Positions 1 through 64,000 of a stretch of DNA of 64,000 nt are shown here, piece by piece. This stretch comes from an uncultured Candidatus Saccharibacteria bacterium. Its GTDB lineage: Bacteria > Patescibacteriota > Minisyncoccia > SW-4-49-11. A program made the position numbers and the translations under genes. The notes beneath the pieces are model-generated. The model did not search any database. It was not told the origin of the DNA and saw only the letters and a program-made list of their open reading frames with translations. The stretch covers positions 64,628 to 128,627 of the forward strand of contig CAZWIJ010000002.1 in the NCBI GenBank assembly GCA_964633865.1. Direction: 5' to 3'. The stretch's first letter is position 1, and every line of letters begins with the position of its first letter.

Positions 1-365
1 TAACATATCTATTATATCAGGATATAGGAGGTTTATCAAATAAGATAAAATTAATAAATAAAAAAAATCTTCTCAGAAGTATGAAAACTGAGAAGATTTT
101 TAGAATACCTGAAACAACTAAAGTTTAATTATAATATAATTAAAAATAATGAAATAATTTGTGTTATAAACAAGTTTGCAAAATAACTTGTCTACATATA
201 TATTATACATCTCTTACAATAATATTGCAACACAAACTTATCAACATTATTGTGGATAACTCTATTATTTATCCACAGATACCATTTTATAAAGATTATA
301 GTTTAAATTTTTGTTTATATAATAAATTTCTAATTTCAACTAAAAAAGCTCAATATAAGATTCTA

Positions 366-716
366 TTAATTTACAAAAACAGTATTTTTTACTTTCCATT
401 TTTTAAGAGATATAAATATCCAAAAAGAGTAAATACCCAATGTTATAACTAAAAGAAATAACCATTTTATCCATAAACCAAATAATCCTATTCCTGTACC
501 ATTAAATTTTAACCTTTTTCCATTAATAATGGTATGATTTATTTCCCAACCATAAACCAAGCATAATGCCCAAGGGAATCCAATCCCAAATGTGAGAAAT
601 GTAATTAAAAAACCCAGTATATTTATACCTATAAAAGATAATAATCCTCCATCGAATTTTGATTCTCCTAATGCTCCATTATCAACGGAACTACTAATAT
701 TACTTTGCTCTACCAT
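366..716 (-). CDS. small hypothetical integral membrane protein (3-4 TM helices)
   Basis: 116 aa ORF, hydrophobic segments (GFLITFLTFGIGFPWALCLVYGW, LFLLVITLGIYSFWIFI); no recognisable catalytic motif. Confidence 0.4.
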   Translation of the reverse strand: MVEQSNISSSVDNGALGESKFDGGLLSFIGINILGFLITFLTFGIGFPWALCLVYGWEINHTIINGKRLKFNGTGIGLFGLWIKWLFLLVITLGIYSFWIFISLKKWKVKNTVFVN

Positions 717-854
717 AAATGCTATTTAATTATAAATATAAAAATTACCTATATACCCATTTTACAATATTTATACTAAAAATACTATATATAGTCTATT
801 TCCCAAACTCCCCCAATTATGCTAAAATAAAAATAAGTTTAAAAAATTAGAGTT

Positions 855-3800
855 ATGCAAGAGATTATCCAAAATTATCTAAACAATATCCAATCCCTCT
901 ATCAATCAGGCAATGCACGAGAACATGCTTATCGGCCTGCCTTCCAAACCTTGATTGAGAATCTAATCGTTGATATTCAAGTTATAAATGAACCATCTTA
1001 TACTGGTGGAAATGCACCCGACTTTCTTTTCAAAAAAGGAGATATACCTATTGCTTATGCAGAATGTAAAGATATAAATATAGATATCAATTCAAAATCA
1101 GTCCAAGCACAAGCCCAAAGATATGTAGATGCATTTGGTAAAATTTTGCTTACCAATTACTATGATTTCCAAATTATGATAGAAAATCAAGACCCTGTCT
1201 TCTTTTCTATAGCCAAATTAGAAAATAACAAATTTATCTTAGATGAAGAGAATTTAGATCAAAATCTAAATCTACTCCGAGATTATCTCTCCCCAACTCC
1301 TCGTACAATCCGCTCTTCCCAAAAACTAGCCGAAATAATGGCAAACAAAGCAAGAATCCTAAGAGACACAGCCAAAGCTTCGCTTACCGAAAATCCAAAT
1401 TCGGATATTCAAGCTCAATATCAGACTTTCAAACAAATTTTGATAAATGATTTGTCCGAAGATGATTTCGCTGATATGTATGCCCAAACTTTGGTTTATG
1501 GGCTTTTTGTAGCTAGATATCATGATTCTACATTACCAACCTTCTCAAGATATGAGGCTCAAGATCTTTTACCACAGACCAACCCTTTATTAAAAAAATT
1601 CTTTGGTCATATTGCTGGAACAGATTATGACCCCAAAATTGCTTGGTTAGTGGATAGCTTAGTAGAAGCTTATCTTTCTACCAATGTAGCAGAACTAATG
1701 CATACTGAATTTACTAGCAAAGAAAAAGACCCTATTCTACATTTTTATGAGACATTCCTATCCAAATATGATTCCCTATTAAGAAAAAGTCGTGGAGTTT
1801 ATTATACACCCAAAGCCGTAGTCTCTTTTATGGTGAGAGCCGTTGATCAGATTTTACAGGCAAAATTTAATCTTCCACAAGGTTTGGCAGATACCAGTGT
1901 GATTGAATATGAGAAAAAAATTCAAGCAAATGATGCCAGAACCAAAGATAATCTAAAGAAAATCAAAATACAAATTCCCAAAGTCCAAATACTAGATCCA
2001 GCTGTAGGAACAGGGACTTTCTTAGATGAAGTCATAAAACAAATTCATACCAAATTCCGAGGCCAAGAAGGGCTTTGGTCAAGTTATGTCAGTAATCATT
2101 TGATCAATAGACTACACGGATTCGAGCTGATGATGACAAGCTATACAATGGCTCATCTCAAATTAGGTATAACCTTAGACGAGTTAGGTTACAAAGGGAA
2201 AGATAGGTTGTCAGTTTGGCTTACCAATAGTTTGGAAGAAGGTGTCCACGAAGTGCCAAATTTATTTATGTCTCAGTGGCTCACCGAAGAATCCAATCAA
2301 GCTTCCAGAATAAAATCAGAAATGCCGATTATGGTAGTTTTGGGAAATCCACCGTATGCGGTTAGCTCTTCTAATAAAGGAGAATCTATCACAAAACTTA
2401 TTCAAGACTACAAAAAGGATCTGAATGAAAGAAAGATAAATTTAGATGATGATTATATAAAATTTATAAGATTTGCTGAGGATCAAATAGAAAAAACAGG
2501 TTATGGAATAGTCGCTATGATTACCAATAATTCTTTTATTGATGGGATTACTCATAGACAAATGAGAAAACATTTGATGCAGACTTTTGATCAAATTTAT
2601 ATATTAGATTTACACGGAAATTCTAAGAAAAAAGAAACTGCCCCAGATGGCTCAGCAGACCAAAATGTCTTTGATATTATGCAAGGAGTTAGTATCAATA
2701 TTTTTGTTAAAAATAAGAGCGAGTTGCAAAAATTACCCTCCAAAAAAGATTTAGCCGAAATTTATCATTCAGAAATTTTTGGGAAAAGACAAGCTAAATT
2801 TGACTTCCTGAACCAAATCAACTTTAATTCTATCAATTGGCAAAAATTAAATCCTTTAGGACCTTATTACTTTTTTGTACCTAAGGATTTTAAAGATCAA
2901 ATTGAGTATGAGAAAGGCTTTAAAGTTAGTGAATTGTTTGAGGTTAATACAAGTGGAGTAAAAACTCATCATGATAAAGAATTAGTTTCTACTTCAAAAT
3001 TTAATACCGAATATAACTTAAGTTATAACTATAGAGCTTTTGATAATCATTTTATAAATTATGATAGAAATTTAGTTGAAAGAGATAGATATAATGTTAT
3101 GAAACATTTTATCTTAGGTGATAATTTAGGATTAATTTTTAGAAGAACAATAGAAAATACAAAAAATTGGCATCATATACATATTACGAAAAACATGATG
3201 GACATTAATTTTCTATCTGCTCAAACTTATAATTTCCCACTTTATCTTTATACTCAGGCAAGCTCAGCAGAACTTAAGACCTCCTCTCAAACCACCCCGC
3301 CCTTTGGGCACCCCTCCATCGGAGGGGAATTAAAGACCTATTCTAACTCCTCCTTTGGAGGAGAAAATTCCTCTTCTTTGAAGGGGTGGACTGCGGAGCA
3401 GAACGGGGTAGTCAAAAAACCTAATCTAAATCTAGAAATAGTAAAAGAAATTGAGGGTAAATTAGGGTTGAGATTTATTCATGATTTAGAGAATAAACCA
3501 CCCCGCCTTACAGGCACCCCTCCGACGGAGGGGAATAATAACATCTACTCTAACTTCTCCAAAGGAGAAGAAAATTCCCCTTCTTTGAAGGGGTGGCAGT
3601 CGCAGAATGACGGGGTAGTTAGTTCTGAAGATGATAAACCCCAGTCTGTCGGAATAGTTAAAAATGAAACTACTAGAAATACTTTAAACTATAAAAGTTT
3701 ACCTTTTAATCATAAACTACAAGATAGAGCTAAAGAATTAAGAAAAGCAGGTAATTTGGCAGAAGTTGTATTTTGGAATCAAGTTAAATCTAAAAAATTT

Positions 3801-4619
3801 AAAAATTATGATTTTGACCGCCAAAAAATAATAGGAAATTATATTGTAGATTTTTATTGTACAAATTGTAATGTAATTATTGAAATTGATGGAAGTAGCC
3901 ATAATGACAAACAAGAATATGATACAGAAAGAGATTTATATTTAGAAAGTTTAGGACTTACTGTTATTCATATACTAGACACTGATGTACTTAATAATTT
4001 AGATTCTGTAATGGAAATGTTATCAAGTCACCCAGCCTTAGAAAACAAACTAACTCACATTTCAGATACTTCCTCTCAAACCACCCCGTCCTTTGGGCAC
4101 CCCTCCATCGGAGGGGAATTACTAACTTTCACTCCCCTAGATTTACTAGATTATATCTATGCTGTACTCCATAATCCAGACTATAGAGATAAATACAAAG
4201 AATTCCTAAAAATAGATTTCCCAAGAGTTCCTTATCCAGAAGATCAGGAGAAATTTTGGCAACTTGTCAAATTAGGTGGAGAGTTAAGAGAACTTCATTT
4301 ATTAGAGTCTCCCAAAGTGAATGAATATATCACACAATATCCAATTGATGGAGATAATATAGTTAGTAAAGTTAGATTTGAAAAGTCTATTTCTGAAGAT
4401 GTAGGCAAAGTCTATATCAATGAAACTCAATATTTTGATAATGTACCGATTATAGCTTGGGAATTCTACATTGGAGGTTATCAACCAGCTCAAAAATGGC
4501 TAAAAGACAGAAAAAACAAAACTTTATCTATTGATGATATTCTTCACTACCAAAAAATTATTGTTGTTCTTTCAAAAACAAATCAGATTATAGGGGAGAT
4601 AAGTGCGTTGCCGATATAA
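855..4619 (+). CDS. Type IIG/IIL single-chain restriction-modification enzyme (N-terminal PD-(D/E)xK nuclease + gamma-class N6-adenine DNA methyltransferase + TRD), MmeI-like architecture, carrying an in-frame DUF559/Vsr-like endonuclease domain insertion
   Basis: N-terminal D..E.K motif (NAPDFLFKK...IAYAECKD). Motif X G.YYTP (GVYYTPKAVVSFMV). SAM motif I (ILDPAVGTGTFLD). Motif IV NPPY (VVLGNPPYAVSS) about 118 aa downstream, as in MmeI/HsdM gamma-class MTases. 1254 aa. A DUF559 signature (AKELRK...YDFDRQKIIGNYIVDFYC...IIEIDGSSH...RD..LESLGLTVIH) lies inside the C-terminal third. Confidence 0.8.
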   Translation: MQEIIQNYLNNIQSLYQSGNAREHAYRPAFQTLIENLIVDIQVINEPSYTGGNAPDFLFKKGDIPIAYAECKDINIDINSKSVQAQAQRYVDAFGKILLTNYYDFQIMIENQDPVFFSIAKLENNKFILDEENLDQNLNLLRDYLSPTPRTIRSSQKLAEIMANKARILRDTAKASLTENPNSDIQAQYQTFKQILINDLSEDDFADMYAQTLVYGLFVARYHDSTLPTFSRYEAQDLLPQTNPLLKKFFGHIAGTDYDPKIAWLVDSLVEAYLSTNVAELMHTEFTSKEKDPILHFYETFLSKYDSLLRKSRGVYYTPKAVVSFMVRAVDQILQAKFNLPQGLADTSVIEYEKKIQANDARTKDNLKKIKIQIPKVQILDPAVGTGTFLDEVIKQIHTKFRGQEGLWSSYVSNHLINRLHGFELMMTSYTMAHLKLGITLDELGYKGKDRLSVWLTNSLEEGVHEVPNLFMSQWLTEESNQASRIKSEMPIMVVLGNPPYAVSSSNKGESITKLIQDYKKDLNERKINLDDDYIKFIRFAEDQIEKTGYGIVAMITNNSFIDGITHRQMRKHLMQTFDQIYILDLHGNSKKKETAPDGSADQNVFDIMQGVSINIFVKNKSELQKLPSKKDLAEIYHSEIFGKRQAKFDFLNQINFNSINWQKLNPLGPYYFFVPKDFKDQIEYEKGFKVSELFEVNTSGVKTHHDKELVSTSKFNTEYNLSYNYRAFDNHFINYDRNLVERDRYNVMKHFILGDNLGLIFRRTIENTKNWHHIHITKNMMDINFLSAQTYNFPLYLYTQASSAELKTSSQTTPPFGHPSIGGELKTYSNSSFGGENSSSLKGWTAEQNGVVKKPNLNLEIVKEIEGKLGLRFIHDLENKPPRLTGTPPTEGNNNIYSNFSKGEENSPSLKGWQSQNDGVVSSEDDKPQSVGIVKNETTRNTLNYKSLPFNHKLQDRAKELRKAGNLAEVVFWNQVKSKKFKNYDFDRQKIIGNYIVDFYCTNCNVIIEIDGSSHNDKQEYDTERDLYLESLGLTVIHILDTDVLNNLDSVMEMLSSHPALENKLTHISDTSSQTTPSFGHPSIGGELLTFTPLDLLDYIYAVLHNPDYRDKYKEFLKIDFPRVPYPEDQEKFWQLVKLGGELRELHLLESPKVNEYITQYPIDGDNIVSKVRFEKSISEDVGKVYINETQYFDNVPIIAWEFYIGGYQPAQKWLKDRKNKTLSIDDILHYQKIIVVLSKTNQIIGEISALPI
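3282..3332 (+). repeat. GC-rich palindromic repeat R1 copy 1 (tcctctcaaaccaccccgccctttgggcacccctccatcggaggggaatta)
   Basis: near-identical copy at 4080-4130; contains hairpin cccctcc/ggagggg; translated in-frame as SSQTTPPFGHPSIGGEL. Confidence 0.85.
3360..3412 (+). repeat. GC-rich repeat R2 copy 1 (…ttctttgaaggggtgg…cagaacggggtagt)
   Basis: similar copy at 3555-3620; translated as NSSSLKGWTAEQNGVV vs NSPSLKGWQSQNDGVV. Confidence 0.7.
3496..3537 (+). repeat. degenerate R1-like GC-rich hairpin repeat (accaccccgccttacaggcacccctccgacggaggggaata)
   Basis: shares the ccaccccgcc…gcacccctcc..cggaggggaa core with R1 copies. Confidence 0.65.
3555..3620 (+). repeat. GC-rich repeat R2 copy 2
   Basis: aligned by eye to 3360-3412. 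Confidence 0.7.
4080..4130 (+). repeat. GC-rich palindromic repeat R1 copy 2
   Basis: 50/51 identical to 3282-3332. Confidence 0.85.
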
Positions 4620-4681
4620 AAAAATTTGTATAATAAAAATAGATATAGGGAAAGTCTCTATGTTTATTAATTTATACAATT

Positions 4682-5215
4682 ATGAATAATTTCATATTAT
4701 TTGACAACAACTACAAGAAAACATTTTTTGTATTATCTTTAATAGGAATACTTACTTCTTATGGATTAGATTTTTATAAAATAGGAAATAATAATATAAT
4801 ATATTTGGCAATTTACTTAGTTATAGTAGGAATAAGTGTATTTGATATAAAAAGTATTGCTTTTGATAAACTAAAAATAGAATTTAATAAAGTGAAAGAA
4901 CAAATAGAAACAATATCCTTTTTAAGTTTTATTTTAGCTAGTAGATGGGATGGTCCAGAATTAGATAAAATAAAAAATTTTTTAATAAAAGAATATATAC
5001 CAAAGATTCAATCTCCACAAACACAAGATGTAATCAATTATATGAATGCATGGGAAGATTTTGATAATTATCATTATGAACATGCTATAAGCAGTATAAA
5101 AGATGAAGAAGTTAGAAAACAAAAAGAAAATTATGCAGAAAAGAAATTATCAAAAGCAACCGATGAATTTTTAGATAAAATTAGAAAAAAAAATTCACCA
5201 AGAAACCTTTATTGA
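4682..5215 (+). CDS. hypothetical membrane-anchored protein (2 N-terminal TM helices + soluble C-terminal domain)
   Basis: 177 aa ORF; hydrophobic N-terminus; no recognisable motifs. Confidence 0.45.
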   Translation: MNNFILFDNNYKKTFFVLSLIGILTSYGLDFYKIGNNNIIYLAIYLVIVGISVFDIKSIAFDKLKIEFNKVKEQIETISFLSFILASRWDGPELDKIKNFLIKEYIPKIQSPQTQDVINYMNAWEDFDNYHYEHAISSIKDEEVRKQKENYAEKKLSKATDEFLDKIRKKNSPRNLY

Positions 5216-5347
5216 TGAGTCACATAAAATAGTTTATAATTTATCATAGATAAGACCACTGTAGATTGAGTTAGATGTTCCCATCCATAGGTTGGCAAAA
5301 GCTATGATTTATAGATAGAAAGTCTAACCAGAAAAAATCTACAGGGC

Positions 5348-5376
5348 TCTCCCCTCTTAATTGAGGGGTTTTTATT
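5348..5376 (+). terminator. intrinsic terminator hairpin (cccctc-ttaatt-gagggg + T-run)
   Basis: perfect 6-bp GC stem followed by TTTTTATTT. Confidence 0.5.
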
Positions 5377-5456
5377 TATATTATTTTCTCTAAAGAAATA
5401 CATCTTTTATAATTCTTAATGATCCTTATCTTACTATAATATTTTGTTAAGATATA

Positions 5457-5485
5457 TTGACAAAATAACTAAAATATGTTATAGT
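5457..5485 (+). promoter_or_regulatory. sigma70-like promoter (TTGACA-17-TATAGT) upstream of helicase gene
   Basis: consensus -35 plus near-consensus -10 at 17-nt spacing, roughly 10-35 nt upstream of the two candidate starts. Confidence 0.4.
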
Positions 5486-5495
5486 TAGCTAGTAA

Positions 5496-7460
5496 ATGTA
5501 CTTTCACAAGAGAAAAATTATGACCACTTTACTACCTATTTCTAGTTTCAAATCTCAGATTTTAGATTCAGTTTCTAATAATTCTGTGGTGATCATCACT
5601 GCGGAAACCGGAGCTGGAAAATCAACTCAAGTGCCACAATTCCTAGTGAATTCTGGCTATCGTGTGGTTGTAACCCAACCAAGGAGGCTGGCTGCCACTT
5701 CCGTGGCTGAAAGAGTGGCTGAAGAAATGGGGTGTAAACTCGGAACTTTTATCGGTTATCGTACCGGTGAAGAATCCTGTTGTTCCAATGGCACTCGCGG
5801 GTTATTCGTAACCGATGGGTTACAACTTGTTCGTGAGTTGACCTCTGGAGGTCAGACTGATGTACTAATCATTGATGAGGTTCACGAATGGAACCTCAAT
5901 ATTGAAGTATTAGTTGCTTGGTGTCGTCATCAGCAACAGCTTGGGTCACCTCTCAAGGTAGTGCTGATGAGTGCTACGATGGAGGCGGAAAAGTTGGCCG
6001 AATATTTTGGCAATGCTCCAATAATTTCCGTCCCAGGACGAACTTTTCCAGTGGAAGAAAAACAGGATACAAGTGATTCTGTAGTAGCTAATGTGAAAGC
6101 ATTGGTGGCTGAAAATCGTAATATTTTGGTTTTCCAACCTGGTAAAGCTGAGATTGAAGAGTGTATCTATGAAATTTCTCAAGAGATTGGAGAAAAAGCA
6201 GTCCTATTACCTTTACACGGTAATTTGACTTCTGAGGAACAACATAAAGTTTTTCAAAACTATAACCTTCCTAAGGTTGTAGTTGCCACCAATGTAGCTC
6301 AAACTTCAATCACTATTCCTGACATTGATGCCGTAATTGACACAGGAGTTGAAAGACGGATTGAGTTATCGGACGGTATTGAAGGATTGTACTTGAAAGA
6401 AATTTCTCGTGCAGACTGTATGCAACGAAAAGGTCGTGCAGGCCGAACAAAAGAAGGGATCTATATCTTATGTAGTGAGACTTCTTTGGAGGATCGTAAT
6501 GAATTTCCAAGGTCTGAAATTGAAAGATCTCGTTTGGATCAAATGGTATTGAGACTCGCTGTCGCTGGATTTGATGCCTCAGAGTTAGATTTCTTCCATG
6601 ACCCTGGTCATACCATTATTCTTGAGGCAAAAAGAACATTACAGGTTCTTGGAGCTCTTGATCACGATGGCGAGGTGACTCAGATTGGTCGTCAGATGTC
6701 TCATCTTCCCCTCTCTGTCCAATTCTCCCGTATGGTAGTGGAAGCTGCTCGTTATGGAGTCTTGGATGAAGTCATAACAGTAGCTGCTATTCTTGAAGTT
6801 GGTGGTATCACTGCTCGAGACGGTCGTTGGGGTAAGTTGACCAAAGAGCATGATTCAGATTTATTGGCACAACTTGATGTATATCAAAAGGCATGTGAGT
6901 TGCACAAGTCTGAGTTACATGAAAGCGGGATTTGGGTAAAAAACTTTTACCGAGTAAAAGAGCTTCGTCGTAAGCTCTGGAAATCGGTGAAAGGCTTAAA
7001 ATCCACTCCTCCCATTGTAGATGAAGCCTCTTCTCGTGATATGATCAAAAAAGCCTGCTTAGCAGGCATGGTAGATCATGTATACCAATCACGAGGTCGA
7101 AGACTCTACTCTAATGGAGACTATGTTATGAGACAGATTGCTCGTGAATCAGTAGTTGTCGGCGATGAGATTGTGGTAGGGCTTCCTTTGGACATCCAGA
7201 TTCGCTCTGGCAGAACTCTGAATTTGATTCAGATGGTGACCAAAGTGGATCTAGAAACTCTAAAAGAAGTTGCTCCTCAACTATTCGAGTTTGACGAAAA
7301 CTATACTCAATATGATGTCAGAAATGATGTTGTAAAAAGTCAAGGCTCAGTCAAATTCAATGGACAAGTAATTCAGTCTAATATATCTCAACCTTGTGCT
7401 GACAAAGCCAAGGCTACAGAAGTATTGGCTGAATACTTAGCTTGTCAGACAACTCGTTAA
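5496..7460 (+). CDS. DEAH-box ATP-dependent helicase, HrpA/HrpB-like core (probable true start ATG at 5520)
   Basis: Walker A TAETGAGKST, DEVH box (IIDEVHE), SAT-like (MSAT), QRKGRAGR motif VI; 654 aa; GC content visibly higher than flanks. Confidence 0.85.
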   Translation: MYFHKRKIMTTLLPISSFKSQILDSVSNNSVVIITAETGAGKSTQVPQFLVNSGYRVVVTQPRRLAATSVAERVAEEMGCKLGTFIGYRTGEESCCSNGTRGLFVTDGLQLVRELTSGGQTDVLIIDEVHEWNLNIEVLVAWCRHQQQLGSPLKVVLMSATMEAEKLAEYFGNAPIISVPGRTFPVEEKQDTSDSVVANVKALVAENRNILVFQPGKAEIEECIYEISQEIGEKAVLLPLHGNLTSEEQHKVFQNYNLPKVVVATNVAQTSITIPDIDAVIDTGVERRIELSDGIEGLYLKEISRADCMQRKGRAGRTKEGIYILCSETSLEDRNEFPRSEIERSRLDQMVLRLAVAGFDASELDFFHDPGHTIILEAKRTLQVLGALDHDGEVTQIGRQMSHLPLSVQFSRMVVEAARYGVLDEVITVAAILEVGGITARDGRWGKLTKEHDSDLLAQLDVYQKACELHKSELHESGIWVKNFYRVKELRRKLWKSVKGLKSTPPIVDEASSRDMIKKACLAGMVDHVYQSRGRRLYSNGDYVMRQIARESVVVGDEIVVGLPLDIQIRSGRTLNLIQMVTKVDLETLKEVAPQLFEFDENYTQYDVRNDVVKSQGSVKFNGQVIQSNISQPCADKAKATEVLAEYLACQTTR

Positions 7461-7543
7461 TTTTATTTATAGTGCCAATATATTATATATTGGTACATTC
7501 CTGAAGTTTTGAAAGATCATAATTTGTTCTTTTCAAGATTTCA

Positions 7544-8953
7544 GTGAATGTAATTTTACAATTTAATTTTTTCTGGAGAATTTTTATTATGGATTTCGCT
7601 ACTATTATTTCTTTCAATAAAGCTATTTTGAAAACTGCTCGTGAGATGAATCTCCGAGCCAACCAAGATATTTTCACTGTTAAATCTGAGCAGGAAATGA
7701 AAGAGTTTTACTTGAAAGCTCTAGCTGGAGCAACCACTATGACTGAAGTCAAAGATTGGGAAGCTCTAAAGCTCCCCGCTCTTGATCAAGATATGATCCT
7801 CTTAATTGAGGAAGAATATCCCACAGTTATATTACTGGGAGATTCAGAGATTCAGGCAGAATACACTATGTGGAGTAAAAATGCTCCAATGGTTAATTTC
7901 AAATTTTCTGAAGAATCTTTAATTAAAGCTTTTGAGAATAACTGGAAAATTCCATTCGATACCGAAGGACGATATAAAAGATTTTCTTATAACAATTTTA
8001 TAGAAGCTTCCTTAGAAGAACTCTATCATAAAGTTGTAAGTGAAGAAGTGAACTCGAAACTTCGCAAACTTAACCAAAGTCTTGAAGAAACTACCTTTAG
8101 TTCTCTTCGTGAGATTGCTCCCAATCAACTTGGAGCATGTCAGACCGTTCAAATTATGAATCAAGAATTTGAGGTCTACAAAGCACTCCGATTTTCCTAT
8201 GGGGAATACTTCTTCCAACTCTGTCAAGAGAAGGAAGAAGCACTAGAGGGCACTATTTCTACATTAAACAGTTATTGGGATTTAAAAACCAATAATATGA
8301 TTAATGAGATTATTGGTCAAGAATTCTTCACTGAGAATTGGCTACGACGAGATTCTTTCCTGAATTCTATCAAAGCTCAACTTGAGCAATTGTCTGAAGA
8401 ATGGAAAGAAAATCCCGGATTGATTCTCGAGTCTCTGGAGAAATTTCAAAACTTACTCAACTCTTTTGTAGATGCTTTTATCCTAGAATACTCTGTATTT
8501 GAAAAAAGATACGAGTCTCTAAACGATAAAAAAAATTCCATGAGTATGTCATGGGAAATTCGAGAAGAGGTTGGAGAATTACTTTGGAATACTTCCCTGA
8601 CGGGAATTTTATCTGAAGAATCCAAAAAATTGGATAAGGCAGAAAGACTACTTAATTCAGTTAGCAATGCTTCTGAACTTAAAGAGGAGGAAGAAGATCT
8701 AGAAGATAATTCTGGGGAAGAAGTTGTCTTTACTGATATTGGCAATCGATATTTCACTTGTCAATGTGGGTATAACAATCGTCTAACAAAATCTGCTTTC
8801 AAAGCCTATCAAGTAGGAGAAATCCTAGAAATTGAGTGTGGAGGTTGCGGAGGATATGGAGAAATTAAAAAATCTCAATCCTCCGACAAAAAACCCAAAG
8901 ATAGTGATCTTAGCTCTAGCTTAGATGCTATCCGTCAAAAATGGGGTAAATAA
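7544..8953 (+). CDS. hypothetical acidic protein with C-terminal CxxC…CxxC zinc-ribbon (probable start at 7589 MDFATII)
   Basis: 469 aa ORF. C-terminus has CQCGYN…CGGCGG; no other recognisable domain. Sits immediately downstream of the helicase with similar elevated GC. Confidence 0.55.
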   Translation: MNVILQFNFFWRIFIMDFATIISFNKAILKTAREMNLRANQDIFTVKSEQEMKEFYLKALAGATTMTEVKDWEALKLPALDQDMILLIEEEYPTVILLGDSEIQAEYTMWSKNAPMVNFKFSEESLIKAFENNWKIPFDTEGRYKRFSYNNFIEASLEELYHKVVSEEVNSKLRKLNQSLEETTFSSLREIAPNQLGACQTVQIMNQEFEVYKALRFSYGEYFFQLCQEKEEALEGTISTLNSYWDLKTNNMINEIIGQEFFTENWLRRDSFLNSIKAQLEQLSEEWKENPGLILESLEKFQNLLNSFVDAFILEYSVFEKRYESLNDKKNSMSMSWEIREEVGELLWNTSLTGILSEESKKLDKAERLLNSVSNASELKEEEEDLEDNSGEEVVFTDIGNRYFTCQCGYNNRLTKSAFKAYQVGEILEIECGGCGGYGEIKKSQSSDKKPKDSDLSSSLDAIRQKWGK

Positions 8954-8963
8954 TTTATCCTAA

Positions 8964-8998
8964 AGGAGAGTACACCTTGTACATCTCCTTTTTTATTT
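8964..8998 (+). terminator. intrinsic terminator (aggaga…tctcct hairpin + T9)
   Basis: hairpin directly after stop of 7544..8953 followed by TTTTTTTATTTT. Confidence 0.5.
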
Positions 8999-9071
8999 TG
9001 ATAGTAATATTTGACAGAATAGAAAATTAATGATACTCTAAAAAAGCACATTTAGATTCTGAGATTAAACT

Positions 9072-9461
9072 ATGATCATCTTTAAAAATTTTGAGATGTA
9101 TATTGAAGTAAATTTACCTAAAGATGGTTTGCTTCAGGAAACTATGAACTTCTTCGAAAATCTTCCCGATTTAGAAGAGATTCCAGGAGAAAGATTTTGG
9201 ATTGTCAAAATTGTTTCCAAACCTATTCTGGAAGATAATTTTATAACTCACTGGCCATGCAATGAATTAATAAAAGAATTAATAAAAAGATATTGTTTGA
9301 AATTAGAAAATACTAAAATATTACTACCGAACACACATATTTTAGTCAAAGCTGGGTATATGACAGAGATTGAAATATTAAATCCTGTAAAATACCAAAA
9401 ACTCATTCACCTAATTAATGAATTTAAAAAGACAAACAACACATTAATACAAAATTCCTAA
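9072..9461 (+). CDS. hypothetical protein
   Basis: 129 aa ORF with plausible coding composition; no motif recognised. Confidence 0.4.
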   Translation: MIIFKNFEMYIEVNLPKDGLLQETMNFFENLPDLEEIPGERFWIVKIVSKPILEDNFITHWPCNELIKELIKRYCLKLENTKILLPNTHILVKAGYMTEIEILNPVKYQKLIHLINEFKKTNNTLIQNS

Positions 9462-9578
9462 TCACTAATTAAATTTAAATCTAGAGAACTAAATTATATA
9501 GTTCTCTTTTTTACTTTATTTGCAATAATTATGTAAAAAAGTTATAATGACTATTATTTTATAAAATAAATTCATAGT

Positions 9579-9923
9579 ATGAATTGGGGGGAAAAATTTA
9601 ATATCTGGCTTCAAGGAGTAAAATATGCCTTTGTTACAGAAAAAAGCCTTATTGTCCAAACAATCTCTGTAACTATATTAGTAATTTTACTAGAAATTTA
9701 TATAGAAAACTGGCAGATAATAAAGCAAACCATTATTTTTGGAGTTATTATTTTGCTTTTAGAATTTATCAATACAATTGTAGAAGATATATGTGATTTT
9801 ATGGAACCAAAGAGAAATCTTAAAATTAAACAGATTAAAGATCTTTCTTCAGGAATGGTTGGACTAGCTATAATATCTTTTAGTTTAATTACTTTATTTG
9901 ATATAATTATTTTTCTTTATTAA
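9579..9923 (+). CDS. dgkA: diacylglycerol kinase / undecaprenol kinase family protein (DgkA)
   Basis: 114 aa, 3 TM; conserved EFINTIVEDICDF…IKDLSSGMVGLAII matches prokaryotic DAGK signature E..NTaiE..D…KD..SaaV. Confidence 0.7.
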   Translation: MNWGEKFNIWLQGVKYAFVTEKSLIVQTISVTILVILLEIYIENWQIIKQTIIFGVIILLLEFINTIVEDICDFMEPKRNLKIKQIKDLSSGMVGLAIISFSLITLFDIIIFLY

Positions 9924-9974
9924 AATTATAATATCTGTGTATAGTATTATAACCTATACAAAATCTGTTTTATT

Positions 9975-10490
9975 TTGTATAATATATATAATAAAATCAA
10001 AAATAATTGTAAACTAAATCTTTGCTCTATGTCAGATAAACTAAGAAAAAATGTTTTGGGGGTTATATTTGATGATGAGAGAAATGTCCTAATTGTATCC
10101 AGATCGAATGATCCCCTCCATTGGCAGTTTCCTCAAGGTGGAATCAATCAAGACGAGAATATGGAACTTGCTATTATAAGAGAATTAGAAGAGGAGCTAG
10201 GGACTTCAAAATTTACCGTGATTGACAAATGTCCTGAAACCCACTCCTATAAATGGTCTAAATCTCTAATCAGAGATGACAATGTAGGTCAAGTACAAAC
10301 TATCTTCATTCTAAAATTCAATGGTTTTAGCTCAGATATTATACTGGATAATAGAGAATTAGGTGGCTATTTATGGATACCTCATTATAGAGTTACTCAT
10401 TTATTACATGAGTATCGTAAACCTGTTTGGAAAATAGTCAAAAAATATTTTAATATAAAAACTTTAACTCGTAAGCCTCCTAAAAGATAA
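9975..10490 (+). CDS. NUDIX hydrolase, RppH-like (likely start at 10029 MSDKLRK)
   Basis: Nudix box GGINQDENMELAIIRELEEELG; WQFPQGG motif typical of RppH. Confidence 0.75.
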   Translation: MYNIYNKIKNNCKLNLCSMSDKLRKNVLGVIFDDERNVLIVSRSNDPLHWQFPQGGINQDENMELAIIRELEEELGTSKFTVIDKCPETHSYKWSKSLIRDDNVGQVQTIFILKFNGFSSDIILDNRELGGYLWIPHYRVTHLLHEYRKPVWKIVKKYFNIKTLTRKPPKR

Positions 10491-10502
10491 TTATTATAAA
10501 TT

Positions 10503-11729
10503 ATGAAACAATCACTATTAGCTACCAAAACAAGAAAAGATATTAGCTCTCAAGAGAAATCTCTAAATGCAAAATTATTACTTAAAGCTGGATTTATTGA
10601 TCAACTTATGGCAGGAGTCTACTCTTATTTACCCCTAGGTTATAGGGTTATTCAAAAAATAGAAAAAATTGTGCGAGAAGAAATGAATGCTATTGATGGA
10701 CAAGAAATCCTAATGCCAGCAATTCACCCAAAAGAAGTTTTAGAGACTACAGGAAGATGGGATACTATTGATGTTTTATATAAATTTCAGACTTTTTATA
10801 CCAAAATGGAAGTAGCTCTTGGATCTACTCATGAAGAAATTATTACCCCCCTCACCAAAAAATTTATCAAATCTTATAAAGACTTACCTCTTTCTCTATA
10901 CCAAATACAAACCAAATTCCGTGACGAAAAAAGAGCTAAATCTGGTATTTTGAGAGGTAGAGAATTTATTATGAAAGATCTATATTCATTTCACACAGAT
11001 GAACAAGATTTGAACAAATATTATGACAAAGCTATAATAGCTTACCAAAATATATATAAAAGACTAGGCATAGGAGACCAAACCTACAAAGTTTATGCTT
11101 CTGGAGGTACTTTCTCCAAATACTCTCATGAATTTCAAACTTTATCAGAAATAGGAGAAGATACTGTTTATATTTGTGATAAATGTCATATAGGAGTAAA
11201 TCAAGAAATTATATCTGATCAACCAAATTGTCCTGAATGTAGTGGAGATTTGCATCAAAAATCTGCCATTGAAGTTGGGAATATATTTAAGTTAAATACC
11301 AAGTTTTCTGATGCTTTCTCTCTTAAATTCACGAATCAAGATGGATCGAATAAATCCGTTATTATGGGTTGTTATGGAATTGGAATAAGTAGATTAATGG
11401 GAACTTTAGTAGAAATTTTTGCAGAATCAGAGAATAAAATGGTTTGGCCTAAATCAGTATCTCCTTTCCAAGTTCATTTGATAGGACTTAACCTTAATGA
11501 TGATTTAATTTTGGAAAAAGCAAATCAAATTTATAATAAGTTTTTAGAGCTAAATATTGAAATTTTATTTGATGATAGAAATGAAAGTACAGGTAAAAAA
11601 TTAGCTGATGCCGACTTGATTGGAATACCTAATAGATTAATTATTAGCAAAAAAAGTTTAGAAAATGGAGGGATTGAATTTGAGAATAAAATTTATAGTA
11701 TAGATAATATTCTTGATATTATAATCTAA
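10503..11729 (+). CDS. proS: prolyl-tRNA synthetase (class II, short form lacking editing domain)
   Basis: N-terminal LLATKTRK…AGFI..LMAGVYSYLPLG…MPAIHP…TGRWD ProRS signature; Zn-ribbon insert CDKC…CPEC; 408 aa. Confidence 0.85.
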   Translation: MKQSLLATKTRKDISSQEKSLNAKLLLKAGFIDQLMAGVYSYLPLGYRVIQKIEKIVREEMNAIDGQEILMPAIHPKEVLETTGRWDTIDVLYKFQTFYTKMEVALGSTHEEIITPLTKKFIKSYKDLPLSLYQIQTKFRDEKRAKSGILRGREFIMKDLYSFHTDEQDLNKYYDKAIIAYQNIYKRLGIGDQTYKVYASGGTFSKYSHEFQTLSEIGEDTVYICDKCHIGVNQEIISDQPNCPECSGDLHQKSAIEVGNIFKLNTKFSDAFSLKFTNQDGSNKSVIMGCYGIGISRLMGTLVEIFAESENKMVWPKSVSPFQVHLIGLNLNDDLILEKANQIYNKFLELNIEILFDDRNESTGKKLADADLIGIPNRLIISKKSLENGGIEFENKIYSIDNILDIII

Positions 11730-11931
11730 ATTCTAATATTCCTTAAATTTATTTGACAAATATTAAAAAATATTCTATTATATTTATAGATAGATACTTC
11801 ATACACTCCCTTCAATTTAAATTTTATTAGAATTCAATCATGTATGAAAATTTATCCTATACTTCCTAAAATAAAGACTCACAATTAATTTTGTGAGTCT
11901 ATTTATTTTTTTACAAATTAGATTATAAATT

Positions 11932-12720
11932 CTAACTATCTAATATAACCGTTCCTTGTAAAATATCTTTATAATACTCTGAACTTTCTCTTAATTCGGA
12001 ATCCGTGAAAGTACGAATCATTTTAGATTGACTAAATAAAGAGGAATCAATCAAGGAAACTGCTTTTTCTAAAGTTTTTAATCTATGAGCTACCACAAAA
12101 GTTATTGAATTAGAGGATAAATCATCAATCATTTTTGTGATAGATTGTTCAGATATCTCATCTAGTGAACTTGTTGGTTCATCAATAAGTACCATTTTTG
12201 GCTTATAATACATTGCTCTTAGATAAAGTGAGGCGAAATTTAATCTTTGTCTTTGACCTCCTGAAAGATTTAAGCCACCTTCCCCTATCAAGGTTTCTAA
12301 TCCATCTTTGGAAAAAAATATTTCCCATAAACCTACTTTGTGTAATACATCTTCCAATTCTTGATCTGTATATTGTTCTTCCCCATCTTCTTTTGGAATT
12401 ATTCCAAATAAGAGATTATATCTTAATTTACCTCTCATAGCTGTTGATGTTTGTAGTTGCATAGCTATCAAATCTCTTCTTTTCTTATCTCCCACTGAAT
12501 AAATATCTATATCATTGATGATAACTTTACCACTTTGTGGTTTCAATTGACCTCCTAAAATAGAAATTAAAGTTGTCTTACCTGTTCCTGATGGGCCAAT
12601 AACACCGTACAAACCAGATTTTGCTTCTACTTGCATTGAATGCTCATCAAAAACTTTACTCTTTTCTCCATATTCAAATGAAATCTTATCTAAAATAATT
12701 TTAGTTTTCATAGTTTTCAT
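11932..12720 (-). CDS. ABC transporter ATP-binding domain protein
   Basis: Walker A GPSGTGKTT, signature LSGGQRQR, Walker B LIDEPTSSLD. Confidence 0.85.
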   Translation of the reverse strand: MKTMKTKIILDKISFEYGEKSKVFDEHSMQVEAKSGLYGVIGPSGTGKTTLISILGGQLKPQSGKVIINDIDIYSVGDKKRRDLIAMQLQTSTAMRGKLRYNLLFGIIPKEDGEEQYTDQELEDVLHKVGLWEIFFSKDGLETLIGEGGLNLSGGQRQRLNFASLYLRAMYYKPKMVLIDEPTSSLDEISEQSITKMIDDLSSNSITFVVAHRLKTLEKAVSLIDSSLFSQSKMIRTFTDSELRESSEYYKDILQGTVILDS

Positions 12721-13765
12721 GATTATCTGTTAGTAAAACTGGATAAGTTTGTTTTCCAAATCCTCTTATAAATTCAAATAAATCTTGAATATTTTTGATT
12801 TGTTGTACAAAACGACCAACCTGATGTCCAATATAGATTAATCCTGTTGCTCCTCCAGAATATGTCGCTAATAAAGCAACTGCAGTTACAGTATCAATTG
12901 AACCTATTTTTAATAAATCAAAAACAAAGTATCCAATTATTGCCAAACTAGAGATATGAATTATAGAAGTAATTTGGAAAAACATTGTACTTATCATCCA
13001 AGAATTGATCTGATGTTTCACTACTGATTTTGATTGATTCTCAACCTTTTCTACTTGGATGTCTGTTGCAAAAGTAGATCTAATTAAAAGAACTTCTTGT
13101 AAATTCTCCACCGTAAGAGCCTTTAATTTATCCTCTTCATCAATACGATATTTGGAAATACGACTAATTACCATAATATTAATGATCACTGAGGAAGCTA
13201 TTATCGAGAGCAAACATAATCCAGCTATTATACCAAGATTAATTGATCGATAACCAAGAGCCCAAATAACACTCGCAAGTCCTGATAATGAATATAATAA
13301 ACTATACATAATAAAATCCAAAGCTGATTCATAAGAAGAGACTCCTCTTGTTACTTTAGAAATAATCTGCCCACTTGATCTGGTTGAATGAAAATGTGGA
13401 TCAACCGCTAAAAAGAATTGGTTTGCACTGTTATTCACAGAAGCTAGAATTGAAGCACTAGATAAACCATATATATATTCCCTAAAATATCTATATAATA
13501 AACTTATCACTAATAACCCTAAAATAAGAAAATAATTATTAACATTTCCTGTTGAAATTGCCCAAGCGACTAAAATTGGAAATAAAGTATTCAAACTAGA
13601 AAAGATTAATTCAAGAATAATAACAGTTAACATTCTCCATTTAAATTTCAAAATTATCTTCCACCAAGCTTGATTGAAATCTACAGGATGTATCTTAACT
13701 TTTTCATCTGTCCCCCAGATTGGTAAGACTTTCTGATATAATCTATCTATAAATTCTAAGTTCAT
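12701..13765 (-). CDS. ABC exporter transmembrane domain protein (overlaps the NBD gene by 20 nt in another frame)
   Basis: 354 aa with 6 predicted TM helices; sits immediately upstream of the NBD, and together they total ~616 aa, the size of a fused type I ABC exporter. Confidence 0.65.
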   Translation of the reverse strand: MNLEFIDRLYQKVLPIWGTDEKVKIHPVDFNQAWWKIILKFKWRMLTVIILELIFSSLNTLFPILVAWAISTGNVNNYFLILGLLVISLLYRYFREYIYGLSSASILASVNNSANQFFLAVDPHFHSTRSSGQIISKVTRGVSSYESALDFIMYSLLYSLSGLASVIWALGYRSINLGIIAGLCLLSIIASSVIINIMVISRISKYRIDEEDKLKALTVENLQEVLLIRSTFATDIQVEKVENQSKSVVKHQINSWMISTMFFQITSIIHISSLAIIGYFVFDLLKIGSIDTVTAVALLATYSGGATGLIYIGHQVGRFVQQIKNIQDLFEFIRGFGKQTYPVLLTDNHENYEN

Positions 13766-13947
13766 TTATTTAAAAAATTATTTAATTTAGTTTATTTAAA
13801 ACATTGAATATTATTCTATCATAAATTGACAAGAATGTAAACATAAAAATATTATCTTAATAATACTTAAGTACTTCATCCAGTATTTTAATATATATTT
13901 TTTAGTATTTTAATTTTTGAAAATAAATAAAAATATGTAAATTAGTA

Positions 13948-13976
13948 TTGACAAAAATTTAATTATATGATAGAGT
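13948..13976 (+). promoter_or_regulatory. sigma70-like promoter (TTGACA-17-TAGAGT)
   Basis: consensus -35; 12 nt upstream of ORF start 13988. Confidence 0.4.
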
Positions 13977-13987
13977 TATAAATGTAA

Positions 13988-15346
13988 ATGTTCTTTGACA
14001 AAAAAATTATGTCTTCATACAAATTTGACTTGGTTGATCCTTTAACTGGCAAATCCCTATTACATGGGTTTATCGGTGGAATGGACCGTTCATTTGGTTA
14101 TCAATTAACTGAATATATCGAGAATGGTGTTCGAAAATTAGAAGGATTAGTGGAACTCAATCTCATGGATTCTAAAAAACTTTCTAATAACGAAAAAGAC
14201 ATTTTCTTTATTGATTCAAATGGATCATCTAAGGATACGATTAAAATTTCTGGTTCATCAATGTTTGACTTCAATACTTGGGGAATTTTCTCCAAAGATA
14301 GTATTAAAGTTGTACTAGGAAGTAATGACACTTTAGTTATTAGAAACTTTCAATCAACAAAACAGACCACAAATTTTGATGTAATACTATCTAAAGGAGT
14401 ACAGATTCTAGACTTTAAAAATCTAGCTATCACCCCTTGGAATACTGGGACTAGTGGATTTATCAACATTGATGACTTAGCAGTCATTAATGTCAAAAAT
14501 CTTGAATCTCAAGATAAAATTTTGACTACAGAAAAGCAAAAATTGAGATTTTCTCAAGAATTTGCTGATGTCTCTGTAGACATAGTTGAAAAATTCGGCT
14601 TTTTCGAAAGAAGCCAGGATTATCTTGGAAAACTTAATTTCCAAAATTCAAGATTAAATACAGTTTTAACATCTTTTGGCCTCAATGCCAATGTAAGCTT
14701 AAAAGGTGATGTATCAGCTACTATTTGGGAGAATAAATCTACCCCTCAAAGAAAGTATGCATTCGATCAAGAGATTATGGTTGATCTCCAAGATGACTTC
14801 TCCCTGAGAGATTATCTTGATGGACAAAATGATCAATTCCTGTTCAATGGATTTGCTGACGATATGAAATCCGGGATTTATTTCGGTCAGAGTACAATCA
14901 AATCAATTGTCGATAAAGATCCTTTGACTGGATTAGCTCAAAAAGATTATTTCAGATTTAATCTGAAAGATGATACATTATTTGTCAACTCGATTTGGGC
15001 AACCAAAAGTACCACAAATTTTCATGTGAACTTTTTTGGAGAAAAAGGAGCTTCGCAAGAAACCTTAAACTTAGCAAACCTAGATATTACTCCATGGTAT
15101 CTAACTGGTAAGTTTTTAACAAAAAATGATATTTTGGTCATTAATGTAAAAAACCTAAGCAAAGAAGATAAAATCTTTTTTGACAAAACTCGTCAGGATG
15201 TAAAATTCTATCAAAAAGGATCTTCTACCTTTGTAGATATCGTAGAAGAAAATGGGGATTCCCGAAATCCTGATGATTACTTGGGAAGACTACAATTTCT
15301 TAACACAAACATAATGACTGTACAAAATGCTTTTCAAAGCATCTAG
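13988..15346 (+). CDS. hypothetical protein with two ~170-aa internal repeats
   Basis: repeat units share TK(Q/S)TTNF.V…L(D/N)(F/L)…ITPW…INVKNL(E/S).(Q/E)DKI; no known domain recognised. Confidence 0.5.
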   Translation: MFFDKKIMSSYKFDLVDPLTGKSLLHGFIGGMDRSFGYQLTEYIENGVRKLEGLVELNLMDSKKLSNNEKDIFFIDSNGSSKDTIKISGSSMFDFNTWGIFSKDSIKVVLGSNDTLVIRNFQSTKQTTNFDVILSKGVQILDFKNLAITPWNTGTSGFINIDDLAVINVKNLESQDKILTTEKQKLRFSQEFADVSVDIVEKFGFFERSQDYLGKLNFQNSRLNTVLTSFGLNANVSLKGDVSATIWENKSTPQRKYAFDQEIMVDLQDDFSLRDYLDGQNDQFLFNGFADDMKSGIYFGQSTIKSIVDKDPLTGLAQKDYFRFNLKDDTLFVNSIWATKSTTNFHVNFFGEKGASQETLNLANLDITPWYLTGKFLTKNDILVINVKNLSKEDKIFFDKTRQDVKFYQKGSSTFVDIVEENGDSRNPDDYLGRLQFLNTNIMTVQNAFQSI

Positions 15347-15400
15347 ACAAGTCATAATTATTTAAATTTAACCTATAGGCTAATTAATTTTAGCCTATTT

Positions 15401-16798
15401 TTATTTTTCAATGATTTCTTTTACTCTATCTCTTAATTCTATCATATCTTGCTCAGTTTTCCCTTCTGTAATAAGACGAAGTACTGGCTCTGTATTTGAA
15501 GCTCGGACAGAGAGCCAAGCATTTGGTAAATCTATTCTGATTCCATCTAATAAAGATAATTTCCCTTGACTAAATTCTTGTTTTATTTCTTCCAAAATTT
15601 CTTCTTTTGGACGAGATATCTCAAAATTAATTTCACCTGAATGAGTATATACAAATAATGGATCTGTCATTTCAGATAGACTTTGTTCATTATCTGATAA
15701 TAATTCCATAATTTTTAAGACTACGAATAATGGATTTTCAAAATATGCATGCTCTCCATCTTTTACCACATCAAGATAAAAATGTCCTGAGAATTCTCCT
15801 GAAAAAAATGCTTTTTCTTTAATCATCTGAGCTTTGATAAATGAGTGCCCTACTCTTGTTTGCATCGCTATTCCTCCATGAGCTTCGATTGTCTCTGGTG
15901 TGATATTAGAAGATCTAAGATCATATAAAATTTTAGCTCCCTCTCTACCAACCAAAAAGCTAGGTGCCAAGAGTGCTGTTGTGATATCTGGTCTAATTGT
16001 TCGTCCTGTATTATCTACGAATGATACTCTATCAAAATCTCCATCACAAGCCACTCCAAAATCTGCTTGATTATCTTTGATTGCTTTTTTTAGAGAATCC
16101 AGAGTTTCTTCTTTCAAAGGATTAGCTTCGTGATTTGGAAAATTTCCATCAAGCTCTTCAAATAATTGAATTAGTTCTATTTCTGGGAAATTAGAGAAAA
16201 ATTTAGTTATAGCTGGCCCAGACATTCCATTAGCATTATCTACCACTACTTTCATTGGTTTGATTTGAATATCTTTATTTCTGTATGTCAAAACATTTTC
16301 AATATAATCATCCAATGTATTTGGTTTTGATTCTGAGACAATTTCTTTTTTTTCTACCAATCTTTCAACCAAATTATCATTCATTACTATATCCCGAATT
16401 GCATAAATTCCAGTATCTCCTGAAATAGGTATAGCTCTCTCTCTCACCAATTTAAACCCATTATACTCTGCAGGATTATGTGAAGCTGTAATAATCATTC
16501 CCCCATCTGTTCCGTATTCCAAAACAGAATAATACATCATAGGAGTTGAAGAAAGACCAATATCTATTATTTTTATTCCCTCATCTGCAAGACCTTGCTT
16601 TGATTCTTCCATTAGAATCACTCCTGATTCTCTCATATCTCTTCCTAGAACTACTGTAATATCTTTTTTTGAAGACAACTCTTTTTTTAAGAATTGCCCA
16701 AAAGCTCGCCCCATTCTATAAGCCGTTTCATTGGTGAGTTCTTGATTATAAATTCCTCTTATATCATAAGCTTTGAAAATTTCTGGTTTAGTGTGCAT
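15401..16798 (-). CDS. phosphomannomutase/phosphoglucomutase (alpha-D-phosphohexomutase family)
   Basis: active-site ITASHNPAEYNGFK; metal-binding DGDFDR; 465 aa. Confidence 0.85.
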   Translation of the reverse strand: MHTKPEIFKAYDIRGIYNQELTNETAYRMGRAFGQFLKKELSSKKDITVVLGRDMRESGVILMEESKQGLADEGIKIIDIGLSSTPMMYYSVLEYGTDGGMIITASHNPAEYNGFKLVRERAIPISGDTGIYAIRDIVMNDNLVERLVEKKEIVSESKPNTLDDYIENVLTYRNKDIQIKPMKVVVDNANGMSGPAITKFFSNFPEIELIQLFEELDGNFPNHEANPLKEETLDSLKKAIKDNQADFGVACDGDFDRVSFVDNTGRTIRPDITTALLAPSFLVGREGAKILYDLRSSNITPETIEAHGGIAMQTRVGHSFIKAQMIKEKAFFSGEFSGHFYLDVVKDGEHAYFENPLFVVLKIMELLSDNEQSLSEMTDPLFVYTHSGEINFEISRPKEEILEEIKQEFSQGKLSLLDGIRIDLPNAWLSVRASNTEPVLRLITEGKTEQDMIELRDRVKEIIEK

Positions 16799-16944
16799 TT
16801 TATCTAAATTTAAGTTAATATATATTTATTATATCTTTTATTTTCCAAAAAATCAAAATTTTAAATAAAAAAAATACCCAACTTAAATTCAAGCTGAGAT
16901 TATTTTGGTATTAACACTTAAAAGGTTAAGTACTAATACCAAAT

Positions 16945-17172
16945 TCAAATTAAATGTCTGACTAACTTTGGGTAAACTGAATATACAGTATATCCACTAA
17001 CTTTAAGCCCACCCACTTGGAGGGTAACCATATCAGCCTCAAAATAAGCAGATACAGTTTTTTTCCCTAATTCAAAAACAACTTGTTCATCGGTCACACC
17101 GAGGAGCTGAGCTCCTTTTTCTTGTAAGAATTCCAGGGTGGAAGAAATTAAATTATCCATAATGTACCTCAT
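16945..17172 (-). CDS. small hypothetical protein
   Basis: 75 aa ORF with locally elevated GC; no motif recognised. Confidence 0.3.
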   Translation of the reverse strand: MRYIMDNLISSTLEFLQEKGAQLLGVTDEQVVFELGKKTVSAYFEADMVTLQVGGLKVSGYTVYSVYPKLVRHLI

Positions 17173-17374
17173 AAATTACTCTTATATAATACCATATTTT
17201 AACTATTTTGTCAATACTTTATGACTAATTATTTTAAGATTTTACAACTTTTATTGATTACATTTACATTAATTAACTATTCTAAATAACAAGATTTAGT
17301 TGAAGAAAATCTTAGCGTTAATAAATTTTATTGTTAATATTCCATTATTTGAAAATTAATATTGACAAAAAAAC

Positions 17375-18037
17375 CTACCAATTTATAATCTCTAGATTAT
17401 TAGATTCTAAATACTGATTTGCTTTTATAAAATGATTATTTCCAAAGAAACCTCTATTAGCTGAGAAAGGAGATGGATGAGCTGAATCCAAAATAAGATG
17501 TTTATTAGAATCTATGAGAGACTTTTTTTGTTTAGCATAATTTCCCCATAAAATAAAGACCAAATTGGATCTTTGATCAGATAAAGATTCTATCACATAA
17601 TCTGTGAATTTTTCCCATCCTAGTCCCTGATGAGATGCTGGTGTATTCTCTCTTACAGTAAGAACACTATTTAATAAAAACACTCCTTGATCTACCCATA
17701 ATTTTAAATTTCCATTCTGAAAGTCTTTTTTAACACCAAACTCTAATTCTATCTCTTTATAAATATTTTTTAATGAGGGAGGTAATTTGCTACCTTCAGG
17801 AACAGAAAAAGCTAAGCCTTCAGCCTGACCTAGCCCATGATACGGATCTTGTCCTAGAATCACAACTTTAATATCAAAAAATGATAGTTGGAAAGCTCTC
17901 CAAATATTTTCTTTCTCTGGATAAACTGTATGTAAAGCATATTCTTGCAAAATTTTATTATAAAAATTTACAAATTCAGATTTCTCAAAATATGGTTGTA
18001 AAATTTTTTTCCAATCTTTATCTAGATTAATATTCAC
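17375..18037 (-). CDS. ung: uracil-DNA glycosylase, family 1
   Basis: GQDPYH water-activating motif (VILGQDPYHGLGQAEGLAFSV) and HPSPFSANRGFFG. Confidence 0.9.
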   Translation of the reverse strand: MNINLDKDWKKILQPYFEKSEFVNFYNKILQEYALHTVYPEKENIWRAFQLSFFDIKVVILGQDPYHGLGQAEGLAFSVPEGSKLPPSLKNIYKEIELEFGVKKDFQNGNLKLWVDQGVFLLNSVLTVRENTPASHQGLGWEKFTDYVIESLSDQRSNLVFILWGNYAKQKKSLIDSNKHLILDSAHPSPFSANRGFFGNNHFIKANQYLESNNLEIINW

Positions 18038-18317
18038 TTATTTAGAAAATTTATTATCTTTATATAATTATAACTTATCTTTTATCAAAATCAAAATTTA
18101 AATATTTCTTGACTTAAAGATTAAAATAATTTATACTAACTTAGTAAAGATAATTATTAGAAAATTTATTTTAGTAATTATACTTTAAATTATTGTTGTA
18201 TTCCCATATAGCCATATTCCTATTTATGGCTTTTTTTATTTATTTAAATTAAAAATAATTGATATTATCTCTAAAAATTGATATAGTATAATCAAAGAAT
18301 ATTTTAATAATTTATAT

Positions 18318-19541
18318 ATGAATTTACCAAAAGGTTGTATTGAATATAATCCTCAATTCCAAAATATTATTGATAAAGTAGTATCCAAAGTAAGTAATTT
18401 ATACACATCTTATGGATTTCGACATTTAGATACAAGTATTATACAATATTTAGAAACATTAAACACAACCGGAGAAATAAGTAAAGAAATATATTCTCTT
18501 GCTCGTGCCAAAGATGATAAAGATTCATCCAAGACTGATTATGCCCTTCGCTTTGATCTCACCAAACCACTTGCTCGCTATGTAGAAGAAAATAAATTTG
18601 ATCTTAATTTTCCTTTTAAAAGATGGGATTATGGCCAAGTATTTCGTGGTGAGAGACCCCAAAAAGGAAGATATAGGCAGTTTTATCAATGTGATTTTGA
18701 TATAATCGGAAAAGAAAGTTTATCCCTGTATTATGATTATGAAGTATGTAGCATTGTTTGTAATATAATGTCAAAATTAGGGATAGAAGATTTTACTCTA
18801 AAAATTAATAATCGCAAATTCCTGAATGATATCCTAAATTTATTATTAGTACAAAAAGATACTCATAAGTCTATTATGAATTTATTAGATAAATTCTATA
18901 AGTTAGAAATGTCTGTTTTTCAAAAAGAGTTAGAAATATTAACTTCAAAAGAAATATCTGATAAAATTATCTTTATTCTAAATGAGAGTCAAGAAATACA
19001 TTTATCTGAAATTAAGTCATTATTCCAAAAAATTAATCTTGATATAAGCCAATCAGAAGGATATTTAGAATTAAAGTCTATTCTTGAATTTGTAACTGAA
19101 AAAGAATTATCCAAGATTAAGTTTGATTTATCTATTGTAAGAGGCTTAGATTATTATACAGGCTTTGTATTTGAGACATATCTAGATAAAGAACCCAAAC
19201 TAGGTAGTGTTTTTTCAGGTGGAAGATATGAGAATTTAATAGAATCCGAAGACACAAAATATCCGGGAGTTGGTGGAAGTATAGGAATATCTAGATTAGC
19301 TAGTTATTTAGAAAGTAATTATAGTGAAAAAACTAATGTAAGACAAGGATTTTTAATAAATATTAATACTAGTAATAAATCTCTTTTAGATAAAATACAT
19401 ACTTTAAGAAAATCTGGAGAAATAGTTTCAGTTGTAGATTTACCTTTCAAAAAAGCACTAAAAATAGCTCTCAAAGAAAATTTTAACACTTTAGTCTATC
19501 TAAATGATCAAGATATTATTATTGAAAAAAAGATTACTTAA
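18318..19541 (+). CDS. hisS: histidyl-tRNA synthetase
   Basis: RFDLTKPLARYV (HisRS motif), YQCDFDIIG, GGRYENL (HisA/histidine-binding motif 2), class II fold; 407 aa. Confidence 0.85.
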   Translation: MNLPKGCIEYNPQFQNIIDKVVSKVSNLYTSYGFRHLDTSIIQYLETLNTTGEISKEIYSLARAKDDKDSSKTDYALRFDLTKPLARYVEENKFDLNFPFKRWDYGQVFRGERPQKGRYRQFYQCDFDIIGKESLSLYYDYEVCSIVCNIMSKLGIEDFTLKINNRKFLNDILNLLLVQKDTHKSIMNLLDKFYKLEMSVFQKELEILTSKEISDKIIFILNESQEIHLSEIKSLFQKINLDISQSEGYLELKSILEFVTEKELSKIKFDLSIVRGLDYYTGFVFETYLDKEPKLGSVFSGGRYENLIESEDTKYPGVGGSIGISRLASYLESNYSEKTNVRQGFLININTSNKSLLDKIHTLRKSGEIVSVVDLPFKKALKIALKENFNTLVYLNDQDIIIEKKIT

Positions 19542-19698
19542 CCATAAAAATGTATGCAAAAAGAATTATTAGAAAAATATAAAAATGAGCTGTCAAACTT
19601 AGAAAAAGAAAAGGAACAAATTTTAGATGAATATTATTTAAAATTAAAAGAGTTTCAGATTAAGAAAATAAAAGACACCTTAAATAAATTAGAAAACA

Positions 19699-21093
19699 AT
19701 GAACAATAATAACGATATTTTAAACAAAGACAATATAGAATTTGGATCCAAATTAGAAGGCGGGGAAAGCATAGAATCCCCAAAATCTGAATCTGAAAGT
19801 ATAGAAGAAGTCTATAGTGAATTCAAATTTGAACCCAAACAAGAAATTGCTAGAATAGAAAAAAGATTTGATGGCTTCCAAGATAAATTAACTGAATCTG
19901 AAATATCTAATATCAGTAATGATCTTAGCATAAATCAGAAATTAGAAAATATCTCTAACAAAATGGATTCACAGAAAAAATCTATTTTAGAAATTTCTAA
20001 AAATAACACTTCAGAAGAACAGGATAAATCTAATGGGTCTATTTTAAACGAAAACAGTCTGTCCATAAAGGAGAATGTGCATAATGAACAATCTAATACT
20101 GATGAAAATTTAAAAAATTCTAATTTAGAAAATAACTCTTTGGAAGAAAATATAATAAATCCTTTATCTGAGAATAACCCAGACACAATAAATACTAATC
20201 CTCAAGAGAATGAACAAAAAGATAAAGATATTCTGATAAAAGGAATTACTGATACAACCTCTTACTTGAATACTCAATACACACAATCCATAGATACTTT
20301 AAAATCTCTTACTACATTAGAAAGTCCAGTTCAAGATAAATTATTTGAATTTTTAATACAAAGTGAACTGCAATCTAAAATAAATTCACAATTAGAAATA
20401 AATCAAAAAAATTTGAACAATGAAAGCTTAATGAATTTAGATATTACTCAATTAAATCAAATTAGCCAAAGTTTAGAGAATATTAAAAGTAATAATTTAG
20501 ACTTGTTCCAAAAAATTGATTCTCTTACCAATATTACTGAAGATAATTTTGATACAATAACACAAGGGATACAAAATTCACTAAATAAATTTGATTTAGA
20601 TTCATATAACTTAAAAAAAGAAATCAATCTTAATAAGTCAGTTAGCTCTCCAGATATGCAAAGCAGTGAAAACTACTTAGATCAAAAAGCTGAAATTGAG
20701 TCAATTTTATCATCTAATATCAAAGAAATCAAAGATACCTATACAAGTTTAAAAACTACTATCAAAAATTCAGTTTCAAAGAATCCAGCATTGAAAGAAC
20801 AATTTAGAGAAATTTATCTTAAAGGAAATGCGCAAAAAAATATTATGTCTAGTATGGATTCAGTAAGTCTTATTGAAAATAGTCTAGAAAATCTAGATTT
20901 AAGCCAAATAAAAGAAATTAATCAAACTATAGTTGAACTAAAAGCTAAATTTAATCAGTTTTTAATAGCCAATAATGAACTTGTTCAAGAATCAACAGAA
21001 CAATCAAAATTTGATTCAAAAAGTGATTTCTTAATCCAAACTTCAGAAGAAATAAATCAATCTTTCAATCTATTAAAAGAAAAGATTAATTAG
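19699..21093 (+). CDS. low-complexity N/S/E/K-rich coiled-coil protein
   Basis: 464 aa, compositionally biased, no catalytic motif. Confidence 0.45.
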   Translation: MNNNNDILNKDNIEFGSKLEGGESIESPKSESESIEEVYSEFKFEPKQEIARIEKRFDGFQDKLTESEISNISNDLSINQKLENISNKMDSQKKSILEISKNNTSEEQDKSNGSILNENSLSIKENVHNEQSNTDENLKNSNLENNSLEENIINPLSENNPDTINTNPQENEQKDKDILIKGITDTTSYLNTQYTQSIDTLKSLTTLESPVQDKLFEFLIQSELQSKINSQLEINQKNLNNESLMNLDITQLNQISQSLENIKSNNLDLFQKIDSLTNITEDNFDTITQGIQNSLNKFDLDSYNLKKEINLNKSVSSPDMQSSENYLDQKAEIESILSSNIKEIKDTYTSLKTTIKNSVSKNPALKEQFREIYLKGNAQKNIMSSMDSVSLIENSLENLDLSQIKEINQTIVELKAKFNQFLIANNELVQESTEQSKFDSKSDFLIQTSEEINQSFNLLKEKIN

Positions 21094-21099
21094 CTTTTA

Positions 21100-22128
21100 A
21101 TGAATAAATTTTTAATTATTATTACTATAATAACATTATTAATAATTGATCCTCTTGTTCTTTATATTTATAATTTTGCTTATAATGATACTTTGGGGGA
21201 CTCTACTTTATCAAAAGTAAATATAGAAGAACCATCTAAAGAATTCCCTAATATTCCTTTATCACTTAGAACTGATTTTAAAACCGATTGGTCAAAAATT
21301 AACCCCAAAATTGAAAAATCCATCTCTGGTGGCCCCACTAAAGATGGGATTCCTGCTATAGACAATCCTAATTTTGAACCATTAAAAAATTCAAAATTAG
21401 AAGACAATATAAAAGCCATTGTCTTAAATGACAAAGGAATTAGAAAAGTATATCCTTACAATATTTTAGTATGGCACGAAATTATAAATGACACTATAAA
21501 CGAAATACCTGTTAGTATAACATTTAGTCCTCTGTCTGGCAGTGCAATTGCATTTAATAGGACTATAGATAATAAGACTTTAACATTGGGAGTGAGTGGA
21601 CATCTTCTTGAGGGGAATATGATTATGTATGACAAAGAAACTGAATCTCTGTGGCAACAAAGTACAGGTAAAGCTCTAGCTGGTGAATATTTAGATAAAG
21701 AATTAAAATTATTTCCGCTTCAAGTAATGAATATTGGAGAGATCAAAAAAACTTATCCTAAATCTATAGTTCTCACTGAAAATACTGGCTTTGAGAGAGA
21801 TTACAAGAATAATCCTTACTTTGGATACAATGAGAGTGAAGACTTTAGATTTAACCCTTCTATAGTAAATAGACTTTATCCTCAAAAAGAAATCTTTGTG
21901 GTATTTAAAATTAATGAAAAAGTTGTTGGGATACCTTGGTTAGAGTTAAAAGAAAATATATCTTATGATAAAATTATAGATAATAAAAATATTTTTATCA
22001 AAAAAAATCGTGGAGAATTAACACTTACCATTGATAAAAATGTACCCATCCCCTTTTACTTTGAAATGTGGTTTAGCCTTTATGCTCAGAATCAGGATAA
22101 TATAATTATCCTGAACCCCAAAGAATAA
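21100..22128 (+). CDS. DUF3179 family protein (N-terminal TM anchor)
   Basis: TKDGIPAIDNPNFEPL motif characteristic of DUF3179; hydrophobic N-terminus. Confidence 0.55.
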   Translation: MNKFLIIITIITLLIIDPLVLYIYNFAYNDTLGDSTLSKVNIEEPSKEFPNIPLSLRTDFKTDWSKINPKIEKSISGGPTKDGIPAIDNPNFEPLKNSKLEDNIKAIVLNDKGIRKVYPYNILVWHEIINDTINEIPVSITFSPLSGSAIAFNRTIDNKTLTLGVSGHLLEGNMIMYDKETESLWQQSTGKALAGEYLDKELKLFPLQVMNIGEIKKTYPKSIVLTENTGFERDYKNNPYFGYNESEDFRFNPSIVNRLYPQKEIFVVFKINEKVVGIPWLELKENISYDKIIDNKNIFIKKNRGELTLTIDKNVPIPFYFEMWFSLYAQNQDNIIILNPKE

Positions 22129-22238
22129 AATCAATATATTACAAGATTATATTGATATAATTACTTAAAATTATATTGACTAAATTCTATATATAATATA
22201 CAATATATATGCTATCATATAAATTAATTATGATAAAT

Positions 22239-22310
22239 TCCGTGATAGCTCAGCGGTAGAGCAGTCGGCTGTTAACCGATTGGTCGTAGGTTCGAATCCT
22301 ACTCGCGGAG
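22239..22310 (+). tRNA. tRNA-Asn (anticodon GTT)
   Basis: Cloverleaf by eye: acceptor tccgtga/tcgcgga (one G-U), D-arm agctcagcggtagagca, anticodon stem gtcgg/ccgat with loop cTGTTaa, T-arm gtagg-ttcgaat-cctac, discriminator g. CCA is not encoded. Confidence 0.85.
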
Positions 22311-22322
22311 CAACTTAGGAAA

Positions 22323-22347
22323 GGAGGTGTAAAAAACCTCTTTTTTG
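22323..22347 (+). terminator. intrinsic terminator after tRNA (gaggt-gtaaaaa-acctc + T6)
   Basis: 5-bp stem plus TTTTTT directly 3' of tRNA. Confidence 0.45.
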
Positions 22348-22509
22348 TTTTCACATATTGGGATAAACTTTATTGAAAAAACAATATATTGATTTAGCCA
22401 ATAAAGATTTTCGTATCGAATTAATTCAGCAGTGAGAGAGGGGTGAGTATACTTGTTAATATTGAAATTCTTTTATATAATTTTAGTATATAAATAATTT
22501 ACAACTATT

Positions 22510-22908
22510 ATGGATATTGGTTTGATTGTACATTGTCTAGTGACTAGAAAAGCAGGAAAAGAGATTCTTATATTAAAGCGAAGTTTAAATGAAGATTATC
22601 TCCCAGGCATTTGGGATGTTCCAGGTGGCACATTAGAGTGGGGGGAAGACCCCTTTGAGGGTGTTGCAAGAGAGACGAAAGAAGAGGCTGGACTCCTTAT
22701 TTCAGATGCTAAGTTATTAGATTACTATTCTAATGTTGATTCTGGAAAACAGAAGCACTTTGTAACGCTTATCTTCGTTACTGAATATGATGGAGATAAA
22801 TTACCAACACTCAGTGAAGATCATTCTGAATATGCATGGATAACAAAAGAAGAAGCGAAGGATTATGATTTATTACACTACCTTCCTTCATTCATCGATC
22901 AACTTTAA
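22510..22908 (+). CDS. NUDIX hydrolase
   Basis: Nudix box GGTLEWGEDPFEGVARETKEEAGL; higher GC than surroundings. Confidence 0.75.
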   Translation: MDIGLIVHCLVTRKAGKEILILKRSLNEDYLPGIWDVPGGTLEWGEDPFEGVARETKEEAGLLISDAKLLDYYSNVDSGKQKHFVTLIFVTEYDGDKLPTLSEDHSEYAWITKEEAKDYDLLHYLPSFIDQL

Positions 22909-23497
22909 ATTTGAGAAGAACGTGCCAATATTACTAACATCAATAGGTTTATCCTCAAAGCTTTCACAAGACAAGTTTAAGGATATCTCTAAACACCTAT
23001 TAAACAAACATGTATCTATTGTAACGACTGCAGTTGATGGTAAGGAGCAAAATAAATATGCTAAAGTAGCATTAAATCAATTGAAAGACATAGGATTTAA
23101 TAAAATTGAGTTTGTTGATTTAGAATCTGAACCTTATTATGATTTTTCTTCTACAGGAATCCTGTATATTATGGGAGGAAATACATTTAAGTTAATGTAT
23201 TATGTTTCAAGATCTAATTTTAAAGATTCAATAAATAATTTAATGGAGAGAGAAGGAATATATATAGGAGTTAGTGCTGGGAGTATTATTTTGGGATCAA
23301 CTATTTTAACTGCTTCCGAAATATTAGAAGATGAAAATGACATATTTTTAGATAAATATGAAGGATTAGGTATTTTACCATTTGCGATTGTACCACATTA
23401 CAATACATCTCTAGAAGAGAAAGTTAATTTATTTGAAAGGCATCATAAGGTTAATGTTAAAAAAATATCTGATGATGAGTATATTATTATAAATTAA
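22865..23497 (+). CDS. peptidase S51 (PepE/cyanophycinase-like) family protein (start may be internal GTG ~22919)
   Basis: ILLTSIG…GGNTFKL…GVSAGSII, catalytic Ser context G.SAGS of S51 family. Confidence 0.55.
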   Translation: MIYYTTFLHSSINFKFEKNVPILLTSIGLSSKLSQDKFKDISKHLLNKHVSIVTTAVDGKEQNKYAKVALNQLKDIGFNKIEFVDLESEPYYDFSSTGILYIMGGNTFKLMYYVSRSNFKDSINNLMEREGIYIGVSAGSIILGSTILTASEILEDENDIFLDKYEGLGILPFAIVPHYNTSLEEKVNLFERHHKVNVKKISDDEYIIIN

Positions 23498-23502
23498 AAA
23501 GT

Positions 23503-23608
23503 ATAGAAAACCAGTATTCCCAATTCCTTAATGTATTTTTTATAATCTAGGTTGTAATTATCTCCAAATTGACCAAATCTTCTACTACAACTGAGTCATT
23601 ATTTAGTA
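23503..23608. repeat. 106-bp direct repeat, copy 1 (degenerate duplicate of the 3' end of the histidine-phosphatase gene)
   Basis: ~88 % identical to 24292-24397. On the minus strand it encodes the remnant …LNLLNNDSVVVEDLVNLEIITT*, versus the authentic …LSLNNDSAVVEDLVNVEIITT*. Confidence 0.8.
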
Positions 23609-24180
23609 AATTCAAAGCTCTTATAAATTTTTTCAAAGGTTTGTAAATATTCAGTTAGATCTTGTTTCGATTTTTCACTTTCAAGAGATACAAGAGGGAA
23701 TGACTTAATAACAACTATTTGTTCATTATTTTTATATATTATATATCTAGTCTCAGAAGTGTATACACTTTCTTTTTTAACAATAACCACTTCTCCAACT
23801 AAATCATTATTTGAAGTTACTTGATTTCTTTCTATATTTAAGTTATCAAAATTTTTTTCTAATTTTTGATATTCATCTTCTGTTAATACATTAAGATAGA
23901 AACTACCTTGCCCTTCAGAAAGCATTAGTCCTAATTTAGATTCTTCTGAATTAACTCTTTGATTTAGATACTCTTCTAACTTTAAATCTTTAGGATATTG
24001 TATTTTAAATCCAAATTCTTCATTTTGATAAGTCTCCCAACCTGTAATTTCATCCACGAATGGATTTTGAATCACATTTTTCAATACTGATGATTCATTA
24101 TCAGTATTTTGTAACTTTAAAAAATAGTAACCTCCTCCGATTAATGCCAAAATTAACAATGGTATTAAAAAAATTTTCAT
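23599..24180 (-). CDS. hypothetical secreted/membrane-anchored protein
   Basis: 193 aa, N-terminal signal/TM MKIFLIPLLILALIGGGYYF; the gene lies between the two 106-bp repeat copies. Confidence 0.5.
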   Translation of the reverse strand: MKIFLIPLLILALIGGGYYFLKLQNTDNESSVLKNVIQNPFVDEITGWETYQNEEFGFKIQYPKDLKLEEYLNQRVNSEESKLGLMLSEGQGSFYLNVLTEDEYQKLEKNFDNLNIERNQVTSNNDLVGEVVIVKKESVYTSETRYIIYKNNEQIVVIKSFPLVSLESEKSKQDLTEYLQTFEKIYKSFEFTK

Positions 24181-24291
24181 ATGTATTCTTTATCTTATAA
24201 TACCTTATATTATAGCACAGAGAAAAATATTTTTAAACAAAGAAATAAACCAACTATTAATATTAATGTGTCCTACTCTAAGCTAAAGAAC

Positions 24292-24397
24292 ATAGAAATC
24301 CAATATTCCATACTCCTTAGTATATTTTTTTATAATCTAAGTTGTAATTATCTCCACATTTACCAAATCTTCTACTACAGCTGAGTCATTATTTAGT
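24292..24397. repeat. 106-bp direct repeat, copy 2 (authentic 3' end of histidine phosphatase gene + downstream)
   Basis: see copy 1. Confidence 0.8.
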
Positions 24398-24924
24398 GAA
24401 AGCTTTATAATAGCTCCATTTCCCAAAGATTCAACCGTTGTATGCTTAATTATTTCACGAAAGATACATCTAATCGGTCCTCCATGAGTTATTACCGCAA
24501 TTTCATTATAAGGTGATGTGGTTAATTCTTGAAAAGATTTTAGAACTCTATCTCTAAAATCCCAATATGTCTCAGCTCCATCATATGCAGTATCTTTATT
24601 TACCAAGACTTCTCCTAATCTCCTGTATTCTTCTTCAGGTTGATCTTTCCCTAGTTCTAAGAAAGCCCCATAGATATCTTGTTCTGCAAGATCTTCTAGG
24701 ATATGGACTGGAACATCATATTTACTTTGAATTATCTTTGAAGTTTCTTGTGCCCTTATTTTAGGACTTGTATAGATAGCATCAATATTTTTTAACAAAG
24801 TATTATTAGCTACTTCTTGTGCTTGTTGTAATCCCATAACTGTTAAATTATCATCATAATCTCCATCATATTTTTGTTTGATGTCTGACTCACTTTCTCC
24901 ATGACGAATTAAATATATATTCAT
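24337..24924 (-). CDS. histidine phosphatase (phosphoglycerate mutase family) protein
   Basis: N-terminal catalytic motif IYLIRHGESE (RHG); 195 aa. Confidence 0.8.
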   Translation of the reverse strand: MNIYLIRHGESESDIKQKYDGDYDDNLTVMGLQQAQEVANNTLLKNIDAIYTSPKIRAQETSKIIQSKYDVPVHILEDLAEQDIYGAFLELGKDQPEEEYRRLGEVLVNKDTAYDGAETYWDFRDRVLKSFQELTTSPYNEIAVITHGGPIRCIFREIIKHTTVESLGNGAIIKLSLNNDSAVVEDLVNVEIITT

Positions 24925-25049
24925 TTTATATTATTTTAATTAATAAATTATCTTTATTATATCACTGATTTCATAAATATCAAATCAGTTGGAATCCTTT
25001 GATTTGATATGTTATAATATATTCATATTAATTAAATAGATATAAAATT

Positions 25050-25568
25050 ATGTGGTTTACTATATTATTCTTTATTGCAATTATTGTAATTTGGTTTATA
25101 TTAGAAATATTAGGGAAAAAATCCAAAGAGAATGACTCTTCTAAACCTGTTTCCGAACCAGTAAATCCCCCCTTAAACCAAACTTCCTTGGATTTTAGTC
25201 CTTATAAAGCTAGAGTTATTTTTTTTAACTCATCCGAAAGAACTCTTTATGATATCTTAATAGAACACTTAGCAAATAAATATATAATATTATCCAAGGT
25301 TAGACTTGAAGATATTATTGAATCTACAAACACGTCCTATACCTATAGAAATCGTATTAAATCCAGCCATATTGACTTTGTTTTATTAGACAAGCATACT
25401 GGCAAAGTTGTCTGTGCAATTGAATTAGATGGCACATCTCATAACAATATCGAGACTCAAAAGAAAGACGATTTTAAAAATAATTTATTTCAACATGTTG
25501 GAATTACTCTTCACAGAATTAAAGTAGGAACATCTTTTGTTGATGACATTATATCCTTGCAATTATAG
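25050..25568 (+). CDS. DUF2726 domain protein (PD-(D/E)xK-like nuclease fold) with N-terminal TM helix
   Basis: HIDFVLLDKHTGKVVCAIELDGTSH…GITLHRIKV matches DUF2726 core. Confidence 0.5.
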   Translation: MWFTILFFIAIIVIWFILEILGKKSKENDSSKPVSEPVNPPLNQTSLDFSPYKARVIFFNSSERTLYDILIEHLANKYIILSKVRLEDIIESTNTSYTYRNRIKSSHIDFVLLDKHTGKVVCAIELDGTSHNNIETQKKDDFKNNLFQHVGITLHRIKVGTSFVDDIISLQL

Positions 25569-25683
25569 TTTACTTTTAATCTTATTATCAAATATATTCT
25601 TTATAATTTAAAAAAATCATATTAAAGATATATATAACTTATTCTCTAAAAAAAAGATATAGACTGTAATAAATTAATAATAT

Positions 25684-26262
25684 CTATCTAAACTGTTTGG
25701 GTTTTTGATTTTGATCAGCAAGATCCACAATCTCATGAATTCTTTTTTGTCTAGTTTCCATTTTTTTACTAAGAATAAGCCACTGCAATATATTTCGTTT
25801 ATCTGATCTACTTAAACTCAAAAAATATTTTTTTGCTTTTGGATTTTTTAGAAACTCATCTTCTAAATCTTTAGGAATAATCAAGGCTTCGGCTTCATCA
25901 AGAATATTCCAAGAACCATTTTCTTTAGCTTTGTCTATGACATCAAATCCTGATTGCCTCATTAAACCTTCCTCTATAAGCCGTTTCACCTTTTCTTTAT
26001 TGACCCTAGACCATACACTTTTTTCTCTTCTTTTACTAAAAAGTTGCTTAAATTTTTCTTCATCCAATGATTTTATTTTACTATCAATCCAGCCAAAACA
26101 AAGTGCTTCATCAACAGCTTCACTATAAGCTACTGTAGGTATTTTAGATTTTTTCTTATAATATACAAGCCAAACTGACTGTTTTTTATCATAATTTTTC
26201 TCCAACCATTCCCGCCATTCTTGTCTATTTTGGGGACAAAATATTTCTATATTATCATCCAT
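25684..26262 (-). CDS. YdeI/OmpD-associated (OmdA, DUF1801-like) family protein
   Basis: WREWLEKNYDKKQSVWLVYYKK…AVDEALCFGWIDS signature. Confidence 0.5.
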   Translation of the reverse strand: MDDNIEIFCPQNRQEWREWLEKNYDKKQSVWLVYYKKKSKIPTVAYSEAVDEALCFGWIDSKIKSLDEEKFKQLFSKRREKSVWSRVNKEKVKRLIEEGLMRQSGFDVIDKAKENGSWNILDEAEALIIPKDLEDEFLKNPKAKKYFLSLSRSDKRNILQWLILSKKMETRQKRIHEIVDLADQNQKPKQFR

Positions 26263-26332
26263 TTTTATTGAATATTATATTATAATTTAAATTTTTTATT
26301 AATAAGGTTAATAATCTTTCACTCACATAAAA

Positions 26333-27349
26333 TCACTCTACTATTTTAATCACAACATTACCGGTTTTTTGTCCTGACTCGACATATCTGTAAGCTTCAA
26401 TAATTTGATCAAAATTATATTTTCTGTCAATTACAGGTTTAAATTCCCTTTTTTCTACAAGTTCTTTTAAAAATAATACATCTTCTTTAGAAATGGTTGG
26501 TATTGGAAATAAAAGTTTTTTACCATCTCCAAAATGTGTAGTAAGTGCTAATAAGACATTAATTCCATTCTTGCCAAGTTCAGTTGAGATATAAATTCCT
26601 TTTTCAGTTAATAGAGGTTTACATTCTTCAAAAGAGCTTTTTCCCACGGCATCAAAAATAAATTCAAATTTAGTTTTAAGTTTTGTAAAATCTTGTGATT
26701 GATAATCAACAACTTTATCTGCTCCAAGATTTTTGACAAGTTCTAAATTTTTAGTATTACAAACTGCAGTAACTATTGTACCAAAATGTTTTAATAATTG
26801 AACCGCTGCTGAACCAATAGCTCCTGTTGATCCATAAACTAATACATTTTGTCCGGGTTTGACTTTGGCAGCTCTAATATCTGCTAGAGCATAATGTGAA
26901 CCTTCCGTAATAGCAGCAGCCTCATCAAAATTAATTCCTTCTGGTATGGTTGTAACTGCATCCATCTCGGAAATAGTCAAGTATTCTCCATGCCCTCCAA
27001 AAGAGATATCATTAAATCCAAATACCCTATCCCCTTTTTTGAATGTTGTTACATTTTCTCCAGTATCAACAACAACACCAGAAAATTCAGATCCTAAAAT
27101 TTGACATTTTGGACTTAACAATCCTGTCCAAAAACGAGATATAAAATATTCAGCACTACGAAGTCCCGAATCAGTTCTATTAACTGTAGTTGAATAAACT
27201 CTAATTAATAATTCATCAGACTTTGGAATTGGTTTTGGAACTTCTTTTAACTTTACTACTTCTGGTGGACCATATTTTGTGTGTACAGCTGCTTTCATAT
27301 TGTGAATTTTAGTTAAATTAAAATTATTCAAATACTTTATAATATTCAT
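26333..27349 (-). CDS. zinc-type alcohol dehydrogenase / NADPH:quinone oxidoreductase (MDR superfamily); likely start MKAAVHTKYG at 27298
   Basis: Rossmann GxGxxG (VYGSTGAIGSAAVQLLK), N-terminal GroES-like region. Confidence 0.75.
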   Translation of the reverse strand: MNIIKYLNNFNLTKIHNMKAAVHTKYGPPEVVKLKEVPKPIPKSDELLIRVYSTTVNRTDSGLRSAEYFISRFWTGLLSPKCQILGSEFSGVVVDTGENVTTFKKGDRVFGFNDISFGGHGEYLTISEMDAVTTIPEGINFDEAAAITEGSHYALADIRAAKVKPGQNVLVYGSTGAIGSAAVQLLKHFGTIVTAVCNTKNLELVKNLGADKVVDYQSQDFTKLKTKFEFIFDAVGKSSFEECKPLLTEKGIYISTELGKNGINVLLALTTHFGDGKKLLFPIPTISKEDVLFLKELVEKREFKPVIDRKYNFDQIIEAYRYVESGQKTGNVVIKIVE

Positions 27350-27469
27350 TATATATTATTTAATTAAAATATAATAGTAAAATAATTTATTAATTAATTT
27401 ATATTTACATTTTAAATGTAAAATGTTATTATCTTCATATATAAAATAATTTTTAACCTCATATACTAT

Positions 27470-28090
27470 ATGAACAAACAAAGATTAGAAGCTCTAGCAG
27501 AAGGTATTTTTGCTATTGTAATGACATTACTTGTAATAGAGATTAGAGTTCCTGAAATTCATCATATTGTTACTAACAAAGAACTTTCTGAAGCAGTTTT
27601 TGAATTAACACCTTTATTTTTGAGTTATATTTTAAGCTTTTTTGTACTGTCAACCTTTTGGAGAGCTCATTTGTATATGGTATCTTATATAACAAAATCA
27701 ATTGACAATCATGTTTTAAATATAAATATTTTATTTTTTATGTTAATTGGCCTAATTCCCTTTTCATCTCATCTATTGGGGAGCTATCCAAACAGTCAGT
27801 TTGCTATAATTTGGTATGGGGTAAATATTTCTTTAATTAGTTTAACTCTATATGGACTCAGAACATATCTCAAATTAACAAAAAGATTTGACCCAGAAAA
27901 ATTTTATACCAAAGATAGAAAATACTCCAGAATTCGTTTATTAATGCCTTTAATTGCAACTTTATTAGTGATTCCAATCTCATTTTGGAATACAAATTTT
28001 GCTATATTCATTTATACATTTGTTGTAGTATTTAACTTTTTTCCTGGTGGGATCTATTTTATTGAAAATATCCTTGGCTTGAAAAAATAA
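27470..28090 (+). CDS. TMEM175/DUF1211 family membrane protein (putative K+ channel-like)
   Basis: RLEALAEGIFAIVMTLLVIEIRVPE matches DUF1211 N-terminal signature R.E.FSDGVFAIAITLLVLEI. Confidence 0.55.
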   Translation: MNKQRLEALAEGIFAIVMTLLVIEIRVPEIHHIVTNKELSEAVFELTPLFLSYILSFFVLSTFWRAHLYMVSYITKSIDNHVLNINILFFMLIGLIPFSSHLLGSYPNSQFAIIWYGVNISLISLTLYGLRTYLKLTKRFDPEKFYTKDRKYSRIRLLMPLIATLLVIPISFWNTNFAIFIYTFVVVFNFFPGGIYFIENILGLKK

Positions 28091-28097
28091 ATTTCTC

Positions 28098-29015
28098 TTA
28101 TTCTAATGTTTCTTTCACTTTATTCAATAAACTTTGCATTACATTTTTATCTAATTTAGAGAAAGCAAATAATTTTTTCCCTAAATCTTTTAGTGAAGCT
28201 CCTAGATGATAAATTTCTTGTTCATCTATTATAAGGAATCTATCATGATTTTTACTAAACTTTTTAATTATAAAATTTCCATATTGTTCATTCGCTTTTT
28301 GTATATATAATTTTAATTGCTGACTAATTGAATGTGTTAATAGAATTACTTTAACTTTTTTCTGTTTTTTTGCTAAATGAATTAATGTTGTTTCATCTAT
28401 ATAATTATCTATTAAAATTATACTTTCCTTAGCTGTACGAATTATTTTTGAAGACAATGCATATGCATCGAATACTTGCCCATCAAAAAATACTCCTTGA
28501 GTGGGAATAGAATTACCTTCTAGAGCTTTAAATATCTGCTCAAACTTTTGATCAGCTAATATCTGTCTGCTTTCTATTTTGTCTAACCGACTATACAATA
28601 CAATATTATCGTGAATCAACTTTCTCATAAATACAAATGCCCTCATGATTTCTACATGAACTTGTGAGGCAATTTTACTCTTCAGAACTCCTGACAATCC
28701 TGCAACTCCTTGTTCAGTAAATACAAAAGGTAAATATTTACGGTGTTTTCCTCTACCATCTTCTAAGATCACATTTTGTGACCTTAAATCTGATAACTCA
28801 TTTTTTAGATTTAAATTTTCCCATTCTGATTGAGTTAATTGAAACATAAAGTCTTCAGGAAATCTATCTTTATTTCTTTTTACTGCTTGATTTAATATTC
28901 TTGTTTCAACTTGATAAATCAAAGCTAGGTCACTATCCAGCATTACTTGAAAACCTCTAACACTAAAAATCTTGTTTTTAATCTGTCTTTGGGATATAGA
29001 TAATTCTTTACTCAT
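28098..29015 (-). CDS. ORF6N domain protein (phage antirepressor/KilA-N related)
   Basis: N-terminal FSVRGFQVMLDSDLALIYQVETRILNQAVKRNKDRFPEDFMFQLTQSEWENL = ORF6N signature. Confidence 0.55.
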   Translation of the reverse strand: MSKELSISQRQIKNKIFSVRGFQVMLDSDLALIYQVETRILNQAVKRNKDRFPEDFMFQLTQSEWENLNLKNELSDLRSQNVILEDGRGKHRKYLPFVFTEQGVAGLSGVLKSKIASQVHVEIMRAFVFMRKLIHDNIVLYSRLDKIESRQILADQKFEQIFKALEGNSIPTQGVFFDGQVFDAYALSSKIIRTAKESIILIDNYIDETTLIHLAKKQKKVKVILLTHSISQQLKLYIQKANEQYGNFIIKKFSKNHDRFLIIDEQEIYHLGASLKDLGKKLFAFSKLDKNVMQSLLNKVKETLE

Positions 29016-29470
29016 ATTTTTACCTTACTCTTCTTACCAAATCTTTTTTTGGTAATATCATAATACTTATCTATCAAAGGAAGGATTTCTTGTAAGCTAT
29101 TTTCTGTAGGATTAAGAATACAAACCCAACCGATCCATCCATAAACAGGATGAGGCATTAATGTATCTAACTTTTGAAAATCATACTCCCCTATTATCAC
29201 TCCTGATTTACCAGGTCTTGATGAGTACTCACCAAAAAATTTCAAGAAATCTTTTTTATCTGTACCAAAACTCAACCTAAAAACATTTTCTCTATCAAGA
29301 TTACTAGCTTTATCATTAGCTCCATCTTTTTCTTTTATAGTCACAAAATAAGTTCCTCGTGGAAATCTAAAATCTGGATTATAAAAAAATGAAGTCTCAC
29401 CCCAAGCATTTTGTGGAACTAAGCCTTGATATCTATTTAGAATAAATTTTGCTAGAGTCTTTGCTGTCAT
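29012..29470 (-). CDS. hypothetical protein (overlaps ORF6N gene by 4 nt; probably co-transcribed)
   Basis: 152 aa ORF, no motif recognised. Confidence 0.4.
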   Translation of the reverse strand: MTAKTLAKFILNRYQGLVPQNAWGETSFFYNPDFRFPRGTYFVTIKEKDGANDKASNLDRENVFRLSFGTDKKDFLKFFGEYSSRPGKSGVIIGEYDFQKLDTLMPHPVYGWIGWVCILNPTENSLQEILPLIDKYYDITKKRFGKKSKVKI

Positions 29471-29695
29471 ATTATCATTATATTTATATAATTTATTTTA
29501 ACTTTTTTTAGATAATTACACAAGAATTATATTTAACACCATGCATTAAAATGATATTCTTTTTATAATATATTTACCTAAACAAATCATACCTATAATA
29601 AATAAAAATCCCACTTCTTTTCAAAGTGAGATTACGAATTTGTATTTTATAGAACCTTATTTATATCCCGCTTGGTTCAATGCGGGGCTGATATT

Positions 29696-30358
29696 TTATA
29701 GTCTTTCAGCATAGACTTTTTGACTAAATTCTTCTGCTATATCTTCTAATTTGTCTGACTTTTTATATTGGAATTTTTCAGAATAAAAATTAAAATCAGA
29801 CTCCATCCATAATGGAATTTCTCCATTGTAATATGGCTTGGATAAAAAATCTCCTTCAATAGTTTCTTTTTCCCAAATGTCAGCGGTCATTCCAGCAAGA
29901 GCCAGAATCAAATGTTTGTGGTGAGTTCCTCCCATACGATTTTTTGGTAGAAGAACATAATATTTGTTTGTATCTTCAAAACCTAATATTATCACTGTAC
30001 CACGAGTGGTTTCATAAGCTAAGAAATTTTCATCCCAATATGATTTACATACATTGTATGAAGTTCCATAACCATATCCAGCTTTTTCATTTTCTAAGAA
30101 TTCTTGATGTAGATCTTTCTGTCTTTTGATTAAAAATTCCAAACCTTTTTTCCAACCTTCACGAAAGTTAGAACCAGAATTAAATTTTTCGAAAAAAGCA
30201 AATTTATCTTGGGTTAAATCAAATTTAATATAATTATCTAAATTTTCATATAAACTTTTTAAATCTAAAACAGAAATACTTGAAACAGAGGCATTAAGAT
30301 AAGTAGTCATAATTTTTTTAAAGTGCAAATTGATTAACAACAGAAATAACCATATCAT
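29696..30358 (-). CDS. hypothetical protein (likely start MTTYLN at 30307)
   Basis: ORF with coding-like composition; followed by cccgc/gcggg hairpin terminator at ~29650-29690. Confidence 0.4.
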   Translation of the reverse strand: MIWLFLLLINLHFKKIMTTYLNASVSSISVLDLKSLYENLDNYIKFDLTQDKFAFFEKFNSGSNFREGWKKGLEFLIKRQKDLHQEFLENEKAGYGYGTSYNVCKSYWDENFLAYETTRGTVIILGFEDTNKYYVLLPKNRMGGTHHKHLILALAGMTADIWEKETIEGDFLSKPYYNGEIPLWMESDFNFYSEKFQYKKSDKLEDIAEEFSQKVYAERL

Positions 30359-30452
30359 AGATTTGTTTATTTGTCAAGAGTAATTTACAAAAAAAGTTTA
30401 AGTTTGTGATTTAAATAAAAAAATCTCCTACAAGGTATAGGAGACGATAGAT

Positions 30453-31088
30453 TTATTCTATGATATAAAGTTCTGATAATAAATCATCAAGTTCTTTTAG
30501 ATTAGAGAATTCATTTTGGATAGAATATATTAATAGATTCAAATCTTGCTCTTTATTATTTTTGGGAGCTTTCTGATCATACAAATATACAGTTTTATCG
30601 AAATCTATTAGGTATGGGTTCCACTCTGTTCCTCCAAAATTAATACCTATACAGATATTTCTTGGGGTTAAGTCTCCATGGATAAATCCTAATTGCCAGA
30701 AATGATTTATTCTAGCATTAATAGATTTGAATAATTCTTGCAGGTCATATAAAGGAACTATTCCTTCTAAGAACCCTTGAATATATTCAACAAGAGTTGC
30801 TCCATTATTTATCTTTTTGATAATTATAGATTTAGGATTATCAAAGACATCAGATTCCAAATTACATTTAGGAATAAAATGTAAATGTAGTTTACCTGCC
30901 AAAGAATATATTTGATATTCTTTGCTCACACCTTGATCTTTTGGCAAATCTTCTTCGAGATCACATTTAATTATACAATTATTCCATGTAAGTAAAATTT
31001 TTGATTTTTTACCTTTCTCTGATCTTCTTACGAAGACATCTTGTTCACCAACCAAATTATAACTATTTAAAAAATTTACTTTTTTCAT
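30453..31088 (-). CDS. small protein-kinase-like protein (Bud32/RIO/Kdo-WaaP-like), tandem copy 1
   Basis: catalytic-loop-like HGDLTPRNICIG and DFG-like LIDFDKT. Start set to MKKVNF at 31088 by alignment to the paralogue and the upstream promoter; the computed ORF extends to 31160. Confidence 0.5.
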   Translation of the reverse strand: MKKVNFLNSYNLVGEQDVFVRRSEKGKKSKILLTWNNCIIKCDLEEDLPKDQGVSKEYQIYSLAGKLHLHFIPKCNLESDVFDNPKSIIIKKINNGATLVEYIQGFLEGIVPLYDLQELFKSINARINHFWQLGFIHGDLTPRNICIGINFGGTEWNPYLIDFDKTVYLYDQKAPKNNKEQDLNLLIYSIQNEFSNLKELDDLLSELYIIE

Positions 31089-31119
31089 AGTACCCAATCC
31101 AAAATTAAAGAACTTTATA

Positions 31120-31147
31120 ATTATACTATAAAATTTAAAAATGTCAA
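31120..31147 (-). promoter_or_regulatory. sigma70-like promoter (TTGACA-16-TATAAT) for kinase-like gene copy 1
   Basis: perfect -35 and -10 hexamers on minus strand ~30 nt upstream of ATG 31088. Confidence 0.45.
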
Positions 31148-31199
31148 TAATGTTTTGCATAAAAAAAATCCCACCTATATGTTAGGTGAGAAAATAGAT

Positions 31200-31832
31200 T
31201 TAGTCTATAATATAAAGTTCTGATAATAGATTATCCCTGTCTTGTAGATTCGGGAATTCATTTTGGATAGAATCTATTAATAGATTCAAATCTTGCTCCT
31301 TATTATTTTTGGGAGTTTTTTTATCATAAGAATAAATTGTTTTATCAAAATCTATCAAGTATGGATTCCATTCCGTTCCTCCAAAATTAATACCTATACA
31401 GATATTTCTTGGGGTTAAGTCTCCATGGATAAATCCTAATTGCCAGAAATGATTTATTCTAGCATTAATAGATTTGAATAATTCTTGCAGGTCATATAAA
31501 GGAACTATTCCTTCTAAGAACCCTTGAATATATTCAACAAGAGTTGCTCCATTATTTATCTTTTTGATAATTATAGATTTAGGATTATCAAAGACATCAG
31601 ATTCCAAATTACATTTAGGAATAAAATGTAAATGTAGTTTATTAGTAATGGAGTATATCTGAAATTCTCTAGATACTCCTTGATTTGATGGTAGTATTTC
31701 AAGATCAGATTTAATAATATACTGATTACCTGTTAGTAAAATTTTTGAGTTTTTACCCTTCTCTGATCTTCTAACGAAGACTTCTTGTTCACTGATTAGA
31801 TTATAACTTTTTAAGAAATTTACTTTTACCAT
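31200..31832 (-). CDS. small protein-kinase-like protein, tandem copy 2 (central ~260 nt identical to copy 1)
   Basis: same HGDLTPRNICIG/LIDFDKT motifs; 31392-31650 is an exact nucleotide match to 30653-30910. Confidence 0.5.
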   Translation of the reverse strand: MVKVNFLKSYNLISEQEVFVRRSEKGKNSKILLTGNQYIIKSDLEILPSNQGVSREFQIYSITNKLHLHFIPKCNLESDVFDNPKSIIIKKINNGATLVEYIQGFLEGIVPLYDLQELFKSINARINHFWQLGFIHGDLTPRNICIGINFGGTEWNPYLIDFDKTIYSYDKKTPKNNKEQDLNLLIDSIQNEFPNLQDRDNLLSELYIID

Positions 31833-31862
31833 AATAGAAATCCAAATTTAAAGAACTATATA

Positions 31863-31890
31863 AGTATACCTGAAATTAAAAAAATGTCAA
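31863..31890 (-). promoter_or_regulatory. sigma70-like promoter (TTGACA-16-TATACT) for kinase-like copy 2
   Basis: minus-strand -35 consensus at 31885-31890. Confidence 0.35.
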
Positions 31891-31941
31891 TATATTTTTA
31901 CAAAAAAAGACCACTCTATCAAGGTGATAGGTGGTCTAAAT

Positions 31942-32625
31942 TTAAATTACTGTGATTTTATCCTCCATAGCTCGGATTAGCTTGGAAGGACTTTCGCCCC
32001 AATTATCAAATAGACACCATAGGGCATCTTTGATATCAGTAAAATCATCCTCCTGTGTGGGAGTACACCCACGGGAATAGCCATTATTCCAGCCCCATTC
32101 TTCATCATTGGAGGAATGAGAAGAAGATGAAAAGTCAATTAGAAAAACCTTAAACTCATTTTTTTCATCTAATCCTACGACCAGATTTCTTAAGTGTAAG
32201 TCCCGATGAGTAAACCCTTCCTCCCAGAAACTGTTTAAGACTGTTCCAACTTTTGAAAAGATTTCTATCATAATTTTTTCAGGAATTTCTCCCTGTAAAA
32301 AAGCAATAATGTAATCTTCGAATGCTGCCCCACTGTTAATCTTTTCAAGGTGGAGACCGTAGTCGGTTCCTTCTTCGAGATAACATTTTGGAGCAAGGTC
32401 TAAACCTTCTAATAATTCGTATATTTGATACTCCCAAGAGATGAGATCATCCCCTGGTAAATCTTTTTTAACTACCACATCTTCCCCAAAAAGGGAAAGA
32501 GTGGATTTATGACCAAATGCAGCACGAATGGCAAATGTATCTTTTCCAGACACTTTTTGATAAATGTCTAGATTAAAATTATAAACAGATTTAGAAACAG
32601 ATTTTTTAAAAGTAACAGTAGCCAT
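31942..32625 (-). CDS. small protein-kinase-like protein, divergent paralogue (copy 3)
   Basis: canonical HRDLHLRNLVVG catalytic loop and LIDFSSS (DFG-like); 227 aa. Confidence 0.5.
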   Translation of the reverse strand: MATVTFKKSVSKSVYNFNLDIYQKVSGKDTFAIRAAFGHKSTLSLFGEDVVVKKDLPGDDLISWEYQIYELLEGLDLAPKCYLEEGTDYGLHLEKINSGAAFEDYIIAFLQGEIPEKIMIEIFSKVGTVLNSFWEEGFTHRDLHLRNLVVGLDEKNEFKVFLIDFSSSSHSSNDEEWGWNNGYSRGCTPTQEDDFTDIKDALWCLFDNWGESPSKLIRAMEDKITVI

Positions 32626-32881
32626 AATTAACCTCTAACCTCGGGATAAGTGTATAAAGATGCTCCGAGGTAAGCTAGATACCTATATATAAGATATACA
32701 ACTTACCTCAGACCAAGTCTACTTACAAATACCTTTAGTCAGGATATTATAACAGATTAACTTGTGAATGTTCACTATGAGAATTTCTTATCTTGACTAC
32801 TTAGTTCTTATTGATTGCTAGATATTATAAGCTATTTATACTCTTAAGTAGTCTCTCTCATTCCTCTCATATTATGTACAT

Positions 32882-32910
32882 ATTATATCATAAATTTATT
32901 ATATTGTCAA
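32882..32910 (-). promoter_or_regulatory. strong sigma70-like promoter (TTGACA-17-TATAAT) on minus strand, ~255 nt upstream of kinase-like copy 3
   Basis: perfect consensus hexamers at optimal spacing. Confidence 0.4.
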
Positions 32911-33096
32911 ACCTTTATGACATAATATTTTGTATCTTTTAGATTTTACTTTGCGGAGTAGGTGCAACCACTCCCTTTGCAACAGGTGTTATTGTTTCAT
33001 TGAAGAAAGACTAATTATTTTCTCACTCAGACCTTTCTGGGTGATTTTTTATTTGATAAATTAACATTTTATTGATATAATATTATTAGTTGTTCT

Positions 33097-33447
33097 ATGA
33101 GGAATTGTCTTATGTTCTTTCAAGCAAAAGATATATGGGAACTGAATAATCCAGAAATTTCTACTTTAGCACCGTTTCTTAGTTTATTTTCTATTATTGT
33201 AGTCAATAATGATATTTTTGAAAAGAATCCTAATCTTGATTGTCTAACTCAGATATGGGTTAGACATAATGCTATCAAAGAAGAAATTAAATCTGTATTA
33301 GATATGAATCCAACAGGATATTGCGAATTGTTAGATGCTTGGTTTTTTAATACAAAAATGGGAGCTCAATTTTTGGAAGAAAAACTTTTGATCAAAGAAA
33401 ATTTTTCAGAAATTAATCGTCAAATTTTAGAAAAATCATTAATTTAA
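33097..33447 (+). CDS. hypothetical protein
   Basis: 116 aa ORF; no motif recognised. Confidence 0.35.
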   Translation: MRNCLMFFQAKDIWELNNPEISTLAPFLSLFSIIVVNNDIFEKNPNLDCLTQIWVRHNAIKEEIKSVLDMNPTGYCELLDAWFFNTKMGAQFLEEKLLIKENFSEINRQILEKSLI

Positions 33448-33560
33448 ATTATTACTAAAGCTATTACTAAAATGTGATGGCTTTTTATTCGGTATATTTG
33501 ACTTTATACTCCAAATTAGCTATTATATTAACATAAATAATATTTAAAAGCATAATTAAT

Positions 33561-34982
33561 ATGGATGCCAAAAGTAATCAAAGAGTATATATCAGAGATT
33601 TGTCTCAACATAAAAATCAAATAGTAAATATTCAAGGTTGGATCAATACAAGAAGAGATCAAGGGAAAATGATTTTCTTTGATTTTCGTGATATAACTGG
33701 AATTGTACAAGGTGTGGTTTTACCAAAAAGTGAATGTTTAGAAATAGCAAAGACCACTAAAGAAGAATTTGTAGTAGAAATCCAAGGTAAAGTAAATCCA
33801 AGACCAGAGAGAAATATTAAAGAAGGTGTTTTGAATGGAGATATTGAGCTAGAAATTCTTGAGATTACAATCTTAAATCAATCTAGGACTCTTCCTTTCC
33901 CTATTGAAGGAGATACAAAAGAAATAAATGAACTCATTAGATTAAAACATAGATATCTTGATCTTCGTAGCCAAAGAATGCGAAAAAATATAATTAATCG
34001 TTCCAAAGTCCAAAAATTTATTCGTGATTATCTTATCAAAAAAGATTTTATTGAGATTGAAACTCCCCTATTATCTGCGCCAACTCCTGAAGGCTCAAGA
34101 TCTTTTGTAGTGCCTAGTAGAATTTATAGAGATAATTTTTATTCCTTACCTCAGTCACCCCAACAGTATAAACAACTCTTGATGGTGGCTGGTTTTGAGA
34201 AATACTTTCAATTAGCAAGATGTATGCGAGACGAGGATACCAGAGGAGATAGACAACCAGAATTTACTCAATTAGATATGGAAATGTCTTTTGCCACGGA
34301 AGAAGAAATCATGCAATTGAATGAAAAATTATTGATTGAAATTGTAAACAATCTATACCCAGAGAAAAAAATTCAACAAATTCCTTTTCCCAGAATGACT
34401 TATAAAGAAGCTATGGATAAATATGGAAATGATAGACCAGATATTAGAGATGATAAATCTGATGATAATCTTTTAGCTTTTCTTTGGGTCACTGATTTTA
34501 ATATGTTTGAGAAACCTGAACAAGATAATCCTGATGAAGTGACAGAGTGGACTTTTACTCATAACCCTTTCTCCAAACCTCGGGATGAACATTTTGATGA
34601 TTTTATGAACAAAAAAAATATTGATAAGATCCTCACAACTCAATACGATATTACTCTTAATGGCTTTGAAATTGGTGGTGGAAGTATCAGAAATCATTCG
34701 GCTGAGGCTTTGAAAAAAACTTTTGAGATTATGGGGTATTCAGAAGAGAAAATTCAATCTAACTTTGGACATATCTTGGATGCTTTAGAGTTAGGAGCTC
34801 CTCCACATGGTGGAATTGCTTGGGGGTTTGATAGATTGATGATGATTTTGGAAAATGAACCGAATATTAGAGAAGTTATTCCTTTTGCAAAAACTGGAGA
34901 TGGTAAAGATCTTATGATGAATGCTCCAGCTAATATTTCAATTAAGCAAAAAATAGAATTAGGGATAAAGATTGAGAAGTAG
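33561..34982 (+). CDS. aspS: aspartyl-tRNA synthetase, archaeal/eukaryal-type (no GAD insertion)
   Basis: N-terminal OB fold (FFDFRDITGIVQ). Class IIb motif 1 LPQSPQQYKQLL. FTQLDMEMSF is Asp-specific. Motif 3 GAPPHGGIAWGFDRLMM. 473 aa. Confidence 0.85.
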   Translation: MDAKSNQRVYIRDLSQHKNQIVNIQGWINTRRDQGKMIFFDFRDITGIVQGVVLPKSECLEIAKTTKEEFVVEIQGKVNPRPERNIKEGVLNGDIELEILEITILNQSRTLPFPIEGDTKEINELIRLKHRYLDLRSQRMRKNIINRSKVQKFIRDYLIKKDFIEIETPLLSAPTPEGSRSFVVPSRIYRDNFYSLPQSPQQYKQLLMVAGFEKYFQLARCMRDEDTRGDRQPEFTQLDMEMSFATEEEIMQLNEKLLIEIVNNLYPEKKIQQIPFPRMTYKEAMDKYGNDRPDIRDDKSDDNLLAFLWVTDFNMFEKPEQDNPDEVTEWTFTHNPFSKPRDEHFDDFMNKKNIDKILTTQYDITLNGFEIGGGSIRNHSAEALKKTFEIMGYSEEKIQSNFGHILDALELGAPPHGGIAWGFDRLMMILENEPNIREVIPFAKTGDGKDLMMNAPANISIKQKIELGIKIEK

Positions 34983-35066
34983 ATATTATTTAAGATTTTT
35001 TATAAATAATATAGAATTTATAAAAATAGTCTATACTTGGCTTTAGACATAGAGTTTTTAAACTCA

Positions 35067-35942
35067 TTATTCTTTCTCAATTTCTTCCTCTACCTTTCTT
35101 TTAGCTTCTTCTAATAAGTCTTTACTCTCTTTTCTTAATTTATAACTTTCTTGGACTTTTTCAGAGATTTGCTTTTGTATTTGGAGTTTGATAAGAGGGA
35201 TTTTGATTGATTCTAATTCTGTTTTTGAAATTGCAGTCAAAATTGTCCCCTTTGATCCTCTCTGTAAAAGTTCTTGAATAACGAGAGTTTTAAATAAAAT
35301 CAATAAAGTTTCAGAGTTTATTTTTTCTGAATTTAAAACGAAAAATCCAGTTGAGCAAATAGAATTATCAAATTCTTTTTCCACCAATGCACATGAACTT
35401 AAAGAACCTTCAATAGAAGAAATAATTAAATCGTTTGTATTGATTTTTCTTCTCGCCCTGCTTGGTAAATCTTTTCCAAATTCTTCTTGATAATCTGATA
35501 TATATCCCTGACTTGAAATATTAGAAAGTGCTAAATATTTATATTTTTGATAAGCTTTGGGTGTATAGTTTTTATCTTTAAAATTTATCGCATTTTTCAC
35601 TAAATCCCATCCGCCCTCATATTCTTCAATTTTCTTAATGATCTCGGCATATTTCGGCTGAAAATATTCGCTATCGTATCGGTGGGCTTCTTCGATTTCT
35701 TTTTTGGTGGTACTAAAAGTAAGTTCGTGTTTGACTTCATAATCCACAAGTCCAAGTTCTGCCAAAAGCAATTCTTTAGCTTCACGATAGAGTTGTTTGG
35801 ATTGAGTTTGTTTTTGATGTGACCTTAAAACAAATTCATCAATTATTTTATGAAAATTATCTTGAAAAATTGGAACTGGAATTTTCTTTAGATCTGGTAA
35901 ATTAAATCCTTTTTGAATTGCACCTCTTTCATTTCTCATCAA
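35067..35942 (-). CDS. hsdS: Type I R-M specificity subunit HsdS, C-terminal part (central conserved region + TRD2 + C-terminal coiled coil); separated from the N-terminal part by one in-frame TAG
   Basis: starts with the conserved central motif GAIQKGFNLPDLKKIPVPI; TRD2 has DLIISSIEGSLSSCALV; same frame as the upstream ORF 35955..36446. Confidence 0.7.
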   Translation of the reverse strand: MMRNERGAIQKGFNLPDLKKIPVPIFQDNFHKIIDEFVLRSHQKQTQSKQLYREAKELLLAELGLVDYEVKHELTFSTTKKEIEEAHRYDSEYFQPKYAEIIKKIEEYEGGWDLVKNAINFKDKNYTPKAYQKYKYLALSNISSQGYISDYQEEFGKDLPSRARRKINTNDLIISSIEGSLSSCALVEKEFDNSICSTGFFVLNSEKINSETLLILFKTLVIQELLQRGSKGTILTAISKTELESIKIPLIKLQIQKQISEKVQESYKLRKESKDLLEEAKRKVEEEIEKE

Positions 35943-35954
35943 TAATGATTTTCC

Positions 35955-36446
35955 CTATTTTGTATCAAGAAAGATCATTAAAAATTCTGGATTTATTTTA
36001 TTTGAACGAAAAACTGTACTTTTACAGCTAAAGATTGCTGGACCAAAAGAATCTCTATATATTGCAACATTGCCAAGAGTTCCAACAACAGTAATTAAAA
36101 CATCATTGTTTTTTAAGTGATATTTGGGTAATGAATCAAATTTTTCTTTGTTAACTGCTGAATTATCAACATCACTCAAAACTCCATTTTTAATATCTTT
36201 TCCTCTGATATATTTATATTGTTTATCTTCAACATAATCCTCTACCTTTACAGTTGATCCAAATGGACCAATAATAAATTTACCTAAGTTTTCTAGATAT
36301 AAAAAATCTGAATTAGTAATTAATTTTTCAGCAGTCAAATTAAAAGGCTTAAAATACTCTGCATCATATCTCCGAGCTTCAAGGACTTCTGTATATTTTA
36401 TGTAACTTATTTGAGGCATAGTTTCTTTTAAGTGGTAAATTTGCAA
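35955..36446 (-). CDS. hsdS: Type I R-M specificity subunit HsdS, N-terminal part (TRD1)
   Basis: HsdS TRD motif NDVLITVVGTLGNVAIY; terminates with TAG 12 nt before the in-frame continuation. Confidence 0.7.
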   Translation of the reverse strand: MQIYHLKETMPQISYIKYTEVLEARRYDAEYFKPFNLTAEKLITNSDFLYLENLGKFIIGPFGSTVKVEDYVEDKQYKYIRGKDIKNGVLSDVDNSAVNKEKFDSLPKYHLKNNDVLITVVGTLGNVAIYRDSFGPAIFSCKSTVFRSNKINPEFLMIFLDTK

Positions 36447-36455
36447 CTAACATTT

Positions 36456-37556
36456 TTATTTAATTATATCCAATAAATCTTCAAAGAAATAGGTTTTATT
36501 TCTTTCTTTATTATTATGATGAATAATCAAATTTTGAGATAAATAATGCAAGATACGAAAAGTTGCATCTTTTTTTATTCCCGTTTGCCTTGAAAAATCA
36601 GCAGAGTCAAAAATAGGTACTGAGAATAAGTAATCTAAGACTTTAATAGAATTTTTTGGAGTAGGAATATCAATAATTTTATCTTTTAATTGTTCATATA
36701 GAGCAAGAATTTTTTTAACTTTTTCAATGTTTTTTATGGACTGTTCTTCTACTGCTATAAGAAAAAATTTAATCCAACTTTCCCAATCCCCATTTCTTGA
36801 TATGTTTTGTAGATAATCATAATATTCATCACGATGAAGCTCAAAATACTCACTCAAATAAAACATTGGAGAAGATAGAACTTTTTTGTAATACAAGAAT
36901 AATGGCATTAAAATTCTTCCTGTTCTTCCGTTTCCATCCCAAAAAGGATGAATAATTTCAAATTGAGCATGAACAATTGCAAGTTGAACTATTTGATCTT
37001 TTTCATCAGAATGAATATATTTTTCAAAATTAGAAAAATACTCTGCAATATTTTGTGGTTCTGGTGGAATATAGCTGGCTCCTTCTACTCCCAATCCTTG
37101 TTTTCCAATAAAAACAGAACCTGTTCTAAAATTTCCAGGATTTTTCCCTTCTCCCCTTGTCCCCTTTAAAAGAAGCTTATGTATTTCTTTGATCAATTGT
37201 CCTGTTAAAGGGATTGTTTCGAGTTTTGTAATTGCTACACTCATGGCATGCCTATAATTAATAATCTCTTGAATATCTTCATATTTTTCAGTTTTTTCCT
37301 TTGGGTTGGCATCAAATTGTAAAACTTCTTCAAGAGTTGCTTGAGTCCCTTCAATTTTAGATGATAAAACGGCTTCTTTTGTTGATAGAGGAGATAAAAG
37401 AACTCTTCCATTTGGGATACTTTGAAGAAAAGCATCAAACTTCGCAACTGCTCTATTTGCTGTTCCTATATGAGCAATAAAAATATCCCCATTTAATTTT
37501 TCTAACGGTAAATTATCTGGTTTGAATGGTTTCATATTTTTTAAATTATAAATCAA
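36456..37556 (-). CDS. Fic family protein (AMPylase/Fido domain)
   Basis: canonical Fic motif HPFWDGNGRTGR; 366 aa; located between hsdM and hsdS. Confidence 0.85.
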   Translation of the reverse strand: MIYNLKNMKPFKPDNLPLEKLNGDIFIAHIGTANRAVAKFDAFLQSIPNGRVLLSPLSTKEAVLSSKIEGTQATLEEVLQFDANPKEKTEKYEDIQEIINYRHAMSVAITKLETIPLTGQLIKEIHKLLLKGTRGEGKNPGNFRTGSVFIGKQGLGVEGASYIPPEPQNIAEYFSNFEKYIHSDEKDQIVQLAIVHAQFEIIHPFWDGNGRTGRILMPLFLYYKKVLSSPMFYLSEYFELHRDEYYDYLQNISRNGDWESWIKFFLIAVEEQSIKNIEKVKKILALYEQLKDKIIDIPTPKNSIKVLDYLFSVPIFDSADFSRQTGIKKDATFRILHYLSQNLIIHHNNKERNKTYFFEDLLDIIK

Positions 37557-39661
37557 CTATTCCAAAAACTTAATTTCTGTTCTTTCGCCCATTTTTCAAA
37601 AGCTAATGCTATTTCTCTAAGATCATGCTTTTGAATAAGATGATTATGCTCATCGAGCTTTCTCTCTCCCTTCTCATTGGTTTCATACATTTCTATTCCT
37701 GAATTATCTTTTCCGCTATTCTCACTTACTGCCATGAAAATCTCATAATCCTCTTGTTGTGAATTATAGCTTGGAGAATTAGGATCTTCATCCCATTTTT
37801 GGATAAACAATACTGATGTTTTAGTTCCTGTATGTGGTTTAAAGGTGTTTCCATCTAATCCTACTACTGCCACAAGTCTTGCTTTTTCCATAATAAAGCT
37901 TCTAATCTTTTCATCGCTAGTATTATTAAATCTTCCTTGTGGGAGAACAACTGCCATTCTTCCTCCTTCTTTGAGAAAATCTAGATTTCTCTCGATAAAC
38001 AATACATCTCTTGAGACTTTATTTGCTTTTTTTCCTTTACTGTCAAAAGCGACTTCATAATTCGATATTAATCTACTATCTTTAATATCTCCTGCAAACG
38101 GAGGATTTGCCATTACAATATCAAAATTAAATTCTTTTGGGTTCTGTCGATTTTTTGCTAAATCTAGCATTCGATAATATCCTTCAAGATATGTTTTTGC
38201 CCATGAGCTATCTTTTAGTTTTTCTTCCCATCTTGTATAATCTAGTGTATTCAAATGCAATACATTGGTTTTTCCATCTCCTGCTATCATATTGAGGGTT
38301 CTTGCTACTCGAACAGATTTTTCATCAAAATCAATTCTAAATACTTTATGCACATAATCTTTTTGCTCATTGGTAAGTTTTTGATTAGAAAAATTATGAA
38401 AATTTGCTTTTCCTTGATTGACTAATTTTTGCCATACATTAAATAATGTATGTACAGTAAATCCACAACTTCCACAAGCGGTATCTATCATGTATTCATG
38501 TGATTGTGGGTTCATCATATAAACACACATATCTATAACATTTCTTGGGGTGAAATATTGCCCTTTTTCTCCTTTTGCTGACTTATTGACTAAATATTCA
38601 AATGCTTCATCTATCACCTGCAAATTAGAATTAAAGAGCTTTACATTTTGCAAAAATCCTACACAAATTTGGAGATGGTTTTCATCGGTTATTCTGAGTG
38701 GTTCACCTTGCTCAAAAATTCCTTGCCATTTTGATTTGGCTTTTCTATAGAGTTCATTGATGACTTCTTTTGTATGATGTGCATCTCCACGGCTTCTAAA
38801 TTCTAATTTTCTATAATCTTCATTATCAATTTGTTCGAGAATTTGTTTATCTGTAAGGGTGGGGTTTTGCTTCTTGATAATTTTAAACTGTGTCTCAATA
38901 TTTACCCTATCATCAGCACTTTCCATTTCGTCATAAAGTTTGGTAAATATAAGTTTAAATACTTCTTCAAATACATCAACTCCTGCTCCTGATAAAACTT
39001 CATCTTCTATTTCTTGAATCAAAGATTTAAGAGATTTTCGCTCTTCTGCAAGTCTATCTTTTTGCATAAGCTCAAGATAGGTAAATCGTTCATTCTTTAC
39101 ATCATCAATGGTTTCATGTACTTTTGGAATATCTGAAAGAGGTTCAAAATAATTAGGATCAAGTCTTTCATAATAATCAATCTCTACTCCATTAGTCCAG
39201 ATTGCAAGTGGAGCACCTGTAGCATTGGTATAACTTTTAAGCTGATCTTTTCCATCTTTAGCACTATGTTTTTTAATCTCAAGCACACAATAAATACTTG
39301 TTTTATCCTGTTTGTTCAATATTACAATATCTGCAAATTTCTTTTCTCTTCCAAAACTTACAGTATATTCAACATCCAGTAAATCAACAGAATAACCATA
39401 TTCATTGATAAGTTTATCTAACATTAGTTGTCTCACTATCTCTTCAGGCTTTACTTGGATGTCTTTATTTCTTTTAAGACACTTTAGGAAGAGCTTGTCT
39501 CCTTTTTCAAAAATACTATTTTCAATTTTATCGATACTTTCAGGTGAAAAAATAGTAAGATCATATTTACCATTTGATTTAATAAGTTGTGAAAGTTGTC
39601 TATGAACCATATTTTTTATAATCCTTAAATTTAAACTTACCCCCATTATACCACTTTCCAA
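37553..39661 (-). CDS. hsdM: Type I R-M N6-adenine DNA methyltransferase HsdM with ~200-aa N-terminal restriction-endonuclease-like (HsdR_N/PD-(D/E)xK-like) extension
   Basis: motif X QYFTPRNVIDMCV, motif I IDTACGSCGF, motif IV VMANPPFAGD; N-terminal ADIVILNK…YCVLEIKK nuclease-like motif; 702 aa. Confidence 0.85.
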   Translation of the reverse strand: MESGIMGVSLNLRIIKNMVHRQLSQLIKSNGKYDLTIFSPESIDKIENSIFEKGDKLFLKCLKRNKDIQVKPEEIVRQLMLDKLINEYGYSVDLLDVEYTVSFGREKKFADIVILNKQDKTSIYCVLEIKKHSAKDGKDQLKSYTNATGAPLAIWTNGVEIDYYERLDPNYFEPLSDIPKVHETIDDVKNERFTYLELMQKDRLAEERKSLKSLIQEIEDEVLSGAGVDVFEEVFKLIFTKLYDEMESADDRVNIETQFKIIKKQNPTLTDKQILEQIDNEDYRKLEFRSRGDAHHTKEVINELYRKAKSKWQGIFEQGEPLRITDENHLQICVGFLQNVKLFNSNLQVIDEAFEYLVNKSAKGEKGQYFTPRNVIDMCVYMMNPQSHEYMIDTACGSCGFTVHTLFNVWQKLVNQGKANFHNFSNQKLTNEQKDYVHKVFRIDFDEKSVRVARTLNMIAGDGKTNVLHLNTLDYTRWEEKLKDSSWAKTYLEGYYRMLDLAKNRQNPKEFNFDIVMANPPFAGDIKDSRLISNYEVAFDSKGKKANKVSRDVLFIERNLDFLKEGGRMAVVLPQGRFNNTSDEKIRSFIMEKARLVAVVGLDGNTFKPHTGTKTSVLFIQKWDEDPNSPSYNSQQEDYEIFMAVSENSGKDNSGIEMYETNEKGERKLDEHNHLIQKHDLREIALAFEKWAKEQKLSFWNS

Positions 39662-39772
39662 GTTTTTTTATAGTATTATAGTACGAGATGATAAATAATT
39701 CATGATTTGCCATAATATTTCTATATAAAGTATTCAAATTTAATCAAATAGCTAATAAATTGTTTTTAATAA

Positions 39773-39982
39773 TTATTCAGCAAACCAAGCTTTGATATCT
39801 TTCATTGCAAAAGATCTATCTGCTTGCTTTTCTATATCATAAGCATCCATTAACCAACCGGTCTCAGGATGCCACTCAGTTTTACCAAACCAAATTTTGA
39901 TTGGAATAATATCTCTAATTGATGTTTCTCCTTTGTAATTGGTATAGCAAATTTTTACTCTTTCTTGTTCTTGAAATTTCAT
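39773..39982 (-). CDS. small WYL-like domain protein
   Basis: 69 aa; R.IIP.KIWF…WLMDAYD…RSF..KDI pattern resembles the WYL ligand-binding domain. Confidence 0.35.
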   Translation of the reverse strand: MKFQEQERVKICYTNYKGETSIRDIIPIKIWFGKTEWHPETGWLMDAYDIEKQADRSFAMKDIKAWFAE

Positions 39983-40048
39983 ATTAAATTTATTATATCT
40001 TATATTATATCATAATTTTATGGTATAATAATACATATTTATAATTGT

Positions 40049-40981
40049 TTGATAATGTTCCAAATATTAAATGTCATAGCACCATTATTTATAATAATAT
40101 TTACTAGTGCTATATTCCAAAAAATAAAACCTGTTAAAAACTCTTACATAAGAGTCCTAAATCAATTTGCACTTAATATAGGCCTTCCTCTTTTAATTTT
40201 TTCTTCCTTATCTAGTACAAAAATATCATTATACGATGAAATTAATCTTATTCTAGTTAACTCAGCTTATATATTAATCTTATTTTTTATAGTCATTATT
40301 TTATCTAAAATCTTATCCTTAAATGAAAAAGTTTTTAGATCAATTATTATTTGTACAATGTTTGGTAATGTGGCATATTTAGGGATTCCAGTACTTACTC
40401 AAATATTTGGAACTGATGTATTACCTCAAGTTAGCTTAATTGTAGCTGTACATATATTTTGGATATTTAGTTTAGGAATTGGTCACTTAGAGTATTCCAT
40501 CACAGAAGATAAGTCTAGTATTATCCCAAATGTACTAAAGAACCTCTACAGAAGTCCTTTATTATTATCCGTAATATTAGGGTTTTTATTTATGGGACTA
40601 CAGATAACCCTACCTTCTATTCTTTCCAATTCTATTAATATGATTACAAACTCTGTTACTCCTATGGTTTTAGTTGTAATTGGACTTTTTATAGGTAAAT
40701 TCAAATTAGGTCATTGGAAAAAATGGATTCCAGCTTTGATATTCTCGGTATTAAGCTTGACTCTTATTCCTTTTGGTTTATATTTTTTATCTTTAATATT
40801 AAATCTAGATTTTGATTCTCTAGATATTTCTATTTTACAATTTGCTATGCCTATTGCCATCACTCCATTTGCTCTAGCCGACAAATACAATCTTGATAAA
40901 GATTTTATTGCTAAATCTGTCATAATCAGTACTTTATTATCTATTATTACTTTACCTTTTTGGGTATTTATCTTAAATTAA
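40049..40981 (+). CDS. AEC (auxin efflux carrier/malate permease-like) family transporter
   Basis: 310 aa, ~10 TM; N-terminal ILNVIAPLFIIIFTSAIFQKIKP…LNQFALNIGLPLLIF typical of PF03547. Confidence 0.6.
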   Translation: MIMFQILNVIAPLFIIIFTSAIFQKIKPVKNSYIRVLNQFALNIGLPLLIFSSLSSTKISLYDEINLILVNSAYILILFFIVIILSKILSLNEKVFRSIIICTMFGNVAYLGIPVLTQIFGTDVLPQVSLIVAVHIFWIFSLGIGHLEYSITEDKSSIIPNVLKNLYRSPLLLSVILGFLFMGLQITLPSILSNSINMITNSVTPMVLVVIGLFIGKFKLGHWKKWIPALIFSVLSLTLIPFGLYFLSLILNLDFDSLDISILQFAMPIAITPFALADKYNLDKDFIAKSVIISTLLSIITLPFWVFILN

Positions 40982-41155
40982 AAAATTAAATGAAAAAGAT
41001 GAAAAACATTGAGAACAATCTTGTGCTGAGTGTACCGAAGCAAGTTGATTAGGAAAAGAAAAGATAAAGTCTACGATCATGTCATCTCGTACAATTTTAT
41101 CATATTTTGTATTTGTATGATATAATAATTGAGATAAAAATTATACTAAATTATT

Positions 41156-42163
41156 ATGTGGAAATTAGAGTTTATTGAAGGAGGAATTATCTATGTCAAA
41201 CAAGAATTAAATAATTTACTTCTGAGTGATTTTATAATTAAAGAAGAATCTAAATTCATGTATTTAGAAAAAAATCCAAAAATTAAAATAGATATTATCA
41301 AAAATCTAAGAACTATCACTAAAGCTTATTCTGTATTAGAATCTCCCAAATTAACTCCAAAATATATTGCTAAAAATAAATCTATTCTTGGTAATTTAGT
41401 TAAAGAAATTATTGAATTAGATGAATTTGATACATTTTTTATTCAATGTGCTGGAGATGATACTCCTGAGATAAAATCCATTCTAAGATATATTTCTCAA
41501 GAATTCAAATTAGAATATGACAATAATAATCCTGATTTAAAAATACATATTATAAAAATTAAAGATCTTTGGGAAATTGGTGTTCAGATAACTACAAGAC
41601 CTTTAAGTACAAGATCTTACCGAATATCCCATATTAGCGGAGCCTTGAATCCGACTATTGCTTCTGGTATGAATCTATTAGCAGATATTCAGTCTGCAAA
41701 GTCTTATCTGAATCCATTCTCTGGTAGTGGAACTTTCTTGATTGAAGCTTTGATTAGTAACCCCAATTTACAAGAAATTATTGGATTTGATATCGATAAA
41801 TCAGCTCTTACTGCTTCTATCCAAAACATCAAAGAAGCTGGATTCATAAGAAAAATAAAGATAAAATCATTAGACATTACTGATAATTTAGATTTAGGTA
41901 AATTTGATATCATAACAGCTGACTTACCATTTGGAATGGTTATTTCCAAACATACAAATCTAGAAGATCTATACCAAAAATTTATTGAATTATCTAAAAA
42001 TCATCTAGCGAAAAATGGGAAAATGATTGCAATAACTAGTGAAATAGACTTATTTAGAAAAACTATCCAAAAATCTAAATTAAAAATTATTAAAGAAATA
42101 TCTTTAAAGCAAATTACTTCGGTAAATTCTTATCTCAAAACTAGTATATTTTTGTGTAAATAA
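41156..42163 (+). CDS. THUMP-domain class I SAM-dependent RNA methyltransferase (UPF0020; tRNA/rRNA guanine-N2 type)
   Basis: motif I NPFSGSGTFLIEAL and motif IV ITADLPFGMV (DPPF/Y-type); N-terminal THUMP-like region. Confidence 0.6.
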   Translation: MWKLEFIEGGIIYVKQELNNLLLSDFIIKEESKFMYLEKNPKIKIDIIKNLRTITKAYSVLESPKLTPKYIAKNKSILGNLVKEIIELDEFDTFFIQCAGDDTPEIKSILRYISQEFKLEYDNNNPDLKIHIIKIKDLWEIGVQITTRPLSTRSYRISHISGALNPTIASGMNLLADIQSAKSYLNPFSGSGTFLIEALISNPNLQEIIGFDIDKSALTASIQNIKEAGFIRKIKIKSLDITDNLDLGKFDIITADLPFGMVISKHTNLEDLYQKFIELSKNHLAKNGKMIAITSEIDLFRKTIQKSKLKIIKEISLKQITSVNSYLKTSIFLCK

Positions 42164-42254
42164 TTAAATTATTTTTCTTCTTCAAAATTTCCAAACTCTA
42201 ATTATCTATGTTATAATAATATTAATATTTTACTAAAAAGACCTCATTTTTAAT

Positions 42255-45200
42255 ATGCCTAAATTTACACATCTACACACCCATAGCCATTACAGTATCC
42301 TAGAAGCAATTGGAAATATTTCTGATCTAGTTCAATTTACTTCTAAAAACAATATGTCCTCCATTGCTCTTACGGATAATGGGAATATGTTTGGGGCTAT
42401 AGATTTTTATAAAACTTGTGAAAAAAATAAAATCAAACCTATTTTTGGATTAGAGATACTAATTGACCCAAAAGGAATTCAGGATAAATCAGCAAGTCCT
42501 GATAAGATTCTTTATCCCCTTGTTCTTTTAGCTAAAGATTATCAAGGGTATTTGAACCTAATAGAAATTGTAACCAAAGCTAGAGTGGAAGGTTATATCC
42601 CTCATCCAAAGATAGATAAAGAAATTTTATCAAAATATAGTCAAGGTTTGATTTGTTTGACCGGAGACTTCAATGGAGAATTAGGGCAAAAAATTTTACA
42701 AAAAGATAAATCTGGAATTGATGATTTATTAAAATTTTATCAAGATATATTCGGAGATAATCTATATTTAGAAATTGTTCCCTCTAAAAACACTAAAGAT
42801 CAAATTACTGTTAATCAAGAATTGATAAAAATTTCAGAAGAGACAAAAATTGAACTGGTATTAACTGGAATCAATTATTATATTGAGAAAGAAAAAGCAC
42901 AAGCTCACGATATTATGCTTGCTATAAAAAATAAAACTAATTTGATGAATTCTGAAAGGTATACTTTGATTAATGAAGATTATTCTTTGAAGACACCTGA
43001 TGAAATGTGGGATCTCACTCAAGAACTAAATATACCCGAACAAGCTTTTCATAATACCAATAAAATAGCTGAACTTTGTAAAGTCAAAGTTCCTTTGTAC
43101 CAAATTCAATTACCTCATTTTGATGTTCCAATAAAAAAAGATTCTGGAGAATCTCTAACTGATGCTGAATATCTCAAAGTTTTATGTGAAGAAGGAACTC
43201 CCAAAAGATATCCTGATGGAAATTTACCTGAAGGATTTCAAGAGAGATTAGAGTATGAATTAAAAACCATTAATGATTCTGGTTATCCGTCTTATTTTTT
43301 AATTGTTAGTGATTTTATTAATTGGGCAAAAGAAAACGGTATATTGGTTGGTCCTGGAAGAGGTAGTGCAGCTGGAAGCTTGGTTGCTTATTTAGTTGGA
43401 ATTACAGATCTTGATCCAATTCAATTTGAGCTTTTGTTCGAGAGATTTCTAAATCCTGCTAGAGTTTCTATGCCAGATATTGATATTGACTTTCAGGATA
43501 ATAAAAGGGATTTGGTTTTGGAATATGTAGCCAATAAATATGGTCGTGATCATGTAGCTCAAATTTGTACTTTTGGGACAATGGCAGCCAAAAATTCTAT
43601 CAGGGATACTGGAAGAGCTCTTGGATATTCTTATAGTCTATGTGATTCTATTGCTAAAATGATTGAGAAGAAAACAATTCAAAAATCTCTTGATGATTCG
43701 AATGAACTAAGAAATCGTTACGAACAAGATGATAAAGTACAAGTTCTGATTGATACTGCGCAAATTTTAGAAGGTTCAATTAGACATACTTCTACTCATG
43801 CTTGTGCTGTTGTGATTTCTAATAAATCTCTAACTCATTATACTCCCCTACAAATTTCAGAATCTGGAGGAAAAACTGGAATTACAACACAATTTGAAAT
43901 GCATGCTATTGAAGATCTTGGTCTTCTAAAAATGGATTTCCTTGGTCTTGCCAATCTTTCTATTATAGAATCTACTTTAAAATTAATAAAACAAAATCAC
44001 AAGATAGAAATTGATATGACTAATTTATCATTAGATGACAAGAATGCTTATAAACTTTTCCAAAAAGGACAAACCACTGGAGTATTTCAATTTGAATCTG
44101 CTGGTATGAAAAAAGCTTTGATTGGGCTTAAACCTTCTGAGTTTAATGATTTGATTGCTATGGTTTCTCTATATCGACCAGGACCTATGGAACTTATTCC
44201 AACTTATATAGCCAGAAAACACAGAGAAGAAGAGGTGAAATATTTACATCCTAATTTAGAAAACATTCTAAAACCAACTTACGGGATTATGATCTACCAA
44301 GAACAACTTATGCAAGCCTCACAAGCTATTGCTGGATTTAGTTTACCAGAAGCAGATATTTTGAGGAAAGCGGTTGGAAAAAAGATATTTGAACTGATGG
44401 AAGAACAAAAAGTAAAAATTATTGAAGGTACGGTAAAAAATGGGATAGAAAGAGAAATTGGAGAGAAACTCTGGGAGTTAATTGAGCCTTTTGCTTTGTA
44501 TGGATTTAATAAATCTCATGCTGCTTGCTATGCTTTAGTTGCATACCAAACCGCTTACTTAAAATCTCACTATCCTTTAGAATTTATGGTATCTTTGATG
44601 AATAGTGATGCTAAGGACTTAACAAGAATTGCTATTGAGATTGAAGAGTCAAAACAAATTGGATTAGAGATAATCCCTCCTTCCATCAATACTAGTTATC
44701 CTGACTTTGTAGGTAAAGATAAACAAATTTTCTATGGACTTGGAACTATTCGTAATATGTCATACAAATTGGCAGAAATTATAGTTAATGAAAGGAATCA
44801 AAATGGACTTTTCAAAAGCTTTCAAGATTTTTTAGAAAGAATTGATGGAAAAGAGTTAAATAAAAAAAATTTAGAAGCTTTGATAAAATCTGGATGTTTT
44901 GATAGTCTAGAAAACAGACAAAAACTTATCATAAATTTAGAAAATATTTTAGAATATATAAAAAAATTAATTCATATCAAAGGACAAAATTCTAACCAAA
45001 ATAGTTTCTTACTCAGTATTTCTCCCAATGAATTACCAAAATTAGAATTACCTCCATATATTGGAGATGATAGACAAGATTTGATAGAAAATTTATCTTT
45101 GGAAAACACTTATTTAGGTTGTTTTGTAAGTGGACATCCTATAGATCAATTTCAAGCTAAAATAAATGAATTATGCCTTCCTAATATACAAGATATAAAA

Positions 45201-45800
45201 TCTAGCAAAAGAATTTCTAACCTAAATATCGTCGGAGTTATTAGTAGTTTAAAGGAAATTACTACTAAAAAAGGTGATAAAATGGCTTTTATACAAGTTG
45301 AAGATGAGAAAGACAATATAGAAGTAATTTTATTCCCTTCAATTTATGATGGGATAAAAAATATTCTCAACACAGATAATTGTTTTATCTTCCGTGGGAA
45401 ATTAGATAAAGAAAATAACCAAATCAAATTCATCGGACAGGATGTGAAAAATCTATCAGATGAAAATATAATTGATTGGCTTGGTAAAAAAGTATCAAAA
45501 GTGACTAAAAAGCCATCAACAGAAGATATCTCTAATGCAAGTGAAGTTGATAATGAGATAAAAAAATATTTCAATAATGATAATGAAGAAGTTGTAGGTA
45601 TAAATATTCCCATTCCAAAAAATCTTACCAAAGATAAATTAGAAAATTTGAAACAATTCCTGAAAGAATCTCCTAGAGGTTATTGCACAGTATATTTTAT
45701 TATAAATCCCAATACTTATCAGGCAGAATGTCTAGAGACAAAATTTAAAGTAGAATATTCTTTTAAGTTAATTGATGATCTAAAGAAAATTATTTCATAA
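42255..45800 (+). CDS. dnaE: DNA polymerase III alpha subunit
   Basis: PHP domain start FTHLHTHSHYSILEAIG, polymerase core and C-terminal OB fold; 1181 aa. Confidence 0.9.
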   Translation: MPKFTHLHTHSHYSILEAIGNISDLVQFTSKNNMSSIALTDNGNMFGAIDFYKTCEKNKIKPIFGLEILIDPKGIQDKSASPDKILYPLVLLAKDYQGYLNLIEIVTKARVEGYIPHPKIDKEILSKYSQGLICLTGDFNGELGQKILQKDKSGIDDLLKFYQDIFGDNLYLEIVPSKNTKDQITVNQELIKISEETKIELVLTGINYYIEKEKAQAHDIMLAIKNKTNLMNSERYTLINEDYSLKTPDEMWDLTQELNIPEQAFHNTNKIAELCKVKVPLYQIQLPHFDVPIKKDSGESLTDAEYLKVLCEEGTPKRYPDGNLPEGFQERLEYELKTINDSGYPSYFLIVSDFINWAKENGILVGPGRGSAAGSLVAYLVGITDLDPIQFELLFERFLNPARVSMPDIDIDFQDNKRDLVLEYVANKYGRDHVAQICTFGTMAAKNSIRDTGRALGYSYSLCDSIAKMIEKKTIQKSLDDSNELRNRYEQDDKVQVLIDTAQILEGSIRHTSTHACAVVISNKSLTHYTPLQISESGGKTGITTQFEMHAIEDLGLLKMDFLGLANLSIIESTLKLIKQNHKIEIDMTNLSLDDKNAYKLFQKGQTTGVFQFESAGMKKALIGLKPSEFNDLIAMVSLYRPGPMELIPTYIARKHREEEVKYLHPNLENILKPTYGIMIYQEQLMQASQAIAGFSLPEADILRKAVGKKIFELMEEQKVKIIEGTVKNGIEREIGEKLWELIEPFALYGFNKSHAACYALVAYQTAYLKSHYPLEFMVSLMNSDAKDLTRIAIEIEESKQIGLEIIPPSINTSYPDFVGKDKQIFYGLGTIRNMSYKLAEIIVNERNQNGLFKSFQDFLERIDGKELNKKNLEALIKSGCFDSLENRQKLIINLENILEYIKKLIHIKGQNSNQNSFLLSISPNELPKLELPPYIGDDRQDLIENLSLENTYLGCFVSGHPIDQFQAKINELCLPNIQDIKSSKRISNLNIVGVISSLKEITTKKGDKMAFIQVEDEKDNIEVILFPSIYDGIKNILNTDNCFIFRGKLDKENNQIKFIGQDVKNLSDENIIDWLGKKVSKVTKKPSTEDISNASEVDNEIKKYFNNDNEEVVGINIPIPKNLTKDKLENLKQFLKESPRGYCTVYFIINPNTYQAECLETKFKVEYSFKLIDDLKKIIS

Positions 45801-45837
45801 CAAAATTTTTTATCAATTAATTATTAAAATAAAAATC

Positions 45838-45864
45838 CCTCACTTTATTAAAATAAAAGTGAGG
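45838..45864. terminator. bidirectional hairpin terminator between convergent genes (cctcactt…aagtgagg)
   Basis: 8-bp stem flanked by A/T runs on both strands. Confidence 0.45.
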
Positions 45865-45896
45865 AAATAATATTTATAATGTTATATAAGAATATA

Positions 45897-46526
45897 TTAA
45901 ATATATAGCTCTATTAAATTCATTTCTCCTATAGAGCCTGTTATTCTAGATTTCATATATCTAGAAAAATCCATATTATTAATATAAAATTCTAAAATTT
46001 GTACTTTTGTCATCTTATTACTCTCAAAAGTATTAAGCTTAAAGTTAGGATTTACTTTAAGCATTTTTTTAATATTCTGATTAAGCATAATATCAGCATA
46101 GGCATTCTCCAAAAGGATACTAGATTCAGGATCAGTAACTACATTGGGTAGATGACCTGATATATATGATGTGAAATAGTTTTTACTAACTATGATATAG
46201 TTAATACATATAAAATATTGATCCATTCTGACACCTATTTCTGACATATAATCAACTTTTAAGCTGAGTCTATATTTGAATCTTTCTTTTAAATAGCTTG
46301 CAAAACTTATGGCTCTTTCAGAATCACTTATTATATTTTCTTCTATATTATAGAAGCAGAATATTGGAATATTTGAGTCTCCTGGCATTATACCAGGAGG
46401 TAATAATTGACATATAACAATCAAATCTTTGTCATTCATTGAAAATATTTCAAGCAACTTATATCTTATAAAATGATGGACTGGGTTGGTTTGAGCCAAA
46501 ATATCAACCTGAATACTATGATACAT
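45897..46526 (-). CDS. hypothetical protein, member of a tandem paralogous pair (unknown family A)
   Basis: 209 aa; shares PGIM..DSN(I/L)PIF.FYN(I/L)E and C-terminal NP.FKL…L(E/L).YI…(F/G)FSRYM blocks with the 46646..47281 product. Confidence 0.5.
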   Translation of the reverse strand: MYHSIQVDILAQTNPVHHFIRYKLLEIFSMNDKDLIVICQLLPPGIMPGDSNIPIFCFYNIEENIISDSERAISFASYLKERFKYRLSLKVDYMSEIGVRMDQYFICINYIIVSKNYFTSYISGHLPNVVTDPESSILLENAYADIMLNQNIKKMLKVNPNFKLNTFESNKMTKVQILEFYINNMDFSRYMKSRITGSIGEMNLIELYI

Positions 46527-46645
46527 AAATTTTAAACCTATTAAAAGAACAACATTAAAATATTATTATAAAAAATTGTTTTTGTCAATACATCTTTACA
46601 AAAATAAAAACATCCTCATTCAATATAAAGATGTTTCATTGGATT

Positions 46646-47281
46646 TTAAAGATAAATTTTTAAAAATTGAACTCCTTCCCATGTTCCTTCTATAATATAT
46701 TCCATATATCTTGAAAATCCATATTCCTGTATATATACTTCTAAAAGTTCTAGCTTAGTTTTAGAATTTTCTTTAAAATTAATTAAAGATTCTAACTTAA
46801 ATCTTGGATTTTCTCTAAATAACCTTACGACATTACTATTAATCATAAATTCAGCATAAGCATTTAAAAAAATGTCTCTATACCCTTCTTCTAAATTCAA
46901 TTCTTTGTTTCTACCAATCAAATATTCATCAAAACAACTTTTATTGATAGCAATATAGTCAAAAGAAACGATATATCCTTCTGTAATAAGTCCAAATTTA
47001 TTTAAGCTCTTATCCTGAATATTAGGTATTTTAGAATATCTAACCTTAAGATGTTTACAAAAATGAGTAAATCTATCAGAGTCATTTATACAATTTTCTA
47101 AATTATAGAAATAAAATATCGGTAAATTAGAGTCAAAAAGCATTATGCCAGGTACAGTTATAGCTCCAAATATTATAAGCTCACTTTCTCTATTAGAGAG
47201 CATTGGAGTTATTTCATTTTTTAAAATTACCTGTATTGAATCTTCAGCAGATGTAACATTAAATTGCAATCTATTATACAT
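46646..47281 (-). CDS. hypothetical protein, paralogue of 45897..46526
   Basis: 211 aa; see above. Confidence 0.5.
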   Translation of the reverse strand: MYNRLQFNVTSAEDSIQVILKNEITPMLSNRESELIIFGAITVPGIMLFDSNLPIFYFYNLENCINDSDRFTHFCKHLKVRYSKIPNIQDKSLNKFGLITEGYIVSFDYIAINKSCFDEYLIGRNKELNLEEGYRDIFLNAYAEFMINSNVVRLFRENPRFKLESLINFKENSKTKLELLEVYIQEYGFSRYMEYIIEGTWEGVQFLKIYL

Positions 47282-47427
47282 ATAAAATTCAGTTTTTAAA
47301 AAGAACTTATTAAATATATCTTAATTTAAAATCTATGTCAATATATAAAAAAGTTTTTAATTTGCTTTATATTCAAAAAAATTTTATAATATATAGTAGA
47401 AAAAACTTATTTTAATTAACACATAAT

Positions 47428-48669
47428 ATGGAAAAATTTAATCAAAATCAAAATTTACTAGAAGAAGACTTTTCACAAATCGACGAAGAAAATAATAGTT
47501 ATACTGAAAAGATTTTAAAAGTTAGACAAGAAAAATACAATTCAGAACTAAAGAGAACTTTAGAAGAAAGAACTTTAGAAAAAGCTCTTCAAAATAAAGA
47601 ACTTGAAGAATTAGAAAAACTACATCAAGAAAAATTATTAAAACAAGCTCAATTATTAGAAGAGCAAAGGGAAAAATTAGAAATTTTAACAAAAGTACAA
47701 GAATTTAAAGAAAAAATAGAATTAGAAAAACAAGAACTTATAGAAAATAAAGGTCCTCGAAAGAAATATAACGGATTTTCTTTTGAAGATACACTTAAGT
47801 CAGCTTTTGAAAATATTGAAGGAGATACTATTACAAGTGATATTAAATTACCTAATTTACGAAAAAAAGAAAATTTAAAATTAATTGAAAAACTCAATGA
47901 TATAGATCAAATTAAAGAGTTATTATACACTGTGCTTCCAGACAAATCAGCAATAGCAGAGTCCTATTTAAAAGAAGAAAATAAAACTGATGATCCTCAA
48001 GCTTGGCTTGATAAAGTAGCAGGTGTAGATATGCAACCTTATCAAATACTAAAGGGAGAAACAAAAGAAGGAAAAGATATATATTATCCTGAAATTGCTC
48101 TTGTAGATTTAACTACAGATTCTAATCCTGTAAAAATAAAAAGAAAAATGAAAAATCATATAAAAAGTATGGCTGTTTATTATGAACTAACTGGAAAAAA
48201 TTCTTTTCCTATAATTCTAATAATGGATGATAAAAAGTTTCTTAGAGATGATAGTGAAATAAATTTTAGAGAAAATAGATATAAATTATCTAATTTTATA
48301 TCAGGATATCTAACTAAAATTCTAGAAATGAATCCAAACAAAAGACCTGCATATATCAAGTTCTCTGAAATTCAAGAAGTCTACAATAATGATTTAGATA
48401 CATATGATGACCCTGAAAAACCAAAAAACAGCTGGAAAAAAAGAGAAAAAAATGTCCAAAACCATTTAATAAGATTATCTAATATAGAATTAGAGATTAA
48501 AAAAAAGAATCGCTATACTAGTGATGAAGAATATTTAGAAAAAGAATTTGATGGAGATACTGAGAAAAGAATTATTTTTAGAAAATCTGCTTTAGAAAAT
48601 ATAAGTAAAGGATATTCTAATCAACAAATATTTGAACTATTACCTAAAAATAAAAAATCAGATGAGTAA
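47428..48669 (+). CDS. hypothetical protein with N-terminal E/K-rich coiled coil and C-terminal globular domain
   Basis: 413 aa; no recognised motif. Confidence 0.45.
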   Translation: MEKFNQNQNLLEEDFSQIDEENNSYTEKILKVRQEKYNSELKRTLEERTLEKALQNKELEELEKLHQEKLLKQAQLLEEQREKLEILTKVQEFKEKIELEKQELIENKGPRKKYNGFSFEDTLKSAFENIEGDTITSDIKLPNLRKKENLKLIEKLNDIDQIKELLYTVLPDKSAIAESYLKEENKTDDPQAWLDKVAGVDMQPYQILKGETKEGKDIYYPEIALVDLTTDSNPVKIKRKMKNHIKSMAVYYELTGKNSFPIILIMDDKKFLRDDSEINFRENRYKLSNFISGYLTKILEMNPNKRPAYIKFSEIQEVYNNDLDTYDDPEKPKNSWKKREKNVQNHLIRLSNIELEIKKKNRYTSDEEYLEKEFDGDTEKRIIFRKSALENISKGYSNQQIFELLPKNKKSDE

Positions 48670-48743
48670 ATTTAATTTATTATCGTAAAACTTTTTACTA
48701 TTAAATAAAAAGATTACATCATCACAATGTAATCTTACTAAAT

Positions 48744-49085
48744 TCAATTCAATTTATGAAATACTTCCAATTCTTTAGAAGTATTTAACATACCATCTAC
48801 CAAATCATAGATATCCTCATCATAGAAGACATCTATAAAATCTTTATCTCCATAATAATCTGTTAAGAGCTTACAGGTGTAAGCTCTGTTTTTTGAGAGG
48901 AAAAAAACTTTTTCCTCTCTATCATATTTTCTAAAAACAAGCCTCCCTTCAAATAGAGGTCCGTCTTGTCTTATATGAAATTCCCAATTATGATTGAGAA
49001 TTCTAATACATTTAAATCCCAAAAATAATTTTTCCAAAGGAAAACTATAAAAATTTTCCAAATTTTCAAATATTCTTTTTTTCAT
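48744..49085 (-). CDS. hypothetical protein
   Basis: 113 aa ORF. Confidence 0.35.
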   Translation of the reverse strand: MKKRIFENLENFYSFPLEKLFLGFKCIRILNHNWEFHIRQDGPLFEGRLVFRKYDREEKVFFLSKNRAYTCKLLTDYYGDKDFIDVFYDEDIYDLVDGMLNTSKELEVFHKLN

Positions 49086-49321
49086 AATGAACTATTGCAA
49101 AACAACCCTAGAATTATAACATAAATAACTAAAAATGTCAATCCATATTAACTAATATTATAAATTTTTATATAAATTAAATTAGATGTAAATATTTATT
49201 GATTATTATATAAAAAAGTTCTATACTTAATAAGTACTCTAAATATTAATTATATTAAATTTAAAATATAGTAAAAATAGATGATAAAGAAAAAAGTAAA
49301 TTATTTAAATGGAACTTAATA

Positions 49322-50149
49322 ATGGGATTTTTGCACTTGGTGCAAGGACTATTTATGGCTCTAATTTCTAAAGAAAATCTCACTCAAATAAAAATTTGGC
49401 TTCCTGATGTAAATCCTGTAGGAAGAACTTTTGATCTAGTGCCAGAAAATTGGTATCAAATTAATCTTGGATATACAATATCTCTGTTTTTATTTGCATC
49501 AGCAATAGCTCATTTTATTACAATTGCACCCAAAATATTTGATTGGTATTTAGATAATTTAGCACTTAAAGTAAATTTGATCAGATGGTTTGAATATGCT
49601 ATTTCTAGCTCAATTATGGTCTATGTAATTGCTATTTTATGTGGAATTAATGATGGAATTTTATTATTTGCTCTTGTATCACTTAATGCTTGTATGAATT
49701 TATTTGGAGCTATTATGGAAATGCATAATTCCAGTTTGAGACAAATTTCTTTGATGAAGCAACTCAAAGTATATTCTACAGAGAAAATAAATGTTGATTT
49801 AGACGAAGATAAGGAGTTTAAACCAAATTGGGCTAGTTTTATTTATGGGTGTTTTGCTGGAGCTATTCCTTGGGTTATAATGGCTATTTATTTCTTCGTG
49901 TCACTAGACAGATTAGGAGATTTAGCAGAACTACCACAAAGAGTCAAAGATGTTCTCAATACTGTTAGATGGATATTCCCTATTTTATTTATATTCTTTA
50001 ACTTATTTGCTATTAACATGTATTTACAATATGAAAAAATTGGAAAATGGAAATCTTATCTGTTTGGAGAAAAAGCTTATATTATTCTAAGTTTAACTGC
50101 AAAATCTTTCCTCGCTTGGTTTATTTGGGGAGGAATTTTAAGAGGATAA
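49322..50149 (+). CDS. heliorhodopsin (7-TM retinal-binding photoreceptor, inverted topology family)
   Basis: Block-for-block match to heliorhodopsin 48C12. NLIRWFEYAISSSIMVYVIAILCGINDGILLFALVSLNACMNLFGAIME contains the counterion Glu in RWFEY. FIYGCFAGAIPWVIMAIYFF is present. YLQYEKIGKWKSYLFGEKAYIILSLTAKSFLAWFIWGGIL contains the Schiff-base Lys in SLTAKSFLAW. Both conserved His are present (LHLVQ, AIAHFIT). Confidence 0.8.
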   Translation: MGFLHLVQGLFMALISKENLTQIKIWLPDVNPVGRTFDLVPENWYQINLGYTISLFLFASAIAHFITIAPKIFDWYLDNLALKVNLIRWFEYAISSSIMVYVIAILCGINDGILLFALVSLNACMNLFGAIMEMHNSSLRQISLMKQLKVYSTEKINVDLDEDKEFKPNWASFIYGCFAGAIPWVIMAIYFFVSLDRLGDLAELPQRVKDVLNTVRWIFPILFIFFNLFAINMYLQYEKIGKWKSYLFGEKAYIILSLTAKSFLAWFIWGGILRG

Positions 50150-50329
50150 ATTTTATATCAAAAAAAGAGTACAAAATAATTTGTGCTCTTTTTTTATTAA
50201 ACAAGTTATATTCTATTGACAAAATATTTTTGATATAGTATAGTTTCTCTAGATTATACCAATAAGTTTTCATACATAAAACATATTATTGTACTATAAT
50301 CTACTGTTCTTTTACAACAAATAAAATTT

Positions 50330-50962
50330 ATGAAATTTCTAAGAAATCTTCTAATTGTTTTTCTAATCGCTTTTTTTATAATTATGTTGATATTTTATTT
50401 AGGAATACTTTTAATTCCTATTGCATTTATTTTAAAATCAGAAAAAATAAAAACAAATTCTGATCATGATATAACTTTAGATGAAGATGTGATTAATGCC
50501 ATAAATAATTATGATCTTAATATGGATGAAAAAATCCAAGTTCAGATTGAAAAAGATAAAATCTTTACAACTTCTGGGCATATAACGAACAGTTGTTCTC
50601 TATCTTTCCAAGATAAAGTTATTAATTATCTAGAGAATTTAAGGATTGAAGAGTGTCAATCATGTCTTTCAAAAATTATAAAGTTGAAAGAGGATGGTTT
50701 TGACCCTATTATAATTGGAGATGATTTTGATATCATCGCCCTTGATGGATTAATTCTATTTCAAGTTCCTGAAAATTTTGAGAAAGATAAAGACTGTAGA
50801 GTCAAAATGATCAAAAATGTTTTGATCTTTGAAATGCATATTTCAAGAAAAATTAGTATGGAAGAAAAGCAATTTTTTGCTCCTTTAGTAAAAAAAATTG
50901 CTGAGAAATTAGCCTCACAAAAAAATTTAGTTAAACACTATGATCCTATCTTATGTGTTTAA
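50330..50962 (+). CDS. hypothetical membrane-anchored protein
   Basis: 210 aa; N-terminal TM LLIVFLIAFFIIMLIFYLGILLIPIAFIL. Confidence 0.4.
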   Translation: MKFLRNLLIVFLIAFFIIMLIFYLGILLIPIAFILKSEKIKTNSDHDITLDEDVINAINNYDLNMDEKIQVQIEKDKIFTTSGHITNSCSLSFQDKVINYLENLRIEECQSCLSKIIKLKEDGFDPIIIGDDFDIIALDGLILFQVPENFEKDKDCRVKMIKNVLIFEMHISRKISMEEKQFFAPLVKKIAEKLASQKNLVKHYDPILCV

Positions 50963-51000
50963 TATAAATTAATATTTTAATTACATCTTAATCAAAATTA

Positions 51001-51033
51001 AACACAATCTTTACAAATTGTGTTTTTTATTTT
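51001..51033 (+). terminator. intrinsic terminator (aacacaat-loop-attgtgtt + T-run)
   Basis: perfect 8-bp stem followed by TTTTTATTTT. Confidence 0.55.
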
Positions 51034-51056
51034 TACAATAAAAATGCAAATATAGT

Positions 51057-51085
51057 TTGACAAAAATATCTATTTATGATAACTT
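51057..51085 (+). promoter_or_regulatory. sigma70-like promoter (TTGACA-17-TAACTT) followed by RBS AAAGGAG before ATG 51136
   Basis: consensus -35, weak -10, good Shine-Dalgarno at 51124-51130. Confidence 0.35.
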
Positions 51086-51135
51086 TACTTAGGTAATTAA
51101 TATAAATTACAGCACTTTAATAAAAGGAGAATTTT

Positions 51136-52401
51136 ATGTTTCTAGATCATTATGCTAATTTTGAGATATCTAATTTACCCAATGGGTTAAAAGTCTATAA
51201 TTATAAATGGCCTTACAATGTAGGGTATCACCGTATCGGATTAATTATCCATACTGGAAGTGATAAAGATCCTGTGGGACTTGAAGGATTAGCTCATTAT
51301 GTGGAACATATGGTTGCAAATTCTTGCAAAACAAATGAAATGGAAGATTTCTTCTCTGATAAAGGCGGATTTATTACTTTTGGCAATACAAGTTTTAAAG
51401 GAATTTCTTATAGATTTAAGACAAGTAATGATAGAGATTCAATTAAAGAGAGTCTGGAAAAATTATCTGAAATTATTTTTAATGCCAATCTAACCGAGCA
51501 AGGTTTAGAGAAGCAAAGAAATATTATTCGATGTGAATTTTTAAAATCATATCCTAATAATTTCTCTTATGAAAGAATTCTAAGAGAGCATAGCTCTGTT
51601 TATCCAAACACTTTTTTAGAAAGACTGCCTTCACTTTTAGGAAATTTAGAAACTATTACTAATATTTCTCTTAAAGATATTAAGACTTTCTATGATATTC
51701 ATTATGTCCCAGCCAATATGAGTATTGTCTCCGTTGGGAATCTTTCAATTGAAGAAATAACAAATATGCTTTCTTCTACTGAATTTGGCAGAAATTATAA
51801 TATTGGAAAATTAAATCCTAAACCAGATTTAAACCCTTCTATTATCAATCCAAAAGAGCATTTTTATGAATATGAACTTCATAAAGTACTAAAAATGGAA
51901 AAACAATATGATGATTTTTTCTCATATTCTGGAGTAACTTCTCTACCAAACACGGTTAGTTCAAAAGCAATTTATATTTATATGAATATGCTTATAACAA
52001 AACTTAATGATGTGTTCAGGGAAGACTTGGAAGCGACATATCACATTGATTGTTGTATGTATAATTTTAGACATTTTTATAATTTCCAAATTTATTCCTC
52101 TAATTTAAATTTGAGAATTCTACCTGATATCAATACTTTAATTCAAGATTGTGTAAAAGGATGTCTTTCCAAAGACAATTTTGAGAAAGAAAGAAGACAT
52201 TCATTAATGTATCTTCAATCTTTAGATGAAAAAGGTTCTGACATTTTAGACAACTCAATGGGAGATTTAGAAGATTATCATCAAATTATTACCATTCAAG
52301 ATTCACTAGATAAATATTCTAATCTAGAATTCCAAGATGTTGAGCATATAGCTTCCCTATTAAGTTCTGACAGATTATGGACTTGTATCACAAAACCATA
52401 A
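51136..52401 (+). CDS. M16 family (pitrilysin/insulinase-like) zinc peptidase
   Basis: inverted zincin motif HxxEH (GLAHYVEHMV); 421 aa. Confidence 0.7.
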   Translation: MFLDHYANFEISNLPNGLKVYNYKWPYNVGYHRIGLIIHTGSDKDPVGLEGLAHYVEHMVANSCKTNEMEDFFSDKGGFITFGNTSFKGISYRFKTSNDRDSIKESLEKLSEIIFNANLTEQGLEKQRNIIRCEFLKSYPNNFSYERILREHSSVYPNTFLERLPSLLGNLETITNISLKDIKTFYDIHYVPANMSIVSVGNLSIEEITNMLSSTEFGRNYNIGKLNPKPDLNPSIINPKEHFYEYELHKVLKMEKQYDDFFSYSGVTSLPNTVSSKAIYIYMNMLITKLNDVFREDLEATYHIDCCMYNFRHFYNFQIYSSNLNLRILPDINTLIQDCVKGCLSKDNFEKERRHSLMYLQSLDEKGSDILDNSMGDLEDYHQIITIQDSLDKYSNLEFQDVEHIASLLSSDRLWTCITKP

Positions 52402-52515
52402 TCCCAAAAGTTTAGAAATTTAACTCTAACATAATTTAAATTTATAATACTAGATTAAACAGTCTAGTATTTTTATTTATTAATTATTTACAAAAATATC
52501 AATCACTATTGATAA

Positions 52516-52788
52516 ATGATCAGTTTTGAGTATAATATACTTTGTAAATGTACTTTAACAAAAGGTAAAAAGGTGAATTTTATGACTTCAAATATTACTT
52601 TGGATGAAGGAATTGTTTCTTTATATATTGGTATCAGAGGATTTTATAATAAAAATCGAGAAGATAATTTTTGTCAATTAGAGCTATTATGTTCCAAAAA
52701 TAATTCAGGTTTATCTGACTTAATTAATTTTATTGATCTTAAAAATAGAGCTTTTTATAAGTCAAGTCTTCTATCCTTTTATTTATAA
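52516..52788 (+). CDS. small hypothetical protein
   Basis: 90 aa ORF immediately upstream of LRR gene. Confidence 0.3.
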   Translation: MISFEYNILCKCTLTKGKKVNFMTSNITLDEGIVSLYIGIRGFYNKNREDNFCQLELLCSKNNSGLSDLINFIDLKNRAFYKSSLLSFYL

Positions 52789-52791
52789 GAA

Positions 52792-53721
52792 ATGTGTAAA
52801 TCAGGAAAGAATGGTTTTTGGAAAACATCTATTCAATTAAAAAATAATCAGAAGTTAAAGATACCTCATACAATCAGGAATTTAGATTCCATTTGTATTT
52901 CAAATCTCATATCACCTGGAATTGATATATCCTCCAAAAACTTCTTTTTAGATGATTTATCTATACCTAAAAGTCATAAAGAACCCATTACTATTAGTAC
53001 AAAATCACAATATGTTGAAATAGATGAGTTGGATGCAAAATTTTGTAATAAATTTTTATTCAACTTTAAAAATACTTATGAGCTGTGTATTAATGCATTT
53101 AATACAGCTAAACATTTATGTTTTAATAATAAGTTTATAATTGGAAACAGTCTTAAATCTTTAAGAATAAAAAATAGAATATTACATCCTGAATATTTAG
53201 TTCTGAATGAAAACTTAGAGAGTCTATATATTCAAGAATTAAAATCTTGTAAAAATTTAAAGTTAAACTCTAACTTAAAGAAACTTGAGATATATTATTT
53301 AAAGACAGCTTATGGTTTAATTTTAAATGATAATTTAGAAAAACTAATTCTTCCAAATATAACTACAGCTTATGGGTTAACTTTAAATGATAATTTAGAA
53401 AGACTAATTCTTCCACATCTAATTTCTGTTAAGAATCTAATTTTAAATGAAAAATTAAAATTCTTAAAGCTAGATAGTCTAGTTAATGCTAAAAATCTCA
53501 AGTTAAATGAAAAATTAGAAATTCTAGAACTAAATGGAATCGAAAATGGAGAGGGACTAGTTTTTAACGATAAATTGAGAATTGTTCAATTTAAGAGCTT
53601 AAAAACTGCTAAAAACTTAATTTTACCTCGAAGCATTGAAAAAGTAATTATACCTAAAGTACCTTACTTATCAGCCTTGAGAAAAAATCATCCAAAAGCC
53701 CAATTTATAATTTTAAAATAA
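52792..53721 (+). CDS. leucine-rich-repeat (BspA-like LRR) protein
   Basis: multiple ~20-aa L..L.L..N…L..L repeats (NLKLNSNLKKLEIYYL, LILNDNLEKLILPNI, LTLNDNLERLILPHL…); tandem 60-bp DNA repeats at ~53290-53420. Confidence 0.55.
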   Translation: MCKSGKNGFWKTSIQLKNNQKLKIPHTIRNLDSICISNLISPGIDISSKNFFLDDLSIPKSHKEPITISTKSQYVEIDELDAKFCNKFLFNFKNTYELCINAFNTAKHLCFNNKFIIGNSLKSLRIKNRILHPEYLVLNENLESLYIQELKSCKNLKLNSNLKKLEIYYLKTAYGLILNDNLEKLILPNITTAYGLTLNDNLERLILPHLISVKNLILNEKLKFLKLDSLVNAKNLKLNEKLEILELNGIENGEGLVFNDKLRIVQFKSLKTAKNLILPRSIEKVIIPKVPYLSALRKNHPKAQFIILK

Positions 53722-53722
53722 G

Positions 53723-53768
53723 AATTATGCCCTAACCAAATATTGGTTGGGGCATAATTCTTATTTTG
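53723..53768 (+). terminator. strong intrinsic terminator (17-bp stem aattatgccctaaccaa/ttggttggggcataatt + T-run)
   Basis: near-perfect long hairpin directly after stop codon followed by CTTATTTTG. Confidence 0.6.
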
Positions 53769-53868
53769 AAAACACTGTAATTTCAATAGACACACCAAAA
53801 ACTTGCAAAACTTCAATTTTTTGTGTATTATAATGTAATATTAAATATTTTTAATCTTATTTACCCAA

Positions 53869-55674
53869 ATGAATTCACATATCCGAAATATTGCCATTAT
53901 TGCCCATGTTGACCACGGGAAAACAACTCTAATGGATGCTATCCTAAAACAAACTCAAATATTCAGAGAAAATCAAGATATGGCTGAAAGGGTAATGGAT
54001 TCTATGGATTTAGAAAGAGAAAAAGGAATTACAATCAAAGCTAAAAATGCTACTGTTCAGTACAAAGATATTACAATCAATTTGATTGACACTCCTGGTC
54101 ATGCTGATTTTGGTGGTGAAGTAGAAAGAGTTTTGAGGATGGCTGATGGGGCTTTACTTCTTATTGATTCCAAAGAAGGTCCTATGCCTCAAACAAAATT
54201 TGTGCTAAAAAAAGCACTTCAGCAAGGTATGAGAGTTGTGGTGGTTGTAAATAAAATTGACAGACCTGATGCTAATCCAGAATTTGTTATAGATAAAACC
54301 TTTGATCTATTTGGAGACTTGAATGCAAATGATACTCAATTAGATTTCCCTATTGTTTATACATCAGCAATGAATGGAACTTCTTCACTAAACTCTGAAA
54401 AACAAAATCCTGATTTGACTGATTTATTTGAGGTTATTGTAAATGAGATTCCTGCTCCTACATCTCCTATTGAATCTAGTTTTAGAATGTTAACCCTAAA
54501 TTTACAGTTTGATAAATACAAGGGAACCATGGCTGTAGGTAAAGTTGATGCTGGTATTGTCAAAAAAGGAATGTCTGTTGTTAGAATTGATAGAGAAGGA
54601 AATCAAACTAAGAATAATGTGACTGCCCTACTTAAATACTCAGGAATGAATACAGTAGAAGTTGATGAAGTTTTAGCTGGTGATATTGCAGTTGTGGCTG
54701 GAATTTCTGGAATTGAAATTGGAGATACTGTAGCAGATAGCCAAAACCCTATCCAAATTACACCTGTTGAAATCGAATTACCTACTTTACAAATGATTTT
54801 TGCTATTAATGATAGTCCTTTTTCTGGAAAAGAAGGTAAATACTCTACTTCAAGAATGATTAGAGAAAGATTATATAAAGAACAAGAAACAAATATTGCT
54901 CTTAAAGTTGAAGATACAGATAGTCCAGAGAAATTCTTAGTGTCAGGAAGAGGTGAACTTCATTTATCTGTTTTGATTGAGACTATGAGAAGAGAAGGAT
55001 TTGAATTTTCTGTTGGGAGACCACAAGTTATTTATAGAGATAATAATGGTGTTACTGAAGAACCATATGAGTTACTTAGTATCGAAGTGCCCGAAGATTA
55101 TAGCGGAAAAATAATTGAAGCCATCAACAAAAGACAAGGTGAACTTCTAAATATGGAATTAACTGAAGCTAATGAATCTAAATTAGAATATAAGATTGCA
55201 ACTCAGAATCTGATTGGACTTAGAAGTATACTACTTACCTTATCCAAAGGAACTGTAATTATGAATAGTTTATTCCTAGAATATGGTCCAAAAACAACCA
55301 ATTACAAAGGAAGAAATACAGGCTCTATTGTTTCTTTAGAAAGTGGAAAAATCACTAACTATGCTCTAGATGGAGCATCTGACAGAGGAACATTCTTTGT
55401 GAAAGATGGAACTGAAGTTTATCCTGGAATGGTGCTTGGAGAAGCTAATCAAGAGTTTGATATAGAAATAAACCCCATTAAAGCTAAAAAATTAACCAAT
55501 ATGAGAGCTTCTGGATCAGATGATGGTGTTTATATAGCTCCTCCAAGAAATCTATCTCTTGAGGCTTCAATTGAGTATTTAGCTGATGATGAATTATTAG
55601 AAGTAACACCTCTATCACTCAGAATCAGAAAGAGAATTCTTGATACAAATGAGAGAAAGAAAGCTAAGAGATAA
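53869..55674 (+). CDS. typA: translational GTPase TypA/BipA
   Basis: G1 AIIAHVDHGKTTL, G3 DTPGHADFGGEVER, NKID; 601 aa with EF-G-like domains. Confidence 0.9.
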   Translation: MNSHIRNIAIIAHVDHGKTTLMDAILKQTQIFRENQDMAERVMDSMDLEREKGITIKAKNATVQYKDITINLIDTPGHADFGGEVERVLRMADGALLLIDSKEGPMPQTKFVLKKALQQGMRVVVVVNKIDRPDANPEFVIDKTFDLFGDLNANDTQLDFPIVYTSAMNGTSSLNSEKQNPDLTDLFEVIVNEIPAPTSPIESSFRMLTLNLQFDKYKGTMAVGKVDAGIVKKGMSVVRIDREGNQTKNNVTALLKYSGMNTVEVDEVLAGDIAVVAGISGIEIGDTVADSQNPIQITPVEIELPTLQMIFAINDSPFSGKEGKYSTSRMIRERLYKEQETNIALKVEDTDSPEKFLVSGRGELHLSVLIETMRREGFEFSVGRPQVIYRDNNGVTEEPYELLSIEVPEDYSGKIIEAINKRQGELLNMELTEANESKLEYKIATQNLIGLRSILLTLSKGTVIMNSLFLEYGPKTTNYKGRNTGSIVSLESGKITNYALDGASDRGTFFVKDGTEVYPGMVLGEANQEFDIEINPIKAKKLTNMRASGSDDGVYIAPPRNLSLEASIEYLADDELLEVTPLSLRIRKRILDTNERKKAKR

Positions 55675-55753
55675 TCTTAGTCTTTTTTTTATAGAATTAA
55701 TATGTTAAGCTTATAAATAAGATTTTATTATTAAAATAAGCTTTATTTATATC

Positions 55754-56800
55754 ATGAAAAATTCTAAATTAGATCTGAATGAATGGTCAAAAAGATTAAC
55801 AAAACAGTTAGGTTATAATATAAACATAGTACAAATAAATGATTATCTAGATGGGTATCAATCAAAAAGTTATATTTTGACTGATAGCTCCAATAAAAAG
55901 TTCTTTGCAAAACAAATCAAACATAATGTGAGAGGATTTGAATATCCTGCCAAAGAAATCTCTTCTCTGATGACTAGTGGATTTATGCAAGATAATACCA
56001 AGTTATCTCCTCGCAATTTAGGTTTATTCATAAGTAAAAATTCTGAATTAGTGGGACTACCTACAATTACAACACAAGATGAGATTTATCAACTACAAGA
56101 ATTTGCGGGAGAAGGTAAATCTTATTTTGATATTTTCTTATCTAATTTAAATAAAAAATCCATTGATGATCCCGATACTGAACATTTAGATAAAATAGTT
56201 AATATCATCTCTAATATTCATCAAGTAAAACCTGACCCAAATTTAGATTATTCACTTTTATATAAAGATGGGCTTAGGAGTCTTCTTACCAACTCTGAGA
56301 TCACAACTTCTCTTTTGAGTGACTTTGATTCTGATCATCCTATCTTGAACATGGATAGTCAAAAAGAATATTTGGGTGATTTCTGGGAATTAATAAGACA
56401 TTTCGATAATAATTCTAACAGAGTTTGTGCTCTACACGGGGATTTCTGGGGAGGAAATTTATTTTTTGGAGAGAATAATAATCCTTGGATAATTGATTTC
56501 TCTAGAATACCTTGGGGTGATGCTGGAATAGATATTGGTTGGTGGTTTGGTCAATATCTTTGGTTTTACTATGAAACGAAAAACCCTTATATCAAAAAAT
56601 TAGGTAATCTATTCTTAAAAAAATATATATTGAAAAGTAAAGATAAAAAAATAAAAGAAACTATGAGTTTAGGACTCGCCGTCGCTGGTATAATTTATAT
56701 TTCACCTAAAATTCATCCTAATCTAGATCTTAAAGTCGCAAATCTATTTTGGAATCACATCAGAAAGACCATCAAAAATAAGAAATTTGACTGGGAATAG
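55754..56800 (+). CDS. aminoglycoside/choline-kinase-like phosphotransferase (APH family)
   Basis: catalytic HGDFWGGNLFF (HGD…N) and metal-binding IIDFSR (IDF/W) motifs. Confidence 0.7.
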   Translation: MKNSKLDLNEWSKRLTKQLGYNINIVQINDYLDGYQSKSYILTDSSNKKFFAKQIKHNVRGFEYPAKEISSLMTSGFMQDNTKLSPRNLGLFISKNSELVGLPTITTQDEIYQLQEFAGEGKSYFDIFLSNLNKKSIDDPDTEHLDKIVNIISNIHQVKPDPNLDYSLLYKDGLRSLLTNSEITTSLLSDFDSDHPILNMDSQKEYLGDFWELIRHFDNNSNRVCALHGDFWGGNLFFGENNNPWIIDFSRIPWGDAGIDIGWWFGQYLWFYYETKNPYIKKLGNLFLKKYILKSKDKKIKETMSLGLAVAGIIYISPKIHPNLDLKVANLFWNHIRKTIKNKKFDWE

Positions 56801-56813
56801 AGGATATTACTAA

Positions 56814-59800
56814 TTACTTACTCCAAACAATATCCATATTATCTAATTTATAATTACTTGGATAATGAGAAAAGTTTTTCTCATTACTAAATGAATAATT
56901 TCCATCTTCATTATTAACTTCTTTATATTTATTTATAGCTTTATCCATAGATTTTTCAAAAATAGTATCTGTTCTATTTGTCCTTATATGTTTATTCTTT
57001 GAAATTGCTATCTTATCAAAATCATTATCTTTAGCAAAATCTATTAAAGTGTTATTTAATTCATTAAATAGTGATTCTTGATCTACAGAATACAAATATG
57101 TACTTGATGGATTATACGATGCTGACAAAATTTTCTGTCCATCTTCATCCTTAAAATGATGTAATAATACTAATCCCACACATCTTTTATTTTCTGGATT
57201 TTGTAGCACTAACTGAAAGTAATTTGGCATATCCCATATATTCTTTTCTCCTTTATCTGGATTACAGCCTGAAACACATACTCCTCCGACCATTCTTGCA
57301 TATGAACTCAAGTCATCTTTATTTATATATCCATTTAATTTCTTTGGTTTTTTCTCTATTTTTTTACCATCTGGATCATAATCTACCATTATAAATTTAT
57401 TGACTTCTGTTTCTATTATCTCATTCTCTTCTTTATACAAATTTGTGACACTTTGTTCTATTAATCTATTAAATAGTTCTTCATCATAAATTCCATCTGA
57501 TGCTGAAATCTTTAGAGCTATTACTTCTTTTAGATTTATATCTCCTAAATGTGTTGTCATCAAATCTTGTTCTTCTCCTGTTAATTGTCTAAATGCTTCT
57601 ACTGTTTTATTTCTCTGTCCCTTTAATCTTCCATAAAATGTCTTGGTATTAGAATCACTAGAGTTTGAGACTTTCTCCTCTAAAAATCCTGTCAGACTCT
57701 CATATCTACTTATAATTTCTCTTACTCTATCTTCTGAATACTTTTCTTCTATTCTTGCTTTTTCTTCTTTTGTACTGTCTTTATTTAACCTTCTTTTAAT
57801 TAAAATATTTCTCATATCTTTTATAAATTTGTCATTTAATCCTAATTTATCTATTTGTAACTTTCCTAATTCTTGTTTTTCTCTAGCTATTCTTTCTCTT
57901 TCTTGATTTTCTTTATATACATTCTCTGTTATCTCTTGAAATATTGGGTTTTGTTTTCCTTTATCTACTATTACATTCTGGGCTTCTTTTATTGTATCTT
58001 TGTAGAATTCTGATAATCCCATTATTTTCTCATAGTCTTTTTCTATTCCTTCTTCCCCATTTTCCTGATATCTTTCTATATTATCCAAATGTGAAAAATT
58101 ATAATACAAAATGCTCTTTTTTATCTCTTCTTCTTTGATTTCTTTATTTAATCTTGAATATAATATTGCTGCATAAATTTTCTCTTCTTGACTGATTAGT
58201 TTTTCTACTTGTATACCTAATTTATTCTCTTCTCCTATTTTTACTATCATTTCTTCTATGATTTTATCCAGACTCTGACTTATTTTTTCTATTCCTCCTT
58301 CATTATATTCTCTCATTATCTCTTCTCTTTCTTTTTCTATTTTTCCCAAATTTTCTTTATCTATTTCTCTTCCTTCTCTTAACTCTAATTTACTTTTGTC
58401 CACTATATTTATTGGGTATTTTTCTTTTATCTTAAATCCTTCTAAATCTTGACTTCTGTCTTGACATGTCTTTACTGATTCATATTTACCATAACTACCT
58501 GCATTATTTGGATATGTATATTCTAATAAATCTTGGAAATATTCTTCATTTCTCTCTTCTTCTTTAACTCCTCCACTTGTCATTCTATCCATTGTATCTG
58601 TAATTTTATCTAAATATTCTGTCTCTTTTTGCTTACTCTTGGCTTCAAGGTATTCTTTTACTATTATTGTATTCAATACTGGAATTCTATTTACTAATTC
58701 CAATATATCTTCATAATTCTCTTCTTTTATGATTCCTTTTTCTTTACACTCTACATATCCCTTGATTAATTCTTTTTCAAGTCCATTATGTTTTTTTACT
58801 AACTTTACTACAAAAGAGTTTTCTTTATTATATTCCTTAAATCCTATTTTCTCGGATAATTTGTAAACTTTCATTCCCTTTTCAGAATATGACTTTATTA
58901 TTATTTCGTTTATTTCTTCAGTATTTTCTTGGAAAAATTCTTCTCTATATCCCACCTCTATGTTATCCCAATAATCTAATTCATCTGTCAAAGAATATAT
59001 ATTTTCTCCTAAAGAAATTTTTATATTATTACTTATTTTCTCTTTATTATTTTGCAAAATTTCTTTATTATAACCAGGTTTTATACTATTCCAATAATCC
59101 AATTCTTCTTCAATATATCTTATATTATACCCCGATAGAAATCTATTTTTCACTCTTTCTTCTATTTTTTCTTTATTTTTTTCAAAAAAATTCTTAGCAT
59201 ATCCTTCCTCTACTCCATCCCAATATTTTAAATCTTGTATCAAATTAGAAGAATTATATTGAGATATCATATTTTCTAACTTACTATTCATTAAATCAAA
59301 ATTATTTCTTAAAAAATTAACTTTGTAACCTTTTTCTATAATTTCCATATTATATAAGATTACATATAATGATTCTAGATTACCTGTACCTTCGTTTAAA
59401 GCATCTTGGATTCTTTGTTCTACAATAAGACTAAAGTCTTCATTGTTAATTATCCCTTCCAAATTTTTAATATCTCTTAAACTTCTTATTTGTGAAATTT
59501 CTATATCCAATTCTTTTTTATACTTATTTTTGAATTCGTCTAAATCTAAAGAACCATTATTAAATAACTCTTTAATTAATCTACGACCATCATGGTCATT
59601 TAAATAGGAAATACTTTCCACAACTTGTAAATAAAATTTCTCTTTAATTTCTTCATTAGGGAATTCTAGTTTTAAATCATTTATTTGAAAATCAATTTTT
59701 AAGTCTACAATGTTTCTGAATAAAGAATTGTCTGTTTTTCCTTTATAAATAATATAATTATTTATTATATTATTTATATCTTCATCAGATAGAGAACTTT

Positions 59801-61526
59801 TATCTATATTAAACTCTCTTTCTACATCTTTATAACTACTTAAATCTGAATATTGACTTACATTTAAATATAATATACTAACAATATCATTATAATTATT
59901 AAGGTATTCTGTATTAAATAAATCATTTTCAGATATCAATTTTATTAAGTTTCTAATATCATTAAATATCCTTTCAGATCTTTCAAATCCGTTTCTATCA
60001 ATCTTTCTTTGGATAAATGAATTTATTTTTTCCTGATTTTCCTCTAAAAATTCTTTCTTATTCAATATTTGTTCTTTTTCTAAGAAGTTAAGAAATTTTA
60101 TGGAGATTTTAATATCAGAAGAAAAAAACATATCTACTATTTTTACATCTATACTAACTTTATTATTAGTATAAAATTCTTTAAAATCCACACCATAAAG
60201 TTGGCTCCATTCTTCAATCTTTTTATCTATATCTATATCTATATCTATAGGATTTATAAATATCTTATCAAAGTCAGAAAACATTGTTTGTATTTTTTCT
60301 TTGCTTAAATCTTGATTTTCATTCTGATAACCAATCTTCTCAAGAAATTTATTTTTATCCGTGGCTAAAAGATTATTGATTACATTTTCTATGTCTTCTT
60401 CTTTATATATTCTATTTAAATTAATATAATTTGTTATATCTTGAATAAGTTCTTCCATTGAAAAATCTTCTTTGTCGGGTAAATTTTTATAATTTTCCTC
60501 TATTTTATCTTTTAAATATGTTTTAAAATGTATGTTCTCAGTGTCATTATATATATTTTCTAAATTAATAAATTCTTTATCTTGAGTTAAAGTATTTTTA
60601 TATATCTTATTAAAAATATTTTCTGAATTAATTTCTTCTTCCATTTTTTTCAACTCTTCTTCTGAAGCAGGCATAATTTCACTTCTCTTCATCCTATCCA
60701 AGCCTGAATAATTTTCTATTATATCATTAGATAAGTGTATCTTGTCCAAAGTGTTATTTAATTTAACAAAATTTATTAAATCTTCTTGTATAGAATCTTT
60801 TGGCAAATCCATTTCATAGATTAAGCTAACTTTGATAGCCTCTAATTTTGAGATTTCAGTGTCTATTTTAATTTTTAAAAGTTCTCTATCTCTTGCTAAA
60901 TCTTTTGTATCCCACATATTTTCTTTTTCTATTGATGTTGGGTTTATTGATTTATAACTCTCTTCTATTTCTTCTATTTTTTTAATCATTAACAAAGCTA
61001 TATTTTGTACTTTTTCTTTAAATTCTTGGAATACTTTTATATTTTTTAAACTTTCTATTAAAGTATTTCTTTCTTCCCTACCTAAATTTGAGGTTGATTG
61101 AAAAAAATCCATACTCTTTTCTTTATCTATTCCTTTTAGAAAAAATAAATTATCTTTTAAATTATCGCTTTCTACTAAACTAGCATAATCTGATTCTTCA
61201 TTATTTTCTTTATCTAAATCCTTTAATTGTTCTTGTAAATCTTGATAGAAATCTATAATTTCTTGTGTAGATTTCTGTAAGTTTTCTATAGAAAATTCTA
61301 AAGATTTTTCTTTATCTTTATTGATTACTGTATTTTCGATTGCTTTTATTATTGGAGAGTTTTGCCTAAAATATTCCCAGATATTTTCTGGTGGTTTGAT
61401 TTTCTCACCTTCAAACTTATCTATTTCAATATTTTCTACTTTACTCTCCTTTTCTGATAAAGTCTCTTGTTTTTTTTCTAAAATTTCTTCCTCACTCCCT
61501 TGATTATAATTTCTAAATTTTTCCAT
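56814..61526 (-). CDS. giant (1570 aa) E/K/N/I-rich repeat-containing hypothetical protein
   Basis: single uninterrupted ORF; three ~35-aa (D/E)L(D/K)YW(D/N).(I/V).(E/P)GY…NKEKI repeats; (ID)n tract encoded by a (TATATC)n microsatellite at ~60225-60250; Cys/His-containing C-terminal globular region. Confidence 0.6.
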   Translation of the reverse strand: MEKFRNYNQGSEEEILEKKQETLSEKESKVENIEIDKFEGEKIKPPENIWEYFRQNSPIIKAIENTVINKDKEKSLEFSIENLQKSTQEIIDFYQDLQEQLKDLDKENNEESDYASLVESDNLKDNLFFLKGIDKEKSMDFFQSTSNLGREERNTLIESLKNIKVFQEFKEKVQNIALLMIKKIEEIEESYKSINPTSIEKENMWDTKDLARDRELLKIKIDTEISKLEAIKVSLIYEMDLPKDSIQEDLINFVKLNNTLDKIHLSNDIIENYSGLDRMKRSEIMPASEEELKKMEEEINSENIFNKIYKNTLTQDKEFINLENIYNDTENIHFKTYLKDKIEENYKNLPDKEDFSMEELIQDITNYINLNRIYKEEDIENVINNLLATDKNKFLEKIGYQNENQDLSKEKIQTMFSDFDKIFINPIDIDIDIDKKIEEWSQLYGVDFKEFYTNNKVSIDVKIVDMFFSSDIKISIKFLNFLEKEQILNKKEFLEENQEKINSFIQRKIDRNGFERSERIFNDIRNLIKLISENDLFNTEYLNNYNDIVSILYLNVSQYSDLSSYKDVEREFNIDKSSLSDEDINNIINNYIIYKGKTDNSLFRNIVDLKIDFQINDLKLEFPNEEIKEKFYLQVVESISYLNDHDGRRLIKELFNNGSLDLDEFKNKYKKELDIEISQIRSLRDIKNLEGIINNEDFSLIVEQRIQDALNEGTGNLESLYVILYNMEIIEKGYKVNFLRNNFDLMNSKLENMISQYNSSNLIQDLKYWDGVEEGYAKNFFEKNKEKIEERVKNRFLSGYNIRYIEEELDYWNSIKPGYNKEILQNNKEKISNNIKISLGENIYSLTDELDYWDNIEVGYREEFFQENTEEINEIIIKSYSEKGMKVYKLSEKIGFKEYNKENSFVVKLVKKHNGLEKELIKGYVECKEKGIIKEENYEDILELVNRIPVLNTIIVKEYLEAKSKQKETEYLDKITDTMDRMTSGGVKEEERNEEYFQDLLEYTYPNNAGSYGKYESVKTCQDRSQDLEGFKIKEKYPINIVDKSKLELREGREIDKENLGKIEKEREEIMREYNEGGIEKISQSLDKIIEEMIVKIGEENKLGIQVEKLISQEEKIYAAILYSRLNKEIKEEEIKKSILYYNFSHLDNIERYQENGEEGIEKDYEKIMGLSEFYKDTIKEAQNVIVDKGKQNPIFQEITENVYKENQERERIAREKQELGKLQIDKLGLNDKFIKDMRNILIKRRLNKDSTKEEKARIEEKYSEDRVREIISRYESLTGFLEEKVSNSSDSNTKTFYGRLKGQRNKTVEAFRQLTGEEQDLMTTHLGDINLKEVIALKISASDGIYDEELFNRLIEQSVTNLYKEENEIIETEVNKFIMVDYDPDGKKIEKKPKKLNGYINKDDLSSYARMVGGVCVSGCNPDKGEKNIWDMPNYFQLVLQNPENKRCVGLVLLHHFKDEDGQKILSASYNPSSTYLYSVDQESLFNELNNTLIDFAKDNDFDKIAISKNKHIRTNRTDTIFEKSMDKAINKYKEVNNEDGNYSFSNEKNFSHYPSNYKLDNMDIVWSK

Positions 61527-61590
61527 ATTTATAATAATTTATTTTTATAATTATATTATATCATATTCTTTTATATTAAATAAAGTTAAA

Positions 61591-61624
61591 AGACCCAAAT
61601 TATGTTTGGGTCTCCTATTTTTTA
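61591..61624. terminator. bidirectional hairpin terminator (agacccaaa-ttatg-tttgggtct)
   Basis: perfect 9-bp stem with T-runs on both strands, downstream of the minus-strand phosphatase gene. Confidence 0.55.
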
Positions 61625-61640
61625 AGATATAAAATTGAAT

Positions 61641-62429
61641 CTATACCAATATATTTGTATTGTAGAACCTGTCAATATACTCTACAATTTTCAAATATAC
61701 CTCTTCACTATTACAGGCAATATGCTCCAAGTTAGTGTAGATGTAATTATCTGATTGTAAATTACAGACGATACCTCCAGCTTCTTCTACAAGTAAGCAT
61801 CCAGGAGCATAATCCCAAATTGCACCATATGGTTTTAATGCAATTCTACCCTCAATTTTACCAGTTGCAATCAAGATATAATCATAACCAGCACAGCTAT
61901 GTTTATAATCTATTCTTTGGGATAAATTGTCTACCAAGAAATGTGAAAAGTCTTTATTCCTTGTCTCAAAGATAAGACTAGACTGATCCCAAGTACGGCT
62001 ACTTACATAAATCCTTTTTACATTACAAAAAGTTCCATTATTTCTTACCGCCCAGTAGATGTCATCATTAATTACATCGTAAATCAATGCAAACTCAACT
62101 ATACCATTAATTATTAGAGATAGCATAGTTGTAAAATAAATTAATTTTCTCACAAAACTACTTGTCCCATCAATGGGATCACACAGCCAAAACATATCTG
62201 CAGATGTATCTCCTCCTAATTCTTCTCCCACAAAAGGAATACTAGGGAAAACCTTCTCAAGCTCTTGTTTAAGAAATATTTCTATATCCAAATCAATTTG
62301 AGTCTGAATATTAGAAGTATCTCCATTCTTAAAATTCAACTTCTCAACTCTACCAAAATACGGAAGAGATAACTGTCTCGTTGAATGTACTATTTCTAGC
62401 ACTCTCTGATATGATGCTTTTTCTAGCAT
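61641..62429 (-). CDS. inositol monophosphatase family protein (IMPase/SuhB/CysQ-like)
   Basis: metal-binding motif WLCDPIDGTSSFV (DPIDGT) and downstream W.D..G motif. Confidence 0.8.
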   Translation of the reverse strand: MLEKASYQRVLEIVHSTRQLSLPYFGRVEKLNFKNGDTSNIQTQIDLDIEIFLKQELEKVFPSIPFVGEELGGDTSADMFWLCDPIDGTSSFVRKLIYFTTMLSLIINGIVEFALIYDVINDDIYWAVRNNGTFCNVKRIYVSSRTWDQSSLIFETRNKDFSHFLVDNLSQRIDYKHSCAGYDYILIATGKIEGRIALKPYGAIWDYAPGCLLVEEAGGIVCNLQSDNYIYTNLEHIACNSEEVYLKIVEYIDRFYNTNILV

Positions 62430-62521
62430 ATTAAAAATTTCTTTTTTCTAAAGTACTTATCTATATTATCATAAATTTTTATTTCGACAAGATATATCTA
62501 CAAAATAAATTTGTTTCTTTA

Positions 62522-63913
62522 TCAACTATCATCATCTTGAATTTCTAATTCAATTAACCGATTTAATTCTACTGCATATTCCAAGGGAAGAGATTTTATC
62601 ACAGGTTCCGAGAATCCATTTATAATCATTCTTTTTGCTTGATCATTAGACAATCCCCTACTTTCCAAAAAAAACAATTCTGCCTCACCGAGTCTTCCAA
62701 CTTTAGCTTCATGAGTAATTTCAGTTTGATTGTTTTCAATTTTCATTGTAGGATATGTATTTGAAATAGCTCCATTATTGAGTAGGAGTGCATCACATTG
62801 CACAGAAATTACACTATTTATAGCTTTTGGTAAAACTCTCACAAGTCCTCTATAATTAGAAATTCCATTTGATTTAGAAATACTTTTTGATGAAATAGTA
62901 GAACTAGTATCAGGAGCGACATGTATTACTTTGGAGCCTGTATCTTGGATCTGATTTTTACCTGCAAATGCGATACCAAGACTATCTGACTTAGCTCCTT
63001 CCCCAACCAAAACACTACATGGATATAACATAGTAACCCCACTTCCCATATTCCCATTTAGCCATTGTATTGTTCCATTTTCTTCTACAATAGCTCTTTT
63101 AGTATTCAGATTATAAGTATTTTTAGACCAATTTTCTATACTAATATATTTTACCTTAGCATTTTTATGTACAAATATTTCTACACATCCAGCATGCAAA
63201 GCTGACTTCTCAAATCTAGGAGCACTACAACCTTCAATATATTCCAATTCAGACCCCTCATCCACAATAATCAAAGTATGCTCAAATTGACCTCCTGACT
63301 GCATATTCATACGGAAATAAGCTTGCAGGGGAAGTTCCACTGTAACATTTGGTGGAACATAAATAAAAGTACCTCCACTCCAAACAGCTCCATGAAGCAT
63401 TATAAACTTATGATCATTTATAGGAATACACTTTGTCATAAAATATTTCTTGACTAAATCTGGATATTTTTGTACAGCTGTATCCATATTTTCAAAAATA
63501 ACTCCTTTATCTTGCAAAGATTGTTTCAAATTATGATAAACAATATCTGAGTCATATTGAGCTCCTACTCCACCCAAAGCTTTATGTTCTGCCTCTGGGA
63601 TACCTAATTTCTGAAAAGTAGATTTTATTTCATCAGGTACTTCATCCCAATTATTGGTTTCTTCCGTATCTGGTCTAACAAAATATCTAATCTCATCTAA
63701 ATTTAAATTTGCAAGCGAAGGCCCCCAATCTGGTAAAGGTGTTTTTTGATAAAAATCAAATGCTTGCAATCTTTTCTTGAGCATCCATTCTGGTTCTTGT
63801 TTTTGTTTTGAAATTTCTATCACTAACTTTTTATTCAAACCAAATTGAGAAGTATATTTAGATTTACTAATATTTGGTTCATCATATATTTCTCTTAGAC
63901 TTTTTGGATTCAT
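62522..63913 (-). CDS. sufB: Fe-S cluster assembly protein SufB
   Basis: 463 aa, conserved SufB/SufD beta-helix core and N-terminal SufB-specific region; ends 4 kb region of minus-strand housekeeping genes. Confidence 0.85.
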   Translation of the reverse strand: MNPKSLREIYDEPNISKSKYTSQFGLNKKLVIEISKQKQEPEWMLKKRLQAFDFYQKTPLPDWGPSLANLNLDEIRYFVRPDTEETNNWDEVPDEIKSTFQKLGIPEAEHKALGGVGAQYDSDIVYHNLKQSLQDKGVIFENMDTAVQKYPDLVKKYFMTKCIPINDHKFIMLHGAVWSGGTFIYVPPNVTVELPLQAYFRMNMQSGGQFEHTLIIVDEGSELEYIEGCSAPRFEKSALHAGCVEIFVHKNAKVKYISIENWSKNTYNLNTKRAIVEENGTIQWLNGNMGSGVTMLYPCSVLVGEGAKSDSLGIAFAGKNQIQDTGSKVIHVAPDTSSTISSKSISKSNGISNYRGLVRVLPKAINSVISVQCDALLLNNGAISNTYPTMKIENNQTEITHEAKVGRLGEAELFFLESRGLSNDQAKRMIINGFSEPVIKSLPLEYAVELNRLIELEIQDDDS

Positions 63914-64000
63914 TATAATAATTTTCTTTAGTATAATTTATTAATATAATTTTATCATAAAACTTGTCTTTAACAAAAAAACACTTAGTCTCAACTAAGT

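Follow-up and report, generated by a model that had tools for sequence, protein, structure and literature searches.

In REP/REPIN systems with a RAYT, one nuclease-type gene lies between two inverted short palindromic units (PMC2817692, PMC3337134, PMC3733652). Hairpin repeats may also reside inside genes. The Rickettsia palindromic elements (RPEs) are, as PMC10969869 reports from Ogata et al. (2000), inserted in frame, translated and compatible with the fold of the host protein. DUF559 proteins form one PD-(D/E)XK clade with Vsr and the EDxHD homing endonucleases such as I-Bth0305I (PMC3424549), and the EDxHD family indicates that a selfish lifestyle exists for the Vsr-type nuclease fold (PMC3239194). 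Here we analyze a restriction-modification gene, located in a 64 kb stretch of DNA (hereafter the window), in which a DUF559 domain is found together with hairpin units. We consider it likely that this segment is composite mobile DNA, translated in frame in permissive surface loops of an otherwise intact Type IIG enzyme.

The host enzyme and its DUF559 domain

The prediction that the gene encodes a 1254 aa restriction-modification enzyme was confirmed by ORF, PADLOC and Pfam analyses (Table 1). The PADLOC model REase_MTase_IIG matches the protein in three stretches (E=9.4e-277), and Pfam matches are N6_Mtase, Eco57I, MmeI_Mtase and Type_ISP_C. A PD..ExK nuclease comes first, followed by a gamma-class N6-adenine methyltransferase and then by a Type_ISP_C specificity domain, whose model resembles LlaBIII (4xqk) and DrdV (7lo5) in structure comparisons. 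The same layout is found in Type IIG/IIL and Type ISP enzymes (MmeI, DrdV, LlaGI and LlaBIII), from which the host enzyme differs by its extra DUF559 cassette and unit-encoded linkers. Since it has no helicase/translocase domain, the enzyme is not a Type ISP protein, despite database names. The P-D...E-x-K residues are at least 90% conserved among homologues, both with and without DUF559. Apart from the insert, the enzyme is, as read from its sequence, intact, with nuclease and methyltransferase motifs present. At least 15 contigs, recovered in 5 samples, carry the identical allele.

A complete DUF559 domain is located in frame in the specificity region without breaking the ORF, as had been noted earlier. 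The Pfam match (E=5.7e-29) lies inside the Type_ISP_C match and splits it in two, the second stretch covering aa 1090–1246. Homologues without this segment are about 1020 aa long, in agreement with the claim that the host protein is longer than its relatives. The DUF559 sequence matches PDB 3HRL (E=4e-17), and its model (pLDDT 76–92) matches the folds of 3hrl (TM 0.80) and I-Bth0305I (3r3p, TM 0.72), and also that of Vsr (1cw0). The domain is 64–77% identical to stand-alone and embedded DUF559 copies.

The N-terminal 600 aa of the host protein are clade II-like (65–74% versus 41–60% identity), and its C-terminal 160 aa are clade I-like (71.6% versus 60.7% identity), with 24 of the 24 nearest neighbours in clade I. 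This mosaic 3′ end could be due to ordinary shuffling of specificity-domain modules.

Table 1. Features of the host gene, with positions in the window.
Feature	Position	Strand	Basis
Host gene, Type IIG restriction-modification enzyme, 1254 aa	855..4619	+	ORF, PADLOC, Pfam, structure match
N-terminal nuclease motif APD...ECK, aa 54-73	1014..1073	+	read from translation
Methyltransferase motifs DPAVGTGTF (aa 381-389) and NPPY (aa 497-502)	1995..2360	+	Pfam, translation
Unit A1, forward, in loop 'site 0', translated TTPPFGHPSIGGEL (frame 0)	3291..3330	+	covariance model 55.4 bits, E=5e-13
Degenerate unit remnant, hairpin CTCCTCC-TTT-GGAGGAG	3336..3366	+	weak model match E=0.2; inverted repeat
Unit B1, inverted, translated NSSSLKGWTAEQNGVV	3367..3412	-	25.5 bits, E=5.6e-5; alignment
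Native host strand-helix KKPNLNLEIVKEIEGKLGLRFIHDLEN, aa 854-880, outside any insertion	3414..3494	+	homologues, conservation, pLDDT
Unit A2, forward, translated PPRLTGTPPTEGN, frame offset 2	3497..3536	+	52.1 bits, E=4e-12
Degenerate hairpin CTTCTCC-AAA-GGAGAAG	3553..3570	+	inverted repeat; weak model match E=2.3
Cassette proper: inverted B2, DUF559 coding sequence, forward A3	3574..4119	+	order in stand-alone loci; filled-versus-empty comparison
Unit B2, inverted, left end of cassette, translated NSPSLKGWQSQNDGVV	3574..3619	-	36.6 bits, E=5.7e-8; alignment
DUF559 Vsr-fold nuclease domain	3645..4064	+	Pfam core 3714-4019 (aa 954-1055); motif IVDF...EIDGSSH 3840-3902
Unit A3, forward, right end of cassette, translated TTPSFGHPSIGGEL	4080..4119	+	52.8 bits, E=2.6e-12; pLDDT <50
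C-terminal part of specificity domain	4122..4619	+	Pfam Type_ISP_C profile 185-340; nearer clade I homologues than rest of gene

Hairpin units and the ends of the cassette

A two-hairpin unit of 41–47 nt is present in five copies in the window, three forward (A1, A2 and A3) and two inverted (B1 and B2, which align as reverse complements of A1–A3). Its consensus reads ACCACCCCG, then a variable hairpin, then CACCCCTCC-NNN-GGAGGGGAAT. A covariance model of the unit, trained solely on other genomes and run over the 64 kb window, detected exactly five full units, all within 3291–4119. The core hairpin occurs 5 times in the window versus 0.02 expected, and a 24-mer from the repeat 3 times versus 0.00 expected. 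A1, B1, A2 and the two degenerate units are located in the loop of the cassette and in the preceding loop. The reading frame of A2 differs from that of A1 and A3; the repeat is therefore a feature of the DNA and not of the protein. In the structure model, unit-encoded stretches, including that of A1, have pLDDT values below 50, and the C-terminal part of the specificity domain values above 90. Stop codons are usually absent from the units, which encode disordered linkers here, and DUF559 folds autonomously; the host protein can therefore tolerate the insertion.

The segment had been described earlier as GC-rich. This applies only to the repeat units (53–66% GC, 65.9% for A1), whereas the DUF559 coding part (24.8% GC, GC3 10.7%) lies below the window mean of 28.5%.

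The unit belongs to a family that extends well beyond this gene, with more than 120 matches to its core motif in genomes of many phyla. In other genomes, units combine a common tag with a hairpin that varies in sequence and length. Compensatory changes occur among them (a covariation score of 0.168, against 0.050 in shuffles, with 0 of 500 shuffles as high), and one cassette carries a compensated hairpin 2 variant at both ends. Of 98 units, 53 have no stop codon in any of the six frames, versus 23% of shuffles. A stand-alone DUF559 gene has an inverted unit on one side and a forward unit on the other, on either gene strand, an arrangement found in all 5 of the 5 loci that were retrieved by protein identity alone. 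The cassette occurs as a stand-alone gene and also, in frame, inside other genes, most of which are restriction-modification genes. It is found at one site in Type I HsdR in five genomes, and also in QueA; recurrent restriction-modification hosts are Type IIG, HsdR, HsdM and HsdS, an apparent excess observed in a small sample drawn by motif. Neither Rfam nor the searched literature yielded a description of the two-hairpin unit or of the cassette, and a metagenome scan gave no further copies of the repeat of the window gene.

Two filled homologues, P0083 and P0084, were compared with an empty one, P0243, which is 90% identical. The extra DNA starts with TTCCCCTCC and ends with GGAGGGGAAT, so that the ends of the cassette coincide exactly with the difference between filled and empty sites. 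No target-site duplication or duplication of host sequence was visible in this comparison.

Distribution and origin of the insert

As a query for an unbiased homologue search we used P0083, a DUF559-bearing relative, with its cassette deleted. DUF559 was found in 6 of the 120 closest homologues (~5%), and the site is empty in the homologue nearest to P0083 (90% identical). Since so few homologues carry it and the nearest is empty, DUF559 is not a native domain shared by all homologues in the absence of flanking repeats. A single loop harbours DUF559 copies of at least four lineages, and other homologues have theirs in a second loop; on the host tree, insertion sites and DUF559 lineages are intermingled. 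Unit-derived peptides were detected in 33 of 37 DUF559-bearing versus 0 of 200 DUF559-free family members (p=2.6e-36). For the window's own gene no close empty allele was found, its nearest relatives being 68% identical.

Since unrelated in-frame repeats are also found in these specificity-domain loops, the repeated use of the same loops may be due to permissiveness and not to targeting.

These sequence comparisons establish the anatomy of the cassette, its family, its patchy distribution and its exact ends. They support the view that the DUF559 segment behaves like mobile or selfish DNA and not like a native domain. The earlier suggestion of a selfish DUF559 element agrees with this rarity and with the empty relative, but its boundaries are the inverted B2 and the forward A3 and not direct repeats. 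By analogy with RAYT and REP, the putative DUF559 nuclease would mobilise its own hairpin units and the cassette. The cassette may have entered the gene by recombination, along with the 3′ part from a DUF559-bearing homologue, and would be selfish and not useful to the enzyme.

Less likely, the domain has been domesticated and serves the restriction enzyme as a second functional nuclease (or nickase) or as a module for DNA binding. It could, for example, cut the second strand or make a repair nick as Vsr does, with the unit stretches left over as flexible linkers. The catalytic motif D..ExD..H is retained in 36 of 37 embedded copies, and the host-like, very low GC3 of the DUF559 part suggests long residence; the retained motif and a coding part fully adapted to the AT-rich host composition fit equally well with an insert that has long been kept by selection for a host function. 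Persistence of the allele across 5 samples and repeated restriction-modification hosts also favour a domesticated domain, as does the single nuclease site per chain of Type IIL enzymes such as DrdV. However, only about one in twenty of the closest homologues carry DUF559, a 90%-identical enzyme does without it, and four unrelated DUF559 lineages are found in two different loops. Furthermore, carriers keep the native N-terminal nuclease motif, the cassette also stands alone between unrelated genes and in QueA, and embedded DUF559 is no more conserved than stand-alone copies and no less.

A model based on the earlier note has a single DUF559 element between direct repeats of 51–54 nt; the repeats would be either a duplicated target or a substrate for recombination, and precise excision through them would restore the original gene. 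We regard this as very improbable. The repeats are real (3279–3332 and 4068–4121, 54 nt, 52/54 identical), and their spacing, 789 nt (263 codons) and not 798 nt (266 codons), is indeed a multiple of three. Nevertheless, both belong to a set of five copies, two of them inverted, of a palindromic unit dispersed in many phyla, and they do not mark element boundaries or a target duplication. Bounding units are inverted, not direct, in homologues and stand-alone loci, and the filled site lacks a duplication of host sequence. Nor is the bracketed block a single insert, for it holds the five units and a native strand-helix (25.6% GC, pLDDT 90–97). The latter is also present in DUF559-free homologues, as TPNL(D/N)xxI..., and among homologues with and without DUF559 its N857 is invariant and P856, L858, I862 and I866 are at least 90% conserved. 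Because this strand-helix sits between A1 and A3, recombination between these units would delete host sequence and would not restore the gene. The single-element model is already contradicted by the inverted units and the strand-helix.

The chance that DUF559 and its linkers are ancestral to the enzyme family and were lost in many lineages is slimmer still. Although 33 of the first 120 matches carry DUF559, mostly in one loop with few at the second, this count is a ranking artefact, because a DUF559 match adds to the score, and the unbiased search gave the far lower count reported above. The several DUF559 lineages at the site are less close to one another than to stand-alone genes, and the first 600 aa of the studied gene nest among DUF559-free relatives. 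Self-splicing, by which an intein would leave the protein or an intron with a homing endonuclease the transcript, can practically be dismissed: the insert adjoins highly conserved host motifs and its nuclease fold is related to I-Bth0305I (PMC3239194), but a Pfam search of the host protein gave no Hint/intein domain, the junctions as read from the sequence lack Cys/Ser/Thr or His-Asn residues, no intron family was found in Rfam at E up to 10, and the reading frame is continuous.

The insert is probably a mobile and selfish nuclease cassette that is tolerated in permissive loops.

Comparison with known systems

A nuclease-plus-hairpin cassette present in many bacterial phyla looks like undescribed mobile DNA able to live inside protein-coding genes. 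Like inteins with homing endonucleases, it places a nuclease module in frame beside conserved host motifs and is patchy among homologues. Unlike inteins, it has no Hint domain or splice-junction residues, and the insert therefore presumably stays in the mature protein. I-Bth0305I and Vsr share with DUF559 the nuclease fold and a related active-site motif. However, I-Bth0305I has NUMOD DNA-binding regions and resides in a self-splicing intron or intein, whereas the DUF559 cassette lacks a splicing element, has inverted hairpin ends and is translated within its host protein.

RPEs and other intragenic MITEs are, like the DUF559 units, hairpin-forming repeats in frame within protein-coding genes. 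RPEs are about 150 bp long, restricted to Rickettsia and without an associated nuclease gene, whereas the DUF559 units are 41–47 nt long and GC-rich, occur across many phyla and are linked to DUF559. With REP/REPIN the units share a conserved tag, a stem that varies with compensatory changes, and extra units that are single or in inverted pairs. The associated genes differ, RAYT being an HUH/Y1 transposase and the cassette gene encoding a Vsr-fold nuclease of the PD-(D/E)XK type. Finally, REPs are extragenic, lineage-specific and mostly vertically inherited, whereas the DUF559 units are near-identical across phyla and lie inside coding sequences.

The restriction enzyme and its DUF559 domain

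The reading frame of the host gene is open throughout and encodes a product of 1254 aa, whose middle part matches the N6_Mtase, Eco57I and MmeI_Mtase families of Pfam. Type_ISP_C also matches in two stretches, the second of which (aa 1090-1246) corresponds to positions 185-340 of the profile, and the PADLOC model REase_MTase_IIG aligns with the protein in three stretches (E=9.4e-277). The APD...ECK nuclease motif, methyltransferase motif I (DPAVGTGTF) and NPPY are all kept, and the nuclease and methyltransferase motifs are conserved in DUF559 carriers and non-carriers alike. The specificity domain was modelled confidently, with a fold matching LlaBIII, DrdV and LlaGI. Membership of Type ISP (LlaGI/LlaBIII) was ruled out, since Pfam detects no superfamily 2 helicase-like translocase domain between nuclease and methyltransferase; 4xqk and 5ffj match the specificity and methyltransferase regions only. 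Because it lacks this helicase domain, the host is classified from its sequence as a single-chain Type IIG restriction-modification enzyme with nuclease, methyltransferase and specificity domains.

As the earlier note had predicted, the enzyme contains a strong match to DUF559 (PF04480), at aa 954-1055 (100.6 bits for a cut-off of 20.6, E=5.7e-29, Pfam). NCBIfam PRK09767 matches at E=2.3e-19, with a score under the equivalog cut-off of that model, and the DUF559 sequence matches PDB entry 3HRL at E=4e-17. The predicted fold superimposes on 3hrl with a TM score of 0.80 and an rmsd of 1.6 A and on 3r3p with a TM score of 0.72; 1cw0 and 1vsr were also matched. The acidic/His motif (D...E-x-D-G-x-x-H) is present (IVDFYCTNCNVIIEIDGSSH, aa 996-1016) and is retained by 36 of 37 DUF559 relatives that are embedded and by 117 of 120 that stand alone. 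Judged by sequence and modelled structure, the segment is a DUF559 member with a Vsr-like fold and a predicted PD-(D/E)XK-type nuclease. A family search gave 3629 matches at E up to 1e-5, the best 120 of which, from across phyla, are all at least 64% identical. Small stand-alone DUF559 proteins from many phyla share 64-75% identity with the query domain, and embedded copies of its own lineage share 68-77%. From aa 782 to aa 1053 the host ORF lacks any in-frame ATG, so DUF559 is probably made from this gene only as part of the fusion.

An identical host protein is encoded on at least 15 contigs, which were found through an exact match to this protein and hence carry full-length alleles by design. 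The DNA of five loci compared, from five metagenome samples, is 99.99-100% identical.

Two-hairpin units and the limits of the cassette

The 51-bp direct repeats described in the earlier note are real, and extend over 54 nt with 52/54 identical positions, but they are spaced by 789 and not 798 nt. A third copy is 69% identical, and an 80-nt "second repeat" holds reverse-complement copies of the first. The high GC content ascribed to the whole segment belongs to the repeats (53-66% GC), whereas the DUF559 coding part, at 24.8% GC (GC3 10.7%), lies below the window mean of 28.5%. Units are built of ACCACCCCG, a short hairpin, and then CACCCCT(C/T)C-NNN-G(G/A)AGGGGAAT. A home-made covariance model, trained solely on copies from other genomes and giving rough E-values, found exactly five full units in the 64-kb window, and no further credible unit elsewhere in it. 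Translation of A1 and A3 gives TTPxFGHPSIGGEL; A2 lies in another frame and yields PPRLTGTPPTEGN, and the inverted units yield NSxSLKGWxxxxxGVV. Reading of the unit DNA in different frames within one ORF shows, at the sequence level, that the repeat is a DNA-level and not a protein-level feature.

Features of the host gene and of its surroundings in the window
Feature	Position (nt)	Strand	Remark
Host ORF	855-4619	+	Type IIG enzyme by sequence
Direct repeat, first copy	3279-3332		54 nt
Unit A1	3291-3330	+	covariance model, rough E=5e-13
Second repeat, first copy	3333-3412		80 nt
Degenerate unit remnant	3336-3366
Unit B1	3367-3412	-	covariance model, rough E=5.6e-5
Native strand-helix	3414-3494		aa 854-880, KKPNLNLEIVKEIEGKLGLRFIHDLEN, between B1 and A2
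Direct repeat, third copy	3485-3538
Unit A2	3497-3536	+	covariance model, rough E=4e-12
Second repeat, second copy	3540-3619		80 nt
Degenerate unit remnant	3553-3570
Cassette (B2-DUF559-A3)	3574-4119
Unit B2	3574-3619	-	covariance model, rough E=5.7e-8
Direct repeat, second copy	4068-4121		54 nt
Unit A3	4080-4119	+	covariance model, rough E=2.6e-12
177-aa ORF	4682-5215		between restriction gene and helicase gene
HrpA/HrpB-like DEAH helicase gene	5496-7460	+	two genes downstream of restriction gene
Second restriction-modification-like gene	37553-39661	-	702 aa
1570-aa ORF	56814-61526	-

The block between the outer direct repeats had been interpreted as a single insertion that could be excised precisely by A1-A3 recombination. 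It holds instead five unit copies and a native strand-helix, which is also present in DUF559-free homologues as TPNL(D/N)xxI...; among 42 homologues its Asn is invariant and four other positions are at least 90% conserved. In an AlphaFold model of aa 601-1254, pLDDT reaches 90-97 in this strand-helix, 76-92 in DUF559 and over 90 in the C-terminal part of the specificity domain, and falls below 50 in three unit-encoded stretches. As this conserved and confidently modelled element lies between A1 and A3, their recombination would delete native structure. The model shows a host protein predicted to tolerate the cassette structurally. A1, B1 and A2 are additional units beyond the cassette, situated in its loop and in the preceding one.

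A scan with the motif CACCCCTCCNNCGGAGGGGAA, using one genome per species, returned at least 120 loci; those listed come from Clostridia, Bacteroidota, Acidobacteriota, Alpha-, Beta- and Gammaproteobacteria, Planctomycetota, Patescibacteria and others. The tag CCACCCC stands upstream of the unit core in 116 of 138 instances among the matches listed. Tag and core are separated by 76 distinct spacers of 2-48 nt, mostly hairpins that differ wholly in sequence and length, such as GCCC-TTC-GGG, GGCAC-TTC-GTGC, GTCAGGC-TTC-GCCTGC and GTCAAAAATTC-TTT-GAATTTTTGC. In one length class, two-sided changes occur at two stem positions (covariation 0.168 vs 0.050 in shuffled sequences, with 0/500 shuffles as high). 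Fifty-three of 98 units are free of stops in all six frames, compared with 23% of shuffles. At gathering thresholds Rfam recognised only a tRNA in the window and ten repeat-bearing loci, and at E up to 10 it gave chance-level matches only in the region 3200-4200. The general unit motif has only 6 matches in 2.9 million viral contigs. An exact 40-mer scan for the A1/A3 repeat in a collection of metagenome contigs, one that evidently does not include the source organism, gave no match. In Clostridiales bacterium Im510_bin91 (L075, L053, L029, L067), a variant of the unit that lacks the first hairpin, GCCCCACCCCTACACCCCTCCCACGGAGGGGAAT, forms arrays with a spacing of ~99-147 nt and up to 5 copies per 520 nt.

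A DUF559 gene adjoins the motif in 19 of the 120 motif loci listed. It has an inverted unit at one flank and a forward unit at the opposite flank, regardless of the strand of the gene. The ends of the cassette are thus inverted, over ~45 nt, and end-to-end similarity stops at TTCCCCTCC / GGAGGGGAA. Because the motif loci had been selected by motif, five stand-alone DUF559 genes were taken by protein identity alone; all five, from four independent loci, are bracketed likewise, sometimes by degenerate units. The decisive comparison is between enzymes that are 90% identical outside the cassette. P0243 of Psychroflexus has an empty site (...ACCAACGAGAAA/GAAACCACC...), and P0083 of Maribacter, like P0084, is filled at exactly this point (TTCCCCTCC...DUF559...GGAGGGGAAT). 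Any duplication of the host sequence there is limited to 1-2 A residues, although the A-rich junctions could mask a very short one. The inserted entity identified by this alignment is inverted unit - DUF559 - forward unit, and its counterpart in the window is B2-DUF559-A3.

Elsewhere in the window, the product of the second restriction-modification-like gene (HSDR_N_2, N6_Mtase and Eco57I) is similar to MAD2, the MADS defence methyltransferase (E=2.7e-91, with a score below the model cut-off), and the covariance model finds no hairpin unit in this gene. The helicase gene is a compositional outlier, with 40-50% GC compared to 28.5% for the window. No family match was obtained for the 177-aa ORF in NCBIfam and PADLOC, nor for the 1570-aa ORF in Pfam. 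The window represents a low-GC bacterial chromosome, encoding DnaE, aminoacyl-tRNA synthetases, BipA and SufB.

Cassettes in the enzyme family and in other genes

DUF559 was present in 33 of the best 120 homologues of a first search, a proportion inflated by the contribution of the DUF559 match itself to the score. When P0083 without its cassette served as the query, just 6 of the 120 nearest homologues (69-90% identity) had PF04480, and the clade uniformly carrying DUF559 in the first tree was rejected as a ranking artefact. Insertion points, mapped with loosened sequence anchors, fall into two loops. Site 1 (between KLGLxFxxEK and FAPIDILDYIY) is occupied by at least four DUF559 lineages, and site 2 (before GKVYINETQYF) holds DUF559 in P0111, P0115, P0116 and P0119; site and DUF559 lineage are interspersed on the host tree (neighbour-joining, 120 sequences). 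Of the 37 family members with DUF559, 33 contain unit-derived peptides, and of the 200 members without it, none does (p=2.6e-36); within the enzyme family, units therefore occur only where the same gene has DUF559. In other homologues unrelated in-frame repeats fill sites 1 and 2, which indicates that these loops are generally permissive and are hot spots for in-frame insertion.

Tandem repeats such as HHHTEAEHLEAERSRSF..., STSSVTSI... and DIPFLQP... occupy these loops (equivalent to ~3495-4121 and ~4390-4404 of the window) in P0258, P0346, P0338 and P0354. Two more DUF559 lineages in the same loop, in P0335 (L141) and P0267 (L140), carry two-hairpin ends in versions specific to each, and in L141 the order is reversed (forward unit - DUF559 - inverted unit). 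The P0083 gene of Maribacter sp. 4G9 (L137) also carries degenerate in-frame units in its N-terminal domain (gene position ~373, FPSSEGGVSAGRG) and its methyltransferase region (~1395, LPSGGVPAGRGG).

We also surveyed other host genes, in a small sample of motif-selected loci. Among those listed, 16 long ORFs have units well inside them. Five Type I HsdR genes from different phyla contain the entire cassette in frame, inserted at a single site flanked by AAYHQYYAVNRAVESTLRA and GGVVWHTQGSGKS; the Pfam domains of one of them (L033) are HSDR_N, DUF559, SWI2_SNF2 and T1RH-like_C. Single in-frame units were found in HsdM, HsdS, two other HsdR genes, a DNA methylase, YchF and MurG. In a Bacteroidales MAG (L032; ORFs rc 384-1979 and rc 5707-7764), HsdR has an extra unit near the N-terminus (FPSDGGVPEGRGG) in addition to its cassette, and the adjoining HsdM has another unit in frame (FPSTGGVPEGRGG). 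QueA of Candidatus Enterousia sp. (L060, ~6280-8000 region and QueA ORF) contains two in-frame DUF559 cassettes. The ends of the first are canonical, whereas both ends of the second carry a compensated second hairpin, CCCCTCT-GGCY-AGAGGGG (CCCCTCT...AGAGGGG), of which extra copies are present. The two types suggest cognate nuclease-unit pairs within one genome.

Acquisition, mobility and relation to known systems

The first 600 aa of the query place it among CPR-type homologues that lack DUF559 (clade II, 65-74% identity vs 41-60% to clade I). This relation flips over the last 160 aa (71.6% for clade I vs 60.7%), where 24/24 nearest neighbours belong to clade I. No clade II member shows a contrast as large as these +10.9 points (the maximum being +8.4). 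From this flip along the gene we infer that the cassette probably came with the 3' part; recombination with a DUF559-bearing homologue would have brought both together. Such a joint arrival would fit homing-like co-conversion and ordinary shuffling of specificity modules equally well.

These analyses establish a discrete cassette with inverted two-hairpin ends and the patchy, repeated filling of permissive loops. Our preferred reading, advanced tentatively and by analogy, is that DUF559 would be the cassette's own nuclease and would recognise tag-plus-hairpin units, as RAYT does REPs. It fits the clustering of units with DUF559, the co-variation of the two ends of a cassette, the lineage-specific end variants (four DUF559 lineages so far), and the persistence of GC-rich units while DUF559 codons drifted to GC3 10.7%. 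The main rival is domestication, DUF559 being a working second nuclease of the enzyme; the near-universal retention of the catalytic motif fits it and a cassette nuclease equally. Alternatively, the cassette might move by homing through cleavage of empty sites. The filling of the same site in diverged hosts and the mosaic 3' flank are indirect hints in this direction, and DUF559 has a fold in common with the EDxHD homing endonuclease I-Bth0305I (PMC3239194; PMC3424549).

No self-splicing intron family was found at the insert (Rfam) and no Hint/intein domain in the host protein at E up to 0.1 (Pfam). Inteins start with Cys or Ser and end with His-Asn followed by Cys, Ser or Thr. An intein was rejected for want of a Hint domain and of splice residues at the junctions (...ENK/PPRL... 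and ...GGEL/LTFT...), and intron and tandem-repeat explanations were likewise considered and rejected.

Returning to recognition of the units by DUF559, the inverted-unit bracket, the exact filled and empty ends and the confinement of units to DUF559-carrying members of the enzyme family yield, as a family-wide pattern, the testable hypothesis that the nuclease acts on its own hairpin units. DUF559 and the two-hairpin units may even represent an undescribed class of mobile elements present in many phyla, a proposal to which we give slightly less than even credence. Its architecture would be REP/RAYT-like, with a Vsr-fold PD-(D/E)XK-type nuclease as the driving enzyme, and its mostly stop-free units would let units and cassette enter coding genes in frame, preferentially those of restriction-modification, without inactivating them. 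If true, this would be the first function proposed for DUF559, a very large family without an assigned role. The restriction-modification preference, seen in a small motif-selected sample, raises the question of whether cassettes hitch-hike on mobile, addictive defence genes or alter their activity. The unit peptides SPPLEGCPxGGVV, FPSxGGVxExRGG, TPPxEGN and GHPSxGGE explain many low-complexity stretches and N-terminal "leaders" of annotated proteins, and the unit-marked permissive loops of Type IIG and Type I enzymes are candidate domain-insertion sites for engineering.

The domain combination is already present and annotated in databases, so there is nothing new in the protein architecture. 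As a mobile entity, the cassette appears undescribed in the sources searched: literature queries on DUF559, on Vsr-like domains with inverted repeats and mobility, and on the unit strings returned no description of it, the string matches being primers and unrelated sequences. The cassette is like the EDxHD homing endonucleases in its Vsr-like catalytic domain (3r3p match; PMC3239194), but is without self-splicing intron or intein, the insert being translated in frame. Like MITEs and transposons it has terminal inverted repeats, here of ~45 nt. With REP/RAYT systems it shares a gene flanked by inverted palindromic units that combine a conserved tag and a variable stem; however, RAYT is an HUH/Y1 tyrosine transposase, whereas the flanked gene here encodes DUF559 and not Y1_Tnp. 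Finally, Rickettsia palindromic elements are also in-frame, translated, hairpin-forming inserts in unrelated genes, and they too sit in frame inside genes (PMC10969869). By their description they are ~150 bp long and belong to Rickettsia, whereas the units reported here are 41-47 nt, GC-rich, nuclease-linked and spread over many phyla. If the proposal is true, the cassettes and their units would be a second case, after the Rickettsia elements and far more widespread, of mobile DNA surviving inside coding sequences.

Follow-up and report, generated by a model that had tools for sequence, protein, structure and literature searches.

Hairpin-armed in-frame inserts and a DUF559 nuclease domain in a Type IIG restriction gene: a candidate selfish element family

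A restriction gene with two inserts

The window, by which we mean the whole 64,000-nucleotide stretch of DNA analysed here, carries near its start a gene for a fused Type IIG restriction enzyme-methyltransferase, whose Type_ISP_C domain is split by inserts. The following features were resolved in and around these inserts.

855..4619, + strand: host gene, Type IIG restriction enzyme-methyltransferase (fused, 1254 aa; Pfam, PADLOC), whose N-terminus is PD-ExK-like and which also has an N6 methylase domain and the split Type_ISP_C domain
3291..3329, + strand: R1 arm 1, 39 nt, two hairpins (GCCC/GGGC, then CCCCTCC/GGAGGGG); covariance model 66.7 bits; peptide TTPPFGHPSIGGE
3330..3365, + strand: spacer of doublet 1; hairpin CTCCTCC-TTT-GGAGGAG at its centre (3347-3363)
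3366..3412, - strand: R2 arm 1, an R1-type arm in inverted orientation whose first hairpin is longer; peptide SSLKGWTAEQNGVV; closes insert 1, which is doublet 1 (~121 nt), located in the loop that follows FPLYLY
3413..3496, + strand: host segment between the inserts, outside the element (KKPNLNLEIVKEIEGKLGLRF..., KKPNLNLEIVKEIEGKLGLRFIHDLENK), conserved in homologs
3497..3535, + strand: R1 arm 2; covariance model 63.9 bits; peptide in another frame, PPRLTGTPPTEGN
3536..3572, + strand: spacer of doublet 2; hairpin at its centre (3554-3570)
3573..3619, - strand: R2 arm 2, inverted, directly upstream of DUF559, the left arm of the cassette; peptide SPSLKGWQSQNDGVV
3620..4040, + strand: linker and DUF559, a Vsr-like PD-(D/E)XK nuclease; homology region 3675-4040, aa 941-1062
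4068..4118, + strand: R1 arm 3 (4080-4118; peptide TSSQTTPSFGHPSIGGE), the right end of insert 2, preceded by a 12-nt flank ACTTCCTCTCAA that copy 1 also has

The open reading frame 855..4619 matches the Pfam families N6_Mtase, Eco57I, MmeI_Mtase and Type_ISP_C, the last in two stretches, and the PADLOC profile PDLC03610 REase_MTase_IIG in three (E 9e-277). Its translation contains the motifs DPAVGTGTF and NPPY, and with a fused nuclease, a gamma-class N6 methylase and a specificity domain it meets the definition of a Type IIG enzyme. An assembly artefact was rejected, since the identical protein recurs on 15 contigs from several metagenomes. A phage origin was rejected as well: only 13 arm-bearing stretches were found in 2.9 million viral contigs, and the window is cellular, with DnaE, TypA, aminoacyl-tRNA synthetases and SufB.

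R2 is an inverted R1-type arm, and therefore each R1 plus R2 pair forms one palindromic doublet of ~121 nt (3291-3412 and 3497-3619). The ~85-nt segment between the doublets is kept in all homologs, has 25% GC and is predicted with confidence to be a helix; as this is host sequence, the doublets belong to two separate in-frame inserts. Insert 1 is a nuclease-less doublet, and insert 2 consists of a doublet, DUF559 and a terminal arm. A first-pass annotation, made from sequence alone, had listed three R1 and two R2 copies around DUF559, read through without stops and with a perfect cccctcc/ggagggg hairpin in R1. All of this held: the five arms were found, frame 855..4619 is stop-free and the hairpin has 7 bp. 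Its treatment of R2 as a separate repeat failed, and the range it gave, 3282-3620, is correct only for the two doublets, the third R1 lying at 4080-4118.

The R1 core GGCACCCCTCCNNCGGAGGGGAA occurs at 3307, 3513 and 4096 (0 expected, 100 shuffles), and that of R2 at 3375 and 3582 (0.08 expected). A covariance model made from R1 copies of other genomes recovered the three R1 arms (E 1e-15 to 1e-17) and, on the minus strand, both R2 arms (3366-3420, E 5e-6; the second, E 6e-9), with no further copy in the 64 kb, so that all five arms are confined to one gene. No second DUF559 gene was found elsewhere in the 64-kb window. The region 4068-4118 is 96% identical to 3279-3332, and the flank of 12-13 nt shared by copies 1 and 3 is absent from the family consensus.

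The DUF559 family is very large, and although a structure has been solved (3hrl), its function is unknown. The window domain (Pfam, E 5.7e-29) has all 18 of the 18 family-invariant residues, is closest among solved structures to PDB 3hrl (E 5e-17) and is folded in the protein model (pLDDT 81-93). With its intact core it qualifies as a Vsr-like nuclease; the Vsr/DUF559 clade includes one proven homing endonuclease (PMC3424549), and Vsr-like homing endonucleases also occur in phages (bioRxiv 10.1101/2022.08.31.505936). The domain is AT-adapted (25% GC, GC3 0.10; host gene GC3 0.22-0.25). The conserved DUF559 C-terminus NHPAL is encoded by the 5' end of R1, and the 5' end of the canonical right arm survives, drifted towards AT, in the final 12 nt of 3620..4040, CACCCAGCCTTA (HPAL). 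On the left, a SPPLEGWQxKxDGVV arm, as in R2 arm 2, precedes DUF559 at many other loci.

Structure and translation of the arms

The arm is about 40 nt long and reads ACCACCCCG-CCCnnnGGG-CACCCCTCC-nnn-GGAGGGGAA, that is, two adjacent hairpins with compensatory changes. Such changes are seen within the window itself, where hairpin 1 of R1 arm 2 is the compensatory variant GCCT/AGGC and the spacer hairpin of doublet 2, CTTCTCC/GGAGAAG, shows a compensatory change relative to doublet 1. Each whole unit folds more stably than shuffled sequence (z -3.4 and -3.9). At a base pair left unconstrained by the search pattern we counted C-G 117 times, T-A 13 times and an unpaired state 8 times; double-sided changes filled 17 cells compared with 2.5 in shuffles, none of 500 shuffles reaching this value. 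A known RNA family was rejected, as an Rfam search of the window at gathering score gave no match; in E-value mode, eight loci with consensus copies gave no family either, the sub-threshold mir-491 hit being a generic hairpin match.

Across different proteins, arm DNA is translated in all three forward and all three reverse frames, and copies 1 and 2 in the window use different ones (GHPSIGGE vs GTPPTEGN). The window arms have 65-68% GC and a GC3 of 0.6-0.75, compared with a GC3 of 0.10 in DUF559. Because the arms are read in three frames, keep compensatory stems and retain their GC in an AT-rich genome, we consider them conserved as DNA. In the model of the host protein, pLDDT falls below 50 only at arm-coded stretches, and the arm-coded peptides are thus predicted to be disordered linkers between the folded host and DUF559 domains. 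Their lack of stops is in part a by-product of GC richness: none of the six frames holds a stop codon in 61% of arms, vs 33% of shuffles.

Linkage to DUF559 and site polymorphism

Are the arms a peculiarity of this gene? The arm pattern matched at least 120 loci in many phyla, with multiple loci in several MAGs; among the arm-rich lineages are Flavobacterium, Pedobacter, Chlorobiaceae and rumen alphaproteobacteria, the last with QueA inserts. Nearly all matches are preceded by CCACCCCGCCC, although it was not specified in the search pattern. DUF559 lies within 200 nt in 23 of the 120 loci, always 3-188 nt from the arm. In the reverse direction, among 80 DUF559 loci chosen by protein motifs alone, an arm was found upstream in 67 of 75 and downstream in 64 of 73, on both sides in 52 of 68 and on neither side in one. 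About 89% of DUF559 loci are thus armed per side, at a fixed distance on both sides in this DUF559 subfamily, against an arm background of 0.16 per kb. DUF559 is the only ORF between the arms, and with them makes up a cassette of ~0.45 kb. The arm has kept its sequence from phylum to phylum along with DUF559 (50-78% identity). Linkage between arms and nuclease gene runs both ways, and the element family is pan-bacterial. Arms without the nuclease also exist as solo arms, palindromic doublets and tandem arrays, including 27 outward doublets among the loci (spacing 9-86 nt) and inward arm pairs without an ORF (54-147 nt apart); these are probably non-autonomous derivatives or remnants of the cassette.

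Elsewhere the arms are mostly intergenic, 18% lying inside long open frames vs 60% of random positions, and therefore translation is tolerated but is not the rule. Cassettes occupy at least eight gene contexts in addition to intergenic sites. Of 100 cassettes, 24 lie in-frame within long host ORFs (HsdR, HsdS, several methylases, QueA) and none lies antisense between two ORF halves. The combination of Type_ISP_C and DUF559 is very common: it was met in well over 100 proteins, and the site never differed. Serratia microhaemolytica ZS-11 has a standalone DUF559 (locus L033, 3193-3558); the Serratia cassette had no match in 5,426 complete E. coli genomes.

The first-pass annotation suggested REP/MITE-like elements that tolerate open reading frames, and this held, with the arms emerging as constant DUF559 flanks whose translation is tolerated. 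It proposed searching both strands for the repeats, checking other DUF559 genes for them and predicting the structure of R1. The repeats were found five times in the 64 kb and at 120 or more loci across many phyla; they accompany DUF559 genes of other genomes in both directions of search, although no other such gene exists in the 64 kb; and R1 forms stable, covarying hairpins. The idea would have been refuted by repeats unique to this locus, which is not the case, because the arm-DUF559 association holds in both directions.

Related genes differ in whether and where they carry arms or cassettes. A syntenic ortholog, L219, is colinear with the window gene (82.5% DNA identity) and has an intact ORF with neither insert; 3267-3408 and 3478-4148 are missing, while the host segment 3413..3496 is 88% identical. 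At a third site L219 has a solo arm of 39 nt, which matches window arm 1 at 44/44 positions, and its 6-kb contig is without DUF559. This comparison rests on BLAST and reading by eye, since MAFFT misaligned the large indels. Related QueA genes carry the cassette N-terminally, C-terminally, or as a solo arm only, and in one of them (L214) a deletion has its junction inside an arm. This junction, together with the flank shared by copies 1 and 3, indicates that arms act as recombination substrates. The annotated idea of a recombination substrate mobilising DUF559 is to this extent supported, the movement of the cassette itself being inferred.

Comparison of filled and empty sites in L219 and the window and in the QueA series revealed no clear target-site duplication, the host loops differing, and no excision product could be defined there. 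For the window, gain of the inserts and their precise loss in L219 cannot be distinguished. The host protein is a mosaic whose C-terminal half resembles the DUF559-bearing clade, so the cassette may have come with this module and not by an insertion of its own. A recent donor of the module was rejected, the best match being only 49% identical. Independent insertion at the site used in distant homologs is weakened by this mosaic and partly revived by the empty ortholog.

Interpretation, rival readings and known systems

We favour the reading that one small selfish element family has inserted twice, in-frame, in the window, and give it a probability of about 0.6. The hairpin arms would be the cis-acting ends of the cassette. 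The DUF559 nuclease would recognise or cut the arms, or empty targets, which we infer without a biochemical link, and the cassette may have spread by break repair or recombination, likewise an inference, as the mobility mechanism has not been shown. To our knowledge, no PD-(D/E)XK nuclease carries out transposition alone. The arms, usually stop-free, would encode Gly/Pro/Ser-rich linkers, so that a sense, in-frame insertion in a surface loop would spare the host protein, and selection would retain exactly those copies that leave it intact. Activity of the element in this genome is possible but unproven, all arms of the 64 kb lying in one gene.

Could the arms instead be independent REP/MITE-type repeats, moved by another enzyme, e.g. 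a transposase of RAYT/IS200 type with its gene elsewhere, with DUF559 as a passenger or preferred neighbour? In about four fifths of the arm loci, DUF559 is absent from the 8 kb examined, and doublets, tandem arrays and the solo arm of L219 likewise stand without it. We nevertheless regard this as unlikely in view of the fixed-distance arms on both sides of ~89% of the subfamily genes, the overlap of the right arm with conserved C-terminal DUF559 codons and the conservation of the arm with DUF559 across phyla, unlike species-specific REPs; no transposase was noticed beside cassettes, albeit without a systematic screen. It is similarly improbable that DUF559 is a fixed, functional accessory domain and the repeats are linkers conserved for protein reasons. 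In favour are the unvarying site across those many Type_ISP_C proteins, the folded domain with all invariant residues, the resemblance of the C-terminal module to the DUF559-bearing clade and the deep AT amelioration of DUF559, which implies long residence. Against it, one DNA arm is read in different frames into unrelated peptides, its third codon positions are GC-rich compared with gene GC3 values of 0.1-0.25, identical cassettes stand alone and in unrelated genes (QueA, at two sites), and the closest ortholog has an intact ORF without the cassette. A later co-option by the host cannot be excluded.

Two further readings have little support. Inverted arms do flank DUF559, and predicted programmed-inversion targets show a 14-fold enrichment of 'DUF559 domain-containing protein' (PMC9881135), so the arms could be inversion sites at which a flipped cassette adds stop codons and acts as a phase-variable restriction switch. 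This is very unlikely given 24 sense and 0/100 antisense cassettes in host ORFs, the lack of an adjacent recombinase gene in the window, upstream arms that are sometimes direct (L101, L104) and the mostly intergenic position of cassettes. Just as improbable is a role as RNA, the hairpins regulating DUF559 as terminators, stabilisers or RNase III sites instead of forming mobile ends. Stable covarying hairpins would fit RNA as well as single-stranded DNA, and both cassette arms could pair into one long stem; however, no Rfam family matched, termination within long translated ORFs would ruin the host gene, DUF559-free solo arms and doublets are found scattered, and the polymorphism among orthologs needs DNA mobility in any case.

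A bolder version of the selfish-element reading, for which we would not wager either way, is that this DUF559 subfamily is the dedicated nuclease of pan-bacterial double-hairpin mini-elements, with the arm as its recognition structure; on the same terms, it would be a second partnership of the REPIN/RAYT kind, built on a Vsr-like fold. With arms as stop-free flexible linkers, the cassette would then serve as a natural means of domain insertion, by which restriction enzymes, methylases and housekeeping proteins like QueA acquire a nuclease domain.

The conserved ~40-nt double hairpin is a concrete candidate substrate for DUF559 that lends itself to synthesis and laboratory testing. Should the link hold, a new nuclease class would join the few enzymes that partner short hairpin repeats, and a natural route for inserting a whole folded domain with its linkers into proteins would be at hand. 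It would also explain why many restriction-modification genes are split in gene calling, as well as many odd Gly/Pro-rich peptides (FPSxGGVPEGRGG, SPPLEGCPxGGVV, GTPPxEGN, TTPPFGHPSxGGE). The arms may likewise explain why the published screen (PMC9881135) flagged DUF559 genes as inversion targets. No repeat-flanked or mobile DUF559 was described in the literature searched, nor was any account of the hairpin-armed family found there.

How does the family compare with known systems? Like inteins with homing endonucleases, it is a selfish in-frame nuclease insertion that varies among orthologs, but its flanks are DNA hairpin repeats and not splicing blocks. An intein or intron was rejected, with no Hint domain in Pfam (the domains of the host ORF are limited to methylase, Type_ISP_C and DUF559/MTES_1575) and no intron RNA in Rfam; without Hint splicing domains, the insert stays in the protein. 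Vsr-like, EDxHD homing endonucleases (I-Bth0305I, PDB 3r3p; fractured-gene endonucleases, PMC2677866; the phage enzymes cited above) belong to the same superfamily clade (PMC3424549) and are small selfish nucleases in conserved genes. They reside in introns, inteins or intergenic DNA, outside the host protein and without conserved hairpin arms, whereas the DUF559 nuclease stays in the host polypeptide, and the many unrelated sites of the cassettes are evidence against a single homing site.

Rickettsia palindromic elements and other in-frame MITEs (review PMC10969869; PMC1779305) resemble the inserts in being palindromic, 100-150 bp long and translated within protein-coding genes without disruption, as surface or loop peptides, a trait met in the window and elsewhere. 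The Rickettsia elements have no autonomous gene and are restricted to that genus, while the arms have a high GC content, occur across the bacteria and are linked to a nuclease ORF. Of the MITE criteria, terminal inverted repeats and small size are met by the ~121-nt doublets, and a parent with a recognised transposase is not. A parallel may also be drawn with REPIN/REP elements and their RAYT genes (PMC3116915, PMC3337134). In both systems short GC-rich hairpins, mostly extragenic, form inverted-repeat doublets around a spacer, so that the arms meet the REP doublet criterion of short imperfect palindromes in inverted pairs, and one nuclease-type gene lies between repeats alongside many gene-less copies. 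The RAYT criterion, an IS200-like HUH tyrosine transposase, is not met: here the partner is a Vsr-like PD-(D/E)XK DUF559 nuclease, the arms are conserved across phyla where REPs are species-specific, and gene and arms insert together, even in-frame.

Two inserts in a Type IIG gene

All repeats lie in one ORF, whose product matches a Type IIG restriction enzyme-methyltransferase in PADLOC (E 9e-277, three matched stretches). In Pfam, it carries N6_Mtase/Eco57I/MmeI_Mtase domains, a Type_ISP_C domain matched as two separate stretches and DUF559, a Vsr-like nuclease, at aa 954-1055 (E 5.7e-29). The first-pass annotation had counted three copies of R1, a GC-rich double-hairpin arm, and two of R2 in this ORF, and the count held: the R1 core occurs 3 times in the window against 0 expected by chance and the R2 core 2 times against 0.08, and a repeat finder returned longer copies of both.

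Repeats and inserts of the host gene
855..4619, + strand: host ORF, 1254 aa, containing all the repeats
3279-3332, 3485-3538, 4068-4121: 54-nt copies containing R1 (repeat finder)
3333-3412, 3540-3619: 80-nt copies containing R2 (repeat finder)
Loop following the FPLYLY motif: insert 1, a doublet (R1-spacer-R2 unit)
Next variable loop, before F.P.D.LDYIYAVLH: insert 2, doublet 2 with DUF559 and a terminal R1 arm

The same annotation had treated R2 as a distinct family, which failed: a covariance model trained solely on R1 copies from other genomes recovered the two R2 copies, on the minus strand, at E 6e-9 and 5e-6 and, besides the window arms, nothing further in the 64 kb. R2 is the inverted partner of R1, and each R1-spacer-R2 unit is therefore a nested palindrome of ~121 nt. 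Both units fold better than their shuffles (z -3.4 and -3.9) and differ from each other by compensatory substitutions in the central hairpin and in hairpin 1. The proposed order R1-R2/R1'-R2'/DUF559/R1 held as well, but the 85 nt separating the units are host sequence, conserved as R.PNLN.EIV..I..LGL.F in a protein alignment with homologs; the gene carries two inserts, not one. AlphaFold, run on aa 600-1254, gave a pLDDT below 50 at the arm-coded aa 802-856, 879-943 and 1068-1088 and of 75-93 for the DUF559 fold and the host helix between the arm stretches, so that the arms are predicted to form disordered linkers. Arms 1 and 3 have 12-13 nt of flank in common outside the family consensus, which points to duplication or gene conversion inside the host gene.

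An assembly artefact was ruled out, because 15 contigs from several metagenomes carry the identical host protein. The window, low in GC (28.5%) and encoding DnaE, TypA, aminoacyl-tRNA synthetases and SufB, is cellular DNA. It also holds a second restriction-modification-type gene without arms or DUF559 (37553-39661, - strand, 702 aa, HSDR_N_2 + N6_Mtase + Eco57I) and a 1570-aa ORF unmatched in Pfam (56814-61526, - strand), around which both GC and AT skew are strongly negative. A DEAH/HrpA-like helicase gene (5496-7460, + strand; GC ~0.41 vs ~0.28 around) might have been acquired horizontally, given its clearly higher GC; just upstream, intergenic 5308-5377 is 97% identical over 70 nt to L219, the locus of a close relative.

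The arm as a conserved DNA element linked to DUF559

Scanning one genome per species with the pattern GGCACCCCTCNNNNNGAGGGGAA returned at least 120 arm loci, with hosts that include Flavobacterium, Pedobacter, Bacteroidales, Chlorobiaceae, cyanobacteria, Serratia, Pseudomonadales, Clostridium, Planctomycetes, Verrucomicrobia, Fibrobacteres, spirochaetes and Rickettsiales; among viral contigs, just 13 stretches had arms. Nearly all matches share an upstream extension, (A)CCACCCCGCCCnnnG, absent from the search pattern, which shows homology and not chance. At the one base pair that the pattern did not fix, 117 copies had C-G, 13 T-A (~1.7 expected were both positions independent) and 8 no pairing. 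Hairpin 1 occurs with compensated stems (GCCC/GGGC, GCCCC/GGGGC, GCCGC/GCGGC, GCCT/AGGC), and 17 cells changed on both stem sides, vs 2.5 in shuffles (0/500 as high). No Rfam family matched the arms. Hairpin 1 probably tolerates large insertions, as an extra palindrome is nested in its loop (e.g. CCCACGGAATTGTGAAATTCCGTGGG) at the C-terminal QueA site of L204 and at 4431-4493 of L040. Tandem arrays of up to six arms with a period of 42-49 nt (L144 2402-2634; also L141, L163, L178 and L081), read as repeated peptides such as TTPPVEGNKPPWSS, make head-to-tail amplification likely.

DUF559 is encoded in 23/120 arm loci (50-73% identical to that of the window), always 3-188 nt from an arm. That other DUF559 genes have the same repeats held across genomes also in the reverse direction: in 80 metagenome loci picked solely by DUF559 peptide motifs, and with 400 nt allowed per side, 67/75 had an upstream arm, 64/73 a downstream arm, 52/68 arms at both ends and 1 no arm at either, at a background density of 0.16 arms per kb. 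The canonical cassette of ~0.45 kb consists of an inverted arm, ~45 nt, DUF559, ~5 nt and an arm; DUF559 ends in the conserved residues NHPAL, which the right arm encodes at its 5' end (AACCACCCCGCCCTT). Other arrangements of arms are outward doublets, inward pairs without ORF and tandem arrays.

Translation of the arms is tolerated rather than the rule. Tolerance of ORFs had been proposed and held. Just 18% of arms fall within frames that stay open for >=50 codons to either side, vs 60% of random positions. Stop-free in all six frames are 61% of arms vs 33% of composition-matched shuffles. Of 100 cassettes, 24 are nevertheless in-frame in a long ORF of a host gene (HsdR, HsdS, several methylases and Type IIG enzymes, QueA). 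Identical arm DNA is read forward as TTPPFGHPSxGGE, PPRPSGTPPxEGN or HPALRAPLQRRG and inverted as FPSxGGVPEGRGG, SPPLEGCPxGGVV or IPLLWRGARRAGW; the conserved object is thus the DNA, not the peptide. Among homologs of the window protein, arm peptides occur in 30/33 with DUF559 (mean 2.7, at recurrent positions) and in 1/87 without it, the ortholog P0031. Solo arm peptides recur in the Type IIG family at ~aa 126, 450-480 and 1150-1225 (P0078, P0080, P0101, P0115, P0116, P0119 and other homologs), positions that likely mark permissive loops or preferred targets. In L145 (SDBV01006722.1), a GIY-YIG nuclease domain (…VYAILCSNDAIYIGQTSDLRKRWKQH…) follows a DUF559 cassette in-frame in the same HsdR loop, conceivably a hotspot for selfish nuclease insertions.

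Mobility and history

P0031 comes from L219, whose neighbouring genes are identical in kind and whose DNA is colinear with the window (82.5-88% identity). Both window inserts are absent from L219. Its solo arm, 39 nt long, occupies a third site, empty in the window, and matches window 3289-3332 at 44/44 positions, also in the loops, in a gene diverged by 17.5%. Alphaproteobacterial QueA relatives (82-85% aa identity) form a second series of differing sites.

Arm and cassette sites in QueA
L212: cassette at the N-terminal site only
L203, L115: cassette at the C-terminal site only
L204: cassette at the N-terminal site, solo arm at the C-terminal site
L214: everything between the two sites deleted, junction inside the left arm

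In L214 (Ga0310690_10218026), all that is left of QueA is codons 1-32 plus ~90 codons at the C-terminus, joined via one DUF559 cassette with a left arm of C-site type. Two cassettes appear to have recombined through their left arms and so deleted the rest; the junction supports the earlier suggestion that the repeats are a recombination substrate, while the mobilising mechanism is only inferred. We conclude that this is a family of mobile, DNA-level elements, with hairpin-forming arms and a mutual link to a Vsr-like nuclease, and that its arms can sit within proteins as linkers.

Composition differs along the gene: 25% GC and GC3 0.10 in DUF559, GC3 0.22-0.25 in the host gene, 65-68% GC and GC3 0.6-0.75 in the arms. 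At the C-terminal end of DUF559, what was once the start of the right arm now reads CACCCAGCCTTA through drift, which illustrates the fate of arm DNA when the peptide alone is constrained; as such constraint allowed drift, intact arms are either young or kept by DNA/RNA-level selection or conversion. In sliding windows, host residues 1-575 are nearest to DUF559-less Patescibacteria-like proteins (0.75-0.89 identity, vs 0.3-0.6 to the DUF559-bearing clade), and from ~residue 576 on that clade is equally close or closer. The protein is a mosaic: its methylase half groups with the former, its Type_ISP_C half with the clade that bears DUF559 (largely Bacteroidota), and the changeover falls near aa 575-625. 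No close donor of the C-terminal module was found (top match 49% identical). Since P0031 has the same C-terminal type without cassette, the data fit an acquisition in the window as well as an exact loss from L219.

Putative mechanism and known systems

We infer, without biochemical data, that DUF559 recognises arms or empty targets and that its action would drive spread through break repair or recombination, with selection retaining just those copies that entered permissive loops in sense and in frame. The homing endonuclease I-Bth0305I belongs to the same nuclease clade (PMC3424549), and phages carry Vsr-like homing endonucleases (bioRxiv 10.1101/2022.08.31.505936).

It is unlikely that DUF559 is a passenger gene beside independent arms, or a co-opted functional domain of host enzymes. 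Still less probable is an inversion switch, a reading prompted by PMC9881135, as 0/100 cassettes were antisense between two ORF halves; a role of the arms in RNA regulation is equally remote. Compared with these, we prefer the mobile-element reading.

A full-text literature search found no account of repeat-flanked or mobile DUF559. The nearest known systems are REPIN/RAYT, the in-frame Rickettsia palindromic elements, and homing-endonuclease genes or inteins. MITEs differ by a recognised transposase, missing from the arm/cassette family, inteins by Hint domains, missing from the cassette, and homing-endonuclease genes by a single homing site, which the cassettes do not seem to have; in contrast to REPIN/RAYT, the gene partnered with the arms is DUF559, not RAYT.

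Follow-up and report, generated by a model that had tools for sequence, protein, structure and literature searches.

The 64,000-nt stretch of DNA analysed here (the window) contains three tandem genes for mini-kinases, all on the minus strand and with products of 210-227 aa:

31942-32625, minus strand: copy 3, a 227-aa mini-kinase with K53, E65, H140-R-D142, N147 and D164 (in IDFS).
31200-31832, minus strand: copy 2, a 210-aa mini-kinase with HGDLTPRN and IDFD, the donor of a conversion tract.
30453-31088, minus strand: copy 1, a 211-aa mini-kinase, the recipient of the conversion tract.

As a preliminary description of this DNA had proposed, all three ORFs encode a kinase catalytic loop (HGDLTPRNI in two of them and HRDLHLRNLVV in the third) followed by a DFG-like motif (IDFD, IDFD and IDFS, respectively). 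The size of around 210-230 aa given there was correct for the products but not for the open frame of copy 1, which extends to position 31160 (ORF 30453-31160, 235 aa). Because the promoter of copy 1 lies inside this 235-aa ORF, the true start is the ATG at 31088, producing a protein of 211 aa (MKKVNFL...); the same start was found in one JGI gene call (P0156).

The following putative control signals accompany the genes:

31120-31147, minus strand: promoter of copy 1, sigma-70-like, TTGACA-16-TATAAT, matching 12/12 positions.
31863-31890, minus strand: promoter of copy 2, sigma-70-like, TTGACA-16-TATACT, 11/12.
32882-32910, minus strand: promoter of copy 3, sigma-70-like, TTGACA-17-TATAAT with an extended TG, 12/12.
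30423-30445, minus strand: intrinsic terminator after copy 1, a hairpin.
31169-31191, minus strand: intrinsic terminator after copy 2, a hairpin, kept in strain L094 despite the absence of copy 2.
31901-31937, minus strand: intrinsic terminator after copy 3, with a bulged hairpin of 13 bp ahead of U7 (fold z = -5.4).
32626-32881, minus strand: structured leader of copy 3, of approximately 256 nt (fold z = -3.94).

This AT-rich region did not have significantly more promoter-like sites overall than shuffles (33 vs 25.9 ± 4.5), and those preceding the three genes scored 11 or 12 out of 12. With a terminator after each gene, as also anticipated in the preliminary description, the three genes are, going by these predicted signals, separate monocistronic units, each with its own promoter and terminator. 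A weaker alternative promoter (10/12) was seen for copy 3 at 32774-32746. The leader of copy 3 forms a long hairpin with an anti-Shine-Dalgarno ACCUC on its 3' arm, and matched no family in Rfam; it is kept in strain L094, there preceding another gene, and the terminator of copy 3 is 91% conserved in the same strain.

The AlphaFold (AF2) model obtained from an alignment of 45 family sequences is a bilobal kinase (pLDDT 93.8, pTM 0.89), and was used instead of an earlier run from five close sequences (pLDDT 48). Foldseek comparison with the PDB returned Bud32 (4ww7, 4wwa and 8k20_B), WaaP (6dfl) and PRPK (6wqx) as top matches, with E values of 1e-6 to 1e-5, and 387 PDB kinase chains at E ≤ 1e-3. 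Likewise, the family profile matched human Bud32 (PRPK) with E = 8e-16, its HGDLH..N and IDFG motifs being in register with HGDLTTSN and IDFG of PRPK. Residues R34, K53, E65, P79, D142, N147, I163 and D164 are invariant in the 45 sequences (around 25% identity), and each of the three proteins contains the complete phosphotransfer set, comprising the beta-3 Lys, the alpha-C Glu, H-x-D-x4-N and the Asp at the DFG position. A conserved R-x3-G stands where the Gly-rich loop would be and, like Bud32, the model has no activation loop and no substrate-binding C-lobe helices (alpha-G to alpha-I). The bilobal fold together with all the catalytic residues places these proteins in the protein-kinase-like (PKL) superfamily. 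The kinase identity was thus upheld by the model, by the PRPK match with aligned motifs and by a Pfam match to Kdo/WaaP above the gathering cutoff; we examined both ways in which it could have failed, the absence of a bilobal fold and motifs out of register, and neither occurred. The three proteins are apparently active, cytoplasmic kinases of approximately 25 kDa.

All three proteins exceeded the gathering score of PF06293 (Kdo/WaaP, 21.3 bits), with 28.5, 29.7 and 25.9 bits, although the match spans only positions ~93-193 of 207 in the model, its C-terminal half. The other two Pfam families recommended for comparison were not reached by the window proteins: there was no match to RIO1 (PF01163, gathering 22 bits) at E ≤ 10, with weak matches at E ≤ 1e-3 in 6 of 45 relatives, and scores for PF00069 were 16.6-22.8 bits vs a gathering score of 31.7, with no GxGxxG loop, no APE motif and only a short stretch beyond the DFG position. 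Scores against the KdkA/RfaP equivalogs (25-27 bits vs a cutoff of 142 for NF002475, and 17 bits vs 170 for NF011703) and the Bud32 equivalog (25-28 bits vs 125 for TIGR03724, with PRK14879 models likewise not reached) were all below threshold. No curated equivalog cutoff was passed, leaving the proteins outside the curated Bud32, KdkA, WaaP and RIO families. RIO kinases, Bud32 and KdoK form a single Rio-Bud32-KdoK cluster (PMC1821047), and our family is a rare, uncharacterised one in this Bud32/RIO/KdoK branch of the protein-kinase-like superfamily. One paralogue from locus pEu1 is annotated by NCBI as 'RIO1 family regulatory kinase/ATPase', whereas the window family is without the RIO N-terminal helices, wHTH and flexible loop. 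Annotation pipelines mislabel members as Bud32 or as LPS kinase.

An exhaustive HMMER search found 44 cluster representatives at E < 1e-10 among 1.84 billion; at E < 1e-3 the family counts ~198 members. Word-indexed homology searches retrieved fewer relatives (three with copy 2, one with copy 3 and four with the family profile), copy 3 had no match among GTDB species genomes, and a metagenome scan with the generic HGDLH pattern, which was saturated, yielded one locus. The family occurs in 1 of 50,697 phage records and 1 of 72,556 plasmid records, and its members come from cyanobacteria, at times as tandem pairs or triplets, from phage-like contigs and from one CPR lineage. The phyletic pattern, which the preliminary description had suggested examining, is thus rare and patchy. 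A neighbour-joining tree had unreliable bootstraps, owing to saturated distances and undefined values, and paired copies 1 and 2 in 29 of 40 replicates; the only conclusion drawn from it was that the paralogues of the array have diverged.

Copies 1 and 2 share a stretch of identical DNA:

30628-30894: conversion tract in copy 1, codons ~66-154, starting at the end of alpha-C, passing the hinge and reaching the catalytic loop.
31375-31641: the matching 267-bp tract in copy 2, identical to the stretch in copy 1.

This longest exact match of 267 bp confirms the identity first noticed between the two genes, with the original coordinates off by ~10-25 bp. The aligned flanks are around 75-82% identical (mean 78%), and the probability of a run of 268 identical sites given that flank identity is ~3e-30. 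Synonymous divergence between the two copies is high in the flanks (dS 0.56-0.82), whereas the only synonymous differences in the tract are two at its 3' edge. In strain L094, copy 1 differs from copy 1 of the window by zero synonymous differences and one nonsynonymous change in the flanks but has a dS of 0.36 within the tract, the sole differing stretch, where it differs from both copies 1 and 2 of the window. Since this "native" copy 1 differs only within the tract, the conversion ran from copy 2 to copy 1. Gene conversion was thus recognised from an identity tract, diverged flanks and an unconverted orthologue naming the overwritten copy. These results indicate that copies 1 and 2 are old paralogues, and that the catalytic core of copy 1 (residues ~66-154) was recently overwritten by that of copy 2. 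Recent duplication and gene conversion had both been offered as explanations; conversion stands, with a direction, and recent duplication is excluded by the dS of the flanks. Because conversion homogenised the core, these paralogues differ only in the front part of the N-lobe and in what follows the DFG position. The unconverted flanks have a dN/dS of 0.18-0.24, evidencing purifying rather than diversifying selection, so that the description of the genes as rapidly evolving applies to gene content but not to protein sequence.

The gene content of the locus varies between strains. The arrangement of three genes is the same in independent assemblies (L001 and L003) and is, therefore, not an assembly artefact. 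Other strains have only two genes, copies 2 and 1 being joined into one via the tract; this allele was found on nine contigs of ENA, JGI and Logan assemblies, where the intergenic spacings are the same. The 267-bp identity mediates the unequal crossover leading to this copy-2/copy-1 fusion. In strain L094, the leader and terminators are the same but enclose unrelated ORFs where copies 3 and 2 would be. We also considered these ORFs as degraded kinases, an option that was rejected because they had no HMM match and tblastn returned only noise. A search for copy-number variation among related genomes and assemblies, which had been proposed as a check, thus revealed three-gene, two-gene fusion and replacement alleles. 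Together with the rarity of the family, the changes in copy number and the gene replacement at strain level agree with the proposal that these genes are not housekeeping.

We examined the neighbourhoods of 12 loci. Five cyanobacterial (cellular) loci adjoin CRISPR-cas genes and accessory genes:

pEu1: three tandem kinases, flanked by NERD+UvrD (C3a187) helicases on one side and by cas1, cas2 and RAMP genes on the other.
L102: two kinases preceded by a CRISPR-associated HTH-WYL gene and an HD_4 gene, with RAMP genes on one side and BREX on the other.
L107: a kinase locus with Csx3, NYN and WYL genes.
L110: a kinase locus with Cas1, Cas2 and Cas_APE2256.
L111: a kinase locus with Cas1 and an nSTAND5-RNase_T gene.

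Four phage-like loci also bear the kinase. Cyanobacteria are CRISPR-rich and the sample is small, with only 12 loci, so the association between kinase and CRISPR is a qualitative one. No CRISPR array was found in the window, where neighbours include PDC-S05/ORF6N, a SoFic-like Fic gene and type I restriction-modification genes. Of the genes of defence type, the closest to the kinases lie at distances of 1.4 kb, where the system is no more than a candidate, and of 2.4 kb, on the far side of AspRS. The DnaE of the window resembles those of Paceibacteria/Parcubacteria MAGs, supporting the CPR origin suggested at first and indicating that the host is a Paceibacteria-like CPR bacterium from groundwater. 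No conserved partner gene, sensor domain, effector domain or phosphatase was found in the family.

The genomes of CPR bacteria are tiny, and much of what their accessory genes encode is without known function. The present locus is an accessory CPR locus that can be read in unusual detail, with three active-looking kinases, a dated, directed conversion event and at least three alleles in natural populations. That the family is found in CRISPR islands of cyanobacteria, on phage-like contigs and in one CPR lineage suggests a role in conflict that defence catalogues do not yet list. Our tentative reading, the best supported of those considered and one to which we give a probability of roughly 0.4, is that these genes belong to a horizontally acquired accessory family of mini-kinases acting in virus-host conflict rather than in housekeeping. 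The proteins would bind Mg-ATP and either transfer phosphate to a substrate or be ATPases gated by a substrate and, on infection, phage or host proteins would be their most likely targets, by analogy with PD-T4-6, Stk2 or phage takeover kinases. The regions that vary among paralogues are those expected to contact the substrate, and the array might thus combine several specificities with a catalytic core common to all. A more elaborate version, which we regard as doubtful, is that of a new self-contained immune or counter-immune module, in which mini-kinase arrays, often of two or three diverged paralogues, located in cyanobacteria by accessory genes of type III CRISPR-Cas and also in the early regions of their phages, would phosphorylate targets of the invader or the host; specificity would be particular to each paralogue, with the core kept uniform by conversion, and cross-phylum transfer would have brought the copy to a CPR bacterium of a dark aquifer. 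Should the conflict function be confirmed, a minimal and easily expressed kinase would be added to immune and anti-immune enzymes, and gene flow from or to CPR bacteria would be documented for mobile elements of cyanobacteria. If the conflict role is not true, the locus is a clean natural case of concerted evolution, in which paralogue divergence is limited to putative substrate-contacting regions.

Among known conflict systems, the single-gene anti-phage Ser/Thr kinases PD-T4-6 and Stk2, and the kinase domains of PglW and MkoA, are also kinase-like enzymes residing in defence islands, and have weak HMM similarity to our family in the catalytic loop (E of 2e-4 to 5e-4). Unlike the mini-kinases, they are 300-1600 aa long and contain extra domains. 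A search of PADLOC-DB v2 gave no significant full-length match, the best being PD-T4-6 and MkoA with 15-19 bits over 50-90 residues, which corresponds to generic kinase similarity only; likewise, no PHROG family covers the kinases, with only weak matches to generic kinases. TCAD9 (PF19974), from ternary conflict systems, shares the conflict context and weakly matches copies 1 and 2 (24 bits) and 17 of the 45 members, but below its gathering cutoff of 40 bits, over ~30-35 residues round the catalytic loop and with no ternary-system partner genes. Two further candidates were rejected: the immune-operon kinase CapK/CapS (PMC13373217) is an unrelated, anti-sigma-type GHKL kinase, and the window proteins are not members of C3a189, a type III CRISPR accessory 'kinase' with an 840-position PADLOC model, to which copy 3 showed an E of only 0.035.

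The proteins could instead be WaaP/KdkA-type glycan kinases, or kinases of other small molecules, with each paralogue acting on another surface-polymer sugar and maybe altering phage receptors or the envelope. In the E. coli waa operon, WaaP and WaaY phosphorylate different sugars, and waaP and waaY are a precedent for tandem paralogues in one locus. The size of the mini-kinases fits WaaP and KdkA, WaaP is among their best structural matches, and PF06293, which includes KdkA, WaaP, WaaY and InaA, is the sole Pfam family above its gathering score as well as the most frequent match across the family (35 of 45 members, with APH in 26 of 45). Nevertheless, only the C-terminal half of that model is matched, and scores fall more than 100 bits short of the equivalog cutoffs. 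Kdo/WaaP and Rio have in common an insert between kinase subdomains II and III (Kannan et al. 2007, PMC1821047), which none of the 45 family members possesses, with only 11 residues between K53 and E65. Additionally, none of the 12 loci has an adjoining glycosyltransferase or LPS gene. The Paceibacteria-like CPR group to which the host is related has been reported to be without LPS synthesis. We therefore consider a glycan kinase unlikely.

Intact catalytic residues under purifying selection, an own promoter for each gene and a structured leader in copy 3 that suggests regulation would all suit Ser/Thr/Tyr kinases, or ATPase switches, that regulate ordinary cell physiology and whose tandem duplication would be unrelated to conflict. 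Moreover, two cyanobacterial members lie in ordinary, operon-like chromosomal settings, one after an ABC transporter and the other after a flavodiiron gene. Such a role is rather improbable, however, because presence, absence and replacement of the genes differ between strains of ~95-99% identity, the family is extremely rare and patchy over phyla and phages, and it conserves no sensor domain, phosphatase or substrate partner.

A Bud32-like ATPase working on tRNA or with a Kae1/TsaD-type partner, in t6A or other RNA modification, would explain why PRPK and Bud32 are the best matches in sequence and structure. Bud32/PRPK (TP53RK, the atypical kinase/ATPase of KEOPS) has a similar size of ~210-230 aa, the same minimal bilobal fold and the motifs HGDL(T/H)xxN and IDFG/D; copies 1 and 2 possess the HGDLT motif of Bud32, and several relatives are automatically annotated as 'Bud32'. 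Conversely, the equivalog score is far under its cutoff, TM-scores are only 0.5-0.6, and the Bud32 GAEA loop is replaced in the window family by two starting helices in the N-lobe and R-x3-G. No Kae1/TsaD gene was found nearby in the window or at any related locus, and bacteria use TsaB and TsaE for t6A. Bud32 is universal in archaea and eukaryotes, whereas our family occurs in bacteria and phages, and its one to three strain-variable copies are incompatible with an essential single-copy function, making this explanation highly improbable.

Finally, decaying mobile-element cargo without current function, to which the loss of copies 3 and 2 in one strain, the fusion of copies 2 and 1 in others and the foreign-looking GC content of copy 3 (36.4% vs 28.5% for the window) could point, can practically be dismissed, given that more than 15 contigs contain zero frameshifts or stop codons, that catalytic residues, promoters, ribosome-binding regions and terminators are all intact, and that dN/dS is approximately 0.2.

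The preliminary description had proposed that three tandem genes in the window, here copies 1, 2 and 3, encode Bud32/RIO/Kdo-kinase-like proteins. The features of this locus, in window coordinates, are as follows.

Features of the mini-kinase locus
30453–31160, minus strand: copy 1 ORF (235 aa), with HGDLTPRNI, then IDFD
31200–31832, minus strand: copy 2 ORF (210 aa), with HGDLTPRNI, then IDFD
31942–32625, minus strand: copy 3 ORF (227 aa), with HRDLHLRNLVV, then IDFS
31147–31120, minus strand: copy 1 promoter, sigma-70-type, 12/12
31890–31863, minus strand: copy 2 promoter, sigma-70-type, 11/12
32910–32882, minus strand: copy 3 promoter, sigma-70-type, 12/12 plus extended TG
30628–30894: tract in copy 1, longest exact match, 267 bp
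31375–31641: tract in copy 2, longest exact match, 267 bp

AlphaFold2, supplied with an alignment of 45 family members, returned a confident model (pLDDT 93.8, pTM 0.89), with a short N-lobe, in which two helices precede beta strands bearing K53 and an alpha-C helix bearing E65, and a minimal C-lobe that ends past alpha-F and one more helix. The first ranks of a Foldseek search against the PDB were yeast, plant and human Bud32/PRPK and WaaP (E 1e-6 to 1e-5, TM 0.5–0.6), followed by ordinary protein kinases, and the model shows a predicted Bud32-like minimal fold. The family profile matches PRPK (E=8e-16), its HgDLHlrN and IDFG falling on HGDLTTSN and IDFG of PRPK. Since the predicted fold is bilobal and the motifs are in register, the three products are kinase-fold proteins, as had been proposed. 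In the alignment (mean identity ~25%; copy 3 numbering), R34, K53, E65, P79, D142, N147, I163 and D164 are invariant and G38 and H140 nearly so, whereas the Gly-rich loop is replaced by a family-specific R-x3-G; the invariant residues form a complete kinase catalytic set, kept across deep divergence.

All three proteins score just above the gathering threshold of the Pfam Kdo/WaaP LPS-kinase family (25.9–29.7 bits versus 21.3), in a match limited to the C-terminal half of the model; matches to Pkinase, APH and TCAD9 are sub-threshold, and the NCBIfam equivalogs Bud32, KdkA and RfaP are missed by ~100 bits or more. Across the 45 members, Pfam matches are spread over Kdo (35), APH (26), Pkinase (25), TCAD9 (17), ABC1 (13) and RIO1 (6), and database labels vary among Bud32, InaA/LPS kinase, RIO1-family kinase and hypothetical. 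This spread of Pfam matches places the family, as judged from sequence, within the Rio-Bud32-KdoK cluster defined by Kannan et al. (PMC1821047), yet in no curated member of it. KdoK and Rio have a common subdomain II–III insert (PMC1821047), unlike the mini-kinases, which lack it. Copy 3 shares only ~33% identity with copies 1 and 2 and, at 36.4% GC (window 28.5%), is compositionally foreign.

Copies 1, 2 and 3 are three independent transcription units: the claim that each has its own promoter (12/12, 11/12 and 12/12) and hairpin terminator was borne out, all three promoters being strong and the terminator of copy 3 having a fold z of −5.4. Promoter-like sites overall numbered 33, against 25.9 ± 4.5 in shuffles, an enrichment that is not significant in this AT-rich stretch. 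Because the copy 1 promoter falls within the 235-aa ORF, the true start of this gene is the ATG at 31088, giving 211 aa; the resulting N-terminus (MKKVNFL...) parallels that of copy 2 (MVKVNFL...), and JGI data contain a 211-aa gene call. The copy 3 leader, ~256 nt between promoter and start codon (32626–32881, minus strand), folds much better than shuffles (z = −3.94) and contains a 14+6-bp hairpin whose 3′ arm includes ACCUC, the complement of the Shine-Dalgarno sequence (GAGGU) that follows shortly after. The leader, without an Rfam match, is kept in a related strain ahead of a different gene, and may be a translational switch.

DNA alignment of copies 1 and 2 revealed a perfectly identical block between diverged flanks (75% and 82% identity, mean 78%), as reported earlier, which we delimit to the exact 267-bp tract; the chance probability of so long an identical run is ~3e-30. 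We compared it with contig L094, from a strain with ~95% identity. Between L094 copy 1 and window copy 1, both flanks together hold 0 synonymous and 1 nonsynonymous differences, and dS inside the tract is 0.36; L094 copy 1 and window copy 2 differ there by a dS of 0.42, a distance similar to that of the paralogue flanks (copy 1 versus copy 2, dS 0.56–0.9). This pattern, divergence inside the tract and a match in the flanks, shows that, in the window strain, copy 2 overwrote copy 1. Of the two origins offered previously, gene conversion therefore stands, whereas a recent duplication does not, the flank dS pointing to an old one. Outside the tract, dN/dS is 0.18–0.24, and both copies are kept by purifying selection; the suggestion of rapid evolution is thus valid for gene content and not for protein sequence. 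Conversion took in residues ~66–154 (alpha-C end, hinge, alpha-D, alpha-E and catalytic loop), and the remaining differences lie in the first 65 residues and past the DFG position. In kinase structures generally, N-terminal and post-DFG regions are expected to face substrate, and by analogy the regions still differing between copies 1 and 2 would do so.

Metagenomic contigs revealed at least three alleles of the locus. The three-gene allele occurs at 100% identity to the window in several assemblies, and many of its shorter contigs end within the 267-bp repeat, as expected of a true repeat. A two-gene allele, found in nine contigs of the ENA, JGI and Logan assemblies with flanks 98–99% identical to the window, contains copy 3 followed by a single 210-aa gene composed of copy 2 (5′), the tract (middle) and copy 1 (3′), with unchanged intergenic spacings of 110 and 95 nt, which is the product that unequal crossover inside the tract would be expected to yield. 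In L094, copy 1 alone remains of the three kinases: an unrelated 147–151-aa ORF (40% GC) lies between the retained leader and terminator of copy 3, and two small unrelated ORFs stand for copy 2 ahead of its retained terminator. Because these flanking signals are kept, the exchange follows the limits of the coding sequences of copies 3 and 2. The segment concerned (L094 2559–3797, for window 31221–32619) holds three unrelated ORFs (151, 84 and 131 aa long), in which we found no kinase similarity and no significant Pfam match, only one faint sub-threshold match to DUF5096. Conversion, unequal crossover and cassette replacement all operate in natural populations. Just downstream of the kinases, a 220-aa uncharacterised gene (29696–30358) with its own promoter and terminator contains a ~27-bp indel relative to contig L001 (about 30118–30145); over this gene and the 3′ part of copy 1, identity to the two-gene-allele strains (L098/L099) is only ~94%, and this region likewise seems to vary fast.

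An exhaustive HMMER search over 1.84 billion cluster representatives recovered 198 proteins at E<1e-3 and 44 at E<1e-10, the top-scoring ones mostly stand-alone and 200–260 aa long, which points to a real but very small family. The named sources besides the window are all cyanobacterial or cyanophage (Euhalothece natronophila plasmid pEu1, a Halothece MAG, Aphanothece minutissima and Microcoleus phage My-WqHQDG). Members occur in 1 of 50,697 phage records and 1 of 72,556 plasmid records, and a search of 185,579 GTDB species representatives did not recover copy 3; the distribution is patchy, across phyla and phages. Arrays recur in the window, in pEu1, where three members (173, 179 and 198 aa; HMM E 1e-35 to 4e-49) stand side by side, and in contig L102, with two members from different family branches. 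Genomic context was readable for a small set of 12 loci, and no partner or sensor is conserved across them. Five cellular loci adjoin CRISPR-cas genes.

Cellular loci adjoining CRISPR-cas genes
pEu1: kinases between two NERD+UvrD helicases matching C3a187, a type III accessory family of Shah et al. (PMC6546367); also cas1, cas2 and RAMP genes
L102: RAMP genes, CRISPR-associated HTH-WYL (PADLOC E=1e-138) and HD_4 hydrolase before the kinases; BREX on the other side
L107: Csx3, NYN, HD_4, HTH-WYL and UvrD genes
L110: Cas1, Cas2, Cas_APE2256 and Fic genes
L111: Cas1, AAA_33-WCX and RNase_T-nSTAND5 genes

The family thus recurs in CRISPR or defence islands. Two unrelated contigs (L102 7969–11931 and L107 5438–10630) have a conserved module beside type III CRISPR genes, consisting of a Csx3-like gene, a CRISPR-associated HTH-WYL regulator, an HD_4 (RelA/SpoT-type) hydrolase and at least one mini-kinase; their WYL genes are 29% and their HD_4 genes 43% identical. 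In four phage-like loci, the kinase is surrounded by small ORFs that lack annotation, and a giant ORF (1,200 to >3,400 aa) follows a few genes downstream (L009 7932–12468, L012 10686–20447, L105 13681–17274 and L108 8263–13065); the giant ORFs had no Pfam match on scanning (L012) or on record (L105, L108), and those of L009 and L012 are homologous (31% identity over 1,110 aa). Two loci are in ordinary chromosomal positions. The window array, only loosely linked to defence genes and with no CRISPR array found in the window, is flanked by AspRS and by a run of accessory genes (the 220-aa protein, DUF6194 and an ORF6N protein, PADLOC candidate PDC-S05, E=1e-112). The genes past AspRS form a type I restriction-modification-like cluster (35067–39661, minus strand), with a 702-aa HSDR_N-N6_Mtase/Eco57I fusion, a SoFic-like Fic (PADLOC E=2e-116), two separate HsdS-like ORFs (163 and 291 aa) and no evident HsdR helicase gene.

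We propose, at a probability of about 0.4 for the whole reading, that the mini-kinases would catalyse ATP-dependent phosphotransfer, or would be substrate-gated ATPases of the Bud32 and Rio kind, with each paralogue picking a different target via its N-terminal and post-DFG regions, and would have a role in virus–host conflict. Cellular members might act in defence, phosphorylating targets in the abortive-infection-type manner suggested for PD-T4-6 and Stk2, and phage-borne members might be takeover or counter-defence enzymes. Three points chiefly weaken this reading: the missing common partner or sensor, the small sample of 12 loci and, in the window, the loose tie to defence genes. That they are instead WaaP-like glycan or small-molecule kinases would agree with Kdo/WaaP being the Pfam family above its gathering score and with WaaP among the first Foldseek ranks, but the KdkA and RfaP shortfall and the missing II–III insert argue against it, and we regard it as unlikely. 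Ordinary regulatory kinases are a rather doubtful alternative, Bud32-like tRNA-related ATPases an improbable one, and decaying cargo a very improbable one; the remaining probability is reserved for an explanation outside these readings. The fold and chemistry of the mini-kinases belong to a known kind, and the family itself is neither described nor curated. Three observations appear to be new: that the family is associated with CRISPR islands of cyanobacteria and with phage-like elements, that it occurs in a subsurface CPR bacterium, and the well-resolved conversion and copy-number dynamics. The locus is a solid, testable lead that overturns nothing.

The window (28.5% GC) is part of a bacterial chromosome and encodes DnaE, TypA, SufB, ProRS, AspRS and one tRNA. 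The CPR origin assumed at the outset is supported by DnaE, 58–69% identical to Candidatus Paceibacteria/Parcubacteria MAGs and ~45% to other Patescibacteria. Metagenome IMG 3300025034, which carries the kinase locus, is recorded as a groundwater geyser in Utah (PMC10159854). ProRS (10503–11729) has only 408 aa, matches the bacterial model in two stretches and appears to lack the editing insertion; AspRS (33561–34982), at 473 aa, is short for a bacterial enzyme. An ORF of 1,254 aa (855–4619), with a DUF559 domain and a MAD2-like methyltransferase, holds GC-rich repeats of 54–80 nt and up to 96% identity (3279–3412, 3485–3619 and 4068–4121), each with a CCCCTCC...GGAGGGG hairpin, in a genome of 28% GC. 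A 75-nt direct repeat of 93% identity (23536–23610 and 24326–24400) lies at two neighbouring minus-strand genes, for a 193-aa uncharacterised and a 195-aa His_Phos_1 protein, where it spans the 3′ end of each gene and the sequence downstream of it; it may reflect another small conversion or duplication. Tandem 60-nt (20-aa) repeats occupy 53297–53656, within a 309-aa ORF (52792–53721).
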